A DNA stretch of 64,000 nucleotides from the NCBI GenBank assembly GCA_963665525.1, contig OY762280.1, forward strand, positions 2,241,451 through 2,305,450, read 5' to 3'. The notes beneath the pieces were generated by a model. That model was not told the DNA's origin. It was given only the letters and a program-made list of their open reading frames with translations, and ran no database searches. This stretch comes from Bacteroidales bacterium. Lineage in GTDB: Bacteria; Bacteroidota; Bacteroidia; Bacteroidales; UBA12077. A program made the position numbers and the translations under genes. How positions within the stretch are numbered: position 1 is the stretch's first letter; each line of letters opens with the position of its first letter. Shown here piece by piece: positions 1 through 64,000 of the stretch.

Positions 1-382
1 CATCTGTATTATGAGCAATAGCCATAACACGATATTGTGTATAAGGTAATAAATCCTCATAAGTTACAGTACCACTACCTGCTTCATTATCATGTTTAAA
101 ATAATCAACTGTAACAGAACCATCGATTGATCTAAGTTCAATTTCTGCAATAGTTGGAGTATCAACAGTAGCAGGAACAACAGCTAAAGTAACACGTCCC
201 GGAACATTTATACTATAAGATACAACCATTGCAGAATCCGTATTACTGTCGATAGTTACCGACAATGTTGGTGCAGCATCCGCAGGTACACTGCTATATT
301 CTTCGAACGCTTCTTGCTCGCAACTTGCGAAAAACGCAACCAAAACGAAGAATCCTATAAATTTTAATATATTTAATTTCAT
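1..382 (-). CDS. Lipoprotein, N-terminal part only (gene runs off left edge); last visible gene of SusC/D locus 1
   Basis: Own translation of the minus strand from ATG at 382..380 gives MKLNILKFIGFFVLVAFFASCEQEAFEEYSSVPADAAPTLSV..., with a lipobox-like FFASC. The frame stays open to position 1. It is absent from the ORF track because there is no stop in the window. Confidence 0.6.
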   Translation of the reverse strand, partial: MKLNILKFIGFFVLVAFFASCEQEAFEEYSSVPADAAPTLSVTIDSNTDSAMVVSYSINVPGRVTLAVVPATVDTPTIAEIELRSIDGSVTVDYFKHDNEAGSGTVTYEDLLPYTQYRVMAIAHNTD

Positions 383-412
383 ATTATTAATTTTTATAAT
401 CTGTTTAAAATA

Positions 413-1312
413 CTACTTTTTAGTCCATACTGATGATGCCCAGTTATCAAATGAATAACCGAAGTTTACTCCACTTGTAAAAGGAATATACATTCCATCA
501 GGTATTGTAATATTACCATCTGCATCGATAGTACCTTCTATGAATTCACCATCTTCAAATTCTCCACCATCATCATATCCAACGATAGCAATTGGACCAT
601 AGTCTCCATCAGGATATGCCTGACCAGAAGCTATTTTAATAGTCATTGCATCTAAATCAATATTACAAAGTACCCAATCGGTTTCTGTATATGTTCCACC
701 ATAACCTGCATGTGCAATCCACGTATCTAATAAGAAATAGATTTGTGTTTCATCATCTGGATTTGGCTTAGTTTCGATATCAAAACTTCCATCTGTACCA
801 GTTGTATATCCTGTTACATAATTGATAGTATATGTTCCAATAACTAAACTTAATGGGTGTTCATTATCCTCAATTGTTAAAGTTGCAGTATAGTTCGCAC
901 CTAAGTCAAAGTTATTCGTTGGACTAGATAAAATAATATTTGCAGATTTATTTTTATCATAAATATCATTATCTATAGGCTCAATCCAAATAGTATCATA
1001 ACCATAATATGAATTAAATGTAAGTGTTTTTTCAGTGTTTATTAAGTTGTAATCAACACCTTCTATAGCAGGATTATCAATACCTTCTGTATCGAATTCA
1101 AAATTTACTGTTGCACCTGATCCACTCACGCCAGCAATATAAACTAAGATTCCAATTCTATCTCCATTCTCTGCTGCTAAAGCCGTTGTTCTTTCAAATG
1201 CAATGAATTTATCGCCGTCTTGTAAAAGAATCGGTTCGTTTGTGTCCTCACAAGAAGTAAACATCGATAACCCGATTAAAAGACTTGCAAAATATATTAA
1301 TACTTTTTTCAT
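413..1312 (-). CDS. Surface lipoprotein with Calx-beta-like domain (SusC/D locus 1 accessory)
   Basis: The signal plus lipobox is LSMFTSCED. The segment GATVNFEFDTEGIDNPAIEGVDYNL...TLTFNS...IWIEPIDNDIYDKNKSANIIL matches the Calx-beta pattern (G.DY, conserved DD/DN..E). The gene sits directly downstream of SusD. Confidence 0.7.
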   Translation of the reverse strand: MKKVLIYFASLLIGLSMFTSCEDTNEPILLQDGDKFIAFERTTALAAENGDRIGILVYIAGVSGSGATVNFEFDTEGIDNPAIEGVDYNLINTEKTLTFNSYYGYDTIWIEPIDNDIYDKNKSANIILSSPTNNFDLGANYTATLTIEDNEHPLSLVIGTYTINYVTGYTTGTDGSFDIETKPNPDDETQIYFLLDTWIAHAGYGGTYTETDWVLCNIDLDAMTIKIASGQAYPDGDYGPIAIVGYDDGGEFEDGEFIEGTIDADGNITIPDGMYIPFTSGVNFGYSFDNWASSVWTKK

Positions 1313-1333
1313 AATTTTAATATTTTTTTATTT

Positions 1334-2755
1334 TTAATATCCTGGGTTTTGAACCATGTTGCTATTGTTATCCATTTCGAATGCATCAATAGGCATTGCC
1401 CATCTGTAATCTGGGAATGGAATATCAATATCACCAGCTATATTTGTTTCTGCCGGGTCTCTATCTAAACCTCTTCCAGTTCTTGATAAATCCCATAATT
1501 GGTTTCCTTCGAAACAAAGTTCACGTCTTCTCTCATCGTAAATATTATTTAAAGTCACAGTAGTAGCTGCAGCTAATCCACGATTCGAACGAATTGCATT
1601 ATAATCGTTTAAAGCATTTCCTGAAGCTCCATTTAATACTGCTTCTGCACGAATTAAGTACATTTCAGCTAAACGTAACACAACAATGTTATTAACACGT
1701 AATTCTTCTTTACCAGGATATTTGTTTGGCCAAGAATAACCAGGGTAACCAGCATCAGTTTTAAATACATTTGCTCTAACATCACCTGCTTCATAAAGAG
1801 ATAATAATTGATTTGATGCACAAACATCACCATACCCACCTGGATCATAGATATAACCAATTTCGTCAAATCCACCCCATCCAGTTTGAGTTTGATTACC
1901 ATAAACTTCAAAGATAACTTCTGATGCTCCGTCAGTACTCCAGATAGTTCCGTACTCAGCAGCTGTATATAAGCTGTATTTTGAATTACTTATAAGTTTA
2001 CTTGCATATGCCGCAGCATTAGTCCAGTCTTCCATATATAGGTATACTTTTGCTAATAATGCCTGTGCAGCTTCTTTTGTTGCTAAACCAACTTTATCTG
2101 TTTCACCTCTTAATCCATTAGTACTTAATGTAGCTAACTTAGTTTCAGCTTCAAGAAGGTCTGCTACAATCTGAGTATACACTTCAGCAACAGTATTTCT
2201 TGCTGGTTCAGCTATTTCAGTAACTAAAACAACAGGAACACCTAATGAATTAGGATCATATGAATAAGGTTGTGCATACATTCTTACTAGATCAAAATAA
2301 GCTAATGCTCTTAAAAACTTAGCTTCACCGTCAAGTTGATCTAATTGAGCTTGAGTAACACCTAATTCTTCAAATCCTACTAATGCATTAATAACATTGT
2401 TTGCACGTGCTATTAAATTGTATGCATTATCGAAAAAACCAGCAGATTCAGACTGACTGTTTGCCCAGTTATATTCTGTTTGGAAACGACCTGAATTTAA
2501 TGGACTAGATTTTGCATTTCCACCTTTAAGATCAGCAATAACAGTAAAGTCTCTACCATACCAATTAACCGCATATAGTTGAGTATAGGTTGCATTTGTT
2601 GCTAACACTAAGTTATCGTATGTGCCTAAAGATAACTCGTTTGACAACTGTTCCGGTGGCAACTGTTCTAATTCGTCTTCACATGATGTAATAATCAAGG
2701 AGAACATTAGAAATATCGCCGGTAAATATTTAAATATTTTTTTCATTTTATTCAA
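1334..2755 (-). CDS. SusD/RagB-family nutrient-binding outer-membrane lipoprotein (locus 1)
   Basis: The protein is 473 aa with lipobox LIITSCED. It lies 18 bp downstream of a SusC-type gene and has helical-repeat-like composition typical of SusD. The true start may be the internal MKKIF. Confidence 0.88.
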   Translation of the reverse strand: MNKMKKIFKYLPAIFLMFSLIITSCEDELEQLPPEQLSNELSLGTYDNLVLATNATYTQLYAVNWYGRDFTVIADLKGGNAKSSPLNSGRFQTEYNWANSQSESAGFFDNAYNLIARANNVINALVGFEELGVTQAQLDQLDGEAKFLRALAYFDLVRMYAQPYSYDPNSLGVPVVLVTEIAEPARNTVAEVYTQIVADLLEAETKLATLSTNGLRGETDKVGLATKEAAQALLAKVYLYMEDWTNAAAYASKLISNSKYSLYTAAEYGTIWSTDGASEVIFEVYGNQTQTGWGGFDEIGYIYDPGGYGDVCASNQLLSLYEAGDVRANVFKTDAGYPGYSWPNKYPGKEELRVNNIVVLRLAEMYLIRAEAVLNGASGNALNDYNAIRSNRGLAAATTVTLNNIYDERRRELCFEGNQLWDLSRTGRGLDRDPAETNIAGDIDIPFPDYRWAMPIDAFEMDNNSNMVQNPGY

Positions 2756-2773
2756 TTTTTTAAATTAGAAAAT

Positions 2774-5770
2774 TTAGAATCCAAGTCTTACAGCAACTGA
2801 ATAAGTTCTAGGAATTGGATAAATTGCATATCCACCACCAGAAATTGATCTTTCAGGATCCCAATAATTTACATCATGCCAGCAATATACATTATCAACA
2901 TTAAATGTAATTCTTGCACTATTTAATTTAGCTTTTTCAACAAATTTATCAGGGATATTATAACCTAAAGAGATAGATTTAAATCTTAAGTAATCACCTT
3001 TTTCTAAATACTTAGAAGTACCCCACTGGTTTGTTCCAGTTGAATTATTAGCAATTGGAATTGAATTTGCAACAACATCACCTGGCTCTTTCCAATAGTC
3101 TAAAGAATAAACCGTTTGGTTATTTCCATAGTTGTAACCATCAGCATCAGTATATCTATGTTCCATAATGTATACATAGTGTCCTAATTTATACTCAAAG
3201 TATGCATCAAAAGTAAAGCCTTTCCATCCAAAGTGAGTATTGAAACCACCTTGATAATCAGGTTCTACCTGACCTTTAAATACACGACGAGCAGCATTAG
3301 CATTATTTGTTAGATCACCGTTATCGTCATACCATAAACCTTCACCATTAGTTGGGTTTACACCAGCCCAATCGTATACGTAGAAATCAGAATAACCACC
3401 ACCAACAACGTGACGTCTCCAGAATCCATCAGGAATAAATTCGTCATCTGTTGCTAAATCAGTTAATTCAACTTGGTTATATGCTATGTTCATACCAACA
3501 GACCAGTCAAAATCACCATCTTTAAGAACATCAATATCTAAAGCGAATTCAACCCCTTTATTCATCATTTCACCAATGTTCTTTCTTAATTCACCAAAAC
3601 CAGTTGTGTATGATAATGGTTGATCAAGTAACATTTCAGAAGTAACACGTTGGTAATATTCTAATGTTCCATTAAATCTTTTGTATAATGTAAAGTCAAG
3701 ACCAATGTTCCAAGTAGTATTTTCCTCCCAGGTTAATTCAGGATTTGCTAATTGATCAGGAGCTAAACCACCTAATCCATTATACGTTCTTGATCCATAT
3801 ACACCATATGATTCGTAATTACCAATAGCATCGTTACCGTTAACACCATAACTAGCACGTAATTTTAACATATCAATCATATCAAGTGAAGCCATGAAAC
3901 TTTCATCATGAATGTTCCAAGAACCACCAACAGACCAGAATAAACCATAACGATTATCTTTACCAAAACGAGAACTACCATCCGTTCTTATACTACCAGT
4001 AAAGAAATATCTTCCAACATAATTATAGTCAAATCGACCAAAGAAAGATTGTAGTGCCCAGGTATAATAAGCACTTCCTACATCTTTTCCTGAAGAAGCA
4101 TTTCCTAAATACTTAATATCTTTACCAATTCCTGAACCTTGAGCAGTTTGTTGTTGGAATTCATTCTTTTGGAATTCGTAACCTGCTAATACATTAAAAT
4201 AATGTTCGTCGTTGAGATTAGTTAAATAATTTAAAGTATTTGAAGAAGTAACTGTTGTATTAATCATATTTGATGTATATAAATCACCACCACCTTGTTC
4301 TCCATCAGGAGTTTCTGGGTGTCTATATGATCTACCATTACTTTCTACATAATCATAACTATTTAATGATTTAAATTTTAAACCATCAATAATTTCATAC
4401 TCAAGATATGCAGATCCTAAGAATTTATAAATTTTATCTGAACTTTCGTTAAGAGCTACATTTTGTAATGGGTTAGAATCACTATTTGAAGGTAAATCAG
4501 TATTAAAAGTACCATCTTCATTGTAAGCATTATGCCATGGTAATAAACCAGAAGCTGCCCAGAAAGGGTTTGCATAAGCTAATGATGTAGGCTGAGTTTG
4601 TTGTTCAATAGTTGATCCAGTAATCGTTGTTCCGAAAGTTAATTTATCATTCACTTGGTGGTCCATATTAGATCTTAAGGTGATACGCTCTAAACCAGTA
4701 CCAATTTTAATACCTTCTTGATCGAAATAACTTAACGAACTGTACATTTTTGTTTTTTCGTTACCACCTGAAACAGAAAGTTCATATTCTGAAGTTTCAC
4801 CAGTTTGGTATACTAAATCCCACCAGTTAGTTTGTTCACCATCTAATAAACTCATTGGATAGTAATGTTGAGGATCTGAAGGATCATCAGGATCTAAACC
4901 TGCGTTATATGTAGCATCTCTATGATGTGTTAATATTTCTTCAGGATTCATGAAACGGAAATCGTTATCATTTGTCTTTGTAGACCATCCATGTTTAGCA
5001 GTGAAATTAAATTTAGTTTCACCAGCTTTACCTCTTTTTGTAGTAATTAAGATTACACCATTCGCTGCTCTTGAACCATAAATAGAAGCTGCACTCGCAT
5101 CTTTAAGTACAGTCATTGATTCAATATCATTAGGGTTTAATGTAGATAAGATATCATTACCTTCTTCAGGATCTGAACCACCCCCAGCGTAAACATAACT
5201 TTCATTTTGAATAGGAACTCCATCAATAACGTATAATGGTTCCATTCCAGCATTAATAGAACTAAAACCACGAATACGAATCTGAGTAGATCCACCAGGC
5301 TGACCACTGGTTGCATTAATCTGCACCCCTGCCATTTTACCTTTTAACATTTTTGCTGGACTATCAGCTGCATCGGTCTGTAAATCTTCACTAGTTACAG
5401 TTGTAACAGCTCCTGTTTTTGCTTCTTTTCTTTGTGTACCGTAAGCAACAACAATAACTTCGTCCATTTCCATAACTTCATCTTCCAGAACAACGTCTAT
5501 TAAAGTTCTTCCATTTATGGCAATTTGTTGATTAACCATACCAATAAATGAATAAACTAAATCTGTTGCTTCAGATGGAACTGTAATAGTATACTTTCCA
5601 TCTATATCTGTAGTTGTACCAATTGTCTCCATACCACTGACAACAACTGATACCCCAGGGATTGGTAATCCATCACTTGCAGCGGTTACCGTACCCGAGA
5701 TTTGCATCTGTGCTGCAGCTTGAAATCCAACAAACAGCAAGAATGCAAGAAAGATTGTTAATTTTTTCAT
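2774..5770 (-). CDS. SusC/RagA-type TonB-dependent transporter (locus 1)
   Basis: The protein is 998 aa. After the signal peptide comes a carboxypeptidase-regulatory-like domain (ISGTVT..GLPIPGVSVVV..GTTTDIDGKYTI). The plug follows (VVAYGTQRK; IRIRGFSSIN...PLYVIDGVP) and then a long beta-barrel ending ...SVAVRLGF. Confidence 0.95.
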   Translation of the reverse strand: MKKLTIFLAFLLFVGFQAAAQMQISGTVTAASDGLPIPGVSVVVSGMETIGTTTDIDGKYTITVPSEATDLVYSFIGMVNQQIAINGRTLIDVVLEDEVMEMDEVIVVAYGTQRKEAKTGAVTTVTSEDLQTDAADSPAKMLKGKMAGVQINATSGQPGGSTQIRIRGFSSINAGMEPLYVIDGVPIQNESYVYAGGGSDPEEGNDILSTLNPNDIESMTVLKDASAASIYGSRAANGVILITTKRGKAGETKFNFTAKHGWSTKTNDNDFRFMNPEEILTHHRDATYNAGLDPDDPSDPQHYYPMSLLDGEQTNWWDLVYQTGETSEYELSVSGGNEKTKMYSSLSYFDQEGIKIGTGLERITLRSNMDHQVNDKLTFGTTITGSTIEQQTQPTSLAYANPFWAASGLLPWHNAYNEDGTFNTDLPSNSDSNPLQNVALNESSDKIYKFLGSAYLEYEIIDGLKFKSLNSYDYVESNGRSYRHPETPDGEQGGGDLYTSNMINTTVTSSNTLNYLTNLNDEHYFNVLAGYEFQKNEFQQQTAQGSGIGKDIKYLGNASSGKDVGSAYYTWALQSFFGRFDYNYVGRYFFTGSIRTDGSSRFGKDNRYGLFWSVGGSWNIHDESFMASLDMIDMLKLRASYGVNGNDAIGNYESYGVYGSRTYNGLGGLAPDQLANPELTWEENTTWNIGLDFTLYKRFNGTLEYYQRVTSEMLLDQPLSYTTGFGELRKNIGEMMNKGVEFALDIDVLKDGDFDWSVGMNIAYNQVELTDLATDDEFIPDGFWRRHVVGGGYSDFYVYDWAGVNPTNGEGLWYDDNGDLTNNANAARRVFKGQVEPDYQGGFNTHFGWKGFTFDAYFEYKLGHYVYIMEHRYTDADGYNYGNNQTVYSLDYWKEPGDVVANSIPIANNSTGTNQWGTSKYLEKGDYLRFKSISLGYNIPDKFVEKAKLNSARITFNVDNVYCWHDVNYWDPERSISGGGYAIYPIPRTYSVAVRLGF

Positions 5771-5800
5771 AGATTAAAATTTTAGGTTCATAAATAGTTA
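5771..5800 (-). promoter_or_regulatory. Conserved 5' leader of susC paralogue 1 (29/30 nt identical to 13129..13158); contains a 5-codon uORF MNLKF* at 5774..5791
   Basis: By direct comparison, agattaaaattttaggttcataaatagtta matches agataaaaattttaggttcataaatagtta. Weaker similarity continues about 60 nt further upstream. Confidence 0.5.
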
Positions 5801-6045
5801 TTAAAAAATATTCATTCGGCTAAAATAAAAAAAAAAATGATAAAAACTACAAGAACGTTAATAAAAACAGCATATATTAACGTACGAACGCCTTTTGTAT
5901 TTATTCATAATCAAAAAATCTTGTTATCGAGAAACGGAAATGAATATTATTGATATTCGAAAAATAAATTATTTTATTTTAACAGTAGTTTTTATATTAC
6001 TAGTATGTAAATATTTAAAAAATTGTTTGTGAATAATTATACTAA

Positions 6046-6081
6046 CAAAAAAAAGCTGTCTACAATAGACAGCTTTTTTTA
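6046..6081 (-). terminator. Rho-independent terminator closing SusC/D locus 2
   Basis: A perfect 9-bp stem AGCTGTCTA (6054..6062) / TAGACAGCT (6066..6074) has a 3-nt loop and A/T runs on both sides. It lies 20 bp after the stop of the 6101..7474 gene. Confidence 0.75.
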
Positions 6082-6100
6082 TTTAATTAAAGATCGATTC

Positions 6101-7474
6101 TTATCTTCTAACTGGTTTGTTAGTAACTTTTGCACCAGTTCCATTTTTAACAGATTTCGCACCTGGATCAAGAGTAATAGTTTCAACCCATGGTTCTCCC
6201 ATATATCCACCAACACTCCATCCGTCTTGTACAAAGTCGAATGTAATTACCATTTCTGCATAATCACCGCAAGTATTAACAACACCTGTTCCTACGATAT
6301 TATAATCGTATGGTTCGCCTTCCCAATCAGTAGTAATGTAATACTGATCTGGAATTACAATCTTACCAGTTTCATCCCAAACAAACTCAATGTCTACTGG
6401 ATTACCAGTAGTAATGGTTTCTCCCCAATAATCTTCCATCCATCCAAAACCTAATCCATAAATCTGTAAAGTAGAACCAGAAAGTGATGTTACAGCTTGT
6501 GTAGCATATTCATAGTTATCTTCTCCATACCAAGTACCTTCTAAAGTAGCTGGGTCAGCTGACCATGCATAACCAAAAGCATCATCATCAAATGTATAGG
6601 TAGTTCCACTCTTAGTTAAGTTTGCTAAATAAGTTCTATAAGAAGAACAAGGAGTTTCGTTCGTTGTAATTGCTTCAAACTCTAAGATATCATTATTTAT
6701 AACACCAGGTTGATAAAAATCTAGAGTAGCATCAACAGTAACTATGTCTTGGTAATCACCAGCATCTATTGTTGAATATACATCAACAGCGATTAAATAA
6801 TCACCATCAGGTAAATATGAACCATCATCAGCAGTATCTGTTAATGCATGGAAACTCTCAAACGAACTTCCATCAAAAACTTGCCATATAGATGAGTCAG
6901 CAGCATTTAAAATTAACATTCTTAAGTCAATTACTTCATCTGCATCTAAATCTAATCCTATTGCATCAGCAACATCAGTAGACCATGCCATCTCAATAGA
7001 AAAATCAGCATTTGTAAAATTCTCTATTGTGAAATCTACAGTAACAGGTGTAATACTAGCATTTGTAGTTCTCTCATCACCAATTTGTAATGTTAATGTT
7101 TCTGTGCCTTCAATTAACTCATCGGTAAGCACTTGAATTTGAAGCTGACCTGTTGTTGTATTAGCAGGTATATAAACTCTACTATTTGAATTTACAATAG
7201 AATAGTCAGTTCCAGCAGAAGCATTACCATCTATTTGAGTTACATATAAAGCAATATCAGAAATCTGAGCTTCAGAAAGAGTAACATCAAAAGAATAAAT
7301 TGTTTCTGCAGATTCGTTTAAGGTATATCCACCTCCAGCAATACCACTAACTGTTATGGTTGGGCTTGTTGCTGTTAAATCTGAATAGCCAGTGTAATCA
7401 TCATCGTCGCATGAGTAAACGAAGAATACCATAGCTAACAATGCGATTAAATTATATTTAATTATTTTTTTCAT
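6101..7474 (-). CDS. Surface lipoprotein with Calx-beta-like domain (SusC/D locus 2 accessory)
   Basis: The lipobox is VYSCDDDD. The segment SAGTDYSIVNSNSRVYIPANTTTGQLQIQVLTDELIEGTETLTLQIGD is Calx-beta-like. The protein is 457 aa. Confidence 0.7.
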   Translation of the reverse strand: MKKIIKYNLIALLAMVFFVYSCDDDDYTGYSDLTATSPTITVSGIAGGGYTLNESAETIYSFDVTLSEAQISDIALYVTQIDGNASAGTDYSIVNSNSRVYIPANTTTGQLQIQVLTDELIEGTETLTLQIGDERTTNASITPVTVDFTIENFTNADFSIEMAWSTDVADAIGLDLDADEVIDLRMLILNAADSSIWQVFDGSSFESFHALTDTADDGSYLPDGDYLIAVDVYSTIDAGDYQDIVTVDATLDFYQPGVINNDILEFEAITTNETPCSSYRTYLANLTKSGTTYTFDDDAFGYAWSADPATLEGTWYGEDNYEYATQAVTSLSGSTLQIYGLGFGWMEDYWGETITTGNPVDIEFVWDETGKIVIPDQYYITTDWEGEPYDYNIVGTGVVNTCGDYAEMVITFDFVQDGWSVGGYMGEPWVETITLDPGAKSVKNGTGAKVTNKPVRR

Positions 7475-7509
7475 ATTTTACTTTTTTAAAGTTAAAGGTT
7501 AGTTTTCTA

Positions 7510-8502
7510 TTAAGGAATTTTTTCCATTACCTGGTAAAATACTCTAGGTCCTGAACCACCGGTATAATATCCAAATGTCATGTAAAGTCTATCCTTACCA
7601 TCTACATCGTCATTCACAACATAGTTACTTGATGTACCACAAGGAAGACTTACTGCAGCAAAATCACCAGCATTAGACTCACATGTAATTAATGGTTCAT
7701 CATTTAATATCTGATCTGCCCCATCCCATTTCTCAGGATAAGTAATTACACCAGCACCATCAATCTGGAAGAAAAGTTCATTATCTAACCATGCACACAT
7801 ACCAACCATTCTGTAAGTAATTGCATCTATTGACTCGAACTGATAAGTTTCAAACCAATAATCACCGGCACTTGATAATTCTCCAAGTCTGTAATATAAT
7901 CCTTCTACAAACTTATATGTACCTGCATATCTGGTAGATACTGTCATTAAAACAGGGAATTGCTGTTGAACTACTCGTCCATCACTTAATACCGCTTCAA
8001 CTCTTAAAATAAATTTATCTCCAATTCTTAAATTACCATCAGACACAGGAATCTGGTTATTAACAATTGTAGGATCAAATTCACTAACAATAGTTAGACC
8101 ATCTCTTAAATCAGCATATGACCAATCCGTGGTAGAAACAGCATGACTTTTTGTTGTTTCTGTAATGTTAATAGTATACTCAAGAATTTCATCTGAAGTA
8201 ACAACTGGAATAGAGTCAGCTCTTGTATGACTTTCATCATCAGGATTACTCCATGCTACAGCAACCTTTTCAAATGATTTGTAAATATTAATCGTATTTA
8301 CTTTCACACTACCTTCCTGGTGAACAAAAAGATCGAATGTATATGTTCCTGTACTACCAACAACATAATTGATTGCAGTAGAGCTTATATCTACAAGTCC
8401 ACCCTCTAAAGCATCTTCTGTAGTCAAATCTTCTTCTGCATCACATTGAATGAAGAAGATTGCAACAAGTGCCAGAAAGCTTATATATAATAATTTTTTC
8501 AT
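7510..8502 (-). CDS. Lipoprotein of unknown function (SusC/D locus 2 accessory)
   Basis: The protein is 330 aa with signal plus Cys (FFIQCDAEED). It sits directly downstream of the SusD-like gene. I recognise no family. Confidence 0.65.
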   Translation of the reverse strand: MKKLLYISFLALVAIFFIQCDAEEDLTTEDALEGGLVDISSTAINYVVGSTGTYTFDLFVHQEGSVKVNTINIYKSFEKVAVAWSNPDDESHTRADSIPVVTSDEILEYTINITETTKSHAVSTTDWSYADLRDGLTIVSEFDPTIVNNQIPVSDGNLRIGDKFILRVEAVLSDGRVVQQQFPVLMTVSTRYAGTYKFVEGLYYRLGELSSAGDYWFETYQFESIDAITYRMVGMCAWLDNELFFQIDGAGVITYPEKWDGADQILNDEPLITCESNAGDFAAVSLPCGTSSNYVVNDDVDGKDRLYMTFGYYTGGSGPRVFYQVMEKIP

Positions 8503-8530
8503 AATTTATAAAATTTTTAATTTTTAAATA

Positions 8531-9958
8531 TTATTGCATCCACCATATATCTGTAGTCAATAAATCTGGACCTTGCGCAGCAACTGCAGCATCATAATTT
8601 GCTGCATTTACAGATGTTTCGATTGGAGGATAGTTATATCTAGAAGGAATAGCATCAACAACTGCATCAATTGGTAATGTTAAAACTGGATAACCAGTTC
8701 TTCTCCATTCTGTCCATGATTCGATTCCTTGATCAAACATGGCAATCCAATTTTGCTCTGCTATTTGCTGTAAAGCATTTACAGAAGTATATGCAACACC
8801 ACTCTCAAGTATGTATGAAGCATATGATTCTTCAATGTCGTTAAATTCAAATGCAGCACGAATACCTTCATTATAATAAGTTTCGGCATTTCCTGAAATG
8901 TAACCCTTAACAACTGCTTCTGCCATTAAGAAATTTAATTCAGAATATGACATAAATGTTCCAGGTAAATTAGGATTTAAATAGAATTCTCCTATTCCAG
9001 ATACATTATCATAGTTCCAGTCATCATTTGGAACACCATTAATTCCTGATGGTTTACCTCTAATTTCACCTTCGCTATTTTCAGCTGCATATATTGGCAG
9101 ACGAGGATCATTTAAAGTTTCCATTTTTTCTACAAGAACCTGATTTACTTTATATTCTAATCTTGTTCTAAATATTACAGTTTCATAAATTGGGTTTGCA
9201 TTAGGATTTGCATCTAAATAAACAAGATTTGCATTATCAGCATTTGATTCAAATATTTCTCTATTTGAAACGATATCTTGTAAGTCAGCTGCAACATTCT
9301 GAACACCTGATATTCTCATTAAACAACGGAATTTTAATGAGTTTGCAAATTTTAACCAACCTTCTGCACTTCCACCATAAACTACATCAGCAGCAGCTGG
9401 AATATCACCAGTACCTGTTGATAATAAAAGGTTTGCAGTGTCAAGCATGTTTAAAATACCTGCATAAACAACATCTTGAGCATCATATGCTGGTTGGAAA
9501 TTACTAGCATCAATAGCTTCTGTAAATGGAATCATACCAAAAACATCTGTTAATACAGAATAGCCATAAGCTTGAAGAACTATCGCAGCTCCTCTTGTGT
9601 AATCATTTCCTTCTTCTATTGCAAGATTTTCCATTGATTTTGCATCTGCAATAACATCTTCATATAATCCTTGCCAAACAGTACCTTCAATAACACTGTT
9701 TCGCACCTGGAAACGAGCTTCTTCTTCGTAGTTTACCTTGGCCATTTGCTGAGCCCAGCAAGAACCCATGTCCATTCCTACAAACGAACTATACATAATA
9801 TTTCCTGCATTCCTTGCAATATCAACTATAAGTAGCTCTGAAGGAATAGTTAAAGCATCATTAGGATTGCTATTTACATCTTCAAATCCACTATCGCAAG
9901 CGGTAAAGAATATCAAGCCTAATAGTACTGCTGTTATTAATATTTTTATCTTTTTCAT
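8531..9958 (-). CDS. SusD-like outer-membrane lipoprotein (locus 2)
   Basis: The protein is 475 aa with lipobox IFFTACDSG. It lies 14 bp downstream of a SusC-type gene. The C-terminal WTEWRRTGYP motif is typical of SusD-like proteins. Confidence 0.85.
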   Translation of the reverse strand: MKKIKILITAVLLGLIFFTACDSGFEDVNSNPNDALTIPSELLIVDIARNAGNIMYSSFVGMDMGSCWAQQMAKVNYEEEARFQVRNSVIEGTVWQGLYEDVIADAKSMENLAIEEGNDYTRGAAIVLQAYGYSVLTDVFGMIPFTEAIDASNFQPAYDAQDVVYAGILNMLDTANLLLSTGTGDIPAAADVVYGGSAEGWLKFANSLKFRCLMRISGVQNVAADLQDIVSNREIFESNADNANLVYLDANPNANPIYETVIFRTRLEYKVNQVLVEKMETLNDPRLPIYAAENSEGEIRGKPSGINGVPNDDWNYDNVSGIGEFYLNPNLPGTFMSYSELNFLMAEAVVKGYISGNAETYYNEGIRAAFEFNDIEESYASYILESGVAYTSVNALQQIAEQNWIAMFDQGIESWTEWRRTGYPVLTLPIDAVVDAIPSRYNYPPIETSVNAANYDAAVAAQGPDLLTTDIWWMQ

Positions 9959-9972
9959 ATTCTTAAATCGTT

Positions 9973-12900
9973 TTAGAAGTTAATATTTATATTAAATCCT
10001 AAGCTTCTGGTTGATGGCATTTGACCAAATTCCTGACCTTGTTCAGCATTATCACTACTGAATGAAGTTTCCGGATCAATATGAGGAACTTTTTTGTATA
10101 AAATAGCCAGATTTCTACCAACAAAACCTATCGATGCTTTCTTAAATGGAGTTCCTTCGAACCATTTGCTAGGAAGATCATAACTAATTACTAATTGTCT
10201 CCATTTTACATAAGATGCATCAAACACAGAGCTTTCAACAATTGAGTTATCATAAGCAACCTGGTTGTAAGTTTTTGAAGAAACAACAACATTATTTGGT
10301 ACATAAGATCCTGAAGCTTCGTCCCACATAACACCATCACCAACTAAACCACTTTCTCTACCAAGAAGTGTTTCTTCAAGAACACCTGAATAACGTCCCC
10401 AAGTTGTTGTCATTGTATAAATATCACCTCCAAATTTACCATCGATTGTAGTATTTAAATTAATGCCTTTATAACTAACATTCATTGTAATACCACCACG
10501 CCAATCTGGTTGTATATTACCAATCACATCATATTCAGTTTCTTTTAATGGAACCCCATTTTCATGAATGATTTCACCATTATCGTCTCTTTGGTAAACA
10601 GGACCGTAAATTACACCCCAAGGTTGACCTTCACGTGCTTGTAGGTCCATATTCCATTGTCCACCAAGAACTAATGCTTCTAGTCCTCCTAAAGAAGTAA
10701 CTTCATTTTCATTCTTATAATAGTTAATATCAAAGTCAACAACTAAATCTTTGGTTTTAACTGCTGTTATTCCTAACATCAATTCAATACCTTTATTCGT
10801 CATTTCTCCAATATTATCAAGAGCAGTAATATAACCAGATGCAGCAGAAATCTCTACAGGAACAATTAGGTCTGTATTTGTTTCATTAAAGTATGTTGCA
10901 TCTAATCTTAACCTGTTATTAAATAATCTTAAATCAAGACCAACCTCATAAGCAGTTTTTGATTCTGGCTTAATGTTAGGGTTATTTAACTGATCAGGGT
11001 TAAATAGTAATGAGTTACCTCCCCAAGGAACAACTGTAGTAGGTCTAAACTCATAAGCTTGTTCTAACTGATATGGTTCTAATGCACCGATACCACCAAC
11101 TTTTGACCAACCAACTCTAACCTTAGCGAAAGTTAAAACTGATGATTTCATTTCTAATAAATCAGTGATAACAGCACCTAAGTTAACAGATGGATAGAAG
11201 AATGAGTTATTATCAATTGGTAATACTGAAGCCCAGTCATTTCTTCCTGTGAAATCTAAGAATATTGCATTTTTCCATGCAATTTGACCTTGTCCGTAGA
11301 TACTGTTAATCTTACTTTCTTCAGTACGACTTTGAATTACTGTAGTTGATCCAGCTTTTAAGTTAGCAAGTGTATAAACACCTGGTAATTCTAACTGAGG
11401 AGCTTCACCATATAAACGAGTATATTCTCTACTCATCATATTACCCCCAACATTTAATGACAAATTGAAGTCAGAAAGAATCTCTTTGTTAAACATAATT
11501 AAAATGTCAGAGTTCGTTTCTGTATATCTTCTATCCGTAACATTATAATTACCAAATGCAAACTCATTTGAACCATGAGCATGATTTTCAGTAACTTTAG
11601 AAGACCAAGTGTCAATAGATGATTTACCAACAACACTTAAATAATCAGTAAATTGATAAGAAATATTAACTCCTCCTAACATACGATCTTTTTTGTATGC
11701 ATTCTTATTATTATCAAGTACCCAATAAGGGTTATTTTGGAACTGAGTATTCCAGTTTAAAGGAGTACCTTCAGCTGCTGTTCCTGCAGGAGCCATTGGA
11801 AGATTATTATAATCTTTTAAAGCTGACCAATCAACGTTTCTCCCACCCCAAAGTGTTTGTTGTAATGGATTTTCATTGGTATAACCTATTGTTGGAAGGT
11901 TATCACTTTCAGATTTATTATAGTTTACATTAAATCCAGCTTTTAATTTATCTGTAAAATTATAGCTAGCGTTACCAGAAACAGAATACTTTCTAAACTC
12001 TGTTGTTGGTATCATACCATCCTGATCCATATATCCTAAAGATAAACGATAAGACATTTTCTCAGTACCACCAGTAAACGCTAGGTTATTATTAGAAGTA
12101 ATACCTGTTTCATAGAAATCCTTTACATTATCTGGATGTGAAATCCATGGAGATGCTCCTCCATTATACTTATAGTTATCCCACTGAACAAATTCTAATC
12201 CAACGTCAAGAGGTGGTCCCCAACTTTCATCAACACCACCATCACCAACAGTACCATCAATCCATTCGAAATAATCATCGTTAGGACCTTGTCCATATGA
12301 ATTCTGGAAACTAGGAATTACTAAAGGCTTTTCAAAAGTAGTTGTTGAGTTAAAAGAAACACCTATGTCTTTTGTTTTACTTGTTTTACCTGTTTTAGTC
12401 GTAATTACGATAACACCATTTGCAGCTCGAACACCATATAATGCCGCAGCACTTGGGCCTTTTAAAACTGATAATGTAGCAATATCGTCAGGGTTAATAT
12501 CAGCAATACCGTTTGGTAAGTCAAAACCACCACCATCGGTAGCTGTACCATAGTTGGTATTATCTAATGGAATTCCATCCACGATAAATAATGGCTGAGT
12601 ATTACCTGTGATGGATGAAGCACCTCTTAATTCAATTCTTGTAGAAGCACCTACCGCACCAGAACTCTGTGTAATATTAACACCAGATACTTTACCTGAA
12701 AGCGAATTTACAACGTTAGCTTCACGAGCTTTAGTAAATTCCTCTCCACTTAAGTCCTGTACTGAATAACCTAGTGCTTTCTTTTCTCTTGAAATACCAA
12801 GTGCAGTTACTACAACTTCATCCATTTCAAGAACTTCAGCTTCTAATTGAACATCAATTACAGAACGGCCATTAACTAGCACTTCTTGTGTTTTCATACC

Positions 12901-13128
12901 GACGAAGCTAAATACTAAGGCTTGAGCTTCACTTGGAACAGTCAAAGTATACTTTCCGTCCATGTCAGTAGTAGTACCAATAGTGGTATTATCTTTTACC
13001 ACAACTGATACCCCAGGGATAGATAACCCGTCTTCTGCACCGGTTACCGTACCCGAGATTTGCATTTGTGCCTGTACGCTAAAGCCTACAAACAACAAAA
13101 ATGCAAGAAAAATTGTTAATTTCTTCAT
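9973..13128 (-). CDS. SusC/RagA-type TonB-dependent transporter (locus 2)
   Basis: The track ORF extends to 13149, but MKKLTIFLAFLLFVGF... at 13128 aligns with the start of the paralogue. It has a carboxypeptidase-regulatory-like domain, a plug (IELRGASSITGNTQPLFIVDGIP) and a barrel ending ...LGFNININF. Confidence 0.95.
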   Translation of the reverse strand: MKKLTIFLAFLLFVGFSVQAQMQISGTVTGAEDGLSIPGVSVVVKDNTTIGTTTDMDGKYTLTVPSEAQALVFSFVGMKTQEVLVNGRSVIDVQLEAEVLEMDEVVVTALGISREKKALGYSVQDLSGEEFTKAREANVVNSLSGKVSGVNITQSSGAVGASTRIELRGASSITGNTQPLFIVDGIPLDNTNYGTATDGGGFDLPNGIADINPDDIATLSVLKGPSAAALYGVRAANGVIVITTKTGKTSKTKDIGVSFNSTTTFEKPLVIPSFQNSYGQGPNDDYFEWIDGTVGDGGVDESWGPPLDVGLEFVQWDNYKYNGGASPWISHPDNVKDFYETGITSNNNLAFTGGTEKMSYRLSLGYMDQDGMIPTTEFRKYSVSGNASYNFTDKLKAGFNVNYNKSESDNLPTIGYTNENPLQQTLWGGRNVDWSALKDYNNLPMAPAGTAAEGTPLNWNTQFQNNPYWVLDNNKNAYKKDRMLGGVNISYQFTDYLSVVGKSSIDTWSSKVTENHAHGSNEFAFGNYNVTDRRYTETNSDILIMFNKEILSDFNLSLNVGGNMMSREYTRLYGEAPQLELPGVYTLANLKAGSTTVIQSRTEESKINSIYGQGQIAWKNAIFLDFTGRNDWASVLPIDNNSFFYPSVNLGAVITDLLEMKSSVLTFAKVRVGWSKVGGIGALEPYQLEQAYEFRPTTVVPWGGNSLLFNPDQLNNPNIKPESKTAYEVGLDLRLFNNRLRLDATYFNETNTDLIVPVEISAASGYITALDNIGEMTNKGIELMLGITAVKTKDLVVDFDINYYKNENEVTSLGGLEALVLGGQWNMDLQAREGQPWGVIYGPVYQRDDNGEIIHENGVPLKETEYDVIGNIQPDWRGGITMNVSYKGINLNTTIDGKFGGDIYTMTTTWGRYSGVLEETLLGRESGLVGDGVMWDEASGSYVPNNVVVSSKTYNQVAYDNSIVESSVFDASYVKWRQLVISYDLPSKWFEGTPFKKASIGFVGRNLAILYKKVPHIDPETSFSSDNAEQGQEFGQMPSTRSLGFNININF

Positions 13129-13158
13129 AGATAAAAATTTTAGGTTCATAAATAGTTA
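13129..13158 (-). promoter_or_regulatory. Conserved 5' leader of susC paralogue 2 (partner of 5771..5800)
   Basis: It is 29/30 nt identical to the locus 1 leader. Here the upstream ATG is in frame (TTA instead of TAA). Confidence 0.5.
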
Positions 13159-13335
13159 ATATAAAATATTCTTCCCTGCTAATGTATAAAAAAAATGGAA
13201 TAAACAAAAAAAACAGACAGGAATAAACCCAACTTTTTTAAATAATAATCAACATTTTATCCTACATTTTATCAAAAAACGATAATAATATCCTATTTTC
13301 ATTTATCGTTTATTAATAATGTATTATCATAAAAT

Positions 13336-13366
13336 AAGCCCCGAATTAGTTAAAATTCAGGGCTTA
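13336..13366 (-). terminator. Hairpin terminator after ftcD
   Basis: The stem AGCCCCGAATT / AATTCAGGGCT is 11 bp with 1 mismatch. On the minus strand it is followed by T-rich sequence. It lies about 30 bp after the ftcD stop. Confidence 0.55.
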
Positions 13367-13397
13367 ATATCTTATATATAAAACTCTACAAATGCTA

Positions 13398-15083
13398 TTA
13401 GAGCTTACTTTCCACAATTTCTAAGATTTCTTTTTCCAATTCCTCCGTATTTTTATCTATTTCTTGTGCTTTTTTACTAACGGACTCTACAAATGTTTTA
13501 TCTTCAAGGTCTCCAGAATTGATTTTTACATTTAAAAAAGCTCCTTTCACACAAGAACGAATTGCTAATGCTCCAACACCAGCATCTGAAACTGAATTTG
13601 GATTGCCAATTTCAGCCATAGCTTTCACAACTTCCAAGGCATTATATGCAACTTCCATTACTCTAAAAGGCACCATGATAGCATTCTTTGTTGCATCCTG
13701 TATAGCTTCTTTCCTAGCCGCTTTCTCTTCGTCAGTTTTCTTAGGCAAACCAAATGCATCCATAATTTTATTAAATGCATCGGTATCTTCATCAACCAAT
13801 CGAACCAATTCAGATTGATATTTCATTCCTTTTTCAGCCCAATCTGAAAATTCTTCCCAACGATCGTCCCATCCTCTTTTATGTGAAGATAAATTTGCAA
13901 CCATAGTACCTAAAGCTACTCCCATTGCTCCCATATAAGCAGAAACAGATCCTCCGCCAGGAGCTGGTGATTCTGATGCCGTTTCATCAGTGAATTCAGT
14001 TAATGTCATATCAACTAATTTCTTTTTCTTAGCATCAGCCGCTAACTTATATTCAATAATTTTTTCTTCTGGTTTAAATTCATACAGATCATCTAAACCA
14101 AGTGACTTAACTGCAATTTTAATAATCTCTTTCTCAGGAATTCCAACAGATCTGTTTTGTTTTCTTAAGAAATACTTTCCTGCATCAATCATTGCTTGCA
14201 ATGGAATCAATCCAACCAGCTCAGAACCTGAAACTCTTATTCCACGTTCCAGTGCTTTTTTGAAAACTTCATCATAAGCAATATGTACAGGAGTTACACT
14301 TATGTTAGTGAGGTTCATTGATATTTGAGCAACACCATATTCATCGATAAACCAACCAATTGCTTTTACACATTTTAAAGAACCAGGAGTCCAAACTTTA
14401 TTTCCTTTTTCATCTAAAACCACTTTTCCTGTAACAGGATCTCCCTCGCGTTTTACTCGTCCTTTTTCTCTAACATCAAAAGCAATAGCATTTGCTCTAC
14501 GAGTAGAAGTTGTATTCAGGTTAACATTATAAGCTACAAGAAAATCTCTGGCACCCACTGCGGTAACACCAGCTTTTGCATTGAATTCTGCAGGGCCAAA
14601 ATCTGGTTTCCATTCCGGCTTAGCTAACTTTTCTTTTAAACCTTCATATTCACCTGCTCTACAAACAGCTAAATTTCTTCTTTCATCTTTCAGTGCAGCA
14701 TTTTCATAGCAATAAATTGGAATATGTAATTCTTCACCGATACGTTTTGCCAACTTGTGGGCATATTGAACTGTTTCTTCCATTGTAATATTTGAAACAG
14801 GAACCAAAGGACAAACATCTGTTGCACCAAAACGAGGGTGAGCTCCTTTGTGATTTCTCATATCTATTAATTCAGAAGCTTTCTTTACCGCAAGAAAAGC
14901 GGCTTCACAAACTTCTTCCGGTGTACCAACCATCGTAACAACAGTTCTGTTGGTAGCTTGTCCCGGGTCAACATCCAATAAACTAACACCTTCAACAGAT
15001 TCTATTTCGTTCGTAATTTGCTTTATGATATCCATATTGTTCCCTTCGCTAAAGTTAGGAACACATTCAATTAGTTGTTTCAT
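13398..15083 (-). CDS. ftcD: Bifunctional glutamate formimidoyltransferase / formimidoyl-THF cyclodeaminase
   Basis: The protein is 561 aa. The N-terminus MKQLIECVPNFSEG is the classic formiminotransferase start. The C-terminal helical part (PAPGGGSVSAYMGAMGVAL) is cyclodeaminase-like. It is adjacent to hutI. Confidence 0.9.
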   Translation of the reverse strand: MKQLIECVPNFSEGNNMDIIKQITNEIESVEGVSLLDVDPGQATNRTVVTMVGTPEEVCEAAFLAVKKASELIDMRNHKGAHPRFGATDVCPLVPVSNITMEETVQYAHKLAKRIGEELHIPIYCYENAALKDERRNLAVCRAGEYEGLKEKLAKPEWKPDFGPAEFNAKAGVTAVGARDFLVAYNVNLNTTSTRRANAIAFDVREKGRVKREGDPVTGKVVLDEKGNKVWTPGSLKCVKAIGWFIDEYGVAQISMNLTNISVTPVHIAYDEVFKKALERGIRVSGSELVGLIPLQAMIDAGKYFLRKQNRSVGIPEKEIIKIAVKSLGLDDLYEFKPEEKIIEYKLAADAKKKKLVDMTLTEFTDETASESPAPGGGSVSAYMGAMGVALGTMVANLSSHKRGWDDRWEEFSDWAEKGMKYQSELVRLVDEDTDAFNKIMDAFGLPKKTDEEKAARKEAIQDATKNAIMVPFRVMEVAYNALEVVKAMAEIGNPNSVSDAGVGALAIRSCVKGAFLNVKINSGDLEDKTFVESVSKKAQEIDKNTEELEKEILEIVESKL

Positions 15084-15222
15084 CTTATATCTGATTTTTA
15101 ATATTTAACAAATTTTGATTTTTAATGTGAGTATACCTTATATTATATATCAAACTATGGATACCTAATACTATTCATTTTCCTGGGACGAAAATTTCTG
15201 TCCTTATATATTATATTATACA

Positions 15223-16464
15223 TTACGAAATTACTTTACCATTTAAAATCACCTGATCAATTAAATTACTCGTATAAGCATATGGCATAAAATCATAAGT
15301 TGGAATTTCTTTGGTGATAAACACATTGGCTATCTTCCCTTTTGCTATACTACCTAAAGAATCGCTTAATCCCATAGCATAAGCTCCATTTATTGTAGCT
15401 GCATGAATAACTTCCTCAGGTAACATTCTTAATTTTATAGTTCCCAAAGACATGATAAACTTCATATTTCCCGATGGCGAAGATCCCGGATTATAATCAG
15501 AAGCTAGAGCTACAGGCAATCCTGCCTCTATCATTTTTCTAACCGGAGGATCAACCATTCCTAAAAAGAAAGCAGCACCAGGAAGCAAGGTTGGCATGGT
15601 CTCTGAGTCTAAAAGGGCTTTTATTTCATCATCACCAGTAAATTCCAAATGATCCACTGATAATGCATTGTATTTAACACCAACTTGTATTCCTCCCGAA
15701 TAATCCAATTCATTGGCATGTATTTTTGGACGCATTCCATATTTCATACCTGCCATTAAAATACGATCTGTTTGTTCTACTGTAAAGAATCCTTTATCGC
15801 AAAAAACATCAATATAATCGGCTAAGTCCTCAGAAGCAACCACAGGAATCATTTCGTTAATAACAAGATCTACATATTCATCTTGCTTAGCTTTATATTC
15901 TGCAGGAACAGCATGAGCACCAAGAAAAGTGGATTTTATAGTTATAGGAGTTGTTTCTTTTAATCGCTTAATAACTCTAAGCATCTTCACTTCATCTTCC
16001 GGAGTTAAACCATAGCCACTTTTTATCTCAACAGCTCCAGTACCAAATCCTATTATCTCGTTAATTCTTTGTAAAGCCTGTTCATATAAAGAATCTTCTG
16101 AAGTATTGTGTAATAATTTAGCTGAATTTAATATTCCACCTCCTCTTTTAGCTATTTCTTCATAAGATAAGCCCCGAATCTTATCCCCATATTCAATTTC
16201 TCTGCTCCCTGCATAAACCAAATGTGTATGAGAATCGCAGAAAGATGGAAAAACCATCTTACCACTAGCATCTATTACATCACCTTTAAAATCATCTTGA
16301 TTAAGATTATTCATTTCTCCAAAATCAATAATCTTATCTCCATCTATTAATAAATATGCATTCTCAATGGTTTTAAGACTTTGCATATCCTTACCTGCAA
16401 CCCATTTAACAGGACTTTCTTCTACATTAATTAATGATTTAATATTCTTTATTAAAATTGACAT
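15223..16464 (-). CDS. hutI: Imidazolonepropionase
   Basis: The protein is 413 aa with the amidohydrolase metal motif CDSHTHLVYAGSRE. Its length and order match HutI. Confidence 0.9.
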   Translation of the reverse strand: MSILIKNIKSLINVEESPVKWVAGKDMQSLKTIENAYLLIDGDKIIDFGEMNNLNQDDFKGDVIDASGKMVFPSFCDSHTHLVYAGSREIEYGDKIRGLSYEEIAKRGGGILNSAKLLHNTSEDSLYEQALQRINEIIGFGTGAVEIKSGYGLTPEDEVKMLRVIKRLKETTPITIKSTFLGAHAVPAEYKAKQDEYVDLVINEMIPVVASEDLADYIDVFCDKGFFTVEQTDRILMAGMKYGMRPKIHANELDYSGGIQVGVKYNALSVDHLEFTGDDEIKALLDSETMPTLLPGAAFFLGMVDPPVRKMIEAGLPVALASDYNPGSSPSGNMKFIMSLGTIKLRMLPEEVIHAATINGAYAMGLSDSLGSIAKGKIANVFITKEIPTYDFMPYAYTSNLIDQVILNGKVIS

Positions 16465-16639
16465 CTTATTTTTTGATTTTCTATGTTATTAATTCTTTTT
16501 CAAGCAACTAAATTACAATAATATCTTAAAATGATTTGGTACGAAAATACAAAAATCATTGCTATATAAATAAAAAATTTCCTGTTGTATAACTTATGTT
16601 CTATTTTTACCAACTCTTAAAATAAAAAGTGAAAAAACT

Positions 16640-18247
16640 ATGAAAAAGAAAAGGCCAATACCACACACATACGTAATTGTATTTTTTATCATTATTTTCT
16701 CAGCCATATTAACATGGTTTGTTCCAGGAGGGGAGTTTGACCGAGAAATTATAACACTTAGCGATGGAACAACCAAAGAAGTAATTGTAAAAGATTCATT
16801 TCATTATACTGAAAATCAACCCCAAACATGGGAAGCCTTTTCAGCCTTTTTTGATGGTTTTGTTGATAAGGCCGATATTATCATCTTTATATTAATGATT
16901 GGTGGTGCATTCTGGATTATGAATGACAGTAAAGCCATTGATGTAGGAATCTTCACTTTTCTTAAAAAGACTAAAAAAATAGAACACTTTAAATTGTTTA
17001 AGTTTCTAGGCATCGAAAACATTATTATCACTTTAATCATGATCATGTTCTCTATTTTCGGAGCTGTATTTGGTATGAGTGAAGAAACCATTGCCTTTGT
17101 CATTATTTTTGTTCCCCTGGCTCTATCCATGGGATACGATTCAATAGTAGGTGTTAACTTATGTTTTGTTGCGGCTGCTTTAGGTTTTGCCGGTGCTTTG
17201 CTGAATCCTTTTACTATAGGTATTGCTCAAGGATTATCAGGGATTCCATTATTTACAGGAATTGAATATCGTTTTTTTACATGGATTGTATTAAATATTG
17301 TCGGAATTACATATGTTCTTAGATATGCCAAAAAAGTTAAGAAAAACCCGGAATCATCGCTTGTTTTTGAAGATGATAATAAGAATTGGAGAAGTAAAGA
17401 ACACATCGATCCTGAACACATGAAATACTACACTCCTGTTTCTGCATGGATTGTTTATGGAATATTATCGGTTATATTAATAATCATATCACTTATTAAT
17501 ACTCAAACAACATTATCCATAGGAAATTCATCAACTACATTAGCTATTATTCCAATATTGACTGGTCTATTTATAATAACAGGACCATTGATGCTTAAAA
17601 AATCTGTACACTTTTTCATTTTAAACATTTTACTTTTTACTATCCTCTTTCTAATCATTGGCGTTATGGGTTATGGTTGGTATGTGATGGAAATTGCTAC
17701 TTTATTTTTCGTTATGGGATTAGCATCAGGTATAGCCAATAATAAATCACCAAATAATATCACAAAATTATTCTTAGATGGAGCCAAAGATATAGCATCA
17801 GCAGCTTTAATTGTTGGACTAGCAGGAGGTATTATCATTGTACTTCAAGAAGGTAAAATTATTGATACTATTTTACACTCTGTATCGCAATCAATGAAAA
17901 CAATGGGAAAAGTAGGTTCTATAGGAATTATGTACTTAATTCAAACATTTATAAATATTATCATACCATCGGGAAGTGCAAAAGCAGCCCTTACCATGCC
18001 TATTATGGCTCCTTTCTCTGATTTAATAGGGATTTCGCGACAAGCAACAGTTATGGCTTTTCAATTTGGAGATGGTTTTACAAATATGATTACTCCAACT
18101 TCTGGTGTTTTGATTGGTGTGCTTGGTGTAGCCAAAATTCCATATGAAAAATGGGTAAAATGGGTAACACCATTTATGATCATTCTAGTTACCTTAGGTT
18201 TCTTATTGTTAATTCCTACTGTATTAATGGAATTAAGTGGTTTTTAA
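16640..18247 (+). CDS. YfcC/DcuC-type polytopic membrane transporter
   Basis: The protein is 535 aa and strongly hydrophobic with many TM segments. The motif PSGSAKAALTMPIMAP is typical of the YfcC family (recalled from memory). Confidence 0.75.
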   Translation: MKKKRPIPHTYVIVFFIIIFSAILTWFVPGGEFDREIITLSDGTTKEVIVKDSFHYTENQPQTWEAFSAFFDGFVDKADIIIFILMIGGAFWIMNDSKAIDVGIFTFLKKTKKIEHFKLFKFLGIENIIITLIMIMFSIFGAVFGMSEETIAFVIIFVPLALSMGYDSIVGVNLCFVAAALGFAGALLNPFTIGIAQGLSGIPLFTGIEYRFFTWIVLNIVGITYVLRYAKKVKKNPESSLVFEDDNKNWRSKEHIDPEHMKYYTPVSAWIVYGILSVILIIISLINTQTTLSIGNSSTTLAIIPILTGLFIITGPLMLKKSVHFFILNILLFTILFLIIGVMGYGWYVMEIATLFFVMGLASGIANNKSPNNITKLFLDGAKDIASAALIVGLAGGIIIVLQEGKIIDTILHSVSQSMKTMGKVGSIGIMYLIQTFINIIIPSGSAKAALTMPIMAPFSDLIGISRQATVMAFQFGDGFTNMITPTSGVLIGVLGVAKIPYEKWVKWVTPFMIILVTLGFLLLIPTVLMELSGF

Positions 18248-18263
18248 AATTAAATGATCAACC

Positions 18264-19628
18264 ATGAAAAAGTCTGTTTTTCTTTTATTAATACTTATAA
18301 GCTTTATTTCTAAGCTATCTGCACAAGAAAGCAATGCCAAAGAAGAAAAAGTAAAAGATGGATGGACTTTTGGAGCTGTTCCTGTAATAGCCTACGATAG
18401 CGATTTAGGTTTTAAATATGGTGGATTAGTGAATTTTTATAACTATGGAAAGCCGACAAGTTATCCGGAATATTTACAGTCCATTTATTTTGAGATTTCA
18501 AGGACAACAAAAGGTAGCGGAATTAATCAATTGTCGTTTGATTCAGAACATTTATTTCCTAGTAAGCCTGTAAGAGTAACTGCCGATATAAGCTATTTAA
18601 CAGAACAGGCATTAGACTTTTATGGCTTTAATGGTTATCAATCTGCTTATATTCCCGATTTTGAAGACGATAATTCTAATAATTCAATCTACCGATCGAG
18701 AATGTACTATCGCATGGAGCGAAAAATGATTCGATTTGCTGCTGATTTCTCAGGAAATCTATTTGAAACCAATTTTAAATGGCTAGCCGGATTTGCTCAT
18801 ATTAACCACAAACTTGGATCGGTTGATATTGATGCATTAAATGATGGTTTAGATCATGATGAACTGCTACCTTCAACAGATAGTGTTCCCGGATTATACG
18901 ATGAATACGTAAATTGGGGAATTATTCCGCAAAAAGAATCAGATGGAGGTAAAATTAACTATATTAAGCTTGGTGCAATATATGATTCTCGCGATAACGA
19001 AGCCAATCCAATGTCGGGTATTTGGTCAGAAATCGTATTGGTTACTGCTCCAAAGTTTTTAGACAATTACGAAAACGACTACACTCAACTTTCTGTGACT
19101 CATCGTCAGTATTTTACTTTAGTTAAAAATAAATTATCGTTTGCATATCGTTTAGGATACCAGGGAACTCTGGCTGGAAACGTTCCTTTTTATATGCTCC
19201 CTTATTTAAATTTCTCATACAATCCATCAATAGTTATTGAGGGATTTGGGGGGTCAAAATCGTTTCGAGGAGTATTAAGAAACCGGGTTGTTGGCGATGG
19301 TGTCGTTTATGGAAATCTTGAATTTAGATGGAAGTTCATTAAAACAGTTATAAAGAATCAGAATTTATATATTGCATTAAGTACGTTTACTGATTTTGGA
19401 CAAGTAGTACAGGAAACAAAAGTTAACACAACAAATATCCCTATTGATGGAAGTGTGGATTTAACCAATTATTTTGATTCTCAAAACGACCAACTGCATA
19501 TCAGTTATGGACTTGGACTACACTTTGCTCTTAACAAGAATTTTATTGTTGCCTTTGATTATGGCTTAGCAGGTGATAAAAGAGATGGCTCGAGCGGATT
19601 GTATATCGGAATGAATTTTCTTTTTTAA
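18264..19628 (+). CDS. Outer-membrane beta-barrel protein, Omp85/surface-antigen-like
   Basis: It has a signal peptide and alternating beta-strand pattern. The C-terminus GLYIGMNFLF carries the terminal aromatic residue typical of OMPs. The family assignment is tentative. Confidence 0.55.
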   Translation: MKKSVFLLLILISFISKLSAQESNAKEEKVKDGWTFGAVPVIAYDSDLGFKYGGLVNFYNYGKPTSYPEYLQSIYFEISRTTKGSGINQLSFDSEHLFPSKPVRVTADISYLTEQALDFYGFNGYQSAYIPDFEDDNSNNSIYRSRMYYRMERKMIRFAADFSGNLFETNFKWLAGFAHINHKLGSVDIDALNDGLDHDELLPSTDSVPGLYDEYVNWGIIPQKESDGGKINYIKLGAIYDSRDNEANPMSGIWSEIVLVTAPKFLDNYENDYTQLSVTHRQYFTLVKNKLSFAYRLGYQGTLAGNVPFYMLPYLNFSYNPSIVIEGFGGSKSFRGVLRNRVVGDGVVYGNLEFRWKFIKTVIKNQNLYIALSTFTDFGQVVQETKVNTTNIPIDGSVDLTNYFDSQNDQLHISYGLGLHFALNKNFIVAFDYGLAGDKRDGSSGLYIGMNFLF

Positions 19629-19648
19629 ATCAAAATATGAGAAGAAGA

Positions 19649-19805
19649 AAGAGGATGTCCGAAAAGTTAACTTTTTGCCACAAAGTCTCAAAAACACGAA
19701 GCAAACACAAAATAGAACTTGCTGCATATTAACTCTTTGTGGGATTTGGAGTTTTAGTGTCTTAGTGGCAAGTTTTGTATTTGTTGACTTTTCGGACAGC
19801 CTCTT
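19649..19805. repeat. ~157-bp imperfect palindromic intergenic element between convergent genes
   Basis: The outer arms are aagaggatgtccgaaaagttaac (19649..19671) and gttgacttttcggacagcctctt (19783..19805), pairing at 21/23. The inner arms ttgccacaaagtctcaaaaacac and gagttttagtgtcttagtggcaa are also complementary at about 17/23. Confidence 0.6.
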
Positions 19806-19817
19806 TTTTATATTTAT

Positions 19818-20699
19818 TTAAAATTCTTCAAATTTATGTGTTATATCTTTAAAATCTAAGTCTTTAAACTCACAACATTCATCCAGATTTTTACTATAAA
19901 CATCCATTGCCCTACGGCTCATACCCATACTAGAAAATCCTCCATCGTGGAAAATATTCTGCATAGTAATTTTCTTAGTTAAATCAGAAAACATGGTAAT
20001 ACAGAAATTAGCACACTCCTCGGCAGTAGCATTCCCTAGTGGAGACATACGATTTGAGAAATCCATTAAGCCTTCTAATCCCATTACACCTTTACCAGCT
20101 GTTGTTGGAGTTGGCGACTGCGATATGGTATTAATCCTGATTTTCTTTTCACGACCATAGATATATCCAAAACTTCTGGCTATGGATTCAAGTAGCGACT
20201 TGGCATCAGCCATATCATTATAACCATATAGAGTTCTTTGAGCAGCAACATATGATAATGCCAAAACAGAACCCCAGTCATTTAAAGCATCTTTTTTACG
20301 AGCTACCTGTAATATTTTATGAAACGATAAGGCTGAAACATCCAATGTCTTTAAAAAATAATCATAATTCAAATTATCGTATGTAATTCCTTTTCGAACG
20401 TTTGGTGACATTCCAATTGAATGAAGAATAAAATCGATTTTACCACCGAATTTCTCCATTGTCTTATCAATTAATTTTTCAATATCTTCTAAATTTGTTG
20501 CATCTGCAGGAATAACTTCAGTGTTACATGCCTTTGCCAATTTATCAGTATCTCCAAGACGCAATGCAAAAGGTGCATTTGTTAATACAAACTCTGCTCC
20601 TTCTTCATATGCCTTTTCGGCTACTTTCCATGCTATCGACATGTCATTCAGCGCACCAAATATTATTCCCTTTTTACCTTTTAATAAATTAAATGCCAT
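19818..20699 (-). CDS. fabI: Enoyl-ACP reductase (NADH), FabI type
   Basis: The protein is 293 aa. It has the FabI-like N-terminus LLKGKKGIIFGALNDMSIAW, an SDR fold and the Y-x6-K region YGYNDMADAKSLLES. Confidence 0.82.
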   Translation of the reverse strand: MAFNLLKGKKGIIFGALNDMSIAWKVAEKAYEEGAEFVLTNAPFALRLGDTDKLAKACNTEVIPADATNLEDIEKLIDKTMEKFGGKIDFILHSIGMSPNVRKGITYDNLNYDYFLKTLDVSALSFHKILQVARKKDALNDWGSVLALSYVAAQRTLYGYNDMADAKSLLESIARSFGYIYGREKKIRINTISQSPTPTTAGKGVMGLEGLMDFSNRMSPLGNATAEECANFCITMFSDLTKKITMQNIFHDGGFSSMGMSRRAMDVYSKNLDECCEFKDLDFKDITHKFEEF

Positions 20700-20778
20700 G
20701 ATTAAATTTTTTAATTATACAAGCTACATACAATTCTATTCAGATTATGTTCACTTGTAATAGTTATTAAGATTTATT

Positions 20779-22434
20779 CTATTTTGATAATAAAACTCTT
20801 GCATTTTCAATTGCTGCATCAGAAAGAGCTTCACCACTTAACATCTTTGCGATTTCGTTTATTCTTTCTGTTTCTGATAAGAGTTTTATATAAGTATTGG
20901 TAGTTTCGTGATTATCTTTTTTAAATACTAAATAATGATGATCCCCTTTACTTGCTATTTGTGGCAAGTGTGTTATATTAATGACCTGCATATTAGCAGA
21001 CATTTTCTTAATGATTGTTCCCATTTTATCAGCAATCTCTCCCGATGTTCCTGTATCAATCTCATCAAATATAATGGTAGGTAAAGTTGTTGTTTCTACA
21101 ATTAATGACTTAATGCTTAGCATTAATCTAGAAATTTCACCTCCCGATGCAACTTTAGATAATTCTTCAAGTGCTATGTTTTTATTCGCCGAAAATAAAA
21201 ACCTGATCATTTCTTTTCCTGTAGAAAGAAACTCATCAACCGGCATTTGCTCAACACTAAAATTAGCATTTGGTATTCCCAGTTGCATTAAAACGTCTAT
21301 GACTCTTTCTTCAATACCCGGAATAATCTTCTTTCTATTTTCGGAAATATTTTGAGCTAAGTGATTTAATTCATTTTTAAGCTCATCTAACTCTTTTTTT
21401 AGTTTTTCTGTTTCGAAATCATAAGAAGTAATACGATCTATTTTTTGCTGTAAGTCTTCTTTTATCTCAATAAGCTCTTTAGTTGTTGCAACTTTATGCT
21501 TTTGCTCTAAAGAATAAATTAAGTCTAAACGCTCACGAATAAATTCAATTCTTGCCGGATCGTGTTCAATTCGTTCGTTTAAACGATCAACTTCGTTATG
21601 AATATCTTGTAATTCAATATATGTTGAGTCAAGCCTTTGTGTTAAATCATCACCTTCTTTCAAGAATTTTGAGATAGATCCAATGGCACTTTTTGCTTGT
21701 TTAAGATTAGAAATAATAGAGAACTCTTCGCCTGAGAACAACTCTATGCTCGTTGAAAGTTTAAGCTTTATTTCTTCTGTATGATTAAGCTGTTCAAGCT
21801 CTTCTTCTAAGTCTTCTTGCTCTCCATCAACTAATTTCAATTCCTCTAACTGATTGTATTGAAACTGATAATAATCCAAATCAGCTTTGGCTTTATCCGC
21901 ATTATTTACAAGCTTATGATATTCTGATGATAATATATTATACTCTTCAAATTTATTTCTATAATGATCTAATAAATCCTGATGATCGGCAAATGAATCT
22001 ACCAGACTTAATTGAAAATGATCATCCCCTAACAATAAACTCTCATGTTGAGAATGAATATCGATTAAATTATTGCTTAAATCTTTTAAAACTGTAAGGT
22101 TTACCGGTGTATCGTTTATAAAAGCTCTTGATTTACCATGATCTGTAATTTCACGACGAATGGTTGTCAAATCATCATAATCAAGATCATTAAGCTCAAA
22201 AAACTTCTTGAGTTTATATTGTTTCACCTGAAACTTTGCTTCAACAAAACATTTCTTAGATTTATCCTTTAAAACCGAAGTATCGGCTCTTTGTCCAAGA
22301 ACCAAAGATAAAGCACCCAATAAAATGGATTTACCGGCACCTGTTTCTCCTGTAATTATATTCAGGCCTTTATTAAAGTCTATCTCTAACTCGTTGATTA
22401 AGGCGTAATTTTGAATATAAATTGATTGAAGCAT
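20779..22434 (-). CDS. recN: DNA repair protein RecN
   Basis: The protein is 551 aa with Walker A GETGAGKS, a long coiled-coil middle, and C-terminal ASGGEISR plus IFDEIDTG. Confidence 0.93.
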   Translation of the reverse strand: MLQSIYIQNYALINELEIDFNKGLNIITGETGAGKSILLGALSLVLGQRADTSVLKDKSKKCFVEAKFQVKQYKLKKFFELNDLDYDDLTTIRREITDHGKSRAFINDTPVNLTVLKDLSNNLIDIHSQHESLLLGDDHFQLSLVDSFADHQDLLDHYRNKFEEYNILSSEYHKLVNNADKAKADLDYYQFQYNQLEELKLVDGEQEDLEEELEQLNHTEEIKLKLSTSIELFSGEEFSIISNLKQAKSAIGSISKFLKEGDDLTQRLDSTYIELQDIHNEVDRLNERIEHDPARIEFIRERLDLIYSLEQKHKVATTKELIEIKEDLQQKIDRITSYDFETEKLKKELDELKNELNHLAQNISENRKKIIPGIEERVIDVLMQLGIPNANFSVEQMPVDEFLSTGKEMIRFLFSANKNIALEELSKVASGGEISRLMLSIKSLIVETTTLPTIIFDEIDTGTSGEIADKMGTIIKKMSANMQVINITHLPQIASKGDHHYLVFKKDNHETTNTYIKLLSETERINEIAKMLSGEALSDAAIENARVLLSK

Positions 22435-22527
22435 AAATATTTGTTTATCTATATTAATGAATACAAACTTACTAAAAAAAGATTATTGAAAACCTCTTTC
22501 GAAAGTAAGTATGATAAAATCTTATAA

Positions 22528-23427
22528 TTATTGCTTTTTAATTTTTTTATAGGACTCTGACCTGGTAGGATCAATCTCAACTAAGATATTATACACCCGA
22601 TCGGCTTCTGCCATAAACGACTCTGAGAATACATTAATCAACTCGTCAGATTTTGCACTCATAATTAAATCGTAAAAGAACAAATAAGGATCAGGTTTTT
22701 GACGATGAACTTTTTGCATTAGTTCCAGGCTCTCGGCAATCTCTGTTCTTCCTGTAGCCTCTTTACTTTCCATTATATCAAGGCCTAAACGGTGATATCG
22801 ATATAGAAATTCTCTTACATTTCTGTATCGGTCGTTTAAAATATTTTCGATAAGCCAATATCTGTTTTTACGATTCTCAAAAGCTTTCCAACCTTTTTCA
22901 ACAGCATTTTGTGCATTATTTACAATTTGCTCGGCTTTCTGATAATATTCGGTACCTCCAAGCATTGAAAAAGTATCATAATCTAAGCCTAAAATGATGT
23001 ATGCATAATATGCTAAAACAGAAGTTAAATTTGATCGATGTTCATTTATTGCAAACTCTAAAGGTTCAAACTCAACATAGTTGAACTTAAAATCATCGTC
23101 TTTAAAGTTTAATATGGTTGTATTATAAGAGGTATTGTATGTAGGACGGCGCGATTGAACCTGTATGCTCCCTTTAAATTCATCGCCACTATGATCCTGT
23201 AAGTTAATTAAGATATTACATTCAATACGTTCTTCATTCGTATAAACATGATTGGTCCATGCTGTATTATTCATAAACTCGTAAAGTGCAGTTTGCAGTG
23301 TTTGAAAAACCTGCTTATTAGTTCCCTGTATTTGAGATGAATTTACCTGAATATTACATCGTAACTCTTGAGAGTACGTTGTATATATTACTAATATCAA
23401 TGTAGCAACTAATAATAATCTCTTCAT
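22528..23427 (-). CDS. DUF4835-family protein (conserved Bacteroidota partner of recN/coaBC)
   Basis: The protein is 299 aa with a signal peptide. It lies between recN and coaBC as in many Bacteroidota genomes. The family name is recalled from memory, not searched. Confidence 0.6.
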   Translation of the reverse strand: MKRLLLVATLILVIYTTYSQELRCNIQVNSSQIQGTNKQVFQTLQTALYEFMNNTAWTNHVYTNEERIECNILINLQDHSGDEFKGSIQVQSRRPTYNTSYNTTILNFKDDDFKFNYVEFEPLEFAINEHRSNLTSVLAYYAYIILGLDYDTFSMLGGTEYYQKAEQIVNNAQNAVEKGWKAFENRKNRYWLIENILNDRYRNVREFLYRYHRLGLDIMESKEATGRTEIAESLELMQKVHRQKPDPYLFFYDLIMSAKSDELINVFSESFMAEADRVYNILVEIDPTRSESYKKIKKQ

Positions 23428-23432
23428 GTTTA

Positions 23433-24638
23433 TTATTCCTTTAGTTTATCAATTAAAGCATCCACAATATCCCTGGCAACTTCCTTTTTCGGTTTAAGAT
23501 CAAATTCTTGAATACGATCTTGGTTATCGATGATACTTATTTTATTGGTGTCATATCCAAATCCTGCACCTTCATCTTTTAATGAATTAAGAACGATAAA
23601 ATCCAGGTTTTTATTTTTGATCTTTTTCTTAGCATTACTTTCTTCATGATCTGTCTCCAGTGCGAAACCAATAAGTAACTGTTCTTCTCTCTTTATTTTT
23701 CCAAGTTCAGCTGCAATATCTTTATTTGGTTCAAGATTGATATGCATATCTTCTTTACCTCTTTTCACCTTGCTATCAAAGCTTACCGAAGGTTTAAAGT
23801 CTGCTACTGCTGCCGACATGATGGCGGCATTACATTCCGGGAAATGTTTTACACTTTCATCATACATCTCCTGCGCAGTTTGAATATTTATTCTCTCGAT
23901 TAAAGGATTTTCACATTGTAAATGTGTTGGCCCGGCAACTAAAATAACTTCGGCACCTTGATTTGCTAATTCTTCAGCGATAGCAAAACCCATTTTACCC
24001 GAACTATAATTCCCAATAAACCGAACAGGATCAATGGGTTCGTAAGTCGGCCCGGCGGTTACCAGTATTTTTTTAGATTTTAGTTTTTTTTTTGAAGAGA
24101 AGAATTCAATAATTCTTTCTGTAATGACTTCAGGTTCTGCCATTCGACCTTTTCCAACCAAACCACTGGCTAATTCTCCACTATCGGGTTCAACCATGAT
24201 ATTACCATACGACTTTAGAATTTCCATATTTTTGGTAGTCGCAGGATGTTGATACATATCCAAGTCCATGGTTGGTGCAAACATGACAGGGCATCGTGCG
24301 GATAAGTATGTTGTAAGCAATAAGTTATCGGCAATACCATGAGCCATTTTAGCCATAGAATTGGCAGTAGCCGGAGCAATAACATAAAGATCAGACCAAA
24401 GTCCAATGTCTACATGGCTATTCCATTGTCCATTTTCAGGGTCAAAAAACTCCACTAGAATTGGATTCTTTGATAAAGTAGCTAAAGTAAGTGGTGTAAT
24501 AAACTCTTTAGCCAATTTGGTCATAACTACTTTTACTTGCGCACCTTCTTTAACAAGTAATCTAACAAGAATAGCAGCTTTATAGGCCGCTATTCCTCCA
24601 GTTATTCCTAATAAAATATTTTTTCCTTTTAGCTTCAT
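23433..24638 (-). CDS. coaBC: Bifunctional phosphopantothenoylcysteine decarboxylase / phosphopantothenate-cysteine ligase
   Basis: The protein is 401 aa. The N-terminal flavoprotein part (GITGGIAAYKA) and C-terminal DFP ligase part (LVTAGPTYEPIDPVRFIGNYSSGKMG) are both present. Confidence 0.93.
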   Translation of the reverse strand: MKLKGKNILLGITGGIAAYKAAILVRLLVKEGAQVKVVMTKLAKEFITPLTLATLSKNPILVEFFDPENGQWNSHVDIGLWSDLYVIAPATANSMAKMAHGIADNLLLTTYLSARCPVMFAPTMDLDMYQHPATTKNMEILKSYGNIMVEPDSGELASGLVGKGRMAEPEVITERIIEFFSSKKKLKSKKILVTAGPTYEPIDPVRFIGNYSSGKMGFAIAEELANQGAEVILVAGPTHLQCENPLIERINIQTAQEMYDESVKHFPECNAAIMSAAVADFKPSVSFDSKVKRGKEDMHINLEPNKDIAAELGKIKREEQLLIGFALETDHEESNAKKKIKNKNLDFIVLNSLKDEGAGFGYDTNKISIIDNQDRIQEFDLKPKKEVARDIVDALIDKLKE

Positions 24639-24659
24639 GAGCTAATTTTTAGAATAATA

Positions 24660-24989
24660 CTATTCAGTTTCTTCAGCTTCTGGTTTTCTGAAATAAATCT
24701 GATCATCCATAAACTCTTGCATTGCTATCAATGAAGGTTTAGGTAGTCTTTCATAAAATCTTGATATCTCAATTTGCTCTCTATTTTCAAATACTTCTTC
24801 CAAATTATCGGTATAAGATGCAAATTCTTCCAACTTTCTATTCAACTCTTCCTTAAGCTCACTACCAATCTGGTTTGCTCTTTTAGAAACAATCGCAACC
24901 GTTTCATAAATGTTACCAGTAACTTTATCTACTTCATTTAAGTTACGAGTTACCGTAGTTGCAGGAGCTTTTGTTTTTTTGTAATCCAT
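24660..24989 (-). CDS. rpoZ: DNA-directed RNA polymerase subunit omega
   Basis: The protein is 109 aa and acidic. It has the omega-like motif NIYETVAIVSKRANQI and the conserved position between coaBC and bamD. Confidence 0.7.
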   Translation of the reverse strand: MDYKKTKAPATTVTRNLNEVDKVTGNIYETVAIVSKRANQIGSELKEELNRKLEEFASYTDNLEEVFENREQIEISRFYERLPKPSLIAMQEFMDDQIYFRKPEAEETE

Positions 24990-25010
24990 CCTAAAAAGAT
25001 TTATTAAACA

Positions 25011-25820
25011 CTAATTTTTTAATATACGTTGTGAATTATCAAACATTCTAGTTGCTTCTTGAGTAAACTCACTTTCCGGAAATTCTCCAACAAACGAGTA
25101 ATACTCATCAACTGTTGATTGATATCTTTCAATTCTTTTGTATTCAATACTATTCTCAGCTAGTAAAAATTTAGCTTTTAAAACAAGAAACATGATTTCT
25201 TCTCTGTATTCTGTTTCTGGAAAATCATCTAGACTATTATTCAAAGCAATAATGGCGGCCTTATAGTCTCCTAAATCGTAATACAATTTAGCACTTAAAT
25301 ATGATTTCTCAACAAGTTTGTTGCGTAATTCTTTTATATAATTAATACATTCATCCTTTCTATCGCTATTTGGATATCTAGACATATACAAAGTAAATAA
25401 TGTAATAGCCTGGTATGAAAAAGACTGATCCAGTGTAGGACGAGGGGCCTGCAAATAAGTACAGTAAGCATTCATAAATTCAGCTTCTTCTGCAAAATGA
25501 CTATTCCCGTATGTTCTTTTAAACTCATCGAAATAATGAGCTGCTAACAAATAGCTTTTTTCATAATAGTTACTATAAGCTGAATAAAAAAATACCGTAT
25601 CGGCCTGTTGTGTGCCTTTTAGTATTGGTTTTAATTGTTCAAATAAGCCATCCGCTCTCATATAATCCTCTTCGGCATAATATTCAAGAGCCTTCTGATA
25701 CTTTAGTTTATAATCGCGACTTTTTAATAATTTCTCGTATTTACACGATGAAACCACTGTCAACAATAGAATAAATGGTATTAATCTTCTCATTTTTTTA
25801 AACATTTTGCAAATGTACAA
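25011..25820 (-). CDS. bamD: Outer membrane protein assembly factor BamD (TPR lipoprotein)
   Basis: The lipobox is VVSSCKYE and TPR-like repeats run throughout. The true start is probably the internal MFKKMRRL (25805). Confidence 0.78.
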   Translation of the reverse strand: MYICKMFKKMRRLIPFILLLTVVSSCKYEKLLKSRDYKLKYQKALEYYAEEDYMRADGLFEQLKPILKGTQQADTVFFYSAYSNYYEKSYLLAAHYFDEFKRTYGNSHFAEEAEFMNAYCTYLQAPRPTLDQSFSYQAITLFTLYMSRYPNSDRKDECINYIKELRNKLVEKSYLSAKLYYDLGDYKAAIIALNNSLDDFPETEYREEIMFLVLKAKFLLAENSIEYKRIERYQSTVDEYYSFVGEFPESEFTQEATRMFDNSQRILKN

Positions 25821-25952
25821 TTTTAGTTTAAATTGCTAAAATATAATTACACTAAACGCTCATTTTATTGAATTTATTTTCATGGATTTGCTATTTTTTT
25901 AAAAAAACGTACTTTTGTGCCTTTATAAAGTAATTCATAAAATCATAAAATC

Positions 25953-27203
25953 GTGGATATATTTGATAAGATAAAAGAAAGCATGGGACCTTTAGGTCAG
26001 CATATGAAAGAAGCTCATGGCTATTTTACATTTCCTAAGTTAGAAGGCGAAATTCATCCTAAAATGAAATTTAGAGGAAAAGAAGTTCTAACGTGGAGTT
26101 TAAATAATTATATTGGTTTGGCAAACCATCCAGAAGTTCGAAAAGCAGATGCAGAAGCAGCCAAAGAATATGGTTTAGCTTATCCAATGGGAGCTCGAAT
26201 GATGTCGGGACAGACAAGCAAGCACGAAGAGCTTGAAAATAAATTAGCTGAGTTTGTACATAAAGAAGATGCATTTCTTTTAAATTTTGGATACCAGGGA
26301 ATGGTTTCTATCATTGATAGTTTAGTTACACGAAAAGATGTCATTGTATACGATAATGAATCGCATGCCTGTATTATGGATGGTATTTTTCTTCATAAAG
26401 CTAAGGGAGGGAAAAGTTTTGTATACGCTCATAATGACATGGAGAAATGCGAAAAAATGTTAGGTTTTGCTGCCAAACGAGCTAAAGAATCTGGAGGAGG
26501 AGTTCTTGTGATTACCGAAGGTGTTTTTGGTATGGCAGGTGATTTAGGAAAATTAAAAGAAATCGTTGCTTTAAAAGAAAAATTCGATTTCAGATTATTA
26601 GTAGATGATGCTCATGGTTTTGGTACTATGGGTAAAACAGGTGCTGGTACTGGAGAACATTTTGGTGTACAAGATGGAATAGATGTTTACTTTGCTACAT
26701 TCGCTAAAGCAATGGCCGGAATAGGTGCATTTGTTGCTTCAACTGAAGAAGTAACTAACTATTTAAGATACAATTTAAGATCTCAAATTTTTGCTAAATC
26801 ATTACCAATGCCTATTGTATTGGGATCTCTAAAAAGATTAGAGTTATTAAAAACCCAATCATCTTTAAGAGAAAATCTTTGGACTATTGTAAATGCTTTA
26901 CAAAAAGGATTAAAAGATGCCGGATTTAATTTAGGTGTTACAGAATCGCCTGTTACTCCTGTATATTTATCTGGTAGTATTCCTGAAGGAACAAACATTA
27001 CCATGGATTTAAGAGAAAACTACAATGTTTTCTGTTCAATCGTTGTTTATCCTGTAATTCCTAAAGGTCAATTATTATTAAGACTTATTCCTACTGCAAT
27101 GCATACTTTAGAAGATGTTGAGTATACCATCAATGCATTTAAAGCTGTTCATAAAAAATTAATTAATGGAGAATACCAAACAGATAAAATTGCAAAAGTT
27201 TAA
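25953..27203 (+). CDS. PLP-dependent alpha-oxoamine synthase family enzyme (KBL / serine palmitoyltransferase / BioF-like)
   Basis: The protein is 416 aa from a GTG start in the track. It has the DDAHGFG motif and PLP-lysine context ATFAKAMAG. The sequence alone does not separate KBL from SPT. Confidence 0.8.
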   Translation: MDIFDKIKESMGPLGQHMKEAHGYFTFPKLEGEIHPKMKFRGKEVLTWSLNNYIGLANHPEVRKADAEAAKEYGLAYPMGARMMSGQTSKHEELENKLAEFVHKEDAFLLNFGYQGMVSIIDSLVTRKDVIVYDNESHACIMDGIFLHKAKGGKSFVYAHNDMEKCEKMLGFAAKRAKESGGGVLVITEGVFGMAGDLGKLKEIVALKEKFDFRLLVDDAHGFGTMGKTGAGTGEHFGVQDGIDVYFATFAKAMAGIGAFVASTEEVTNYLRYNLRSQIFAKSLPMPIVLGSLKRLELLKTQSSLRENLWTIVNALQKGLKDAGFNLGVTESPVTPVYLSGSIPEGTNITMDLRENYNVFCSIVVYPVIPKGQLLLRLIPTAMHTLEDVEYTINAFKAVHKKLINGEYQTDKIAKV

Positions 27204-27222
27204 TCTGTATTAAGAATATAAG

Positions 27223-27254
27223 AAAAGCCGATTCCATAAAGAATCGGCTTTTTT
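27223..27254. terminator. Bidirectional rho-independent terminator between convergent genes
   Basis: A perfect 12-bp stem AAAAGCCGATTC / GAATCGGCTTTT has a 6-nt loop, with A-run and T-run flanks. Confidence 0.85.
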
Positions 27255-27274
27255 ATATCAACAAGAATTATTTA

Positions 27275-28264
27275 CTATTGTGCTGCTAAGAATCGTTCTG
27301 CATCAATAGCTGCTTTACAACCAGATCCTGCAGCTGTTATCGCTTGTCTGTAATCAGGATCCATCACATCGCCACAGGCAAATACACCAGGTACTTTTGT
27401 TTTTGAACTTCCAGGTTCTGTTACAATATAACCAACTTCATCTGTGTCAAGGTAATCTGTAAAAATATCTGAATTGGGTTTATGACCTATCGCTACAAAA
27501 AAACCGTGAATATCTTTTTTAACTTCTTCACCTTTGGCATTGTTTAAAACCACTCCGTTAACACCACTCATATCACCAACAATTTCTTTGGTTGTATGCT
27601 CGAATAAAACTTCGATATTTGGTGTTTTCATCACTCTTTCAACCATCACTTTAGATGCTCGCATATAATCTTTACGAATAATTAAATAAACCTTATTACA
27701 GATTCCTGCAAGATATGTTGCTTCTTCTGCAGCCGTATCGCCACCACCAACAACTGCTACATCTTTTCCTTTATAAAAGAAGCCATCACAAGTAGCACAT
27801 GCCGATACTCCCATTCCCTTATATTTCTCTTCTGATTCTAATCCAAGATATTTAGCTGTTGCTCCTGTTGCAATAATTAAAGACTCAGCTTCAATCAATT
27901 TATTACCATCAATGGTAACTTTAAATGGGCGTTGGCTTAAATCAGTTGCTGTAGCTATACCAAATCTTACATCAGTACCAAAGCGCTGTGCTTGTTTTTT
28001 TAAATCTTCCATCATGGCAGGTCCGGTAATTCCTTCCGGATATCCAGGGAAATTCTCAACATCGTTCGTTGTGGTTAGCTGACCGCCTGGTTCTAAACCC
28101 TCGTACATTACAGGATTTAAATTAGCCCTGGCAGCATAAATTGCAGCAGTATAACCGGCAGGCCCTGAACCTATGATTAAACATTTTACTTTTTCTGCAT
28201 CAGAATTGGTCATGCTCTGACTTTTATCTTCTTCTAAATTGTCCATTGACTTAAATAATGCCAT
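27275..28264 (-). CDS. trxB: Thioredoxin-disulfide reductase
   Basis: The protein is 329 aa with FAD motif IIGSGPAGYTAA, redox-active CATCDG and NADPH motif VVGGGDTAAEEA. Confidence 0.93.
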   Translation of the reverse strand: MALFKSMDNLEEDKSQSMTNSDAEKVKCLIIGSGPAGYTAAIYAARANLNPVMYEGLEPGGQLTTTNDVENFPGYPEGITGPAMMEDLKKQAQRFGTDVRFGIATATDLSQRPFKVTIDGNKLIEAESLIIATGATAKYLGLESEEKYKGMGVSACATCDGFFYKGKDVAVVGGGDTAAEEATYLAGICNKVYLIIRKDYMRASKVMVERVMKTPNIEVLFEHTTKEIVGDMSGVNGVVLNNAKGEEVKKDIHGFFVAIGHKPNSDIFTDYLDTDEVGYIVTEPGSSKTKVPGVFACGDVMDPDYRQAITAAGSGCKAAIDAERFLAAQ

Positions 28265-28419
28265 TTTATTTTGATTTTAATTTATTGATTTGTTTTTTCT
28301 TACTAATTATCTAACTATTTATATTTTTATGATTCTTTCCAAGCAATAAATATACCATATTTTAATTTAAAAGAAATTTTGGATATTAAGATTTCGTAAG
28401 TATTTTTACAATCCTGATT

Positions 28420-28493
28420 CGGGGTGTGGCGCAGTTGGCTAGCGTACTTGCATGGGGTGCAAGTGGTCGTCCGTTCGAGTCGGATCACCCCGA
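28420..28493 (+). tRNA. tRNA-Pro (anticodon GGG)
   Basis: Folded by hand, the acceptor is CGGGGTG/CACCCCG and the D stem GCGC/GCGT. The anticodon stem CTTGC/GCAAG carries loop A-T-GGG-G-T. The T arm is GTCCG-TTCGAGT-CGGAT and the discriminator is A. No encoded CCA. Confidence 0.9.
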
Positions 28494-28757
28494 CAATCAA
28501 TAAGTCTGTTTTGCATAGCAAAATGGGCTTTTTTTATTGGTCGCATTTTTGTCGCAAACCGTCATAATTACCAACAACCTGACAAATTAACACTTTAAGC
28601 TGACAATCCTTTCTTTGTAATGAATTATGTTTAACTTTATAAGAATAATCATAGTACAAATTGTACTTGTATAAGCAACTTAGGGCCAATTATACTTATT
28701 GTCTTGTGCATTGTGCTAAAAAAGATGATTAATTTTTTAAGTTTAAGCAATTTTACA

Positions 28758-29525
28758 ATGTCGGAAAAAATAATAGAGAACGATAGTAAATTTCATCAAC
28801 CACAGTGGAATGCAAAATTGTGGAGATATATGTCTATCGATAAGTTTTTTGATTTATTATTAAATAATCAGCTTTATTTCTCAAATCTTATCAAAATGAC
28901 TGATGAAAACGAAGCTCAAATACCAAAGAAAAATATTGAAGAATTACGAAAGTCATTTTCAGATAAATTTAATGATAACGATAAGGATAGACCTGACTTT
29001 ATAGATTTCAATATTGACATTTTACAAAGAAAGCAATCTACATTTGTGAATTGCTGGATATTAAGTCCAAATGAAAGTTATGCACTTTGGAAAATATATT
29101 TGGGTGGTGAAAAATTAGGTATTGCAATAAAAACTAATACCAAAAAGTTGGTAGATTCTATTAATTCTGAGAATGTTTTTAAAAATGATCACATTTATTT
29201 TTCTAAAGTAGATTATGCAGATTATTTAAAAGGTGAAATTGATATTAAAAAACTAACCATTACAAAAAGACTACCATATAAATATGAAAATGAAGCAAGA
29301 TTAATGGTATTTAAAGAACCTGAATTTAAGCAATCTGTTTTCTCTAAAGAACAAAATATTATAAACGGTCTAAAATTTAATATAAACGCGGATTCTTTAA
29401 TTGAAGAAATTTATCTATCTCCTTTTGGCGGGAATGTATTTAAATATAACTTTAAAAAATTAATAGAAAAGATTAATCCAAGCTTAGTTTCAAGATTAAG
29501 AAAATCTGAAATAAGAGATAAATAA
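28758..29525 (+). CDS. DUF2971-like protein (cassette 1)
   Basis: The track ORF starts at TTG 28704; ATG 28758 (MSEKIIEN) is more plausible. The motif LWRYMSIDKFFDLLLNNQLYFSNLIKMTDENE resembles the DUF2971 N-terminal signature (recalled). The stop is 6 nt before repeat A. Confidence 0.6.
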   Translation: MSEKIIENDSKFHQPQWNAKLWRYMSIDKFFDLLLNNQLYFSNLIKMTDENEAQIPKKNIEELRKSFSDKFNDNDKDRPDFIDFNIDILQRKQSTFVNCWILSPNESYALWKIYLGGEKLGIAIKTNTKKLVDSINSENVFKNDHIYFSKVDYADYLKGEIDIKKLTITKRLPYKYENEARLMVFKEPEFKQSVFSKEQNIINGLKFNINADSLIEEIYLSPFGGNVFKYNFKKLIEKINPSLVSRLRKSEIRDK

Positions 29526-29530
29526 CTGGT

Positions 29531-29676
29531 CATAACATCGGGTCAAACTGCATACGGGGTTTTGGTGGTTTTTTGACAAATTTAGTTATCTTTAACATTG
29601 TTTCAGTACCGATAGCTATCGGTACTGAAACACAGTGGCGATCCCGCACGCTTCAAACCTGAGTACCGTTGCAAAT
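29531..29676 (+). repeat. attC-like repeat A
   Basis: The 5' end is cATAACATCGGGTCAAACTGCATACGGGG. A central perfect 32-nt palindrome lies at 29600..29631. The 3' end is GATCCCGCAC...GAGTACCGTTGCAAAT. It aligns with repeats B-E. Confidence 0.75.
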
Positions 29677-29735
29677 AGGCGAATAAAACCCACGGAATCA
29701 ATCTTACTTCTTAAGTTTAAATATTTGCAGCTACT

Positions 29736-30381
29736 TTATTGTTCTTTATAATTACTTGAATAATCTTGCAACTGCAAGCTGAACTGTGAGATTGAATTAG
29801 CTAATGCTTCGTTCCATGAATTTGCAATTAACTCTTCAGCTTTTTTAGTTGCAATGAATGCAAATGGATTAATTGCAGTTGCTATAGCATTGCCAGATAA
29901 TCTTTCTACTGAATTTCCATCAGTAACAGTGGTAAAAATTATATTCTTTTTTGAGTCCATAACAATGTAGTCGATATATAAATTAGTTTTCGTGTCGCTA
30001 AAAATGGATTTGCCCATATCTATTTTATAATCTTTCCAATCAACTTTAAGATAATAGTCATAGTTTTCATTTTCAGAAATTTCATTTGCAAAATCCACTT
30101 CCTGAAATTGAGAAGATATAAAACTTAAAGCATTTGATTTTATAGATTCTCCTCCATTTAATGAAAATTTATCTGAAAAAGCTCCAGGTTTAAAAACAAT
30201 TACTTTTTCAGAAGTATTTTTATCCATAACAACCAAAATACTAGAGTTTTTTTTTCAAAGCGTCTTTTTGTATTACTATTCCCTTTTCGAGTGGAACCTT
30301 TCTAACACAACTAATTAGAAATAACATAGTAATGAAGTAAGTTATTTTTACAAATCCATTTTTAACATTTACTTTTTTCAT
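29736..30381 (-). pseudogene. Lipoprotein gene interrupted by a frameshift at an A9 tract (cassette 2, reverse orientation)
   Basis: ATG at 30381 gives MKKVNVKNGFVKITYFITMLFLISCVRKVPLEKGIVIQKDALKKKL*, stopping at 30241. Removing one A from the A9 run (T9 on plus strand, 30247..30255) joins it in frame to the 166-aa track ORF 29736..30236, which has only a TTG start. Confidence 0.65.
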
Positions 30382-30483
30382 GCTTTTCTTTTTATGAGTT
30401 AATATTTATCTGTCATTATCAATATTTTAGTAAAATTATGAAATATAACATCTTAAGTCAATAAATTTGTTTATTCGCCCAAT

Positions 30484-30620
30484 TTGTAACATCGGGTCAA
30501 ACTGCATGCGGGGTTTTGTGGTTTTTTGACTAATTTAGTTATCTTTAACATTAGTTAACCGGTGATAGTGTAACACGGCGGTAATCCCGCACATAATGCT
30601 ACCCACAGACCATTACAAAT
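30484..30620 (+). repeat. attC-like repeat B
   Basis: The 5' end is TTGTAACATCGGGTCAAACTGCATGCGGGGTTTTGTGG and the 3' end is TAATCCCGCACATAATG...CAGACCATTACAAAT. The first ~75 nt are near-identical to A. Confidence 0.75.
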
Positions 30621-31007
30621 AATACCCTCAAAAAGAAAAATCAAATAAATACATCCCATTTTGACAAGCAATTAATTCAAGAAACTCATTTAGCAGTTCG
30701 ACAATTCATCTTAAATTGTATTGTATCTCGTTCTAATAATTAAAGTATATTTAATTCTTAACAATTTGACAGTATATTTATTAAGATTGGTTTGGTAGGT
30801 TTAATAAATAAAAAATTAGCATTCCAACCCTGACGGTTGCATAAAGAGATAATAAAACGCTTTAATTGAACAAGATCCTTTATTGATAAAATAACATATT
30901 TGTCTGTATTTCAAATTAAATTATTTGTTTTATTTCCATTAACATAACAAGCAAAAATCAATTTTTATATATTTGTTATACTAACATGTTAAAAGTTAAA
31001 ATATAGC

Positions 31008-33212
31008 ATGAAAAAACAATTTGGAGAAATATTTGATGTTGAAGAATTAAAAAGAGTTTGTTTGGAATTCTCTGAATTGACCGGAATGTCAACAGCTATT
31101 ATTGATTTGGACGGAAATATTATTGTTGATGCTGAATGGCAAGAAATATGTACAAAGTTTCATCGGGGAAATGCAATAACTAAACAACCTTGCATTAAAA
31201 GTGATACAAAACTTGCAGTACAATTCAAGCAAGGCAAAAAATATAATGTTTATAGTTGTAAAAATGGACTTATTGATATTGCTATACCAATTATTATTGA
31301 AGATGAGCATATTGCTAATTTTTTTATTGGACAATTTTTATTTGAAAAACCCGATATCGAATTTTTTCGAAAACAAGCACAAACCTATTCTTTTGATGAA
31401 GAAGAATACTTAATGGCACTTAAGAATGTTCCAATATTTGATGAAAACACTGTAAGAAAAAACATTTCGCTTTTGCTGCAATTGATAGAAATATTAGTAA
31501 AATCAGGGCTTAAAAATCTAAAAATCAGAGAAAAAGAAGAAAAAGCAGAAACAAGTGAACAACAATTAGAATTAATTGCCAATAATCTTATTGAAGGAAT
31601 GATTTATCAGGTAGCCATGCTGGATGAAAACAGGAGGCAGTTCAATTATCTGAGTGATGGGGTTTTTCAACTTTATGGTTGTTCTCCAGAGGAGGCAATG
31701 AACAATCCAGACTTAATTTACGGTAAAATACATCCTGATGATATTGAAAACTTAATTGTTGCAGAAAAAAAAGCACTGAAGAACATGTCAACTTTTAAGG
31801 TGGAGGCCCGAGTGTTTAATCCGGATGGAAGTATCAGATGGTCATACTACGTATCACAACCACGGATTATAAACAATTTGGTTTGCTGGGACGGTATTGA
31901 AGTCGATATTTCCGACAGAAAGCTAATGGAAATTGAACTTAAAGAAGCGAAGGGAAAAGCTGAAGAAAATGAAAATGAAATAAGAACCCAGCATGAAGAG
32001 ATAAATCTACATAACGAAAGGTTAGAGAGTCTTCTTCGGATTTCTCAATTCAAAACAAATTCAATTCAGGAATTGCTGGATTATGCACTTCATGAAGCAA
32101 TTGAGCTAACAAACAGTAAAATTGGATATATTTATTTTTATAATGAGTCCACTCGTCAGTTCTCATTAAATACTTGGTCGAAAGAGGTAATGAAAGAATG
32201 TGCTGTTCAAAATCCACAAACAATTTATAATCTGGATGATACAGGATGCTGGGGTGAAGCTGTAAGACAACGAAAACCTATTGTAATCAATGAATATAAA
32301 AAAGAAAATCCAATAAACAAGGGAACACCGGAAGGCCATGTTAAGTTAAATAAATTTCTTACAATACCGGTAATTTTAGACAATAAAATAGTTGCTGTTG
32401 CTGGTGTTGCCAACAAAAAAACTGATTATAATAGCTTTGATATACGACAATTGACATTGTTAATGGACAATGTTTGGAAAATATCAGAAAGAATTTCAAT
32501 AATTGATGAACTTAGAAAGGTTAATGCAAATAAAGACCGTTTTATAAACATACTTGCTCATGATTTGAGGAATCCCTTTAATAATTTATTGGGTTTTTCA
32601 AATATGTTAATTGAAAATTTTGTTGAATATGACAAATCTAAAATTGAAGAAATATTAGGAATCATAAATTACACAACACATAAAACATTCAATTTACTGG
32701 AAGATTTATTATTATGGTCAAAAGCGCAAGCAGGAATGTTGTCGTTTCAGCCACAGAAATATATGTTCATTGATATTTATAATGAAGTTTTGGAATTAAT
32801 GCAATCTATTGCTAATAAAAAAAATATAACAATTCGATATACAGAAAAAGAAAGAATTGAAATCTTTGCTGACAATAGTATGTTCAAAACCATTTTAAGA
32901 AATTTAATTTCTAATGCTATAAAATATTCAAATACCAATGGAAAGATAAATATTTATACAGAAAAAGATAAGGATTATGTTATTATAACAATATCTGACA
33001 ATGGAGTGGGCATAGAGCAGGAAAACATTCCCAAATTATTTGAATTTTCCAGCCAATACACAACCCAAGGAACAGATGGCGAAAGCGGAACAGGTTTTGG
33101 ATTAACTCTTTGCAAAGACTTTGTAGAAAATCACGGTGGTAAAATTTGGGTTGAAAGTGAAATTGGTAAAGGAAGTAATTTCATATTTACTATACCCTTT
33201 AAGGTGGAATAA
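31008..33212 (+). CDS. Orphan sensor histidine kinase: PocR-like sensory domain, PAS, GAF, HisKA, HATPase_c
   Basis: The protein is 734 aa. The N-terminal Cys-rich region ELTGMSTAIIDLDGNIIV...ICTKFHR...CIKSD...YSCKNGLIDIAIPI resembles PocR. The H-box is ILAHDLRNPFN and the ATPase motifs are ISDNGVGI...GTGFGLTLC. It has no TM segments and no response regulator nearby. Confidence 0.8.
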   Translation: MKKQFGEIFDVEELKRVCLEFSELTGMSTAIIDLDGNIIVDAEWQEICTKFHRGNAITKQPCIKSDTKLAVQFKQGKKYNVYSCKNGLIDIAIPIIIEDEHIANFFIGQFLFEKPDIEFFRKQAQTYSFDEEEYLMALKNVPIFDENTVRKNISLLLQLIEILVKSGLKNLKIREKEEKAETSEQQLELIANNLIEGMIYQVAMLDENRRQFNYLSDGVFQLYGCSPEEAMNNPDLIYGKIHPDDIENLIVAEKKALKNMSTFKVEARVFNPDGSIRWSYYVSQPRIINNLVCWDGIEVDISDRKLMEIELKEAKGKAEENENEIRTQHEEINLHNERLESLLRISQFKTNSIQELLDYALHEAIELTNSKIGYIYFYNESTRQFSLNTWSKEVMKECAVQNPQTIYNLDDTGCWGEAVRQRKPIVINEYKKENPINKGTPEGHVKLNKFLTIPVILDNKIVAVAGVANKKTDYNSFDIRQLTLLMDNVWKISERISIIDELRKVNANKDRFINILAHDLRNPFNNLLGFSNMLIENFVEYDKSKIEEILGIINYTTHKTFNLLEDLLLWSKAQAGMLSFQPQKYMFIDIYNEVLELMQSIANKKNITIRYTEKERIEIFADNSMFKTILRNLISNAIKYSNTNGKINIYTEKDKDYVIITISDNGVGIEQENIPKLFEFSSQYTTQGTDGESGTGFGLTLCKDFVENHGGKIWVESEIGKGSNFIFTIPFKVE

Positions 33213-33368
33213 TTCTAACAAATCATTTTAATATAAGATTTACCTTATCTATACAATTTAGAATGCTTTGCATAGTAATTTGAAATCCCAACCCTAATAC
33301 TAATTTTTTGCGATTTTCATAGAAAAGCCTTTCCCAACTTGACGAGTATGATGGCATTATTGCCCAAC

Positions 33369-33555
33369 TTATAACATCGGGTCTTAAAGCATGCGGGTTT
33401 TAGTTGTGGTTTACTCGCTTTGCTCATGAGGCTCCCTTTGGTCGGTTGGCAAGCATTTATTATATTTGTTTCAATGTCAACGGGTATCGATAGCTATCGG
33501 TGCTGAAACACGGTGGCGATCCCGCACATAATGATACCCTCGGACCGTTACAGGT
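33369..33555 (+). repeat. attC-like repeat C (longest copy)
   Basis: The 5' end is TTATAACATCGGGTCTTAAAGCATGCGGG. The centre is extended and contains atcgatagctatcggt. The 3' end is GATCCCGCACATAATGATACCCTCGGACCGTTACAGG. Confidence 0.75.
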
Positions 33556-33620
33556 AATTTAAAACTATGCGTCGTGCTAAAATAGGTTGACACTTTTTTC
33601 TAAACTTAAGAAGTGTCAAT

Positions 33621-34010
33621 ATGAAACTAAAAAAACAAGTTACCCCAAGAAAAATTTATTCCTACGCTTTCAAGAAAGAAGTTGTTCAGGAATATGACAA
33701 TGGACAAATCTCTAAAAGAGCTTTAGCTATTAAAAATCAAATAAATCCTTCGACTTTAGACCGTTGGATTGAAAAGTATAGTATCTTAGCCAGAAACAAA
33801 CAAATGGCTGAAAAACACTCAAATGATCCCAAACACAAAGTAAAACGCTTAGAGAAACGAATTGAAGAACTGGAAGCTATGCTCGAAATTGATGACATGG
33901 CCTGGGAAATCATGGAAGAAATGACTGGTGACCCTAACCTGCGAAAAAAGCATATTCCCGAATCGCTGATAAAAGCATTGCAAAAAGCACGAAAAAGTCG
34001 TTTAAAATAA
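33621..34010 (+). CDS. IS3 transposase OrfA (HTH)
   Basis: The protein is 129 aa. A helix-turn-helix-like N-terminus is followed by a leucine-zipper-like KVKRLEKRIEELEAMLE. The slippery heptamer A AAA AAG lies in the zero frame at 33944..33950. Confidence 0.88.
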   Translation: MKLKKQVTPRKIYSYAFKKEVVQEYDNGQISKRALAIKNQINPSTLDRWIEKYSILARNKQMAEKHSNDPKHKVKRLEKRIEELEAMLEIDDMAWEIMEEMTGDPNLRKKHIPESLIKALQKARKSRLK

Positions 34011-34099
34011 CCCTTATATGCAAGCGGTTTGGGATTAGCAGACAGGCATTATACAAAAAGTTACAAAGAACTAATGAAGCTTTATCACAACACCAAATT

Positions 34100-34891
34100 G
34101 TGATAAAGCTGGTGCAACAAATCAGATATGAACAACCATTCATAGGAACTGAAAAGCTCTATGGATTAATTAAACAAGACTTACAAAAAATGAACATTAA
34201 AATTGGAAGATGCAAGTTAAACAGCATCTTAAAAGAGTATGGAATGCTGGTTAGAAAACGCAAGAAAAATGTTATTACCACCAACTCTCACCATCGGTTC
34301 AGGAAATATCCTAACCTTGTGAAGAATATGGAAATCACTAAACCTGAACAAGTCTGGGTTGGTGACATCACCTATGTTAAAACCGACCAGGGTAATAATT
34401 ACTTACACTTGCTTACAGACGCTTATTCGAAGCGTATTGTTGGTTTTGAGTTATCGGATAACCTGAAGGCAGAATCTACTTTAAATGCCCTTAAAATGGC
34501 TCTAAAAGGGCGGAAATACCCTGAAAGAAAACTAACACATCATTCGGATCGTGGAATCCAGTATTGCAGTGATGATTATATTCAAGTGCTCATGGATAAT
34601 CATATGTTAATTAGCATGACTGAAAACTCTGATCCCTACGAAAATGCCATAGCTGAAAGAGTAAACGGAATACTTAAGTATGAGTTCTCCATCGGCGAGG
34701 GTTTTAAAAACCATGCTTCTGCCCTATCTGAAGTAAAAAAATCTGTGTTTATTTATAACACCCGAAGACCCCACAGAAGCTGTAAAATGCTTACTCCTGA
34801 AAATGCTCATCTGAATGGAAAATATAAACTTCCATCCTATTCTATCAAATTGAAAACAAAAAATGAATTATCTTTAACAAAAAACTGCTAA
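34100..34891 (+). CDS. IS3 transposase OrfB (DDE/rve catalytic domain), expressed as OrfAB by -1 frameshift
   Basis: The frame is open upstream to 33938 and overlaps orfA. Upstream translation ...ICKRFGISRQALYKKLQ is the usual second HTH. Catalytic motifs are WVGDITY, HSDRGIQY and NAIAERVNGILK. Confidence 0.88.
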   Translation: MIKLVQQIRYEQPFIGTEKLYGLIKQDLQKMNIKIGRCKLNSILKEYGMLVRKRKKNVITTNSHHRFRKYPNLVKNMEITKPEQVWVGDITYVKTDQGNNYLHLLTDAYSKRIVGFELSDNLKAESTLNALKMALKGRKYPERKLTHHSDRGIQYCSDDYIQVLMDNHMLISMTENSDPYENAIAERVNGILKYEFSIGEGFKNHASALSEVKKSVFIYNTRRPHRSCKMLTPENAHLNGKYKLPSYSIKLKTKNELSLTKNC

Positions 34892-34930
34892 AAATATGTC
34901 AACTTATTTTAGCACGAGACACTATTACGC

Positions 34931-35758
34931 ATGAGAACAATTACAAGAATCTATTTAATTGTATCAATACTATTTGGTTTAGTTATTCCAAAAACTCAAG
35001 GACAAGAAATTACTATAAAAATTGGGGAAAGAGATAGTATTCAGTCAATAATACTCAATGAAACTCGGAATTTTATAGTACATCTTCCAGACAATTATGA
35101 TGAATCAAAATCTTATCCTATTCTATTTAGACTAGATGGAGATAGTGAATTATTATTTGAAACTGTTGCAACTGTCAATCGACTGGTATATTCTGATGAG
35201 ATAGCACCAGAAATGATAATTGTTGCTATTGAAAACACTTTTCGGGCACGAGATATGTGGCCAGTAAATAATGACTATTATCCTGAACCAAATATAGCTG
35301 GAGCCGAGAGTTTTCGAAAATTCCTTGAAAGTGAACTTCTTCCTTACATCGATAGTAAATTCCAAACTGACAATAGAATTCTTTGTGGACAATCACTAAG
35401 TGCAGTTTTTGTAGTATATTCTCTTTTAACTAAACCAAACTTGTTTAACTCTTATATTGGATCAAGCGCAGGTTTCCCTGCATGTGAACAATATTTTATT
35501 GAAATAAGAAACAAGTCATTTGAGCAAATTGATAATTTTCTCGGACAGAAAATTTTTATTACAAATGGACTACTGGATCCGCTTGATCCGGATGGATCTA
35601 TTCATAAGCAATTAGTAGATTTTTCTAGTTCTATAAATGATAAACTTGCTCAGAGAATTTATTATAAACATTTGACATATGAAAATGAAGGTCATGTCCC
35701 GTTTCATAGTTTATATGACGGATTGAAATTTATCTTTGAGTCAAATATAGAAAAATAG
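34931..35758 (+). CDS. Secreted alpha/beta-hydrolase of the putative-esterase (enterochelin-esterase-like) family (cassette 4)
   Basis: The protein is 275 aa with a signal peptide. It has YPILFRLDGD and nucleophile-elbow-like CGQSLSAVF. The stop codon lies inside the sequence preceding repeat D. Confidence 0.65.
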   Translation: MRTITRIYLIVSILFGLVIPKTQGQEITIKIGERDSIQSIILNETRNFIVHLPDNYDESKSYPILFRLDGDSELLFETVATVNRLVYSDEIAPEMIIVAIENTFRARDMWPVNNDYYPEPNIAGAESFRKFLESELLPYIDSKFQTDNRILCGQSLSAVFVVYSLLTKPNLFNSYIGSSAGFPACEQYFIEIRNKSFEQIDNFLGQKIFITNGLLDPLDPDGSIHKQLVDFSSSINDKLAQRIYYKHLTYENEGHVPFHSLYDGLKFIFESNIEK

Positions 35759-35769
35759 TTTTAAACAAC

Positions 35770-35906
35770 CTTTAACAGCGGGTCAGCATCAATGCGGGTG
35801 TTTGGTGGGTTCTCGTGGTTTTACTATATTTGTTTCAATGTCACCAGTTGACCTCGAAACACGGCGGCGATCCCACACAGAATGGTACTCGCGGACCGTT
35901 AGCAAA
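35770..35906 (+). repeat. attC-like repeat D
   Basis: The 5' end is CTTTAACAGCGGGTCAGCATCAATGCGGGTGTTTGGTGG and the 3' end is GATCCCACACAGAATGGTACTCGCGGACCGTTAGCAAA. Confidence 0.72.
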
Positions 35907-36100
35907 CTTTCAATATGAAGCAAAAAATATAAGTACAAAAAATACATTCCCCTGTCCAATAGTTTGATTTTTTGGTGCTTTGACAACAAAAACGTAAATT
36001 CGTATAGCTTATTGAATTATGATTAAGATATTTACCATTTGTTTATGTTAATATTACTAAAGGAAAAGATACCATCTAATAATCGTAAATAAGAATAAAA

Positions 36101-36829
36101 ATGAAAAAAATTGTTCTGTTATTTTGTGTTTGCACATCATTATTAACATTTGGGCAAGATAAAAAAGTAGCCATGCTTGAAACAATAGCTACTAGTTCTG
36201 AAATAAGTTCTATGATAAAAAATATGGTTCGTGGTGAATTAACCAAATCAATTAGTTTACAAGCCGGATTTAGTGCATTTACACGTATCAATGTTGACCA
36301 AATGATGGATGAAATTAACTTTCAACGATCAGGTATGGTAAACGATGATCAGATTGCAAAGCTTGGAGAGATGAGTGGTGCTGATTATATATGTATATCT
36401 AAAGTTTCAAAAGATGATAAATCCTATTATATCGAATCTTACTTAATAAATATTGTAAGCGGACAGATAGAAAATTCAGCAACTGATTTTGTAGAAAGTG
36501 GTGGTATAAGTGCAATAAATGAATCTTGCCAAAAAATAGCTCAAGAATTAGTCGGTTCAGATACTACTATGGAAGAATCAACAGAAGTAGCAGAAAGAAA
36601 AAATATTTCATATATATCAATATATCAAGTTAATGTAATTAATCCTGTTCAAGCTACATTAGGTAAAAAAAAGATAACAGGTTCATCTAAAATCAGAAAA
36701 GTGATTTCAGAAAGCCCTGATGCTGTTTTATTATTTGATGAAGCCCTGCATATTCTAAAAATAGCAGATAGAAACAAAAAGTTTCAAGAAGCTTCAAAAA
36801 AATATAATGAATATTTAAAATCTCTTTGA
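36101..36829 (+). CDS. Secreted protein, possibly LpoB/CsgG-fold-like (cassette 5, gene 1)
   Basis: The protein is 242 aa with a signal peptide. The pattern KVAMLE...GELTKSISLQAGFSAFTRINVDQMMDEINFQRSG...GADYICISKV resembles LpoB/CsgG-type domains. This assignment is weak. Confidence 0.4.
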   Translation: MKKIVLLFCVCTSLLTFGQDKKVAMLETIATSSEISSMIKNMVRGELTKSISLQAGFSAFTRINVDQMMDEINFQRSGMVNDDQIAKLGEMSGADYICISKVSKDDKSYYIESYLINIVSGQIENSATDFVESGGISAINESCQKIAQELVGSDTTMEESTEVAERKNISYISIYQVNVINPVQATLGKKKITGSSKIRKVISESPDAVLLFDEALHILKIADRNKKFQEASKKYNEYLKSL

Positions 36830-37014
36830 TAATAAAAAAACGTAACTATTAACATTAATACTCAAGCATTCGGATTGTAATAACGCAAAACTGCCAATAT
36901 TTTAACGATCTAAATACCAAGAAGTTTTATTCTATTTAAAGTATTGCATTTTAGATTTTTTGTAAATTTGTTATAACAATATGTTATTTCCTCTATTCTA
37001 AATCCTTCAGTGCC

Positions 37015-38538
37015 ATGAATAAAATAAAACATGTATTAATACTAATTTGGGTCTTATTATTTCTTACCTGTTGTAAACAAAGTGTAAACACAGAAATAAA
37101 ACAAGGTGAATGTGCAAGTGACAAGCACTATGTTTCACTAGATGGATTATGGCGTGTCACACCAGAGACAGCAATAAAATATCCACACGGAACACTTGAA
37201 CCTATAATTCAAGTAAGTGGTGATGCTTTTGGTAAATTAACAGTTCGAGGTTGCTTTCTTTGGGAAAACCGTTTTTACGATTATTGGAAGCTTGACAGCG
37301 TTCAATTCATAGATTCTACAAGACAATTGATGATTATTTATGCTGAAGATGGTATTTATAAGGGAATAGTTGATAAGAAGAAAGAAATTATACAGGGTAC
37401 GGCTTGCTGGGGAGATCCTTCTGATACCAATAAACTTGATTTTATTCGTGATGAAGATACAGATGTAAACAAATTATTTATTCCTTACCCTCTTGGTCTA
37501 GATGGAAGTATTAAGTATGTATATCATCAACCTGAGAAGTGTAATGATCAACTGCAAACAGCTTCAATATTTAATTATATAAAAGATTCAACTGCGTTTT
37601 ACAATTTGATTGAAAGAATCATTAAGCAGGAATTTGGTCGGTTGGAGTCTTTTTTAATTATCAAAGATCAGAAACTTGTTCTCGATGAATATTTTTTCGG
37701 TTACGATAGAACTCAATTCCATTATATTAATTCTTGTACAAAGAGTATAACATCCTTGCTGTTAGGAATAACACTGGAAAATCACAAACTAATGGATACC
37801 CATCAATCGCTTTTTAATTTTTTCCCTCAATATGATTCATTATTACCCCCGGGAAAAGAAAAAATCACACTTAATCATGTTTTGACGATGACTGCTGGAG
37901 TTCAAGATAACAATGAGTATAAAGGTACCCAACCGGAAGATTTTATTAAATATTTACTTAGCCTTCCATTAGAGTCCAATCCGGGAGAAAAATTTAAGTA
38001 CAGTGGGGAATGTACAAATATTCTGGGTGGAATAATCTACACTCTTGAAAACAAACAGGCTGATGAATTTGCAAAAGACATTCTATTCAACAAATTAAGT
38101 ATTTCAGAATTTTCTTGGGAAAAAGAAAATGGTGTTATACCCTGTGATGCTGGTATTGAAATGTATCCCAGAGATATGGCTAAAATTGGATTATTGATTT
38201 TAAATAACGGCTCATGGAATGGTGAACACATCGTTCCAAAAGAATGGATAGATATTTCAACAAAACCTCATGTGGCCGAAAGTGAGTTTTTTGATTATGG
38301 ATACCAATGGTGGTATAGGTCAAAGCAAAATACACCTTGGTGGGAAAATCCTGTACGAGGTGGAGAAACAGAACATGATATGGTTCTAGCACTTGGTCAT
38401 GGCGGACAGTTTATTATGATTATTAGAGACCTGAATATGGTAATTGTAATAACATCATCTGATAATAATGAAGGGACTGGTATGTGGCTTACTAAAGTTC
38501 CTATGGTAATAGAAGAAGTTATTCCATTATTTGAATAA
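37015..38538 (+). CDS. Serine hydrolase of the beta-lactamase/PBP4-like (class C-related) family (cassette 5, gene 2)
   Basis: The protein is 507 aa with lipobox-like LFLTCCKQ and the S-x-x-K motif INSCTKSITS. Its C-terminal region is typical of the beta-lactamase superfamily. Confidence 0.7.
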   Translation: MNKIKHVLILIWVLLFLTCCKQSVNTEIKQGECASDKHYVSLDGLWRVTPETAIKYPHGTLEPIIQVSGDAFGKLTVRGCFLWENRFYDYWKLDSVQFIDSTRQLMIIYAEDGIYKGIVDKKKEIIQGTACWGDPSDTNKLDFIRDEDTDVNKLFIPYPLGLDGSIKYVYHQPEKCNDQLQTASIFNYIKDSTAFYNLIERIIKQEFGRLESFLIIKDQKLVLDEYFFGYDRTQFHYINSCTKSITSLLLGITLENHKLMDTHQSLFNFFPQYDSLLPPGKEKITLNHVLTMTAGVQDNNEYKGTQPEDFIKYLLSLPLESNPGEKFKYSGECTNILGGIIYTLENKQADEFAKDILFNKLSISEFSWEKENGVIPCDAGIEMYPRDMAKIGLLILNNGSWNGEHIVPKEWIDISTKPHVAESEFFDYGYQWWYRSKQNTPWWENPVRGGETEHDMVLALGHGGQFIMIIRDLNMVIVITSSDNNEGTGMWLTKVPMVIEEVIPLFE

Positions 38539-38558
38539 AAAATGACAATTTATCTCTT

Positions 38559-39047
38559 ATGGAAAGACCTAACTTAAAAATACAACTTGACAGGTTTGAT
38601 TATTTCTTTGAAACAATTACAATTATTGGACTTATCAGCTTGATAATTATTCCTTTCATTTTTTATGATAGACTGCCTGAAACCATGCCAAAACACTTTG
38701 ACTTGCATGGAAATCCAGATGCATATGGAAGCAAAGGAATGGTTTGGTTTTTACCAACGCTGGGAATCATATTATATGCCGGACTAAGTCTTTTATGTAA
38801 ATATCCTCACACATTTAACTATCCAACAAAGGTAACGAATGAAAATGCTGGTAATATTTATAAAAAAGGAATCATTATAATTCGTTTAGTTAAACTGACT
38901 GTCATTTCATTATTTATCTTCCTAAATTTTAAATTGATAGAAATAGGCCTTGGCCAATTAGACAAATTATCTGTGATATTTTTACCAATCATTTTGATAA
39001 TTTTTTTCGGCATGACAGTTTTTGCAATTATTTGGATGAGAAGATAA
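38559..39047 (+). CDS. DUF1648-type small membrane protein (cassette 5, gene 3)
   Basis: The protein is 162 aa with about 4 TM segments. The motif LPETMPKHFDLHGNPDAYGSK matches the DUF1648 signature as I recall it. Confidence 0.6.
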   Translation: MERPNLKIQLDRFDYFFETITIIGLISLIIIPFIFYDRLPETMPKHFDLHGNPDAYGSKGMVWFLPTLGIILYAGLSLLCKYPHTFNYPTKVTNENAGNIYKKGIIIIRLVKLTVISLFIFLNFKLIEIGLGQLDKLSVIFLPIILIIFFGMTVFAIIWMRR

Positions 39048-39056
39048 GGTAAACTA

Positions 39057-39173
39057 TTGTACCATGGGTCTTTAAGTATTTAGGGTGATAATGGTTTAAT
39101 CATTATTCATCCTGATATCTATCGATACTGAAACTAAGTTGACTCTCACGTCAAAACTGGAGATCGTTAAAAT
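39057..39173 (+). repeat. attC-like repeat E (degenerate terminal copy)
   Basis: The 5' end TTGTACCATGGGTCTTTAAGTATTTAGGGTGATAATGGTTTA aligns with the 5' arm of C. The sequence ctatcgatactgaaac...GGAGATCGTTAAAAT aligns with the 3' arm. It starts 10 nt after the stop of the preceding ORF. Confidence 0.55.
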
Positions 39174-39238
39174 AACCCGTAAAACTCAGTTTTAGAGCAA
39201 CTATGCTCTTTTGAATCATATATCTAGTTTAGGATTGA

Positions 39239-40765
39239 CTAATTTTTCTTAGTTCTAATTACTGAATATATATCCTTTCTCCTGTTTTTTAAGTTTCTTA
39301 CACTACCATACTGATTTAATTCTCTCAATAGATCAATATCAACATCTGCGATTAGAATCATTTCTGTATTTGGTGTTGCTTCAGCTTTAACTCCATTTGT
39401 TGGGAATGGAAAATCACAAGGTGTTATAACCATAGACTGAGCAAATTGTATATCCATATTATGAACATTTGGTAGATTTCCAACACTACCTGAAATGGCA
39501 ACGTAACACTCATTTTCAATTGCTCTTGCTAAAGCACAATTTCGAACTCTTGAATAACCATTCTGTGTATCTGTAAGAAATGGAACAAATAAAATATCCA
39601 TACCATCATCAGCAAGCAATCTGCTCAATTCAGGAAATTCCACATCATAACAAATAAGAATTCCTACTTTTCCGCAATCTGTATCAAATACCTTTAACTC
39701 ATGACCACCTTGCATTCCCCAAACTTTTGCTTCATCAGGTGTTACATGAATTTTCTCATATCTTTCAACATTTCCATCTCGTTTACATAAATAACCTGCA
39801 TTTAATAATTCATTATTTTGGATCTCAGGCATACTTCCTGTAATAATGTTGATGTTATAAGAAACGGAAAGTTCAGAGAATTTTTTTATTATTGAATCAG
39901 TATGTAAAGCCAGTTTTCTAATTGCTTCAGCTTCCGTTAAATGATTGTAATCAGCCATTAAAGGCGCATTAAAAAACTCAGGAAATAATGCAAAGTCAGA
40001 ACGATATCCTGATACTGCATCAATAAAGTATTCAGCCTGCTGCATTAAGTCATCAAGATTTTTATAGGGTCTCATTTGCCACTGTATTAATCCTAACCTT
40101 ACAATTTTCTTCTTTGTCGTTGCTTTTGTTGTTGGTTTTTCATAATAAATGTTATCCCATTCTAATAAAACCGCATATTCATTCGATGCTTGATCTCCTT
40201 CTAAATAACCCTTCATGACTTTGGCTGGGTGAAAATCATTGGATATTTGAAAATTTAAAACAGGATCACTAATTTCTTTTCTTCTTACTTTTTCAATATA
40301 CTCTTTAGGTGTTAACTTATCGGCATATTTATGATAATTAGGTATTCTACCTCCAAAAGCAATTCCTCTTAAATTCAGTTTCTCACATAATTCTTTTCTA
40401 TAATCATATAATCTGCGTCCTAACCTTAAACCTCTATATTCCGGTTTAATAAAAACATCTATTCCATATAAAACATCTCCTTCATCAGAGTGTGTATCAA
40501 AAGTATAATTACCAGTTATATCTTGATATGTATGATGTCCTTCGAAACTATTATAATCAACAATAATTGATAATGCACAACCAGCTAACTGATCATTTAC
40601 TTTTATTATGACTTGTCCTTCTGGAAATTTTTCTATTAGCGATTTAACTTGATGCTCTCTCCAATAAGCTTCAGGCATTGTTTTGTATGCAGAAATCATC
40701 ACTTTTTTAAGTTCCTGATAATCATCGAATGTTAAAAACTTAAGTTCAATATTTTCAATTTCCAT
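39239..40765 (-). CDS. Bifunctional GNAT N-acetyltransferase / carbon-nitrogen hydrolase (nitrilase superfamily) fusion protein
   Basis: The protein is 508 aa. The N-terminal GNAT motif is YRGLRLGRRLY. The C-terminal CN-hydrolase part has PEFFNAP, a catalytic Cys context GILICYDVEFPE and the usual E/K/C arrangement. Confidence 0.75.
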   Translation of the reverse strand: MEIENIELKFLTFDDYQELKKVMISAYKTMPEAYWREHQVKSLIEKFPEGQVIIKVNDQLAGCALSIIVDYNSFEGHHTYQDITGNYTFDTHSDEGDVLYGIDVFIKPEYRGLRLGRRLYDYRKELCEKLNLRGIAFGGRIPNYHKYADKLTPKEYIEKVRRKEISDPVLNFQISNDFHPAKVMKGYLEGDQASNEYAVLLEWDNIYYEKPTTKATTKKKIVRLGLIQWQMRPYKNLDDLMQQAEYFIDAVSGYRSDFALFPEFFNAPLMADYNHLTEAEAIRKLALHTDSIIKKFSELSVSYNINIITGSMPEIQNNELLNAGYLCKRDGNVERYEKIHVTPDEAKVWGMQGGHELKVFDTDCGKVGILICYDVEFPELSRLLADDGMDILFVPFLTDTQNGYSRVRNCALARAIENECYVAISGSVGNLPNVHNMDIQFAQSMVITPCDFPFPTNGVKAEATPNTEMILIADVDIDLLRELNQYGSVRNLKNRRKDIYSVIRTKKN

Positions 40766-40962
40766 AACTTTAATTTATAGGATTTTAGACATTAGAGCAC
40801 TCTTCTATTTTAAAATCAAAAATATGAATTTAATCAATCCAATTTTTATTTAATATTAAAATAAACCATTACGAAAAGCCATCGCTTTTTATGTTTCTAT
40901 TTCAGTAAATACTGTCATAGAATATTTGTATTTTTATCCTCCTAACAAATTTTACTAGAACT

Positions 40963-41961
40963 ATGAAAAAACTTTTCCTCTTGATTATTGTAACGATGAT
41001 ATCCTTTTCACTTTTTGCCCAGGATCATTCATCAAGCATTGTATTTTATAATGTTGAAAATCTTTTTGATACTGTAGATGATCCACAAATTAAAGATGAT
41101 GATTTTACTCCTGAAGGTAAAAAGAATTGGACTGTAGAACGATATCAAAAAAAGTTAAATGATTTAGCAAAAGTTATCAGTTCTATTACACCGGAAAATT
41201 TACCAGCTATTGTCGGATTTGCCGAAATTGAAAATAAACTGGTTCTGGAAGATTTAATAAAGACTGAATACCTTCAACCTGGTAATTATAAGATTGTACA
41301 TGAAGAAAGTCCTGATATTAGAGGAATTGATGTAGGACTCATCTATAATCCGGATGATTTTAGCTATTTATCACATCAAAAAATACCTATTCCAATTGAA
41401 TCAGAGTATAAAGTAAGAGATATTCTTTATGTAAAAGGTATCTTACATGCCTCTGATACTCTTCATGTTTTTGTGAATCACTGGAAATCGAGAAGCGGAG
41501 GACAAGAAGCTACAGAACCTCAGCGTATACAATGTGCTAAAACTTTACGAAATTCAGTCGATTCTGTTTTAGCCGTTCATGTAAATGCCAAGATTCTTAT
41601 CATGGGTGATTTAAATGATGAACCTAAGAACAAAAGTATTTATGAAACATTGCAAGCTAATAATAGCCAGGAAAAAGAATCACTTTACAATTTAATGTTA
41701 CCATTAGTCGATCAAAATATTGGATCGTACAGTTATAGGGGAAACTGGAACCTGTTAGATAATATCATCATATCTAACAATTTATTATCAAATGAAGAGG
41801 GATTCGCAGTAAGTTCAACATCCGGAAATATCTTTTCAGCCGAATGGATTACATTCACCAATAAGGGAGGACAAAAGAGCCCAAACAAAACTTATGGCGG
41901 ACCAAACTATTATGGAGGATATAGCGATCATTATCCTGTTTATATCATCTTAAAAAAATAA
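40963..41961 (+). CDS. Secreted endonuclease/exonuclease/phosphatase (EEP) family protein
   Basis: The protein is 332 aa with a signal peptide. It has FYNVENLFD near the N-terminus and SDHYPVY at the C-terminus, both typical of the EEP fold. Confidence 0.75.
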   Translation: MKKLFLLIIVTMISFSLFAQDHSSSIVFYNVENLFDTVDDPQIKDDDFTPEGKKNWTVERYQKKLNDLAKVISSITPENLPAIVGFAEIENKLVLEDLIKTEYLQPGNYKIVHEESPDIRGIDVGLIYNPDDFSYLSHQKIPIPIESEYKVRDILYVKGILHASDTLHVFVNHWKSRSGGQEATEPQRIQCAKTLRNSVDSVLAVHVNAKILIMGDLNDEPKNKSIYETLQANNSQEKESLYNLMLPLVDQNIGSYSYRGNWNLLDNIIISNNLLSNEEGFAVSSTSGNIFSAEWITFTNKGGQKSPNKTYGGPNYYGGYSDHYPVYIILKK

Positions 41962-41970
41962 TCATATTTC

Positions 41971-43983
41971 ATGAAATTTAAACTCACATCAGAATATACT
42001 CCTACCGGTGATCAGCCCGAAGCAATTAAACAGTTAGCCGAAGGTATTTATCGCGGCGATAAGTTTCAAACTTTGCTTGGAGTTACCGGTTCTGGTAAAA
42101 CATTTACTGTTGCTAATGTTATTGAGAAGATAGAACGACCAACATTGGTTCTTAGTCATAATAAAACATTAGCAGCACAATTGTATGGTGAGTTTAAACA
42201 GTTTTTTCCTGATAATGCCGTTGAATATTTTGTTTCATATTACGATTATTACCAACCCGAAGCCTATTTACCTGTTACCGATACTTACATTGAAAAAGAT
42301 TTATCGATCAATGAAGAAATTGAAAAACTTCGACTAAGTGCAACCTCATCTTTACTTTCAGGACGTAGAGATGTTGTAGTGGTTTCTTCTGTTTCTTGTT
42401 TATATGGTATTGGAAACCCTGAAGATTTTCATAGCAATACAGTAACTATTAAACAAGGTCAGGTTATTAGTCGTAACCAGTTTCTAAGGCATTTGGTAGA
42501 AAGCCTTTATTCCAGAAGCGAAATAGATTTTAAACCAGGAACATTCAGAGTCAATGGCGACACCATTGACATTTACCTTGCATACAACGACCTGGCATAT
42601 AGAGTATCATTCTGGGGTGATGAAATTGAAGAAATAGAGTCTTTTGATCCTACCAATAATCAAAAGATTGAAAATCTTGAAACCGGAATTATTTACCCGG
42701 CAAATATTTTTGTGACCACGAAAGATAGAATGCATCGTGCAATTCGCCAAATTCAAGATGACCTATTTGCTCAAATAGAATATTTTAAATCTATAGGTAA
42801 AAATCACGAAGCTAAACGAATAAAAGAGCGAGTTGAATATGATTTGGAGATGATTAAAGAACTTGGTTATTGCCCCGGAATTGAAAATTATTCTCGATAT
42901 TTCGATGGAAGAAATCCCGGTACACGCCCGTTCTGTTTATTGGACTATTTCCCTGATGATTTTTTAACGGTGATCGACGAAAGCCATGTTACCTTGCCAC
43001 AAATCAGAGCCATGTTTGGTGGCGATCATTCACGTAAAAAGAATTTGGTTGAATACGGTTTTCGCTTACCTGCTGCTATTGATAACAGACCGCTAAAATT
43101 TGAAGAGTTTGAAGACTTAACAAATCAGTTATTATTTGTAAGTGCAACCCCTGCTGATTATGAGTTTGAGAAATGCGAAGGCTTTTTCGTTGAACAGGTC
43201 ATTCGTCCAACAGGATTATTAGATCCTGAAATAGAAGTACGTCCTTCGTTAAATCAAATTGATGATTTAATGACTGAGATTAATGAAAGAATTAAAAATA
43301 GTCAACGGACTTTGGTTACGACCTTAACCAAACGAATGGCCGAGGAATTAACAAAATACTTAACTCGATTCGAAATAAAGTGCCGTTATATTCATTCTGA
43401 TATTGACACCCTGGAGCGTGTAGAAATTATGGATCAACTGCGCGATGGAACCATTGATGTTTTAATCGGTGTTAACCTTTTACGTGAAGGATTAGATTTA
43501 CCCGAAGTAGCGTTAGTTGCCATTCTTGATGCTGATAAAGAAGGTTTTTTACGTTCGAATCGATCCTTAACACAAACAGCAGGAAGAGCTGCACGAAATA
43601 TAGAAGGAAAAGTTATCATGTATGCCGACAAGATAACTGATTCTATGCAGAAAACCATCGACCAAACAACTCATCGTAGAGAGAAGCAGTTGGCATATAA
43701 TGAAAAACATGGTATTACACCAAAACAGATCATTAAAGCTTCTAAATCAATGATGGGTAACTATCTAAAATCAGATAAAAAATCTAAACAATACTCAGGA
43801 GTTGACAAGTTAGATATTGCTGCTGACCCAATTGTAAGATACATGGATAAAATGGCATTGGAGAAAGCCATTGAAAAAACTAAAAAATCTATGGAAAAAG
43901 CTGCCAAAGAATTAGATTTCCCGGAAGCTGCTCGTTTACGAGATGAAATGTTTGCTCTTCAGGAACTTTTAAAGAAAAAGTAA
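41971..43983 (+). CDS. uvrB: Excinuclease ABC subunit B
   Basis: The protein is 670 aa with GVTGSGKT Walker A, helicase motifs and a C-terminal UVR domain (AAKELDFPEAARLRDEM). Confidence 0.96.
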   Translation: MKFKLTSEYTPTGDQPEAIKQLAEGIYRGDKFQTLLGVTGSGKTFTVANVIEKIERPTLVLSHNKTLAAQLYGEFKQFFPDNAVEYFVSYYDYYQPEAYLPVTDTYIEKDLSINEEIEKLRLSATSSLLSGRRDVVVVSSVSCLYGIGNPEDFHSNTVTIKQGQVISRNQFLRHLVESLYSRSEIDFKPGTFRVNGDTIDIYLAYNDLAYRVSFWGDEIEEIESFDPTNNQKIENLETGIIYPANIFVTTKDRMHRAIRQIQDDLFAQIEYFKSIGKNHEAKRIKERVEYDLEMIKELGYCPGIENYSRYFDGRNPGTRPFCLLDYFPDDFLTVIDESHVTLPQIRAMFGGDHSRKKNLVEYGFRLPAAIDNRPLKFEEFEDLTNQLLFVSATPADYEFEKCEGFFVEQVIRPTGLLDPEIEVRPSLNQIDDLMTEINERIKNSQRTLVTTLTKRMAEELTKYLTRFEIKCRYIHSDIDTLERVEIMDQLRDGTIDVLIGVNLLREGLDLPEVALVAILDADKEGFLRSNRSLTQTAGRAARNIEGKVIMYADKITDSMQKTIDQTTHRREKQLAYNEKHGITPKQIIKASKSMMGNYLKSDKKSKQYSGVDKLDIAADPIVRYMDKMALEKAIEKTKKSMEKAAKELDFPEAARLRDEMFALQELLKKK

Positions 43984-43995
43984 ATACTCTGAGTC

Positions 43996-44017
43996 ATTCC
44001 GGGCGAAGACCCGGAAT
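43996..44017. terminator. Hairpin between convergent uvrB and rpoD
   Basis: The stem ATTCCGGG / CCCGGAAT is 8 bp and GC-rich in an AT-rich context, with a 6-nt loop. It has no clear U-tract. Confidence 0.5.
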
Positions 44018-44024
44018 CTATTAA

Positions 44025-44888
44025 CTAACCTAAATATGATTTTAACAACTTACTTCGTGAAGTATGTCTTAACCTTCGAATCGCTTTTTCTTTGATCTGA
44101 CGAACTCTTTCGCGAGTAAGTCCAAAACGATCTCCAATTTCTTCCAAAGTCATTTCTGAAACACCAATACCAAAAAAATATCTTAGAATATCACTTTCTC
44201 TATCTGTTAAGGTTTCCAATGCCCGATCAATTTCACGAATTAATGATTCATTCATTAAACTGTTATCGGTATTAGGAGAATCAATATTTTCAAGAATATC
44301 AAGTAAACTACCATCCTCACCATCTGAAAAAGGTGCATCTACCGATATATGCCTCCCCGATACTCGCATGGTATCTGCCACTTTATCTTTGGGAATATCA
44401 ACCTTTTCGGCTATTTCTTCAGGAGATGGTGTTCGTTCATTCTCTTGCTCAAAACGCGAAAAAGCTTTATTGATTTTATTTAACGATCCAACCTGATTAA
44501 GAGGAAGACGCACAATTCTAGATTGCTCTGCTAAAGCTTGCAATATGGATTGTCGTATCCACCAAACAGCATAAGATATAAATTTGAATCCACGAGTTTC
44601 ATCAAATTTCTCAGCTGCTTTAATTAAACCCAGGTTTCCCTCGTTAATTAAATCCGGAAGTGTTAATCCTTGGTTTTGATATTGTTTTGCTACAGAAACT
44701 ACAAAACGCAAATTGGCCTTAGTTAATTTCTCTAAAGCCAATCTGTCCCCTTTTTTTATTTTTTGTGCTAATTCTACTTCTTCCTCAACTGTAACTAAAG
44801 TTTCTCGTCCTATTTCCTGTAAATATTTATCTAAAGAGGCACTCTCTCTATTGGTGATCGATTTGGTAATCTTTAATTGTCTCATCAA
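44025..44888 (-). CDS. rpoD: Primary RNA polymerase sigma factor (Bacteroidota-type short sigma-70)
   Basis: The protein is 287 aa. It has region 2 ([13 protein letters not shown]...[18 protein letters not shown]; [11 protein letters not shown]) and region 4 ([19 protein letters not shown]). Confidence 0.9.
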
Positions 44889-44969
44889 TTAAGAATTTAA
44901 TTCTATATAAAATTAATTTCCGCACCCAATTGAAAATTTACCCAATCACCTATCTTAACCCTTTATTTA

Positions 44970-46457
44970 CTATTCAAGATTAACCTTGTACACGTACATA
45001 TATCTACTTCCAGGATAAGTACCTTCTATTTCAATTACAGCTCCCTTCCCTTCTTTACTCAAAACATCTTTAATATCTTCAATATTTTCTATTTTCTCTC
45101 CCTGAATCCTGGTTATAATAAACTCCTTTTTAACACCAGATTCTTCTAACGCTCCTGCTTTAAGTTCCTCTACTCCAACACCGTAATCTATTCCTAATTT
45201 ATATTTATCTCTGCTATCCAGCTTTCTAAATGTAGCCCCTAACATCGATAAATACTCTTCTGATTTTACAATTTGGGTGCTTCCGTGCATATTACGTAAG
45301 ACAACCTCAAATTGTTTCCTTTTGTTATCTCTTTTAATGGTAACAAAGATCGTTTCTCCGGGGCGATATTTACCAATTTGCTCTGTTAATTCGGCAGTGC
45401 TGTTAACCTGAATATTATTCACTTCAAGTATCACGTCATCCTTTTTAATTCCTGCCGCCTTAGCCGCTCCTTCATCTGTAACATCAGTAATTAATACTCC
45501 TTCAATTTTATCCAAACGATAATCTTTAGCAATGGCATCATTTACATTATAAATGGATACTCCTAATACAGCTCTTTGCACTTCTCCGTATTTAATGATA
45601 TCAGCAACTACTTTTTTAACTAAATTTATTGGAATTGCAAAAGAATATCCCGAGTAAGCCCCCGAGGGCGAAATTATAGCTGAATTGATACCAATCAACT
45701 CACCTTTTAAATTAACCAGAGCACCTCCACTATTCCCCTGATTTACTGCGGCATCTGTTTGTATATACGATTCAATTGGATATTTACTCTGCCCTCTTAA
45801 AATATTAATATCTCTTGCTTTTGCACTTACAATCCCTGCAGTTACTGTCGATGTTAAATTAAATGGATTACCTACAGCTAACACCCATTCTCCAATTTTT
45901 AAAACATCAGAATTTCCTAATTCAATATATGGCAAACCTTTAGCCTCAACTTTTAATAAAGCTAAATCTGTACCAGGATCTTTGCCAAGTAATTTTGCTG
46001 AATATGTTCTCTTATCATTTAATACAATCTGAATTTCATCTGACTCCTCAACAACATGGTTATTCGTTACAATATAACCATCTTCAGAAATAATAACTCC
46101 TGAACCAAAAGAAACACTAGGCTGCTTTTGCACATTACCAAACAACCATTCATAAATTGGGTTGCTATAGTATTCGTCATTTTCCAAGTTATACTTTGAT
46201 GTAACATGAACTACAGCGTGTATACTTTTATCTGCTGCCTCTGTAAAATCCAATTGTTGTCCGTTAAATGATAGCGCTTGAGGATTATAATTTACCTGGT
46301 TTGAATCCTCCAGAATATTCAATGCTTTTTGCTTCTGAACAGCAAGATCTGTATCATTGGTTATTTCATCTTTAATATAATGTGAATAGATAATAACAGC
46401 AATTAATGCTGATAAAGCAGCAATGGCTATGTTCCCTAAAAATGTTTTTATCTTCAT
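44970..46457 (-). CDS. htrA: Periplasmic serine endoprotease, HtrA/DegP/DegQ family with two PDZ domains
   Basis: The protein is 495 aa with an N-terminal anchor/signal. The catalytic triad context is TNNHVV, DLALLKV and GNSGGALVN, followed by two PDZ-like regions. Confidence 0.9.
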   Translation of the reverse strand: MKIKTFLGNIAIAALSALIAVIIYSHYIKDEITNDTDLAVQKQKALNILEDSNQVNYNPQALSFNGQQLDFTEAADKSIHAVVHVTSKYNLENDEYYSNPIYEWLFGNVQKQPSVSFGSGVIISEDGYIVTNNHVVEESDEIQIVLNDKRTYSAKLLGKDPGTDLALLKVEAKGLPYIELGNSDVLKIGEWVLAVGNPFNLTSTVTAGIVSAKARDINILRGQSKYPIESYIQTDAAVNQGNSGGALVNLKGELIGINSAIISPSGAYSGYSFAIPINLVKKVVADIIKYGEVQRAVLGVSIYNVNDAIAKDYRLDKIEGVLITDVTDEGAAKAAGIKKDDVILEVNNIQVNSTAELTEQIGKYRPGETIFVTIKRDNKRKQFEVVLRNMHGSTQIVKSEEYLSMLGATFRKLDSRDKYKLGIDYGVGVEELKAGALEESGVKKEFIITRIQGEKIENIEDIKDVLSKEGKGAVIEIEGTYPGSRYMYVYKVNLE

Positions 46458-46819
46458 CTGCTTACGTTTTTAATTTATAAATATTAAATTAACTATAAGT
46501 ATATCTTTCCTTTCAATAATTCTTTTTTGTTACTCGCTCCCACAATCCTCAAACTCACCCTGCTCGTGAACCTTCATGATTTTATTTTAATGATCAAAAT
46601 AACAATTCCCCATTGTATAATCATCATCTACACAAAATTCATAGTTTATTTATCATGAAGGTTTCATATCGACTAAATTTATTATTATTAATCAGATATT
46701 CTAACGTCAAATTTAATACCTATGTTTTTGAAAGCAATCTTTGTTTAACATTATTTAACAAAGGCAGATCAATTGTCAGTTTAATTAATTATTTATAAGT
46801 TTACAAAAAATAAAGCAAT

Positions 46820-47596
46820 ATGACTAATTTTTATAAATACCAAGGTGCTGGTAACGATTTTGTTATCATAGATTCTCGTTCAAGTAAACTCAATTTAAAC
46901 GAGCTTCAGGTAAAATACTTATGCGACCGCAGATTTGGAATAGGTGCAGATGGGCTAATGTTACTTGAAAAACATCAGGAAGCTGATTTTAATATGAAAT
47001 ATTACAATTCTGATGGAAAAGAAAGTACTATGTGTGGTAATGGTGGACGATGTCTTGTCGCTTTTGCCAAATTATTAGGAATTATTGATAAAGAAACTAC
47101 TTTCATGGCCATTGATGGTTTACACAAAGCCATAGTCAATGATGACCATACCATTTCACTTCAAATGCAGGATCTTAATGATATTAAAATTGTAAATACA
47201 AACTACTTTTTAAATACTGGTTCTCCACATTATGTAACTTTCAGAGAAGATATTAATAAAATTGATGTATATAACCGTGGCCGGGAAATAAGATATAGTG
47301 CAGAATTTAAACCTGAAGGTACCAATGTTAATTTTGTAGAAATCCAAGAAGATAAATTATTTGTACGAACCTACGAACGTGGTGTTGAAAATGAAACTCT
47401 ATCTTGTGGTACTGGAGTTACAGCCTCAGCAATTTGTGCAGCTCTTTATACAAAATCTGACAAAACTTCATTTGATATTTCAACACTTGGAGGTAAATTA
47501 AACGTATCATTTGATAAAATTGACAAAAATACCTTTAAAAACATTTGGATAACGGGGCCTGCTACCATGGTTTATTCAGGGCAAATTGATATTTAA
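46820..47596 (+). CDS. dapF: Diaminopimelate epimerase
   Basis: The protein is 258 aa. It has GAGNDFVIID near the N-terminus and two catalytic Cys contexts, MCGNGGRC and SCGTGVTA. Confidence 0.92.
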   Translation: MTNFYKYQGAGNDFVIIDSRSSKLNLNELQVKYLCDRRFGIGADGLMLLEKHQEADFNMKYYNSDGKESTMCGNGGRCLVAFAKLLGIIDKETTFMAIDGLHKAIVNDDHTISLQMQDLNDIKIVNTNYFLNTGSPHYVTFREDINKIDVYNRGREIRYSAEFKPEGTNVNFVEIQEDKLFVRTYERGVENETLSCGTGVTASAICAALYTKSDKTSFDISTLGGKLNVSFDKIDKNTFKNIWITGPATMVYSGQIDI

Positions 47597-47643
47597 ACGT
47601 ATCATTATTTACAACGTCTAACCTTAAAATTAAATTATTTCAA

Positions 47644-48729
47644 ATGAAAAACGTAAAATACGCAATCATTTTCTTTCTCGCCAATATTATCAGTGTAACC
47701 GTGTTCGCACAGGAAAATAACAAAGATGAAATTATTGAGAAATTAAACGATCAGTTAGAACATTTAAATCATCGTTTAGATCGATTAGAAAAAATATCGG
47801 ACGATATTCTATGGTACAATAAAGTTGGTGATATTGCATTTGTAGATAAAGTATATATCTATGGTCCACCAAAATGGAAAGAAGAAAATCCAACAGCAAT
47901 GGGTGCAGGAAATCCTGTAAAATTTTGGGCATATACTTTTATACCAAAAAACATTGATCCTGCAAAGAAATATCCATTAATGGTATTACCTCACGGTGGA
48001 GTTCATGGCGATTTTACAACCTATTATGCACATATTATTCGTGAACTAATTTCGCAACAATATATTGTTGTTGCAGCAGAATACCGTGGTAGCACAGGTT
48101 ATGGACAAGGACTTTACGAAAAAATTGATTATGGCGGATTAGAAACTGAAGATGTAAATGCAAGCCGTCAGTTTATGATTGACAATTACGAAATTGTGGA
48201 TAAAAACAGAGTTGGAATTATGGGTTGGAGCCATGGTGGAATGATTACTTTACACAATATTTTTGATCATCCAAAAGATTATAAAGTTGCTTTTGCTGGT
48301 GTTCCTGTAAGCGATATTATTTCAAGAATGGGATACATGAAGCAAAGTTACCGAGATTTATATTCGGCAGATTATCATATTGGTAACACAGCCAATGAAA
48401 ACGTTAATGAATACCGAAGAAGATCTCCTGCATGGAATACACACAAGTTCCAGAATACGCCATTACTTATACACACCAATACAAATGACGATGATGTTAA
48501 TGTTCTTGAAGTTGAACATCTGATTAAATCGTTAAAAGCAGACGGGAAAAAATTCGAATATGAAATCTTCCAGGATATCCCAGGTGGACACTCTTTTGAC
48601 AGAATGGATACTAAACATGCCCGCGAAGTACGTGTTAAGATTTATAAGTTCATGGGGCAATATTTAAACCCTCCTAAACAAATTAAAACTGTAAGAGACC
48701 TGGAAAAAGCTGCATATAAGATCAACTAA
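47644..48729 (+). CDS. Secreted S9-family (prolyl oligopeptidase-type) serine hydrolase
   Basis: The protein is 361 aa with a signal peptide. It has nucleophile elbow GWSHGG, plus Asp and His in C-terminal order (NDDDV; GGHSF). Confidence 0.75.
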   Translation: MKNVKYAIIFFLANIISVTVFAQENNKDEIIEKLNDQLEHLNHRLDRLEKISDDILWYNKVGDIAFVDKVYIYGPPKWKEENPTAMGAGNPVKFWAYTFIPKNIDPAKKYPLMVLPHGGVHGDFTTYYAHIIRELISQQYIVVAAEYRGSTGYGQGLYEKIDYGGLETEDVNASRQFMIDNYEIVDKNRVGIMGWSHGGMITLHNIFDHPKDYKVAFAGVPVSDIISRMGYMKQSYRDLYSADYHIGNTANENVNEYRRRSPAWNTHKFQNTPLLIHTNTNDDDVNVLEVEHLIKSLKADGKKFEYEIFQDIPGGHSFDRMDTKHAREVRVKIYKFMGQYLNPPKQIKTVRDLEKAAYKIN

Positions 48730-48757
48730 ATATAAAAACCTCTATATTTTTTTCAAG

Positions 48758-48781
48758 CCTATCAGAAATTGATAGGTTTTT
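48758..48781 (+). terminator. Rho-independent terminator after the S9 peptidase gene
   Basis: The stem CCTATCA / TGATAGG is 7 bp with a 5-nt loop, followed by TTTTT. Confidence 0.7.
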
Positions 48782-48843
48782 ATGTTTTAAAATATACATC
48801 ATAATTTAAACAAATCTTCGATTAATTACTTACATTTGCTACC

Positions 48844-49037
48844 TAATTGGTCTCAACATCCATTTTTTTTTAGTGGAATGAGTTAAAAGGGAATGCTGTG
48901 ACTTGTCTTTGTTAGATAGGAATTCGGCAACAGTTCCCGCTGCTGTGATGGCTATTCAATGTTTTAACAATATGTCACTCTTTAATATAGAGGGGAAGGC
49001 GTTAAAACAGGCCTAAGTCAGAAGACCTGCCAATTAA
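48844..49037 (+). promoter_or_regulatory. Cobalamin (AdoCbl-type) riboswitch
   Basis: P1 candidates are AATTGG (48845..48850) / CCAATT (49030..49035). Conserved core elements are AAAAGGGAATGCTGTGA and ACAGTTCCCGCTGCTGTGA. The B12-box-like AGTCAGAAGACCTGCC matches the consensus AGCCAGGAGACCTGCC. It is followed by corrinoid-uptake-type genes. Confidence 0.85.
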
Positions 49038-49155
49038 ACATAGATTTTGTAGCCTGCGGAGAACAGGTAGCTAATCAATACGATGCTTCATTGGCCATCC
49101 TTCATATCGTATGCTGCAAAATCAAGTTATGAACTCAATTAAAATTGCAGTAACG

Positions 49156-49734
49156 ATGAAAAAAACAAAAATTCATTTACGTTTTGGAGTACTTTCACTT
49201 TTGGTTTTAATGGCTGCTTTTAGCCGATTAATACAACATCCTCCTAACTTCGCACCTATTGGAGCTATGGCTTTATTTGGAGCAGCATATCTATCTCAAA
49301 AGCATTTTGCTTTAATTATTCCGATAGTCTCCATGTGGCTTAGCGACTTAGCTCTTAATAATATTGTGTATGCGCAATATTTCGATCACTTTGTTTGGTT
49401 TTATCAGGGGTGCTACTGGACCTATGGAGCATTTATTGTAATTGGCTTTATCGGATTTGGATTACTTAGAAAAATCAAAATTACTAATATCCTGTTAGCT
49501 TCTTGCCTGGCTTCAGTTAGCTTTTTCATCTTATCTAATTTTGGTGTTTGGGCATCTGGAACAATGTACCCAAAATCACTTTCAGGACTTATAATGTGCT
49601 ATACTGCCGGCTTACCATTTTTAAAAAATACATTTATGGGTGATCTGGTATATTCCGGGATCTTATTTGGGATATTTGAAATAGCAAAGTACCATTTCCC
49701 TGTATTACAATTACAAAAACAGAATATAAAGTAA
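49156..49734 (+). CDS. Small polytopic membrane protein, candidate inner-membrane corrinoid transporter (DUF6580-like, from memory)
   Basis: The track ORF begins at 49111; MKKTKIHLRF at 49156 is more plausible. It has about 5-6 TM segments and the motif HPPNFAPIGAMALFGAAY. It is the first gene after the riboswitch. Confidence 0.7.
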   Translation: MKKTKIHLRFGVLSLLVLMAAFSRLIQHPPNFAPIGAMALFGAAYLSQKHFALIIPIVSMWLSDLALNNIVYAQYFDHFVWFYQGCYWTYGAFIVIGFIGFGLLRKIKITNILLASCLASVSFFILSNFGVWASGTMYPKSLSGLIMCYTAGLPFLKNTFMGDLVYSGILFGIFEIAKYHFPVLQLQKQNIK

Positions 49735-49813
49735 ACAATAGAGCGGCCATGTTCGCCAAAACCTCAGCCGCTCATAGATATAAAACAATCATTTATTTAT
49801 AAACAATTGCATT

Positions 49814-52800
49814 ATGAAACAAATTTACTCATTTTTATTAGTCTTTGTAGGACTAATTTTATTAGGGTTTAATTCTTACTGTCAGGAATTTACCCACAAA
49901 GAAGATTTAAACGTAGAACGGATACGCAGTTCTTCTGATTACAGAAAAACTGTAAAATTTGCCGATCTGTTTAATTTCCCGTCAGAAATTGATGTTAAAA
50001 GTGAAATTTCAACGAATACCGATATCGCAATCAATTTATCATCTACAAACGAATCAAATATTCTATTTGACGGATATTATTATTCTAGTTACAGTGGACA
50101 GTTTTTTTATTACAAAATTCCAGCAAATAGTTATGGTAAAGATACTCTAACAGTTACAATAACATATAATGGAATTGAAGCCATTTCTAAAGTTATAGCA
50201 GAAATTGATCCTATTAAATGTAAAGATGATGCATATGATATGGGTATAGGAGACACTCTGGAAGTTACTGTTACAAGTAATGATAATCCGAAAACCTTTT
50301 TTGATTATGCAAGTTTTGAGATTATTCAAAATGCAATATCAGGGACACATCAAATCAAAGGTGATGGAACAATAGAATATATCAACTCGGAAAGTACTCC
50401 AAATTATACCAGAGATACAATTATTTATCGTATTGCCGATACAAAATCTAACTACGATACAGCAATGGTAGTATTGAGCATCCATGAAGATTCATATGTT
50501 ACTAAGGTTTTTGATTACCTACCTGCTCCGGGTCAGTTTGTGAACACCTCCTGGGCAGATACGGCAGCAGGAGATAAAGTAATCGGCAATACCAGCGGTG
50601 GAGCTTCTCTCGGTGGTTTTGGTGGATATATTATTGTTGGTTTCGACCAACCAATTGTCAATTGTGCTGAAAATGCTTATGGAGTTGACTTTACAGTTGT
50701 TGGTAATGCTTTTTCCGGATGGGGAGAACCAGCCGCTGTAAAAGTTATGAAAGATGAAAACGGGAACGGGTTACCCGATGATGAATGGTACGAATTAGCA
50801 GGTTCTGAATACCATTTCTCATCTGCCATTAAAAATCTAACCATGACTTATTATAATCCTAAGTACAATGAAAGACATACAATTCCTTATTCTACTGACA
50901 AAGGATTCAATGGTGCCATGGGAACAAATGGATTTCATGCACAACAGTATTATCCTGATCCTGCAAGTTTTTGTATAAGTGCTGATTCAGTAAGTTATGA
51001 CGGTACTTTCTCTAAATTCCTTTTAGATAAAAGTAACCCAGGTTATATCACAGCTAAAAGACTTCCATTATTTGGATATGCCGATTCACGCCCTAGCAAT
51101 AGTACACCTACAAAACCACTTAATCCTTATGTAAATGATGAAAATGGTAAAGCTGCCGACGGATTCGATTTAGAATGGGCTATTAAGGCCGATGGTAGTC
51201 CTGCTAACATTGATACCGTGCATTTTGTAAAAGTTTACACTACTGTTCAGGAAGATGGTGGTTGGTTGGGAGAAATTTCTCCTGAAATTTTTAAAGTTGC
51301 AATTACAACTCCAGATCCTTCTTATGTACCACAAGATTATGAAGCTCATGCCATTGGCGCTTCTCAAATTCAGGTATTAAAAGGAGAAACATTACAATTG
51401 GAAGGTATATTATTTAAAAATGGTATCCCACAAAGCGGAAGTCAAACCTGGACATCAGATAGTAAACATGTAGCAACTATAGATAATACTGGTTTATTAA
51501 CAGCAATTGAAAACGGAAAAACAACTATCCACTTTAGTGTTAAAAGTGATGTTACTCCTGACTCTATTGATATTAATGTAGTTGAGCTTACAGAAGTTGT
51601 TATTGAACTTGAAGGTAACTCTTCGGTTTCTAACGATACCATTTTTGTTATAGAAGGAGAAACAGAATATATTCACGCTGAAGCAATTGACAACAGACCA
51701 TCTCCTGCAAATCGATTTGTTTACGAAAGTTTTAACTGGTCATCATCAGATAACTCTGTTGGAACTATTGACCAAGGAATATTTAATGCTAAAGCAGTTG
51801 GTACAACTATGGTTATTGCTGAATCAGTTCATAACCCTCTACTAAAAGATACAATTATTACGGTTGTTACAAAGGCTCCTGAGATTGTTGCTGTAAAAGA
51901 TACCGTTTTATTGCCTTACTATAGCAGATCAGGATCTTTCACAAACGATGAGCTATTTTCTACAGGAGTGAATGCTATCGTAACTATTAAGTCAAAAGCG
52001 AGCAGTTTTTCAATTATGAATTCGAATATCGTAAACAACACTTTTGAGTATGATGTTCTGGAAAATAAATATGGTTTTGAAACCATTGAATTTACCGTTG
52101 AAGCATTTGGGGTAGAATCAACTATAGAAATTGTTTTTCAGGCTGTTGAGCCTGATAACTTTGAGACTCCAAAGCAAGTTCTGTTTACAAATGGCGGTGA
52201 GTTTATGAATCCTAATGCTCCTACCGAACTAATGACATATATTCCTGATCAGGATACCACAATTCAGATTGATAATTACCTTGCAGGAGCTACATCTGTT
52301 CAGGATATGATTATTGATGGTAACTTTGCATATGTATCAGCAGATTACTATATCACCAGATATAATGTTTCTTCAAGAACTGCTACTGATTCAATATACA
52401 CTCAGGATTTAGATCCTAATAGTGCAGATGGTCAGGGAACTGAAATGGCAGGAGTAAATCACAAATTAGCTATTTACCAAAATATGTTACTGGCAACACG
52501 CCAAAACAGTGCTCAAGCACCAGAAGATGGATATAATGTAAGAATTTACAATAAAGGTGATTTATCCTTTATTAAGAAAATTCCTGTATCTAATCAGGCT
52601 ACCGACATTGTAATTGTTAATGACACGGCTTATGTTATGATCAACGGTGGTTTTGCCGGTCAAACAAGCTCTATGGCAATTATCGACTTAAAAACATTAA
52701 CCCTCAATAGAGAAGTTGATCTTGGTACTGCCGGACTTGGTGTAATGCAAATGATTGCTAAAGACAACAAAATCTATTGTGTCAGACTTGCTGATTTTAT

Positions 52801-54928
52801 GGGTCGTTTTAACTCTGGAATTGTTATATATGACATAACATCTGGTGCTATTCAGGAAGTTGAATATACATCAGGAATCCCTTACGATTCATCGCCACTG
52901 GCAATTGAGCCATGTACAAACGACACTATTTTCATTAAAAAAGATCTTGGTTATGTTGCATTTAACACACAAGACCAAAGTTTTGGAAGTGAAACACATA
53001 TGAATATTCCATCATATTATAACCAGGATAGCGATCATATTGGCCGAAGTTCTGCTTATGATCCTGATGAAAAGAAATACTATATAACTTATGCATACTG
53101 GCATGGTAAAGGTGTAGGTCAGGTTTATGATAGTAATCTTGATAGTATTGGTACATTTAAAGGTGTTGGTGCATCTCCTGAAGTTATGAAAATATGTCAA
53201 GCATCTGTAATAAATGAGAAACCATATACTTGCTCTGCTAATTCACCAAAAACATACAATGAAGGTGAAGACTTTAAATTTAGATTATCTTACTCTACTT
53301 TTAAAGATAAAGAGGATAATTACCCAAGCATGTACTTGTATAATCCTGCTCAGTACGAATGGCTATGTTTTGATTCAAAAACCCGCTACATTTCAGGAAA
53401 TTTTAACGCAGAATTAGAAGAATCAAAAACTTTTAATGTTATAATGCAAGGAATAGACAAGCAAGGTGCGTTTGTTCTCGATACAGTTAAAATAACAATC
53501 AATCCTGTAGATGATCCTATGACATTAGAAAAATTAATTTCTGATATCACAGTGGATGAAGATGCTGCTGACTCACTGCTTACATTAACTGAAACATTTG
53601 TTGACGTTGATAATATAATCAGTACAAGAATAATAGCTAATACAAATTCAACTCTGATAAATACAACAATCAGCGAAAATGTATTAACTATCCATTTCAA
53701 CGTAGAACAAAATGGTGAAGCTGAAATCATTATAGAAGCTGAATCAAATGATGTAACTTTAACTGATACATTTAATGTTTATGTAAGGCCAGTAGATGAT
53801 GCTCCTTATGTTGTAAATTCAATAGCTGATGTTACAGCAAACGAAGATGAAAGCATTGCTGCCATTGACTTAACTAATGTATTTGATGATATAGATAACG
53901 ACAATTCAGCCATTACTAAAGAGATTATTAGTGTAACTGATGAAAGTTTACTAACCATGAACATTACAAATAATCTTCTAAACATTGAGTTAAAAGAGAA
54001 TCAATCAGGTGAACTGGAAGTTATTATCGAAGCTACATCAAATACATTAACAGTAACTGATACGTTTAATATTACTGTTAATGCGGTTGATAATGCACCG
54101 GTTGTTGTTCATTCAATAACTGATATCACAGCAAACGAAGATGAAAATATTACTGATATTGATTTAACAAATGTATTTGACGATATTGACAACGATAATA
54201 CTGCCATAATAAAAGTTGTTAAAAACATTTCGAATACAAGCCTGTTAAATGCCGAAATCAATGATAATAATTTATCAATCGCACTACTTGAAAATCAATT
54301 TGGAGAATCTGAAATTGTTATTGAAGCAACTTCAAATGGTTTATCGGTAACAGATACATTTAATATTGCAGTGAACGCTGTAAACGATAAACCGGTTGTT
54401 GTTGAAACAATCGAAAATGTAACTGTAGATATGAATGCTGCAGATTTACAAATCGATTTAAGTAATATATTCGATGATATCGATAGCGATGATCTTGAAA
54501 TTACAATTAGCAATAATACAAATGAAAGCTTAGTAGAAACTTCAATCTCAGAAAATATACTAAGCTTATCATTTGTTCAGGATCAACACGGAACAGCAGA
54601 ATTAACTGTTACTGCAAACGATGGAACAGCATCTGTAAATACATCATTTAACGTTACAGTAAACAATACTGCAACCGGATTAGAAAATATTGAGAATATT
54701 ACGCTCAAAATTTATCCTAATCCTGTTCAGGAGATTATAAACATAGATTGTGAATTTGGTATGGAACGCGTTGTTATATTTAACAGCATTGGAAATATCC
54801 AAAGAATAATCAATCCTGAAAATATCAATTATTGTAAAATAAATGTTTCTGGTTTACCATACGGTACTTATTTCTTAAGTATTGAAGGTAAGAACAACCG
54901 AATTACTAAAACAATTATTAAACAATAA
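49814..54928 (+). CDS. Giant T9SS-sorted surface protein.
   Basis: The protein is 1704 aa with a signal peptide. Domains in order are a cadherin/Ig-like N-region, a shared unassigned domain, BIG2-like domains, a BtuG-like beta-propeller region, four cadherin-like repeats and a T9SS CTD. YLPAPGQFVN...WYELAGSEY is homologous to the next gene. BIG2-like VATIDNTGLLTAIENGKTTIHFSV is present. VLFTNGGEFMNPNAPTELMTY parallels [19 protein letters not shown] of the 59484 gene. The C-terminus LKIYPNPVQEIINID...GTYFLSIEGKN...IIKQ is a type-A T9SS sorting domain. Confidence 0.85.
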   Translation: MKQIYSFLLVFVGLILLGFNSYCQEFTHKEDLNVERIRSSSDYRKTVKFADLFNFPSEIDVKSEISTNTDIAINLSSTNESNILFDGYYYSSYSGQFFYYKIPANSYGKDTLTVTITYNGIEAISKVIAEIDPIKCKDDAYDMGIGDTLEVTVTSNDNPKTFFDYASFEIIQNAISGTHQIKGDGTIEYINSESTPNYTRDTIIYRIADTKSNYDTAMVVLSIHEDSYVTKVFDYLPAPGQFVNTSWADTAAGDKVIGNTSGGASLGGFGGYIIVGFDQPIVNCAENAYGVDFTVVGNAFSGWGEPAAVKVMKDENGNGLPDDEWYELAGSEYHFSSAIKNLTMTYYNPKYNERHTIPYSTDKGFNGAMGTNGFHAQQYYPDPASFCISADSVSYDGTFSKFLLDKSNPGYITAKRLPLFGYADSRPSNSTPTKPLNPYVNDENGKAADGFDLEWAIKADGSPANIDTVHFVKVYTTVQEDGGWLGEISPEIFKVAITTPDPSYVPQDYEAHAIGASQIQVLKGETLQLEGILFKNGIPQSGSQTWTSDSKHVATIDNTGLLTAIENGKTTIHFSVKSDVTPDSIDINVVELTEVVIELEGNSSVSNDTIFVIEGETEYIHAEAIDNRPSPANRFVYESFNWSSSDNSVGTIDQGIFNAKAVGTTMVIAESVHNPLLKDTIITVVTKAPEIVAVKDTVLLPYYSRSGSFTNDELFSTGVNAIVTIKSKASSFSIMNSNIVNNTFEYDVLENKYGFETIEFTVEAFGVESTIEIVFQAVEPDNFETPKQVLFTNGGEFMNPNAPTELMTYIPDQDTTIQIDNYLAGATSVQDMIIDGNFAYVSADYYITRYNVSSRTATDSIYTQDLDPNSADGQGTEMAGVNHKLAIYQNMLLATRQNSAQAPEDGYNVRIYNKGDLSFIKKIPVSNQATDIVIVNDTAYVMINGGFAGQTSSMAIIDLKTLTLNREVDLGTAGLGVMQMIAKDNKIYCVRLADFMGRFNSGIVIYDITSGAIQEVEYTSGIPYDSSPLAIEPCTNDTIFIKKDLGYVAFNTQDQSFGSETHMNIPSYYNQDSDHIGRSSAYDPDEKKYYITYAYWHGKGVGQVYDSNLDSIGTFKGVGASPEVMKICQASVINEKPYTCSANSPKTYNEGEDFKFRLSYSTFKDKEDNYPSMYLYNPAQYEWLCFDSKTRYISGNFNAELEESKTFNVIMQGIDKQGAFVLDTVKITINPVDDPMTLEKLISDITVDEDAADSLLTLTETFVDVDNIISTRIIANTNSTLINTTISENVLTIHFNVEQNGEAEIIIEAESNDVTLTDTFNVYVRPVDDAPYVVNSIADVTANEDESIAAIDLTNVFDDIDNDNSAITKEIISVTDESLLTMNITNNLLNIELKENQSGELEVIIEATSNTLTVTDTFNITVNAVDNAPVVVHSITDITANEDENITDIDLTNVFDDIDNDNTAIIKVVKNISNTSLLNAEINDNNLSIALLENQFGESEIVIEATSNGLSVTDTFNIAVNAVNDKPVVVETIENVTVDMNAADLQIDLSNIFDDIDSDDLEITISNNTNESLVETSISENILSLSFVQDQHGTAELTVTANDGTASVNTSFNVTVNNTATGLENIENITLKIYPNPVQEIINIDCEFGMERVVIFNSIGNIQRIINPENINYCKINVSGLPYGTYFLSIEGKNNRITKTIIKQ
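53504..54666 (+). repeat. Four in-frame tandem repeats (285/294/294/~290 bp) encoding cadherin-like ~98-aa modules
   Basis: Repeat starts are at 53504, 53789, 54083 and 54377. The modules share VDDAP.VV..I.D.TANEDE....IDLTNVFDDIDND...I...............N.L.I.L.ENQ.GE.E..IEATSN.L.VTDTFNI.VN. Confidence 0.85.
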
Positions 54929-54941
54929 TACCTAATTTCTT

Positions 54942-54966
54942 TACCGGGATCAGATTGATCCCGGTA
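54942..54966 (+). terminator. Strong intergenic hairpin between the two T9SS cargo genes (terminator/attenuator or RNA-stability element)
   Basis: A perfect 10-bp stem TACCGGGATC / GATCCCGGTA has a 5-nt loop, followed by ATTTTC. It lies 14 nt after the stop codon. Confidence 0.5.
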
Positions 54967-54990
54967 ATTTTCATTTAAAATCTTCACGGA

Positions 54991-57426
54991 ATGCGATCTT
55001 TTATAACCATTATTCTGATCTTACTTCTAAAGCCATTATCAGGTCAGGAAATACTTAACAAACAAAAAACAAAAGATGGAATTTTTGTTTCCCGGATTAT
55101 TGAATATAATCCGGCACCCGGCCAGTTTATCAATACTTCTGCCTGGGGAACACCTGACAAAGCAGAATCAATTATTGGTGGAGTAAGCGGAGGAATTAGC
55201 CTTGGTGCTTATGGAGGATATATTATTGTTGGATTTAATAAATCGATAGAAAATGATCCTGAAAATCCTTACGGAATTGATTTTACTGTCTTTGGAAATC
55301 CTCTGGAAGAATGGTCCGAACCAGGAATTATTATGGTTATGAAAGATGAAAACCAGAATGGCATTGCCGACGACACCTGGTACGAAATTATTGGTAGCGA
55401 TCATTACTGGGAATCTACCGTACACAACTACTCTCTTATCTACACTAATCCTAATAGCGATGTTGCCGCTGATGTAGAATGGATCGATAACAAAAATGAC
55501 TCAGGTTATGTTTATGCCAACGAATTTCACTTGCAGCCTTATTATCCTTCTGCCGATTTATTCCCTGATATTAACCAGGAAAGCTATGGTTTTTCAGGAA
55601 CTCGTATCAAAGGATTTGTAGACAATACCATCCCTACTTACATAATGTCTTTTCGTCGCGGATTTGGTTATGCCGATAACTTCCCCAGGGGAACAGCTCC
55701 CTACGATGTACCAAACAATCCTTATACTCCCGAAAAAGAAGGATGTGGAGGCGATCCTATCGACATTGACTGGGCAGTAGATTCGGAAGGTAACCCTGCG
55801 AATCTGGATCAAATCGACTTTGTAAAAATTTATACTGCCATAAACGAAGAAGCGGGCTGGCTAGGCGAAGTGTCAACCGAAGTTACTGCTGTTATGGATG
55901 TTACTCCCAACCCTTCAATAACAGGCGAAGAAAACCTGTTTGTGGTTAACGATCTTCCCCCACAAATTAGCGCCGGAACCACAATTAAACTTGAAGCTAA
56001 CTTTTTTATAAAAGGAAAAATACAAGACACCGAAAATATTGAATGGACTGTTGATAAGCCTCTAAAAGCAAACATTGATGAAAATAACTATTTAACAGTT
56101 ATTGATACAGGTACTATTATCGTTACTGCAAAATATAATCATGGAACAACTTACATAAAAACCATAACTACCGACATTATTGCTCCTGATAAAATAATAT
56201 TAGATATTGATCAAAATGAATTAAGAGTTGGCGATACACTTAGCATTGAATCAAAAGTAATGGATCAAAACGGAAATTATTTTTATGGCTTAGAAAATAT
56301 CTGGAGTAGTTCCAACGACAATATAAGTATCGAACAAAACAACAATAATTACTACATCCAAGGCAAAAAAGAAGGAACATCAAAATTATATGTTCATCCT
56401 AAAGGTTTTGAAAATATTAAAGATTCTGTCGAAATCACCATATTAAAAGCACCTGATAAAATCCAGGTTTACTTAAGCATTAAATCAGATAAAGCAACAA
56501 TATATCCAAGAACTAAGATTGAAATTACCAACTTTAATTTAAACCCATTTATTACTGATCCAATCCTGGATTATGGATTACAAGACATACCAACTATTAC
56601 ACTTGCTCATGTTGTAGCTTCCGTATTTGAAAATATTGAATTTGAAAGCGATTTACGTTTTACTGATAAGCCTGAAGGAAACTTATACATCGCACAGCTT
56701 CCTGTCAAATCTGATAATAACATTTTATACTATTACGGTTCGGGAGGATATGATCATAATGCCTGGATTATAAAACACAATAACAATAGCTATTTAAATA
56801 GCTTTGCAGATATACAGGTATCTGAAAACGATGAAATAGTAGTTTATTATATTGAAAATATTCATTCTCCGTGGTGTATTTATCATGCTAATTTTATAGA
56901 AACAACCACCGAAACAGGAAAAATACTTGATATAAGCGCTTCGTGTAATTCATACCAATATGAAAATTCGGTAATCATAAGTAATGGAATTACTCCAGCA
57001 GTATCCGTTCCCGTTTTTGTAAATGATGAAAAATATTCTGAAAATGGAAATATCATATTAACTGACAATAATGGGAATGTACATCTTCATTTCAAATATA
57101 CCGGTGATTATATTGTACGAATTGCTACCGAAAATTATCATTTAATCGTAGAAAATGGACTTACTGGTATTGAAGACATAAATACCTCCGTTGAAGTATG
57201 GCCAAACCCGGCAAACAAGTACATCTCAATTAATACCAATAATTCTGCTACTGAATCAATAGATATTTTAATATACTCCATCACGGGGGTTTTAAAATAT
57301 CAACATCGTTTTCAAATATTTACTAAAACAACGATCAATACGGATAAGTGGAATAACGGGATTTACTTTATTCAAATAAAAATCTCTGATAAAATAATTA
57401 GCAAAAAGATCATCATAAATCATTAA
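54991..57426 (+). CDS. T9SS-sorted surface protein: shared unassigned domain, BIG2-like domains, T9SS CTD
   Basis: The protein is 811 aa with a signal peptide. YNPAPGQFINTS...GGYIIVGF...YGIDFTVFGN...MKDENQNGIADDTWYEIIGSDHY is paralogous to the 1704-aa protein. The C-terminus VEVWPNPANKYISIN...GIYFIQIKISDKIISKKIIINH is a T9SS CTD. Confidence 0.85.
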   Translation: MRSFITIILILLLKPLSGQEILNKQKTKDGIFVSRIIEYNPAPGQFINTSAWGTPDKAESIIGGVSGGISLGAYGGYIIVGFNKSIENDPENPYGIDFTVFGNPLEEWSEPGIIMVMKDENQNGIADDTWYEIIGSDHYWESTVHNYSLIYTNPNSDVAADVEWIDNKNDSGYVYANEFHLQPYYPSADLFPDINQESYGFSGTRIKGFVDNTIPTYIMSFRRGFGYADNFPRGTAPYDVPNNPYTPEKEGCGGDPIDIDWAVDSEGNPANLDQIDFVKIYTAINEEAGWLGEVSTEVTAVMDVTPNPSITGEENLFVVNDLPPQISAGTTIKLEANFFIKGKIQDTENIEWTVDKPLKANIDENNYLTVIDTGTIIVTAKYNHGTTYIKTITTDIIAPDKIILDIDQNELRVGDTLSIESKVMDQNGNYFYGLENIWSSSNDNISIEQNNNNYYIQGKKEGTSKLYVHPKGFENIKDSVEITILKAPDKIQVYLSIKSDKATIYPRTKIEITNFNLNPFITDPILDYGLQDIPTITLAHVVASVFENIEFESDLRFTDKPEGNLYIAQLPVKSDNNILYYYGSGGYDHNAWIIKHNNNSYLNSFADIQVSENDEIVVYYIENIHSPWCIYHANFIETTTETGKILDISASCNSYQYENSVIISNGITPAVSVPVFVNDEKYSENGNIILTDNNGNVHLHFKYTGDYIVRIATENYHLIVENGLTGIEDINTSVEVWPNPANKYISINTNNSATESIDILIYSITGVLKYQHRFQIFTKTTINTDKWNNGIYFIQIKISDKIISKKIIINH

Positions 57427-57434
57427 AGGATAAA

Positions 57435-59453
57435 ATGAGACGACTACTTTTCATATCAACTTATATTTTAAGCAGCACCATATTACTTGATGCACAATCA
57501 GTAACAGATACTATTGCGATTGAAGAAGTAAGGATTGTTGCCAACCGGATATTCATAAAAGAAGAAGCAGGGCAAAAAATTTCGGATGTAGATTCTGTTG
57601 TCTTGTTAGATAAACTAAACCAGAATCTTTCGGATGTATTATCCGAGAATACCTCTGTTTACATTAAAGAACATGGACGCGGAGCATTAGCAACAGCATC
57701 GTTTAGAGGAACTGCTGCCACACATACACAGGTTTTATGGAATGGAATGAACATTAATTCCCCTATGTTAGGGATGGTAGACTTTTCGCTTATTCCTGTG
57801 TATGTTATTGATGATTTAAGTTTAAATCATGGAGGAAGTTCTATTAAAGAACAAAGTGGAGGTTTAGGAGGAAGCATAAATATTAGCAATAATGTCGATT
57901 GGAATAATCGTTTTAGTGGCCGCTATTACCAAGGCATTGGAAGTTACTCAACGTTCGATGAGTTTGGCCAGGTTAACATTGGAAATAAAAAAATACAATC
58001 CAAAACTCGTATCTATTCTAACGCATCAAAAAACGATTACTCTTTTATCAACAAATCTATTACCGAGCGTCCTGAAGTTAAAAATGAGAATGCCGATTAT
58101 TCCAAATATGGATTTGCACAGGAAATCTATCTTAGAGCACACAAATACGATTACATTTCTCTTAAAACATGGGGACAACTTGCTCAACGGTCACTTCCAA
58201 CAGTTCAGAGTTACGAAGGTGCTGATCAGGCTAATTTAAACTCACAAGACGATAATACATTTAAGGCTGTTGCCGCTTGGAAACATTATGGCAGCAAGAG
58301 TAAAATCTATTTTACTTCTGGGTACGACTACCAATCCCTTGATTATATACTTGAAAATGAAGTTAACAGCATTGGCAAAGTTCCTGCAATTTATTCCGAA
58401 AGCATTATGCAAAGCATTCATAGCAATGCAAAATATGATTACAACTTTACTGAGAATTTTCAATTTAATTCATCGCTTAATTATAAGCATTACAATGTTA
58501 ACACCAAAGATTCGGTATTAAAAACCGGGTATAATGTTATACGAGATGACTTTTCGGTATTCGGAGGATTCTACTTAAACCTTTTTAAGAAATATAATAT
58601 CTCCTTAATGCTTCGAGATGATATTGTTGATTATAATTTATCCCCTTTAATATTTAATTTGGGTATTAGCTATAAGCCTTTTTCAAATACCGATTTAGTA
58701 ATTAAAGGGAGCCTTGCAAGAAATTACCACCATCCTACGCTAAACGACTTATACTGGCAACCTGGAGGTAATCCTGAACTAAAAGCAGAAGAAGGATTTA
58801 CCGAAGATATTACCATTATTTATTCTTTTGATAATGGCAGAACTCATGTAAGTAGCGAAGTAACAGGTTTTTACTCCGATATTAACAACTGGATTATTTG
58901 GTTGCCAAGTTTTAAAGGATACTGGGAACCATTTAATATTAAAAGAGTGAAATCTTATGGTTTGGAATATAACTTTAAAGTAACTAGCCATATTCAAAAA
59001 TTAAATATCCAATTACAAGGAAACTACGGCCTTACAAAATCATTAAATTATGGCGATCCCTTAACCTGGGGCGACGAATCATATAAAAAGCAACTACCAT
59101 TTATTCCTGTGCATTCCGGAAACTTTTTAACGCAACTAAAATACCAGGGATATTATATACGATATCAATTTAATTCTTATAGCGAAAGATTTACCATGAC
59201 CAGTAATAAAGTAGGGCTCGAAGATGATTCTGGTGATTTAGGAGTAAGTCAAGATGCTGGAAAATTAGGCTGGTACTATCCCTATTATATGAGTAACCTG
59301 ACTATAGGAAAAGAACACGACATTAAAAAATATACCCTGGGAGTAGAACTAAAAATTAACAACCTGTTCGACGAAGAGTATCGTTCGATATTAAACCGAT
59401 ATATGCCAGGCAGATATTATACCTTATTACTAAAAATCTCTTTCAAAAAATAA
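57435..59453 (+). CDS. TonB-dependent outer-membrane receptor, BtuB-like
   Basis: The protein is 672 aa with a signal peptide and a TonB-box-like DTIAIEEVRIV. The plug has SFRGTAATHTQVLWNGMNINSP and a 22-strand-sized barrel follows. It lies in a riboswitch-headed cluster 8 bp after the preceding gene. Substrate is inferred from context. Confidence 0.8.
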   Translation: MRRLLFISTYILSSTILLDAQSVTDTIAIEEVRIVANRIFIKEEAGQKISDVDSVVLLDKLNQNLSDVLSENTSVYIKEHGRGALATASFRGTAATHTQVLWNGMNINSPMLGMVDFSLIPVYVIDDLSLNHGGSSIKEQSGGLGGSINISNNVDWNNRFSGRYYQGIGSYSTFDEFGQVNIGNKKIQSKTRIYSNASKNDYSFINKSITERPEVKNENADYSKYGFAQEIYLRAHKYDYISLKTWGQLAQRSLPTVQSYEGADQANLNSQDDNTFKAVAAWKHYGSKSKIYFTSGYDYQSLDYILENEVNSIGKVPAIYSESIMQSIHSNAKYDYNFTENFQFNSSLNYKHYNVNTKDSVLKTGYNVIRDDFSVFGGFYLNLFKKYNISLMLRDDIVDYNLSPLIFNLGISYKPFSNTDLVIKGSLARNYHHPTLNDLYWQPGGNPELKAEEGFTEDITIIYSFDNGRTHVSSEVTGFYSDINNWIIWLPSFKGYWEPFNIKRVKSYGLEYNFKVTSHIQKLNIQLQGNYGLTKSLNYGDPLTWGDESYKKQLPFIPVHSGNFLTQLKYQGYYIRYQFNSYSERFTMTSNKVGLEDDSGDLGVSQDAGKLGWYYPYYMSNLTIGKEHDIKKYTLGVELKINNLFDEEYRSILNRYMPGRYYTLLLKISFKK

Positions 59454-59483
59454 CATCAAGGAAACGATAAAAACTATAATACA

Positions 59484-60611
59484 ATGAAAAAATATCTTTT
59501 CATATTCATTATAAGCACACTAATTTATTCATGTATGGAAGATGATGAACTTACCGAGTTTAATAAGCTTGAAGTAAAACAAGATTCATCGCTTACCGAT
59601 TATATCAGAAATCAACGGGGTGTTTTTATTACCAACGAAGGCAATTTCATGTACGATAATGCTTCTCTCTCCTATTACATGATTGATTCGATGAAAAACC
59701 TGAATAATGTATTTTTCAGAACAAATGCTGTACCATTGGGAGATGTTGCCCAATCTATGACTATTAGGGACTCTTTAGGTTATATAGTGGTCAATAATTC
59801 CGGGAAAGTATATGTAATTAATATTCACACATTTGATTATGTGGGTAAAATTACCGGATTAACCTCTCCCCGATATATTCATTTTATCAACGATCAGAAA
59901 GCATATGTCACTGATCTTTATGCAAAATCAATTGCTATCGTAAATCCGCAAACATTTCAAATTACTGGTTCTATAGACGTTAATAATCATTCCACTGAAT
60001 TTTACCAACACCCTACCGAGCAAATGGTACAATACGATAAATATGTATTTACCAATTGTTGGTCGTATGATAATCAAATTTTGGTTATCGACACAGAAAC
60101 AGACCAAGTAGTTGATTCCATTAAAGTACTTAAACAACCCACTTCGCTGGTTCTTGATAAATACAATAAAATATGGACAGTAACCGACGGTGGTTATTAT
60201 GGCAGTCCTTATGGACACGAAGCTCCCGGACTAATCTGTATTGATGCAGTAACACGTAAAGTAGAGAAAATTTTCAGATTTGAATTGGGCGATTGGCCAT
60301 CTGAAGTATGCTTAAATGGTACTAAGGATACACTTTATTTTATTAACCGTCATATATTCCGATTACCGGTTACTGCTTCCATATTTCCCAATGATCCTTT
60401 TATTGAAAGTCATTATGAAGGAAACTATTCCGGTGGATATTATGGATTAACTGTTGATCCGGTAAGTTCCGAGATTTATGTAGCTGATGCCATAGATTAT
60501 GTCCAACAAGGTGTAACATTCCGTTACTCACCTCAAGGTGAACCGATAGATACCTTTAAGGTAGGTATTATTCCTGGTGCATTTTGCTTTAAACCAAGCA
60601 ATAAAAAATAA
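59484..60611 (+). CDS. Surface lipoprotein, BtuG-like / YncE-like beta-propeller
   Basis: The protein is 375 aa with lipobox LIYSCMEDD. The motif [19 protein letters not shown] and repeated blade-like segments ([17 protein letters not shown]..., IWTVTDGG..., IYVADAIDY) are present. It sits directly after the BtuB-like receptor, as btuG does in Bacteroides. Confidence 0.7.
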
Positions 60612-60653
60612 TTATATCAAATAACCTATTCAAAAATTAAATTTAATTAAACA

Positions 60654-63600
60654 ATGAAAAAACCAATTACACTCATTTTATTGAGCTTATTCTCGTTGTG
60701 GCTATATGCCGAGAACGAAAAAAATCCATCGAAAGCAGTTTCTGCTTTTCCATGGGTAGAAAGCTTTGAAGAAGCCACCTTCCCTCCTGAAGGCTGGACA
60801 ACAGAAACAGAAGATGCCAGCGGTGATGGCTGGGAACAAAACAATGGATCAACATACGGTCCAGGTAATGTTCCTGATGGCACATATGCTGCAATGGCTG
60901 ATGTTTACAATATTTCCAAAGATCTAACAGCTAAACTTAAAACACCTGTGTTGCAATTAGGAAGTTTATCAAGTCCTAAACTTAAGCTTTTATGGCAGTG
61001 TACCGATGGTTATAGTCAAGATCCTGTTTTTGTAATTAAAATGTCAACAGATAATGGAGTCAGTTATAATGAAATATATAATCAGACTGCTGATGGATTT
61101 GCCAATGACTGGGTTGAAATTGACATAGAACTAACAGGAGCCACTGATGAAACAATACTTTCTTTTGAAGTTATTAGCGATTATGGCAGTAAAAATTTAT
61201 TTATTGACAATGTAAAAGTTTATGAGCCAGCTCCTATGCAGTTTGTTTCTGCAGAATCATTTCAAAATAATTCAAATGTTATTTCCATAGGTAGCACGAA
61301 CAATGATATTGTTGGTATTAATGTTAAAACTCAAGGTGCTTTAAATAAACTATCCATAAGTGATTTTAACTTTAGTTTTGATGGTACAACAGATTTAAAC
61401 GATATTACCAGGGCTCAACTATTCTATACTGGAAGCTCGAATTCCTTTTCTACATCAACAGCTTTAGTAGAAACAAGCACCATTCAAAATACCATTACCT
61501 TAAATGGGAACACCGAACTGGCAGAAGGGAACAATTATTTTTGGCTGGCGCTAGACATTAGCCCCAGTGCATTATTAGATAATGTAGTCGATGCCAGCTA
61601 TTCGCAAATTACGATTGGAACAGATAATCATGCAGTTTCTGCTCCAAACCCTGATGCAAACAGGCAGCTTAAGAAAATACTGAACATGCCCTCAGGAACA
61701 AATACGGTTACCGTTAACGAAAATCTTGTTTTTTACGATGATGGTGGTGAACTGGAAAAATATTCTGAAGGATTTGAAGGTACTATTACATTTGTTCCTA
61801 ACACCAGTGGCAAAGCCATTAAAATTGAATGGGATAATTTCGAGATCTTTAATACTTCAAGTACTGGTAACAATGATATTTTTAAAATTTACCAGGGATC
61901 AACCACTGATGAAGCCCATTTAATTGACACTTATTCAGAAATGCCTCCTAGTATTTATTCTATGGATGCCAACGGTACAATCACGATTTATTTTAAAGTA
62001 AACACAGGAGTTCCAAAAGAAGGATGGCAGGCTCTGGTTTCTGAATTTACTCCGTCTAACATGAGTTATGTTGAATCAAATATATTACAGGAAGTCACTA
62101 ATGTTGTTTCTGCCTCTGAAACTGATGCTCAAATGCTAAAAATCGAGATAGAAACTGTAAATACACTTAATCCTTTATCTACAGGAGATTTTGTCTTCAA
62201 CACATCCGGTTCTTCCGATGCAGGGGATATTGCTAAAGCTAAATTATATTATACAGCCAACAAAGATGTATTTAGTACTGCAAATTTTGCTGGTGAACAA
62301 AACTCACCAAATGGAGAATTTACTATTACCACAAATCAAGAGTTAAAAGTAGGTAAAAATTATTTTTGGTTGGTTTACGATCTAACGGATATGGCAATCC
62401 ATGATAATGTTGTAGATGCTTCATGTACTTCAGTGAATGTTGGAGGAACAAGTCAGGTTCCTACAACAACATCACCTGACGGTAATAGGAACATCGATAA
62501 TACTTATAGGATGCCTACATCGGGTACACCCACAAAAACTATTGCTCAGGAAATTCCTTTTACCGACGACAACGAAGGATATGGAGGTAAATACTCCTAC
62601 GGTGCTAATTCGACCGTTACTTTTGTTCCGGCAAACAGCAACGAAAAAATAAAAGTTGATTTTTCTTCTTTTGATATATACTACTCAAGCTCAAGTTATG
62701 GTACAAAGGCTGTCTTTAAAATATTCAATGGAAATAGTACAGCATCTGCCGATTTATTATGGGAAGCCGATGAAACAAACTGTTCTGAAGGACCAGGTTA
62801 CATTGTTACATCAACCGTTGATAATGGTGCACTTACTATTCAGTTCGTTGGTAACACTTATACATCTACTTATACTAAAGCAGGATGGGAAGCAACATTA
62901 TGGAGTGAATTACCAAAAGACATGGAATTCAAATCAGCAGAAGTTACTCAACAATCAGGTGTTGTAAAACCGGGATCAATCGATCATCAACTACTGTCTA
63001 TTAACCTGAAAACCTCCGGAACATTAAATCCTGTAAATAATACCATATTTACTTTTAACACGAATGGAACAACTCAAGCTATTGATTTAAGTGCAGCCCG
63101 ATTATACTTCACCGGTAAAAACAACGCTTTTTCTACAACCACTCCGGTAGGCACAGAAGTTTCAGCTCCTGAAAATGACTTTAGTTTTACATGTACTAAT
63201 TCTCTTGAAGAAGGTAATAATTACTTCTGGTTGGTTTACGACATCTCATCGGGAGCTACTATAGACAATACCGTTGATGCTGAACTTAATAAAGTTCAAT
63301 TAATGGATTCGGAGCATATTATTAATAATGGCGCACCTGCAGGAAACAGTATCATTAAGAATATTTACAATCTTGAATCTGGGACAAATACGGTATATAT
63401 CAACGAAACACCATTGCAATTTTTCGATGATGGTGGTCAAACCAATAAATACTCCAAAGATTTTAACGGAACGGTATCTTTCATCCCTGAAGATAATACT
63501 CAAAAGGCTCGTTTAAGCATAAGCAGTCTTCAATTCTATAGCATGGACAAAATTTCGGTTTATAATGGTACTGGAACAGAAGATGAGAATTTGATTCGTG

Positions 63601-64000
63601 AAATAGATGGTGATGAGAACATAACAAATTCTGACGAGCCATATGTATTTAAATCTACTGCCGATAATGGCGAGTTAACAGTAGTATTTAAAAGTTACTC
63701 TTGGTCGACACCTAAAGATGGATGGGAAGCTACTGTTCAAAGCTTTATACCACAGCCAATTTTTTATAAAGATGCAGCGGTTGATCAAGCCAATTCCAAG
63801 GCGGTAATTAAAAATGAGAGAAATGCTGAAATTCTTCAGGTAAAACTAAATTTTGGAGGAGAAACAACTCCTGCGAATATTACAAACTTTAAGTTTAATA
63901 CCAGCTTAAGTTCTGCAAATAGCGATATTGCTAATGCAAAACTATATTACTCTGATGAAATTAATACTCTTAATGTTGTAGGTAATGAGCTGATAGGAGA
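60654..64000 (+). CDS. Very large modular secreted protein, N-terminal >1100 aa (runs off right edge)
   Basis: My own translation from ATG 60654 gives MKKPITLILLSLFSLWLYAENE... with no stop to position 64000. That is why it is missing from the ORF track. The N-terminal FPWVESFEEATFPPEGWTTE...FIDNVKVY resembles the cleaved-adhesin/choice-of-anchor-J type. At least 3 repeats of a two-domain unit follow (...G.NYFWLVYD......DN.VDA... then a CUB-like ...F.DDGG....YS..F.GT..F.P........GW.A). Confidence 0.8.
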   Translation, partial: MKKPITLILLSLFSLWLYAENEKNPSKAVSAFPWVESFEEATFPPEGWTTETEDASGDGWEQNNGSTYGPGNVPDGTYAAMADVYNISKDLTAKLKTPVLQLGSLSSPKLKLLWQCTDGYSQDPVFVIKMSTDNGVSYNEIYNQTADGFANDWVEIDIELTGATDETILSFEVISDYGSKNLFIDNVKVYEPAPMQFVSAESFQNNSNVISIGSTNNDIVGINVKTQGALNKLSISDFNFSFDGTTDLNDITRAQLFYTGSSNSFSTSTALVETSTIQNTITLNGNTELAEGNNYFWLALDISPSALLDNVVDASYSQITIGTDNHAVSAPNPDANRQLKKILNMPSGTNTVTVNENLVFYDDGGELEKYSEGFEGTITFVPNTSGKAIKIEWDNFEIFNTSSTGNNDIFKIYQGSTTDEAHLIDTYSEMPPSIYSMDANGTITIYFKVNTGVPKEGWQALVSEFTPSNMSYVESNILQEVTNVVSASETDAQMLKIEIETVNTLNPLSTGDFVFNTSGSSDAGDIAKAKLYYTANKDVFSTANFAGEQNSPNGEFTITTNQELKVGKNYFWLVYDLTDMAIHDNVVDASCTSVNVGGTSQVPTTTSPDGNRNIDNTYRMPTSGTPTKTIAQEIPFTDDNEGYGGKYSYGANSTVTFVPANSNEKIKVDFSSFDIYYSSSSYGTKAVFKIFNGNSTASADLLWEADETNCSEGPGYIVTSTVDNGALTIQFVGNTYTSTYTKAGWEATLWSELPKDMEFKSAEVTQQSGVVKPGSIDHQLLSINLKTSGTLNPVNNTIFTFNTNGTTQAIDLSAARLYFTGKNNAFSTTTPVGTEVSAPENDFSFTCTNSLEEGNNYFWLVYDISSGATIDNTVDAELNKVQLMDSEHIINNGAPAGNSIIKNIYNLESGTNTVYINETPLQFFDDGGQTNKYSKDFNGTVSFIPEDNTQKARLSISSLQFYSMDKISVYNGTGTEDENLIREIDGDENITNSDEPYVFKSTADNGELTVVFKSYSWSTPKDGWEATVQSFIPQPIFYKDAAVDQANSKAVIKNERNAEILQVKLNFGGETTPANITNFKFNTSLSSANSDIANAKLYYSDEINTLNVVGNELIG

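Follow-up and report, generated by a model that had tools for sequence, protein, structure and literature searches.

[quoted passage not shown] BtuH, represented by BtuH2 of B. thetaiotaomicron (7BIZ) and by the BtuH domain fused to BtuG1 (8BLW_B), is a lipoprotein, with the export signal of that class and a C-terminal B12 domain, and the BtuJ/DUF4465 proteins (9FCT, 9I2L, 9HMU) are also surface B12-binding lipoproteins. A different solution to transport is BtuM of Thiobacillus denitrificans (6FFV/8OVV), a solitary cobalamin transporter resembling an ECF S-component, where an invariant cysteine of loop L3 ligates the cobalt. The type IX secretion system (T9SS), for its part, has known type A cargo such as gingipains, proteins of the SprB/RemA type and secreted hydrolases, that is proteases, glycanases, adhesins and haem-binding proteins such as HBP35; no vitamin-binding, riboswitch-regulated T9SS cargo was found described in the literature.

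How does a cluster that joins these elements compare? The window analysed, a stretch of 64,000 nucleotides from a Bacteroidales bacterium, contains a cobalamin riboswitch followed by the genes for a DUF6580 membrane protein (49111/49156-49734), a 1704-aa T9SS cargo protein, T9A (49814-54928), a terminator-like hairpin, and the genes for an 811-aa T9SS cargo protein, T9B (54991-57426), BtuB (57435-59453, 672 aa), BtuG (59484-60611, 375 aa) and a third giant protein; these and all other features given below with coordinates lie on the plus strand. The five genes listed in the first-pass annotation, from the small polytopic membrane protein to the BtuG-like protein, are all present, and its statement that btuFCD is missing holds for the cluster and for the window's open reading frames of at least 100 aa. 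PorD, a T9SS component, is also encoded within the window. We consider it likely that the cluster serves an environmental, T9SS-bearing member of the Bacteroidales as an operon for catching and importing cobamide (vitamin B12); what was observed comprises the identities of riboswitch and domains, the conservation of the BtuH pocket, the riboswitch-cargo-btuB-btuG synteny, and the fold and B12-linked neighbourhoods of DUF6580. The end of the cluster at 60611 is doubtful, as the third giant ORF (60654..64000, running off the window end), which starts 42 nt 3' of btuG and encodes more than 1115 aa of repeated BNR_assoc_N and CUB-like modules, may extend it. This ORF is kept 3' of btuG in the related loci L001 and L004 and is missing there in L005 and L007, its portion inside the window revealed no B12-binding domain, and it may or may not form part of the B12 unit.

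At its 5' end the B12 unit is bounded by a terminator-like hairpin (48755..48779) with an 11-bp stem followed by TTATGTTTTA, which lies 3' of a gene for an S9 peptidase; the genes upstream of it, dapF and the S9 peptidase gene, are by their domains unrelated to B12. The cobalamin riboswitch recognised in the first-pass annotation was borne out by Rfam, with RF00174 matching over its full model (1-189) at 48831..49048 with 98.8 bits (E 1.8e-23; gathering score 31.5 bits), such that the cluster start formerly placed at 48844 falls within the aptamer, and an Rfam search found no second riboswitch in the window. The expression platform (49049..49158) consists of two conserved hairpins, the second of which pairs with the DUF6580 start codon: in an RNAalifold consensus of seven loci, closely related sequences in which covariation is limited, the ATG in columns 131-133 pairs with columns 78-76. 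Because the platform is conserved, the ATG at 49156 is favoured as the start of DUF6580, and the platform looks, from this pairing, to be of translational type, acting on DUF6580. With little cobamide in the cell, the riboswitch would leave the leader open, and with B12 bound the conserved hairpin pairing with the first start codon would turn expression off.

Domain and profile searches showed what the two large cargo proteins are made of. In T9A (49814..54928) a signal peptide is followed by a Big_9-like domain, a BtuH-type B12-binding domain (aa 230-499, 50501..51310; 7BIZ_A E 8.8e-38, 8BLW_B E 5.5e-36), Big_2 Ig domains, a divergent BtuG/YncE-like beta-propeller region (aa 780-1145, 52151..53248), four cadherin-like repeats of about 97 aa (53531..54703; Cadherin_4 in three stretches, E 1.4e-6, the repeats being visible in the translation) and a T9SS type A C-terminal sorting domain, or CTD (54710..54928; PF18962 E 3.9e-10, TIGR04183 32.9 bits). 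The propeller aligns with the BtuG family in hhalign over 194 columns (probability 95.7%, E 9.7e-9), in one homologue of the T9A family (P0189) a true DUF5074 domain is present (aa 1060-1394, E 2e-107), and the cadherin-like repeats may serve as a spacer or stalk. T9B (54991..57426) runs from a signal peptide through a BtuH domain (aa 30-305, 55078..55905; 8BLW_B E 4e-42, 7BIZ_A E 3.3e-38) and two Ig domains to a conserved module whose function is not known (aa ~486-722) and a type A CTD (57196..57426; PF18962 E 7.3e-12, TIGR04183 42.1 bits), with both CTD models above their cut-offs in both proteins (23 bits for TIGR04183). The T9B-family profile matches the BtuH structures with E-values of 1.5e-70 and 3.1e-59 and also matches solved T9SS CTDs, e.g. 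8GLK_D and 8GLJ_D; the AlphaFold2 model of the T9B BtuH domain (pLDDT 88.3) finds 8BLW_B and 7BIZ as its best Foldseek matches, with probability 1.00.

The giant proteins therefore contain a domain homologous to BtuH and of the same fold (E 1e-36 to 1e-42), with Ig-type spacers attached and encoded in a riboswitch-controlled btuB-btuG locus, and T9A, like BtuG1, joins a BtuH domain to a BtuG-like propeller, although in reversed order. Unlike BtuH, they have a type I signal peptide, their B12 domain lies near the N-terminus, they end in a T9SS type A CTD and they are 1.4 to 3 times the size of BtuH2. With T9SS type A cargo they share the signal peptide with Gln after the predicted cleavage site, the richness in Ig domains and the terminal PF18962/TIGR04183 domain, but differ from known cargo as predicted B12 binders.

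That T9A and T9B would bind B12 is suggested by the ligand pocket. With the BtuH2 contact residues taken from PMC8941943, T9A is identical at 7/8 and T9B at 6/8, and Q333, N399, H476, W577 and L578 (BtuH2 numbering) hardly vary among 120 T9B-family and 119 T9A-family proteins. Both families have Ile or Val in place of W511, the F401 and Y510 positions vary in the T9B family, and for this reason corrinoid affinity or specificity may differ from that of BtuH2. The first-pass description of the giant proteins as adhesin-like is consequently incomplete, given that each has a BtuH-type domain with a conserved pocket and T9A also has the BtuG/YncE-like propeller, and its idea of corrinoid binding already has a specific target in these domains. 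Could the proteins nevertheless be general adhesins or S-layer-like proteins, with the BtuH-like domain a degenerate scaffold without a role in B12 uptake and the proximity to btuBG incidental? Ig, cadherin or beta-sandwich domains do fill most of their length, the BtuH domain is recognised by no Pfam model, and no B12 domain is in view in the adjoining third giant ORF, yet near-invariance of contact residues in about 240 homologues, together with the genomic context set out below, makes this highly improbable.

The comparison of riboswitch-linked T9SS cargo across Bacteroidota that had been proposed covered 80 related loci. In 80/80 a T9B-family gene lies immediately 5' of btuB, often with 4-nt overlaps, and btuG is next after btuB wherever the contig extends, save in one or two loci (e.g. 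L029). Rfam detected the riboswitch in 11/11 related loci tested, an nhmmer profile placed one upstream on the same strand in 75/75 evaluable loci, and in about 55 it stands directly 5' of the T9SS cargo gene, mostly 70-140 nt away. In paralogous cargo of related operons the two remaining known B12-binding domains are found fused to a CTD, namely DUF4465 (BtuJ-type; E about 1e-52 to 1e-55) and DUF5074 (BtuG-type; E 4e-91). Strong DUF4465 domains (E about 1e-50) also occur in T9A-family homologues, again within operons under riboswitch control; in the relatives DUF4465 is fused to a T9SS CTD rather than forming a lipoprotein as in BtuJ, and the window proteins lack it, with the cadherin-like repeats in its place.

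How far riboswitch control reaches is a separate matter, since a second terminator-like hairpin (54941..54967; 12-bp stem and T tract) sits between T9A and T9B and ends 23 nt 5' of the T9B start codon, with an equivalent hairpin and U tract, of other sequence, at the same position in eight related loci (L001, L002, L004-L009). Control of the whole block, including read-through of this conserved hairpin, would be the counterpart of regulation in B. thetaiotaomicron, and the riboswitch may act on T9B-btuB-btuG here less strongly, or not at all; control of these downstream genes would depend on polarity or mRNA decay. On the alternative reading riboswitch control is confined to the start of the cluster (DUF6580 and perhaps T9A), the hairpin terminates transcription efficiently, and T9B-btuB-btuG are expressed from a separate, B12-independent promoter. 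The platform sequesters the start codon of DUF6580 and not those of later genes, and the T-rich tail of the hairpin (TAATTTTC) has a weak resemblance to the Bacteroidota -7 box, leaving room for a conceivable overlapping promoter. However, with just 23 nt between hairpin and T9B ATG and no second riboswitch, T9B transcripts must cross the hairpin or start within it, and as T9B-btuB-btuG are directly riboswitch-controlled in about 55 relatives, expression blind to B12 in this window would mean that regulation had been lost in this lineage. We regard such restricted control as unlikely, and keep that of the whole block as a tentative reading.

At the outer membrane the locus closely follows its gut counterparts. 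BtuB (57435..59453) has a plug domain and matches BtuB2 and BtuB3 of B. thetaiotaomicron (8BMX_C E 3.9e-109, 8P98_A E 2.4e-104), and BtuG (59484..60611), a DUF5074 beta-propeller lipoprotein (E 1e-23), matches BtuG2 and BtuG3 (8BN0_A E 5.4e-130), its sequence showing lipobox Cys17 and then an acidic stretch, C-MEDDE. With E-values of 4e-109 and 5e-130 these are clear orthologue-level relatives, adjacent and in identical order; the differences are that btuFCD is missing and that T9SS cargo replaces BtuH, BtuJ, BtuK and BtuL.

The inner membrane step would then fall to DUF6580 (49156..49734; 192 aa, Pfam E 2.7e-55). Its AlphaFold2 model (pLDDT 87) has seven predicted helices, and the best PDB match in Foldseek is BtuM with hydroxocobalamin (8OVV; TM 0.57/0.61, E 0.079), followed by the ECF S-components ThiT, PanT, FolT and RibU. 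Like BtuM it is small (~190 aa) and polytopic, with an S-component-like fold, and is found beside btuB in a locus without btuFCD. There is no detectable sequence similarity to BtuM, DUF6580 being a separate Pfam family of Bacteroidota rather than Proteobacteria, and the BtuM-defining loop-L3 cysteine is not conserved; the family has a near-invariant Cys at position 148 and invariant H28, D64, N68 and N69. A B12-linked neighbourhood was seen in 38/80 sampled DUF6580 loci, about half being without a recognised B12 neighbour and many lying on short contigs; the neighbours include split metH and metF (marine loci), cobT-cobS-cobC-btuR-btuB and riboswitch-btuB units, and Rfam found a cobalamin riboswitch in 3/13 further loci. 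DUF6580 is thus likely an inner-membrane corrinoid importer of the BtuM type replacing BtuFCD, so that the first-pass statement of no ABC importer stands for the window, with the gap probably filled. It might instead carry a lower-ligand base, a cobinamide precursor or cobalt, or process corrinoid at the membrane while a BtuFCD encoded elsewhere imports the cobamide. The genome beyond the window could encode BtuFCD, the fold match is modest, the BtuM cysteine is not conserved, and the cobT-cobS-cobC neighbourhood would equally fit a lower-ligand or precursor transporter; but the adjacency to B12-dependent metH and to metF is in line with a requirement for the whole cofactor, cobalamin-specific BtuM is the best structural match of all ECF S-components, and in seven loci DUF6580 comes first after the riboswitch, adjoining B12-binding cargo and btuBG. 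These other roles seem to us somewhat unlikely, and import of corrinoid is the reading we retain.

In the scheme that emerges, T9A and T9B would be made with a Sec signal peptide ending before Gln, a BtuH-type head, an Ig/cadherin-like stalk and the type A CTD, and would cross the outer membrane via the type IX system, after which they would either be attached to the cell surface by the sortase or be set free. Both fates are known for cargo with a type A CTD, as in P. gingivalis versus F. johnsoniae, and sequence does not discriminate the two. Release would make T9A and T9B soluble corrinoid scavengers ('cobalophores') or sequesterers that starve competitors, re-captured at BtuG. Purified BtuG2 sequesters cobamides and can suppress competitors (review PMC13616437), and long stalks fit either fate; against this, long Ig and cadherin stalks best suit a tethered head reaching through the surface layer, and off-rates of hours, as for BtuH-type proteins (PMC10404256), would be a costly property in a binder that diffuses away freely. 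Release is accordingly a possibility that we hold only tentatively beside anchoring. T9A and T9B would catch corrinoids some way off the cell and, we infer, hand them to the BtuG lid on BtuB, which would move them into the periplasm, from where DUF6580 would take them across the inner membrane. No paper describing this layout was found in the searchable literature, in keeping with the first-pass view of an undescribed arrangement. The cluster is non-canonical, as had been proposed, in that T9SS cargo stands in for the accessory lipoproteins of gut Bacteroides, and its layout recurs widely in environmental Bacteroidota and is not peculiar to this genome.

The cluster is headed by a cobalamin riboswitch aptamer at 48831-49048 on the + strand, which matches RF00174 at 98.8 bits against a gathering threshold of 31.5 (E 1.8e-23), spans the complete model (positions 1-189 of 189) and represents the only Rfam family match in the 64-kb window. 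Upstream of it a terminator-like hairpin (48755-48779) lies at the 3' end of an unrelated gene pair encoding DapF and an S9 peptidase. Downstream, and likewise on the + strand, come the genes for a small polytopic DUF6580 membrane protein (49156-49734, 192 aa), the two giant type IX secretion system (T9SS) cargo proteins referred to here as T9A (49814-54928, 1704 aa) and T9B (54991-57426, 811 aa), a BtuB-type receptor (57435-59453, 672 aa) and a BtuG-type protein (59484-60611, 375 aa), separated by gaps of 79, 62, 8 and 30 nt, respectively. The DUF6580 reading frame has an alternative upstream ATG at 49111, and the start at 49156 is favoured because the leader structure is conserved there. The first-pass annotation, made from the sequence alone, had proposed a cobalamin riboswitch at the head of this gene set; the covariance model bears this out, and every element that it listed was found, with a type A T9SS sorting domain on both giants. 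What it missed was the terminator-like hairpin at 54941-54967 between T9A and T9B and a third giant ORF (60654-64000, +), which starts 42 nt after btuG and continues beyond the window end (>1115 aa). This ORF encodes three BNR_assoc_N copies together with CUB-like modules, and no B12-binding domain was found in the part of it that lies inside the window. Among related loci it is kept after btuG in L001 and L004 (>2240 aa) and is absent from that position in L005 and L007.

Elsewhere in the window, the minus strand at 413-13149 carries two SusC/SusD-like pairs (2774-5770/1334-2755 and 9973-13149/8531-9958), and after each pair come genes for proteins that contain Calx-beta or lack annotation (413-1312, 6101-7474 and 7510-8502, -). 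The sole mobile element noticed is an IS3-family transposase at 33621-34891 (+), whose division into two ORFs (129 and 263 aa) is what a programmed frameshift would give. A sensor histidine kinase is encoded at 31008-33212 (+) and combines PAS and GAF domains with an N-terminal PocR sensory domain, a domain familiar chiefly from PocR, which governs the pdu/cob regulon of Salmonella.

What are the two giant proteins at the centre of the cluster? They had been taken for adhesin-like proteins. In searches against solved structures, residues 230-495 of T9A match the C-terminal globular domain of the Bacteroides thetaiotaomicron B12-uptake protein BtuH2 (7BIZ_A, E 8.8e-38) and the fused BtuH domain of BtuG1 (8BLW_B, E 5.5e-36), while residues 30-305 of T9B match the same two chains with E 3.3e-38 and 4e-42, respectively; a profile of 118 T9B homologues reaches 1.5e-70 and 3.1e-59. 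The AlphaFold2 model of T9B (mean pLDDT 88.3) adopts the BtuH fold, in that its top three Foldseek matches in the PDB are 8BLW_B and two 7BIZ chains (probability 1.00), the other matches being chains of Ig domains. The ligand of BtuH2 is contacted by Q333, N399, F401, H476, Y510, W511, W577 and L578 (PMC8941943). When these residues are mapped by alignment, seven of the eight are identical in T9A and six in T9B, with W511 replaced by Ile in both proteins and F401 by Leu in T9B, and Q333, N399, H476, W577 and L578 are near-invariant in 120 T9B-family and 119 T9A-family proteins. Since both proteins carry a BtuH-type domain with conserved contact residues, T9A and T9B are, as judged from sequence, predicted B12 binders and not generic adhesins.

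The BtuH domains are embedded in larger modular structures. T9A also contains a Big_9-like domain at its N-terminus, Ig domains of the Big_2 type, a propeller region, four cadherin-like repeats of ~97 aa each and a T9SS C-terminal sorting domain (CTD). In a profile-profile comparison by hhalign the propeller region, residues 780-1145, groups with the propellers of the BtuG/YncE family (probability 95.7%, E 9.7e-9). T9B continues into two Ig domains, a conserved module at aa ~486-722 (56446-57156) and a CTD. The module has invariant Y, W and W residues as well as near-invariant GYGG, N and D-E motifs, and no relative of it was identifiable. A second B12 module resembling DUF4430 or the transcobalamin beta domain was considered for aa ~486-660 and rejected, as PF14478 was only weakly matched in two of 15 family members (best E 0.036) and a 59-sequence profile returned nothing meaningful from the PDB (spurious L20 matches); the Foldseek search with the whole T9B model is dominated by BtuH and Ig domains. 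When T9A and T9B were scanned piecewise against Pfam with E-values up to 10 allowed, nothing but further Ig and cadherin domains emerged.

The sorting domains are recognised in both proteins by TIGR04183 (32.9 bits for T9A and 42.1 bits for T9B against a cut-off of 23) and by PF18962 (40.3 and 45.9 bits against a cut-off of 27). The N-termini (...NSYC-QEF and ...LSG-QEI, respectively) look like type I signal peptides with a Gln after them, and neither protein has the lipobox Cys and export signal of a BtuH surface lipoprotein, having the T9SS CTD instead. Of the secretion machinery itself the window encodes the T9SS component PorD at 22528-23427 on the minus strand (NF052317 equivalog, 377.6 bits against a cut-off of 170), the other components lying outside it. 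The PorD gene sits in a conserved housekeeping stretch with coaBC (23433-24638) and recN (20779-22434) adjacent.

The outer-membrane part of the cluster is of familiar type. The 672-aa receptor is closely related to BtuB2 and BtuB3 (E 3.9e-109 and 2.4e-104), and the 375-aa protein to BtuG2 and BtuG3 (E ~1e-130 and 1e-118), such that a BtuB-type TonB-dependent transporter (TBDT) adjoins a DUF5074/BtuG lipoprotein. In the latter a lipobox Cys is followed, on reading of the sequence, by acidic MEDDE, the pattern of the Bacteroides surface-export signal, for which the CSDDDE of BtuJ1 provides a comparison. The first-pass annotation had also reported the cluster to be devoid of btuFCD, and indeed no FecCD permease, ABC ATPase or Peripla_BP_2 protein was found among window ORFs of at least 100 aa.

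The likely candidate for the inner-membrane cobamide step is the DUF6580 protein, as suggested by its modelled structure and its genomic company. The product of this first gene is assigned to DUF6580 with E 2.7e-55 and has the NCBI name 'putative transport protein'. The AlphaFold2 model (pLDDT 87) has seven predicted helices and its best PDB match is BtuM with hydroxocobalamin (8OVV), a modest one with TM 0.57/0.61 and E 0.079; the next matches are ThiT, PanT, FolT and RibU, all of which are ECF S-components. Model and Foldseek together thus point, with modest strength, to an ECF S-component fold. A phmmer search of the PDB gave no hit with an E-value of 10 or less, hence no sequence homology to BtuM, and the invariant Cys that ligates cobalt in loop L3 of BtuM is not conserved, the Cys in the QGCYW of the window protein being Phe in the DUF6580 consensus. 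DUF6580 is therefore called BtuM-like in fold and probable role, not a member of the BtuM family. The DUF6580 family has a different near-invariant Cys, at position 148.

The genomic context of DUF6580 was surveyed in 80 metagenomic loci, and in 38 of these it co-localises with a B12-linked neighbour or riboswitch. For instance, one locus reads DUF6580-cobT-cobS-cobC-btuR-...-btuB (L084), another has a riboswitch followed by DUF6580, a DUF4465 protein with CTD, btuB and btuG (L112), and a third a riboswitch, DUF6580 and a TBDT (L088). In a recurring arrangement DUF6580 immediately precedes the split genes of a B12-dependent methionine synthase, together with metF. In L128 (6001-11187) the synthase is divided into a 330-aa S-methyltransferase and an 890-aa pterin/B12/activation protein, with metF next, and the same order is seen in about a dozen other loci, including L110, L118, L123, L129, L130 and L148, on marine and other metagenome contigs. 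An nhmmer riboswitch profile made from 12 related sequences detected no riboswitch at these methionine synthase loci and found one in 6 of 70 evaluable DUF6580 loci, with the qualification that it under-detects divergent riboswitches beside DUF6580. Rfam revealed three more cobalamin riboswitches among 13 DUF6580 loci that had no other B12 link; in L098 an AdoCbl-II riboswitch (RF01689 rather than RF00174, 39.5 bits) lies at 5232-5308 (+), 46 nt before the DUF6580 gene. The B12 linkage of ~50% for DUF6580 is therefore a lower bound.

How widespread is the use of T9SS cargo in corrinoid acquisition? The T9B family has many members and is conserved along the entire protein, with at least 100 homologues of ~805-810 aa among those listed, almost all of which have PF18962 and whose source names are only 'T9SS type A sorting domain-containing protein' or 'hypothetical'. 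With each GTDB species represented by a single genome, 293 stretches were found to encode a relative, and 80 loci were examined. The closest species representative, L001, is a Bacteroidales metagenome-assembled genome (MAG) with 83% identity. The MAG labels among the 80 loci include Prolixibacteraceae, Bacteroidales, Cytophagales, Chryseolinea, Fulvivirga, Lentimicrobiaceae, Mariniphaga and Draconibacterium, together with Sphingobacteriia and Chlorobiota, and two cultured strains are represented, Dawidia soli PWU37 and Tangfeifania diversioriginum DSM 27063. The arrangement is common and not singular. The T9B-family gene, which is either long (~800 aa) or short (~470 aa), is immediately upstream of btuB in all 80 loci, btuG comes next wherever the contig extends, except in one or two loci (e.g. 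L029), and the genes often overlap by 4 nt. The first-pass annotation had advised comparing riboswitch-linked T9SS cargo across Bacteroidota, and the comparison upholds the linkage. All 11 loci that were submitted to Rfam contain RF00174 (89-115 bits), and a profile derived from these hits located a same-strand upstream riboswitch in 74 loci and in one further locus where it was masked by an over-called ORF start, giving 75 of 75 evaluable loci; the five others have no upstream sequence. In ~55 loci the riboswitch is directly 5' of the T9SS cargo gene, mostly 70-140 nt off, a position that places the T9B family generally under predicted direct riboswitch control. In the other loci DUF6580 and/or further T9SS cargo is interposed between the riboswitch and the T9B gene.

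The interposed cargo broadens the range of binding domains. Six such proteins combine a strong DUF4465 (BtuJ-type) domain with a CTD (E 1e-52 to 1e-55), and in the T9A-family proteins P0127, P0136 and P0139 DUF4465 replaces the cadherin repeats (E ~1e-50). In L046 a 910-aa protein (7148-9880, +) joins a full DUF5074 (BtuG-type) propeller (E 3.7e-91) to a T9SS CTD; this BtuG paralogue is encoded between the riboswitch and a BtuH-CTD gene in a locus that also has a normal BtuG lipoprotein. Thus, each of the three classes of surface B12 binder that have been characterised structurally in Bacteroides also occurs as T9SS cargo, and by position does so in riboswitch-headed btuBG operons. Two Cytophagales loci have in addition a small lipoprotein-type BtuH after btuG (L006 15479-16432 and L010 15471-16445), these BtuH-only proteins being 317-324 aa in length with the signals …LHSC-QDSD and …LVGC-QETE. 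As both loci also encode T9SS-sorted BtuH proteins, lipoprotein and T9SS anchoring can coexist in one operon.

With respect to regulation, the 107-nt leader between the aptamer and the start codon folds into two hairpins, both conserved among the seven loci in which DUF6580 comes first, and the second hairpin pairs with the DUF6580 ATG itself; covariation support for these hairpins is thin because the sequences are closely related. The leader fits a mechanism of translational sequestration such as has been reported for the B12 riboswitches of Bacteroides (PMC13616437). Within the gap between DUF6580 and T9A there is a 7-bp GC hairpin (GAGCGGC...GCCGCTC; 49741-49773, +) with a 19-nt loop and no T tract. 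The gap between T9A and T9B contains a strong 12-bp hairpin with a T tract (54941-54967, +), which ends 23 nt before the T9B ATG. In L001, L002 and L004-L009 a U-tract hairpin of other sequence occupies the equivalent position just upstream of the T9B-family start, and a GC-rich U-tract hairpin precedes that start wherever another cargo gene lies before it. The position is kept despite the differing sequence, which argues for a selected feature. Since T9B, btuB and btuG must be expressed, we infer that the hairpin is a partial terminator or a processing/stabilising element, one that would set the ratio of upstream to downstream products. Alternatively, a promoter overlapping the hairpin may drive T9B-btuB-btuG; the 23 nt after the hairpin leave room for neither a separate riboswitch nor an ordinary promoter, and a sigma-70 promoter scan gave 55 sites against 63 expected, Bacteroidota promoters being outside the model of that scan. 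With the hairpin as a partial terminator or processing element, riboswitch control, which from the sequence is well supported for DUF6580 and probable for T9A, would extend to T9B, btuB and btuG in the window genome.

The analysis establishes the protein identities and the regulon membership of the cluster. For binding, anchoring, hand-over and transport a scheme can be proposed. Low intracellular cobamide would open the leader, upon which DUF6580, T9A, T9B, BtuB and BtuG would be made. T9A and T9B would be exported via Sec and then the T9SS, with cleavage of their CTDs, and be attached to the surface or released. Their BtuH heads, on Ig or cadherin stalks, would catch corrinoids and pass them to the BtuG lid, for import by BtuB and carriage across the inner membrane by DUF6580. 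A BtuH-to-BtuG-to-BtuB relay has been proposed for B. thetaiotaomicron (PMC10404256), and its Btu 'extracellular relay', in which the accessory binders are all lipoproteins and import is by BtuFCD, is the nearest known system (PMC13616437). The present system differs in that the binders are exported and anchored through a T9SS CTD, in their size and modularity, and in an inner-membrane step that is likely DUF6580. BtuG1 of B. thetaiotaomicron combines a BtuH domain with a BtuG propeller (PMC10404256), as does T9A with its BtuG-like propeller, although in T9A, a T9SS-sorted protein, the two come in the opposite order. The first-pass annotation knew of no account of such an arrangement, and full-text searches of papers other than subscription-only ones likewise found no description of it, nor any paper linking T9SS cargo to B12 or mentioning DUF6580; a 2026 review merely speculates on secretion of BtuH/BtuJ homologues in Firmicutes (PMC13616437).

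The system is thus best viewed as a variant of known B12 capture, bioinformatically well supported and widespread. The fuller proposal, to which we give an even chance, is that environmental Bacteroidota deliver a stalked B12-binding toolkit of BtuH-, BtuJ/DUF4465- and BtuG/DUF5074-type by T9SS on riboswitch demand, together with the hitherto uncharacterised DUF6580 proteins as solitary S-component-like cobamide transporters that replace BtuFCD and, in marine Flavobacteriia-like genomes, also go with B12-dependent methionine synthase.

Members of microbial communities compete to a large degree by scavenging cobamides, and how this works has been learned almost entirely from gut Bacteroides, which use lipoproteins and, to our knowledge, have no T9SS. 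Bacteroidota of soil, sediment, marine and bioreactor origin appear to use the same binding domains on far larger stalked proteins with another export and anchoring machine, under what by position is direct riboswitch control. A function is thereby proposed for hundreds of proteins named only 'T9SS type A sorting domain-containing protein', and vitamin capture would join the known roles of the T9SS. DUF6580 is nominated as the missing inner-membrane B12 transporter where BtuB occurs without BtuFCD, a gap noted when BtuM was described (PMC6072759). The idea is testable in cultured carriers, namely Dawidia soli PWU37, Tangfeifania diversioriginum DSM 27063, Mariniphaga anaerophila and Lentimicrobium sp. 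S6, and, if true, would provide the first micronutrient-regulated, cofactor-capturing class of T9SS cargo and a new family of B12 importers.

Follow-up and report, generated by a model that had tools for sequence, protein, structure and literature searches.

The accessory B12-binding proteins that have been characterized in Bacteroidota (BtuG, BtuH, BtuJ, and BtuK) are all lipoproteins of gut Bacteroides, and their extracellular reach is ascribed to vesicles. The fusion of a G-type and an H-type domain has a published precedent, as does a model in which B12 is relayed from H to G (PMC10404256, PMC13616437). BtuG1 and BtuG2 have ~60% of their contacts in common and are both picomolar binders, and single-residue changes set BtuG paralogues 100-fold apart in their affinity for cobinamide (bioRxiv 10.1101/2024.02.16.580637). 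BtuG uses one and the same face to hold B12 and to contact BtuB (PMC10404256). Membership in a Btu operon is no guarantee of binding, as two B. thetaiotaomicron proteins, BtuL and BtuK2, did not bind cobalamin (PMC12751083).

Here, we describe a Bacteroidales locus that encodes a giant protein carrying a T9SS sorting domain. Our reading, to which we give a probability of roughly 0.7, is that this protein is a riboswitch-regulated T9SS cargo with two modules of B12-capture type, and that it serves the BtuB-BtuG importer, encoded just downstream, by catching corrinoids in the extracellular space.

A riboswitch-headed locus and its giant product

The locus lies in a window of 64,000 nucleotides, which is the whole stretch of DNA that was analyzed, and all of the genes described are on the plus strand unless noted. 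The cluster is headed by a cobalamin riboswitch aptamer at 48831..49048 (+), a full-length match to Rfam RF00174 at 98.8 bits (gathering score 31.5) and an E value of 1.8e-23. A terminator-like hairpin (48755-48779) marks the end of the gene upstream of it. The first gene after the riboswitch (49111..49734, +) encodes a DUF6580 multi-pass membrane protein (PF20221, E 2.7e-55) with a hydrophobic sequence, and the same position is kept in the related loci L007, L008, and L009. From its position, we infer that it is a candidate inner-membrane corrinoid transporter; a sequence search among solved structures gave no relative, and the literature searched does not mention DUF6580.

The giant gene comes next. 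An open-reading-frame check of the window verified the 1704-aa frame at 49814..54928 (+) that the original prediction had described. A separate 114-aa antisense frame lies within the giant gene at 53386..53730. Downstream of the giant gene, a terminator-like hairpin (54941..54967, +) has a 12-bp stem followed by TTTTCATTTA. The hairpin is kept in L007 with a changed loop, and L008 has a hairpin of other sequence in the same place. This conserved element parts the giant gene from the genes for the H-domain protein, BtuB, and BtuG, which makes it uncertain that both halves are regulated together.

The second half of the cluster begins with an 811-aa T9SS cargo (54991..57426, +) that has an N-terminal BtuH-type domain at aa ~32-305 and a Por_Secre_tail (E 7e-12), and whose gene was found in all btuBG-linked relatives. 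It is followed by a TonB-dependent receptor, the BtuB of the locus (57435..59453, +; plug domain E 4e-12). TIGR01779 (TonB-B12) covers the whole length of this receptor, but below cut-off, and its orthologues (44-89% identical) always have BtuG next to them. The next gene (59484..60611, +) encodes a 375-aa surface lipoprotein with DUF5074 (E 1e-23, 84 bits) and a lipobox-like Cys near the N-terminus. The product had been called BtuG-like, and it proved to be a true, canonical BtuG, matching 8BN0 and 8BMX (both BtuG2) at E 5.4e-130. As judged from their sequences, the several proteins with C-terminal sorting domains (CTDs) in the locus imply that the host has a T9SS.

The giant protein is a chain of several modules. 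The first 227 residues (49814..50494, +) comprise a signal peptide, with the hydrophobic N-terminus MKQIYSFLLVFVGLILLGF, and an N-terminal region. The Ig-like character originally given to this region is weak, as Big_9 matches at E 9e-4, below cut-off. The region is kept in L007-L009 and weakly conserved in L012. A BtuH-type domain (aa 228-505) is followed by Ig-like spacers at aa 506-775 (51329..52138, +), where Big_2 (PF02368) matches two stretches at E 1.2e-14, as expected of the BIG2-like domains that had been predicted. The propeller (aa ~788-1128) leads into a He_PIG-like Ig domain at aa 1136-1230 (53219..53503, +; PF05345, E 0.009). This domain also follows the propeller in close relatives (clear in P0001, P0007, P0012, and P0013), and tblastn showed it to be kept in L001 and L007-L009.

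Residues 1231-1616 (53504..54661, +) hold the four repeats of the original prediction. Four tandem copies of ~97 aa (95-98 aa) are indeed present, with pairwise identities of 38-64%, but their cadherin identity is weak (Cadherin_4, E 0.009). The number of copies differs between orthologues, and the repeats are probably a stalk. The predicted T9SS type A sorting domain closes the protein at aa 1633-1704 (54710..54928 including the stop codon, +). It scores above curated cut-offs with both models, namely PF18962 (aa 1633-1702, E 3.9e-10, 40.3 bits against 27) and TIGR04183 (aa 1633-1704, 32.9 bits against 23). The closest relative of the giant is P0008, encoded in L007, at 81-92% identity, and no exact copy is on record in the assembly collection.

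The BtuH-type domain

The best-supported putative B12 site of the giant, going by sequence comparison, is aa 228-505 (50495..51328, +). The original prediction had recognized this region as a domain common to the giant and its 811-aa neighbor but left it without an assignment. The sharing was borne out, as the neighbor aligns with aa 228-694 of the giant at 34% identity over 476 aa (E 3e-80), so that the Big_2 spacer region is included as far as aa ~694. The label "unassigned" was not, as the domain corresponds to BtuH's B12-binding domain. No Pfam model matches aa 228-505. A phmmer search aligned the segment with chain residues 222-488 of 7BIZ, which is BtuH2 with cyanocobalamin, at 43% identity and E 2.3e-39, and with the H-domain of BtuG1 (8BLW_B) at E 6.6e-38.

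We then compared the binding site itself, using the BtuH2 site residues given in PMC8941943 and PMC13616437. Eleven of the 13 are identical in the giant, and 10 of 13 are identical both in the 811-aa protein and in the H-domain of BtuG1, which binds B12. The eleven retained in the giant include Q333, F334, N399, F401, H476, Y510, and W577 along with all four of the further Na/Ca-site residues (E406, D522, S582, and E584), and the two changed positions are Y475F and W511I. On these sequence grounds, corrinoid binding by the predicted H-domain is very likely.

The embedded propeller and its family

Kinship of the propeller to BtuG is not apparent from sequence resemblance alone. The motifs on which the original prediction based the likeness are present, including VLFTNGGEFMNPNAPTELMTY at aa 789-809 (nt ~52178). 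However, when the giant was compared with the local BtuG by BLASTP, only a 22-aa motif came back, at E = 1.1, which is not above chance, and the resemblance in sequence alone is therefore no support for kinship. The propeller segment, scanned in isolation with Pfam and NCBIfam models, gave nothing relevant. DUF5074 (PF16819) was absent from the whole giant and from the isolated propeller, even at E values up to 10, and was also missing from ten sampled relatives of the propeller. Searches of PDB sequences with the propeller found no BtuG, either by phmmer with the single sequence or by hmmsearch with a 5-sequence profile.

Structure prediction gave a clear result. Two AF2 models of the propeller reached pLDDT values of 76.8 and 85.3 and pTM values of 0.82 and 0.87, and each has 28 strands arranged in seven blades. 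When the models were compared with the whole PDB using Foldseek, the best 7-9 matches were all BtuG (E 1.6e-15 to 1.7e-13, TM 0.71-0.82). A profile-profile comparison by hhalign of 104 propeller-family sequences against 10 BtuG sequences aligned the two end to end over 306 columns with 98.4% probability and E 4.8e-14. The HMM of the propeller family gave BtuG2 44 bits in a test against two sequences. The giant propeller, as modeled, is a remote homologue of BtuG. The three approaches thus agree on the BtuG-like propeller that had been predicted inside the giant. The outcome that had been set out as refuting the prediction, a modeled structure other than a BtuG/YncE-like propeller, did not arise. 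The propeller spans 52175..53197 (+), slightly more than the 52180..53100 first given to it.

The propeller belongs to a hitherto unnamed family of ~300 cluster representatives. An exhaustive profile search revealed this family, whereas a word-indexed homologue search gave only 6 relatives. Among the 102 near-full-length members, 96 have a T9SS sorting domain at the C-terminal end, whereas a lipobox-like motif occurs in no more than 2. The commonest form is a propeller with a CTD and no H-domain, and 64 of the 102 members are no longer than 470 aa. The propeller also occurs fused to two independent domains that are known to bind B12: 12 cluster representatives join it to a BtuH-type domain, and P0009 joins it to DUF4465 (BtuJ-type).

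Members of the family are linked to cobalamin riboswitches across Bacteroidales, Prolixibacteraceae, and Cytophagales. Among the related loci that could be evaluated, 14 of 15 have a riboswitch upstream of the gene for the propeller. This includes all ten close loci, where it is on the same strand, and 4 of the 5 evaluable distant ones. In L021, a distant member, there was no riboswitch within the 200-nt upstream gap. The genes btuB and btuG lie downstream in 12 of 16 related loci, and the gene order of propeller protein, H-domain T9SS protein, BtuB, and BtuG is kept across relatives. In L001, the riboswitch controls a propeller-CTD gene with btuB and btuG not nearby. The corrinoid-capture role originally proposed for the giant is backed by the riboswitch of its operon, by the 14 of 15 related loci, and by the BtuH-type and DUF4465 fusions.

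These data bear on whether the giant could be a generic T9SS adhesin built of Ig, cadherin-like, and propeller modules, with only an incidental position in a B12 operon. Cadherin-like repeats, Big_2 domains, and YVTN/YncE-like propellers are typical of Bacteroidota surface adhesins, and generic propellers do occur further down the Foldseek list. However, the BtuG structures beat them by 3-5 orders of magnitude in E value. We regard the adhesin explanation as highly improbable; it is strongly disfavored, and we reject it on account of the riboswitch linkage and the intact site of the BtuH domain.

We next consider the putative corrinoid pocket of the propeller. In a profile alignment at 14% identity, the propeller has the original residue or a conservative replacement at ~6 of the 16 published BtuG2 contacts, namely G56, F58 (F797 in the giant), Q93 (Q830), W194 (F947), Y335 (W1096), and N107 (D844). 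The other ten are changed (E55G, S131G, R133N, I148Q, W149N, S195A, Q219A, W272S, Y316R, and I359S). Across 104 family members, the pocket-equivalent columns, which were mapped by the same kind of low-identity profile alignment, have a conservation of 0.526 against an average of 0.419 (permutation p = 0.009). With only ~6 of the 16 contacts kept, B12 binding by the predicted propeller itself is something we infer, and we consider it plausible.

Perhaps, then, only the BtuH-type domain binds corrinoid, and the BtuG-derived propeller has lost its ligand and now serves as a BtuB/BtuG docking module or a rigid spacer. The loss of several charged or polar BtuG2 contacts (E55, R133, and Q219) and of the mobile W272 would fit this, as would the failure of Pfam DUF5074 to recognize the propeller and the example of BtuL and BtuK2 as Btu-operon surface proteins that do not bind B12. 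As the B12 face of BtuG also meets BtuB, pocket conservation could reflect protein contacts. However, we think this unlikely. The commonest family members lack an H-domain and come first behind the riboswitch, and in L001 such a gene stands alone, which means that the propeller itself must do something related to B12. Moreover, the retained positions F58, Q93, W194, and Y335 are ones that make stacking or bonding contacts with the corrin and DMB, and BtuG1 and BtuG2 are picomolar binders despite sharing only ~60% of their contacts.

A pocket that is remodeled yet constrained (p = 0.009) could also mean that the propeller, while B12-controlled, binds something else, for example an incomplete corrinoid, a different cobamide, a lower-ligand base, or some other tetrapyrrole. 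The propeller would then broaden the substrate range of the locus instead of duplicating BtuG. With a canonical BtuG already in the operon, a paralogue of altered specificity would be a natural outcome, and the 100-fold spread in cobinamide affinity among BtuG paralogues after single-residue changes also fits this explanation. We consider this explanation quite doubtful. Nothing points directly to any alternative ligand, and the retained aromatic and glutamine positions touch features that all corrinoids share.

Proposed function and comparison with known systems

The giant is probably a riboswitch-controlled, T9SS-exported corrinoid binder with two putative sites. Low intracellular B12 would lead the riboswitch to permit its expression, and export via the T9SS would leave it either shown on the cell surface or freed from it. 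Counted outward from the C-terminal anchor or cleavage site, the predicted layout is a stalk of cadherin-like repeats and Ig domain, the G-type propeller, the Big_2 spacers, and the H-type domain outermost. The protein would tightly bind scarce corrinoids and hand them over to BtuG, which would cap BtuB for TonB-dependent import, and DUF6580 may then move the corrinoid over the inner membrane. The literature searched holds no link of the T9SS with BtuG, BtuH, or corrinoid capture. Given its place in a B12-sensing operon and its two modules of B12-capture type, one clearly BtuH-like and the other a distant BtuG-like propeller, the giant is most likely an outward-reaching B12 catcher that uses an export route not yet described for such proteins.

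More tentatively, the giant and the propeller-CTD family could be soluble "corrinophores" that are released through the T9SS and recaptured when the propeller docks onto BtuB or BtuG. We think this improbable, but if true, vitamin B12 would have a secreted-protein counterpart to siderophore or hemophore piracy, and one that is widespread among environmental Bacteroidota.

If the giant is a surface-displayed or released corrinoid catcher as proposed above, Bacteroidota with T9SS sorting domains would have built the known lipoprotein relay from T9SS cargo. The taxa concerned would include Bacteroidales and Prolixibacteraceae MAGs and Cytophagales such as Dawidia, Parachryseolinea, and Chryseolinea. 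A BtuG-derived propeller family of ~300 clusters, usually encoded by the first gene after a cobalamin riboswitch, would gain a function, and the T9SS would become linked to the uptake of vitamins. The same reading predicts that long-stalked or secreted protein traps play a part where organisms in soils, sediments, and guts compete for corrinoids. Proteins that combine H- and G-like domains would be natural two-site constructs for studying B12 hand-off. If the corrinoid spectrum of the propeller differs from that of BtuG, it would help explain the origin of cobamide selectivity.

The giant represents a new variation on the known BtuG/BtuH system, in which every characterized member is a lipoprotein. 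Its closest counterpart is BtuG1, or BtuGH, of B. thetaiotaomicron (BT1490; 8BLW chain B), which likewise joins a G-type propeller and an H-type domain in one polypeptide and is encoded in a riboswitch-controlled btuB operon. The G-domain of BtuG1 matches the models of the giant propeller by Foldseek at E 7e-13, and the BtuG1 entry 8PTD matches at E 4e-15. Counted from the membrane anchor, G comes before H in both proteins, and the two are mirrored because the anchor of the giant is C-terminal and the lipid of BtuG1 is N-terminal. Unlike the giant, BtuG1 is a lipoprotein of ~660 aa that is lipidated at its N-terminus, has the chain order G-H, and caps BtuB directly (PMC10404256). The giant has the chain order H-G with Big_2 domains in between, after which come ~500 aa of stalk repeats and the T9SS domain. 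Its propeller is only 12-16% identical and is DUF5074-negative, and in its locus a separate canonical BtuG is present and would cap BtuB.

BtuH2 (BT1956, 7BIZ) resembles the giant in that Ig-like domains distance the binding domain from the anchor and in being encoded in a btuB-btuG operon. However, in BtuH2, a lipoprotein, PKD domains are N-terminal and the binding domain is C-terminal (PMC8941943), whereas the giant has its binding domain close to the N-terminus and a C-terminal T9SS domain as its anchor or export signal. All three BtuH proteins of B. thetaiotaomicron are surface lipoproteins, and lipoprotein signals are described for the known BtuH proteins (PMC13616437, section 5.1); the giant has a T9SS domain instead.

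The modeled propeller superimposes on BtuG2 (BT1954; 8BMY and 8BN0) with TM scores of 0.73-0.80 and an R.M.S.D. of 2.7-2.9 Å. The two have in common the first-strand motif (I/F)TN(E/G)G.F, the last-blade motif, and occurrence in the same operons. Unlike BtuG2, in which blade 6 has two strands (PMC10404256), the propeller is predicted to have four strands in all seven blades. The propeller family as a whole differs from BtuG/DUF5074 in carrying a T9SS CTD (the 96 of 102 members given above) and not an N-terminal lipid anchor. BtuJ is connected to this group through P0009, in which DUF4465 is fused to a giant-type propeller. Unlike the giant, BtuJ is a β-jellyroll lipoprotein that reaches outward via outer-membrane vesicles; the giant would instead gain its reach through a long stalk exported by the T9SS or by being released itself.

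Fold and kinship of the embedded propeller

The original prediction placed a BtuG-like propeller inside a T9SS cargo protein. We confirmed the 1704-aa ORF at 49814..54928 (+) and located both quoted peptides: VLFTNGGEFMNPNAPTELMTY at aa 789–809 of this giant protein, and a second of 19 aa in the 375-aa ORF at 59484..60611 (+). The giant protein ends in a T9SS sorting domain (CTD; PF18962, 40.3 bits; TIGR04183, 32.9 bits; both above curated cut-offs). Its Big_2 match is clear (E = 1e-14), and an Ig-like N-terminal region is weakly indicated (Big_9, E = 9e-4). The four expected cadherin-like repeats are present as tandem copies of 95–98 aa (aa 1231–1616, 38–64% pairwise identity), but their resemblance to bacterial cadherin-like domains is weak. 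An antisense 114-aa ORF within the gene, 53386–53730 (-), is most likely a chance ORF.

The 375-aa neighbor can be identified as BtuG without ambiguity (E = 5e-130 to solved BtuG2 chains; DUF5074, E = 1e-23). BLASTP of the giant protein against it recovered a 22-residue motif alone (E = 1.1), and Pfam, NCBIfam, and PDB sequence searches with the propeller region (aa ~788–1128) matched no family, placing the domain outside Pfam DUF5074. AlphaFold2 models built from 7 and 25 input sequences reached pLDDT 76.8 and 85.3 and pTM 0.82 and 0.87, respectively. Each has 28 strands, which gives seven four-stranded blades. A Foldseek search of the whole PDB ranked BtuG structures first through ninth with the first model and first through seventh with the second; these were BtuG1, BtuG2/BT1954, BT2095, and 3DSM from B. 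uniformis (E = 1.6e-15 to 1.7e-13, TM 0.71–0.82, RMSD 2.7–4.3 Å). Matches other than BtuG (YVTN, NirN, Kelch, YncE) begin at ~1e-10. Furthermore, profile-profile alignment of 104 family members with 10 BtuG sequences gave a probability of 98.4% (E = 4.8e-14) across 306 columns, spanning the first to the last blade, with the originally noted motif in the aligned first strand. The predicted structures and profile comparison thus bear out the embedded propeller and identify it as a remote BtuG homolog, beyond mere similarity of fold.

Blade 2 contains a loop insert at aa ~862–883 (window ~52400–52460), YTQDLDPNSADGQGTEMAGVNH. The loop (YTQD...ADGQG...G.N) is near-invariant within the close subfamily, absent from BtuG and most ~430-aa members, and modeled with lower pLDDT than the surrounding residues. 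One possibility is a lid or ligand loop particular to this subfamily.

Predicted corrinoid sites

A second domain of the giant protein (aa 228–505) had been described as shared but unassigned. It is indeed common to the 811-aa neighbor encoded at 54991..57426 (+) (34% identity, E = 3e-80), but it can be assigned as BtuH-type. It matches PDB 7BIZ (E = 2.3e-39), which is BtuH2 with bound cyanocobalamin, across the B12-binding domain (PMC8941943). A further match (E = 6.6e-38) is to the BtuG1 H-domain, which forms the C-terminal portion of chain B in 8BLW (PMC10404256). Eleven of 13 published site residues are identical: Q333, F334, N399, F401, H476, Y510, and W577, as well as the additional metal-site residues E406, D522, S582, and E584. 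Y475 is replaced by Phe and W511 by Ile. The 811-aa protein retains 10/13, as does the BtuG1 H-domain, which is reported to bind B12 (PMC13616437). Within the giant protein, aa 228–505 is the best-supported putative B12 site.

For the propeller, BtuG2 contacts (bioRxiv 10.1101/2024.02.16.580637; PMC10404256) were transferred through the family-versus-BtuG profile alignment. Kept positions are G56, F58 (F797), Q93 (Q830), W194 (F947), and Y335 (W1096), along with N107, counted as kept because D844 is still polar. F58 is the residue that stacks on DMB (bioRxiv 10.1101/2024.02.16.580637; PMC10404256). The kept positions fall in columns that are among the family's most conserved, and the 16 pocket-equivalent columns average 0.526 in conservation against 0.419 overall (permutation p = 0.009). 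The ten remaining contacts, W272, Y316, E55, and Q219 among them, are altered. The propeller may have altered specificity, or it may serve a docking role; membership in a Btu operon does not imply cobalamin binding, as BtuL and BtuK2 show (PMC12751083). Nevertheless, BtuG1 and BtuG2 have only ~60% of contacts in common and both bind with picomolar affinity, so corrinoid binding by the propeller is plausible.

A riboswitch-led locus and a propeller family

A cobalamin riboswitch (48831..49048, 98.8 bits) is followed by DUF6580, the giant gene, a terminator-like hairpin, the 811-aa H-domain T9SS gene, btuB (a TonB-dependent receptor, 57435..59453 (+)), and btuG. DUF6580 (49111–49734 (+)), a small (~200-aa) multi-pass membrane protein, also directly follows the riboswitch in L007–L009 and is absent from Cytophagales loci. 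We found no solved relative and no mention of it in the literature searched; it is a candidate for corrinoid transport across the inner membrane. Separating the giant stop codon from the 811-aa gene, the hairpin (54941–54967 (+)) is strong, with a 12-bp stem and a T-run after it. In L007 (12804–12830) the stem is preserved and the loop differs; a hairpin also sits at this position in L008 (13449–13474), where its sequence is different. The element may act in partial termination, in processing, or in stability, and may lead to unequal expression of DUF6580 and the giant gene versus the H-protein, BtuB, and BtuG. Another ORF begins 43 nt beyond BtuG and runs past the window end (60654–64000 (+)). 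Its product, at least 1115 aa long, has a signal peptide, three BNR_assoc_N domains (E = 8e-47), and a stretch resembling CUB.

We compared ten related loci from reference genomes: MAGs of Bacteroidales, Prolixibacteraceae, and Cytophagales, plus Parachryseolinea, Dawidia, and Chryseolinea. All 10 have a same-strand cobalamin riboswitch upstream of the propeller gene. Where enough downstream sequence exists, an H-domain T9SS protein, BtuB, and BtuG follow, except in L001/L010. The H-Big_2-propeller fusion occurs in six; the other four encode a stand-alone propeller with a CTD, and in L013–L015 the H-domain is solely on the next gene. L001 has a propeller-CTD gene behind the riboswitch and neither btuB nor btuG nearby, which indicates that it is the propeller itself that is under B12 control. 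Among distant members (25–29% identity), the riboswitch is present in 4/5 evaluable loci, and BtuB and BtuG follow it in 3/3 with enough downstream sequence. The closest relative, L007, has a second cobalamin riboswitch on the other strand (6367–6661 (-), 67 bits), back to back with the operon's own, implying a divergent B12-regulated gene; the window has only one. Additional stand-alone H-domain ORFs (~320 aa) lie just 3' of BtuG in Dawidia soli and a Chryseolinea MAG (L005/L015 17517–18272, L005 numbering; L016 17630–18388), so these loci encode up to three BtuH-type domains.

An exhaustive profile search recovered 300 cluster representatives (E up to 1e-3), and in 10 sampled members no Pfam family covered the propeller. 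The propeller is near-complete in 102 representatives. A T9SS sorting domain closes 96 of these proteins, and a lipobox-like motif occurs in two at most; 64 measure ≤470 aa and so consist of just the propeller plus the CTD. A BtuH-type domain precedes the propeller, as in the giant protein, in 12. P0009 (L019 3–3785), a 1260-aa T9SS protein, combines Big_2 and the same propeller with DUF4465 (E = 7e-49) in place of the BtuH-type domain. Because DUF4465 corresponds to BtuJ, a family of B12 binders (PMC13398666), P0009 is a second, independent propeller fusion to a known B12 binder.

Proposed role and comparison with known Btu systems

Low B12 would de-repress the operon, and the T9SS would export the giant protein. 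Beyond export, we infer that the CTD is either swapped for a surface anchor or cleaved for release. The cadherin-like repeats and Ig domain would form a stalk, with the G-type propeller beyond it and the H-type domain farther out. In line with the published relay model (PMC10404256, PMC13616437), BtuG, which caps BtuB, would receive the captured corrinoid for TonB-dependent uptake.

Previous work has established BtuG and BtuH, both separately and fused, and control by a riboswitch. The T9SS export route for a Btu-type binder is new, as known BtuH proteins are described as lipoproteins and we found no link between T9SS and Btu binders in the literature searched. The giant stalked architecture is also new, and so is the finding that BtuG-derived T9SS propellers make up a sizeable, unnamed family. 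Like the BtuG1 lipoprotein, the giant protein would present its parts in the order anchor, G, H; relative to BtuG1, its chain runs through them in reverse, since the anchor has moved to the opposite end.
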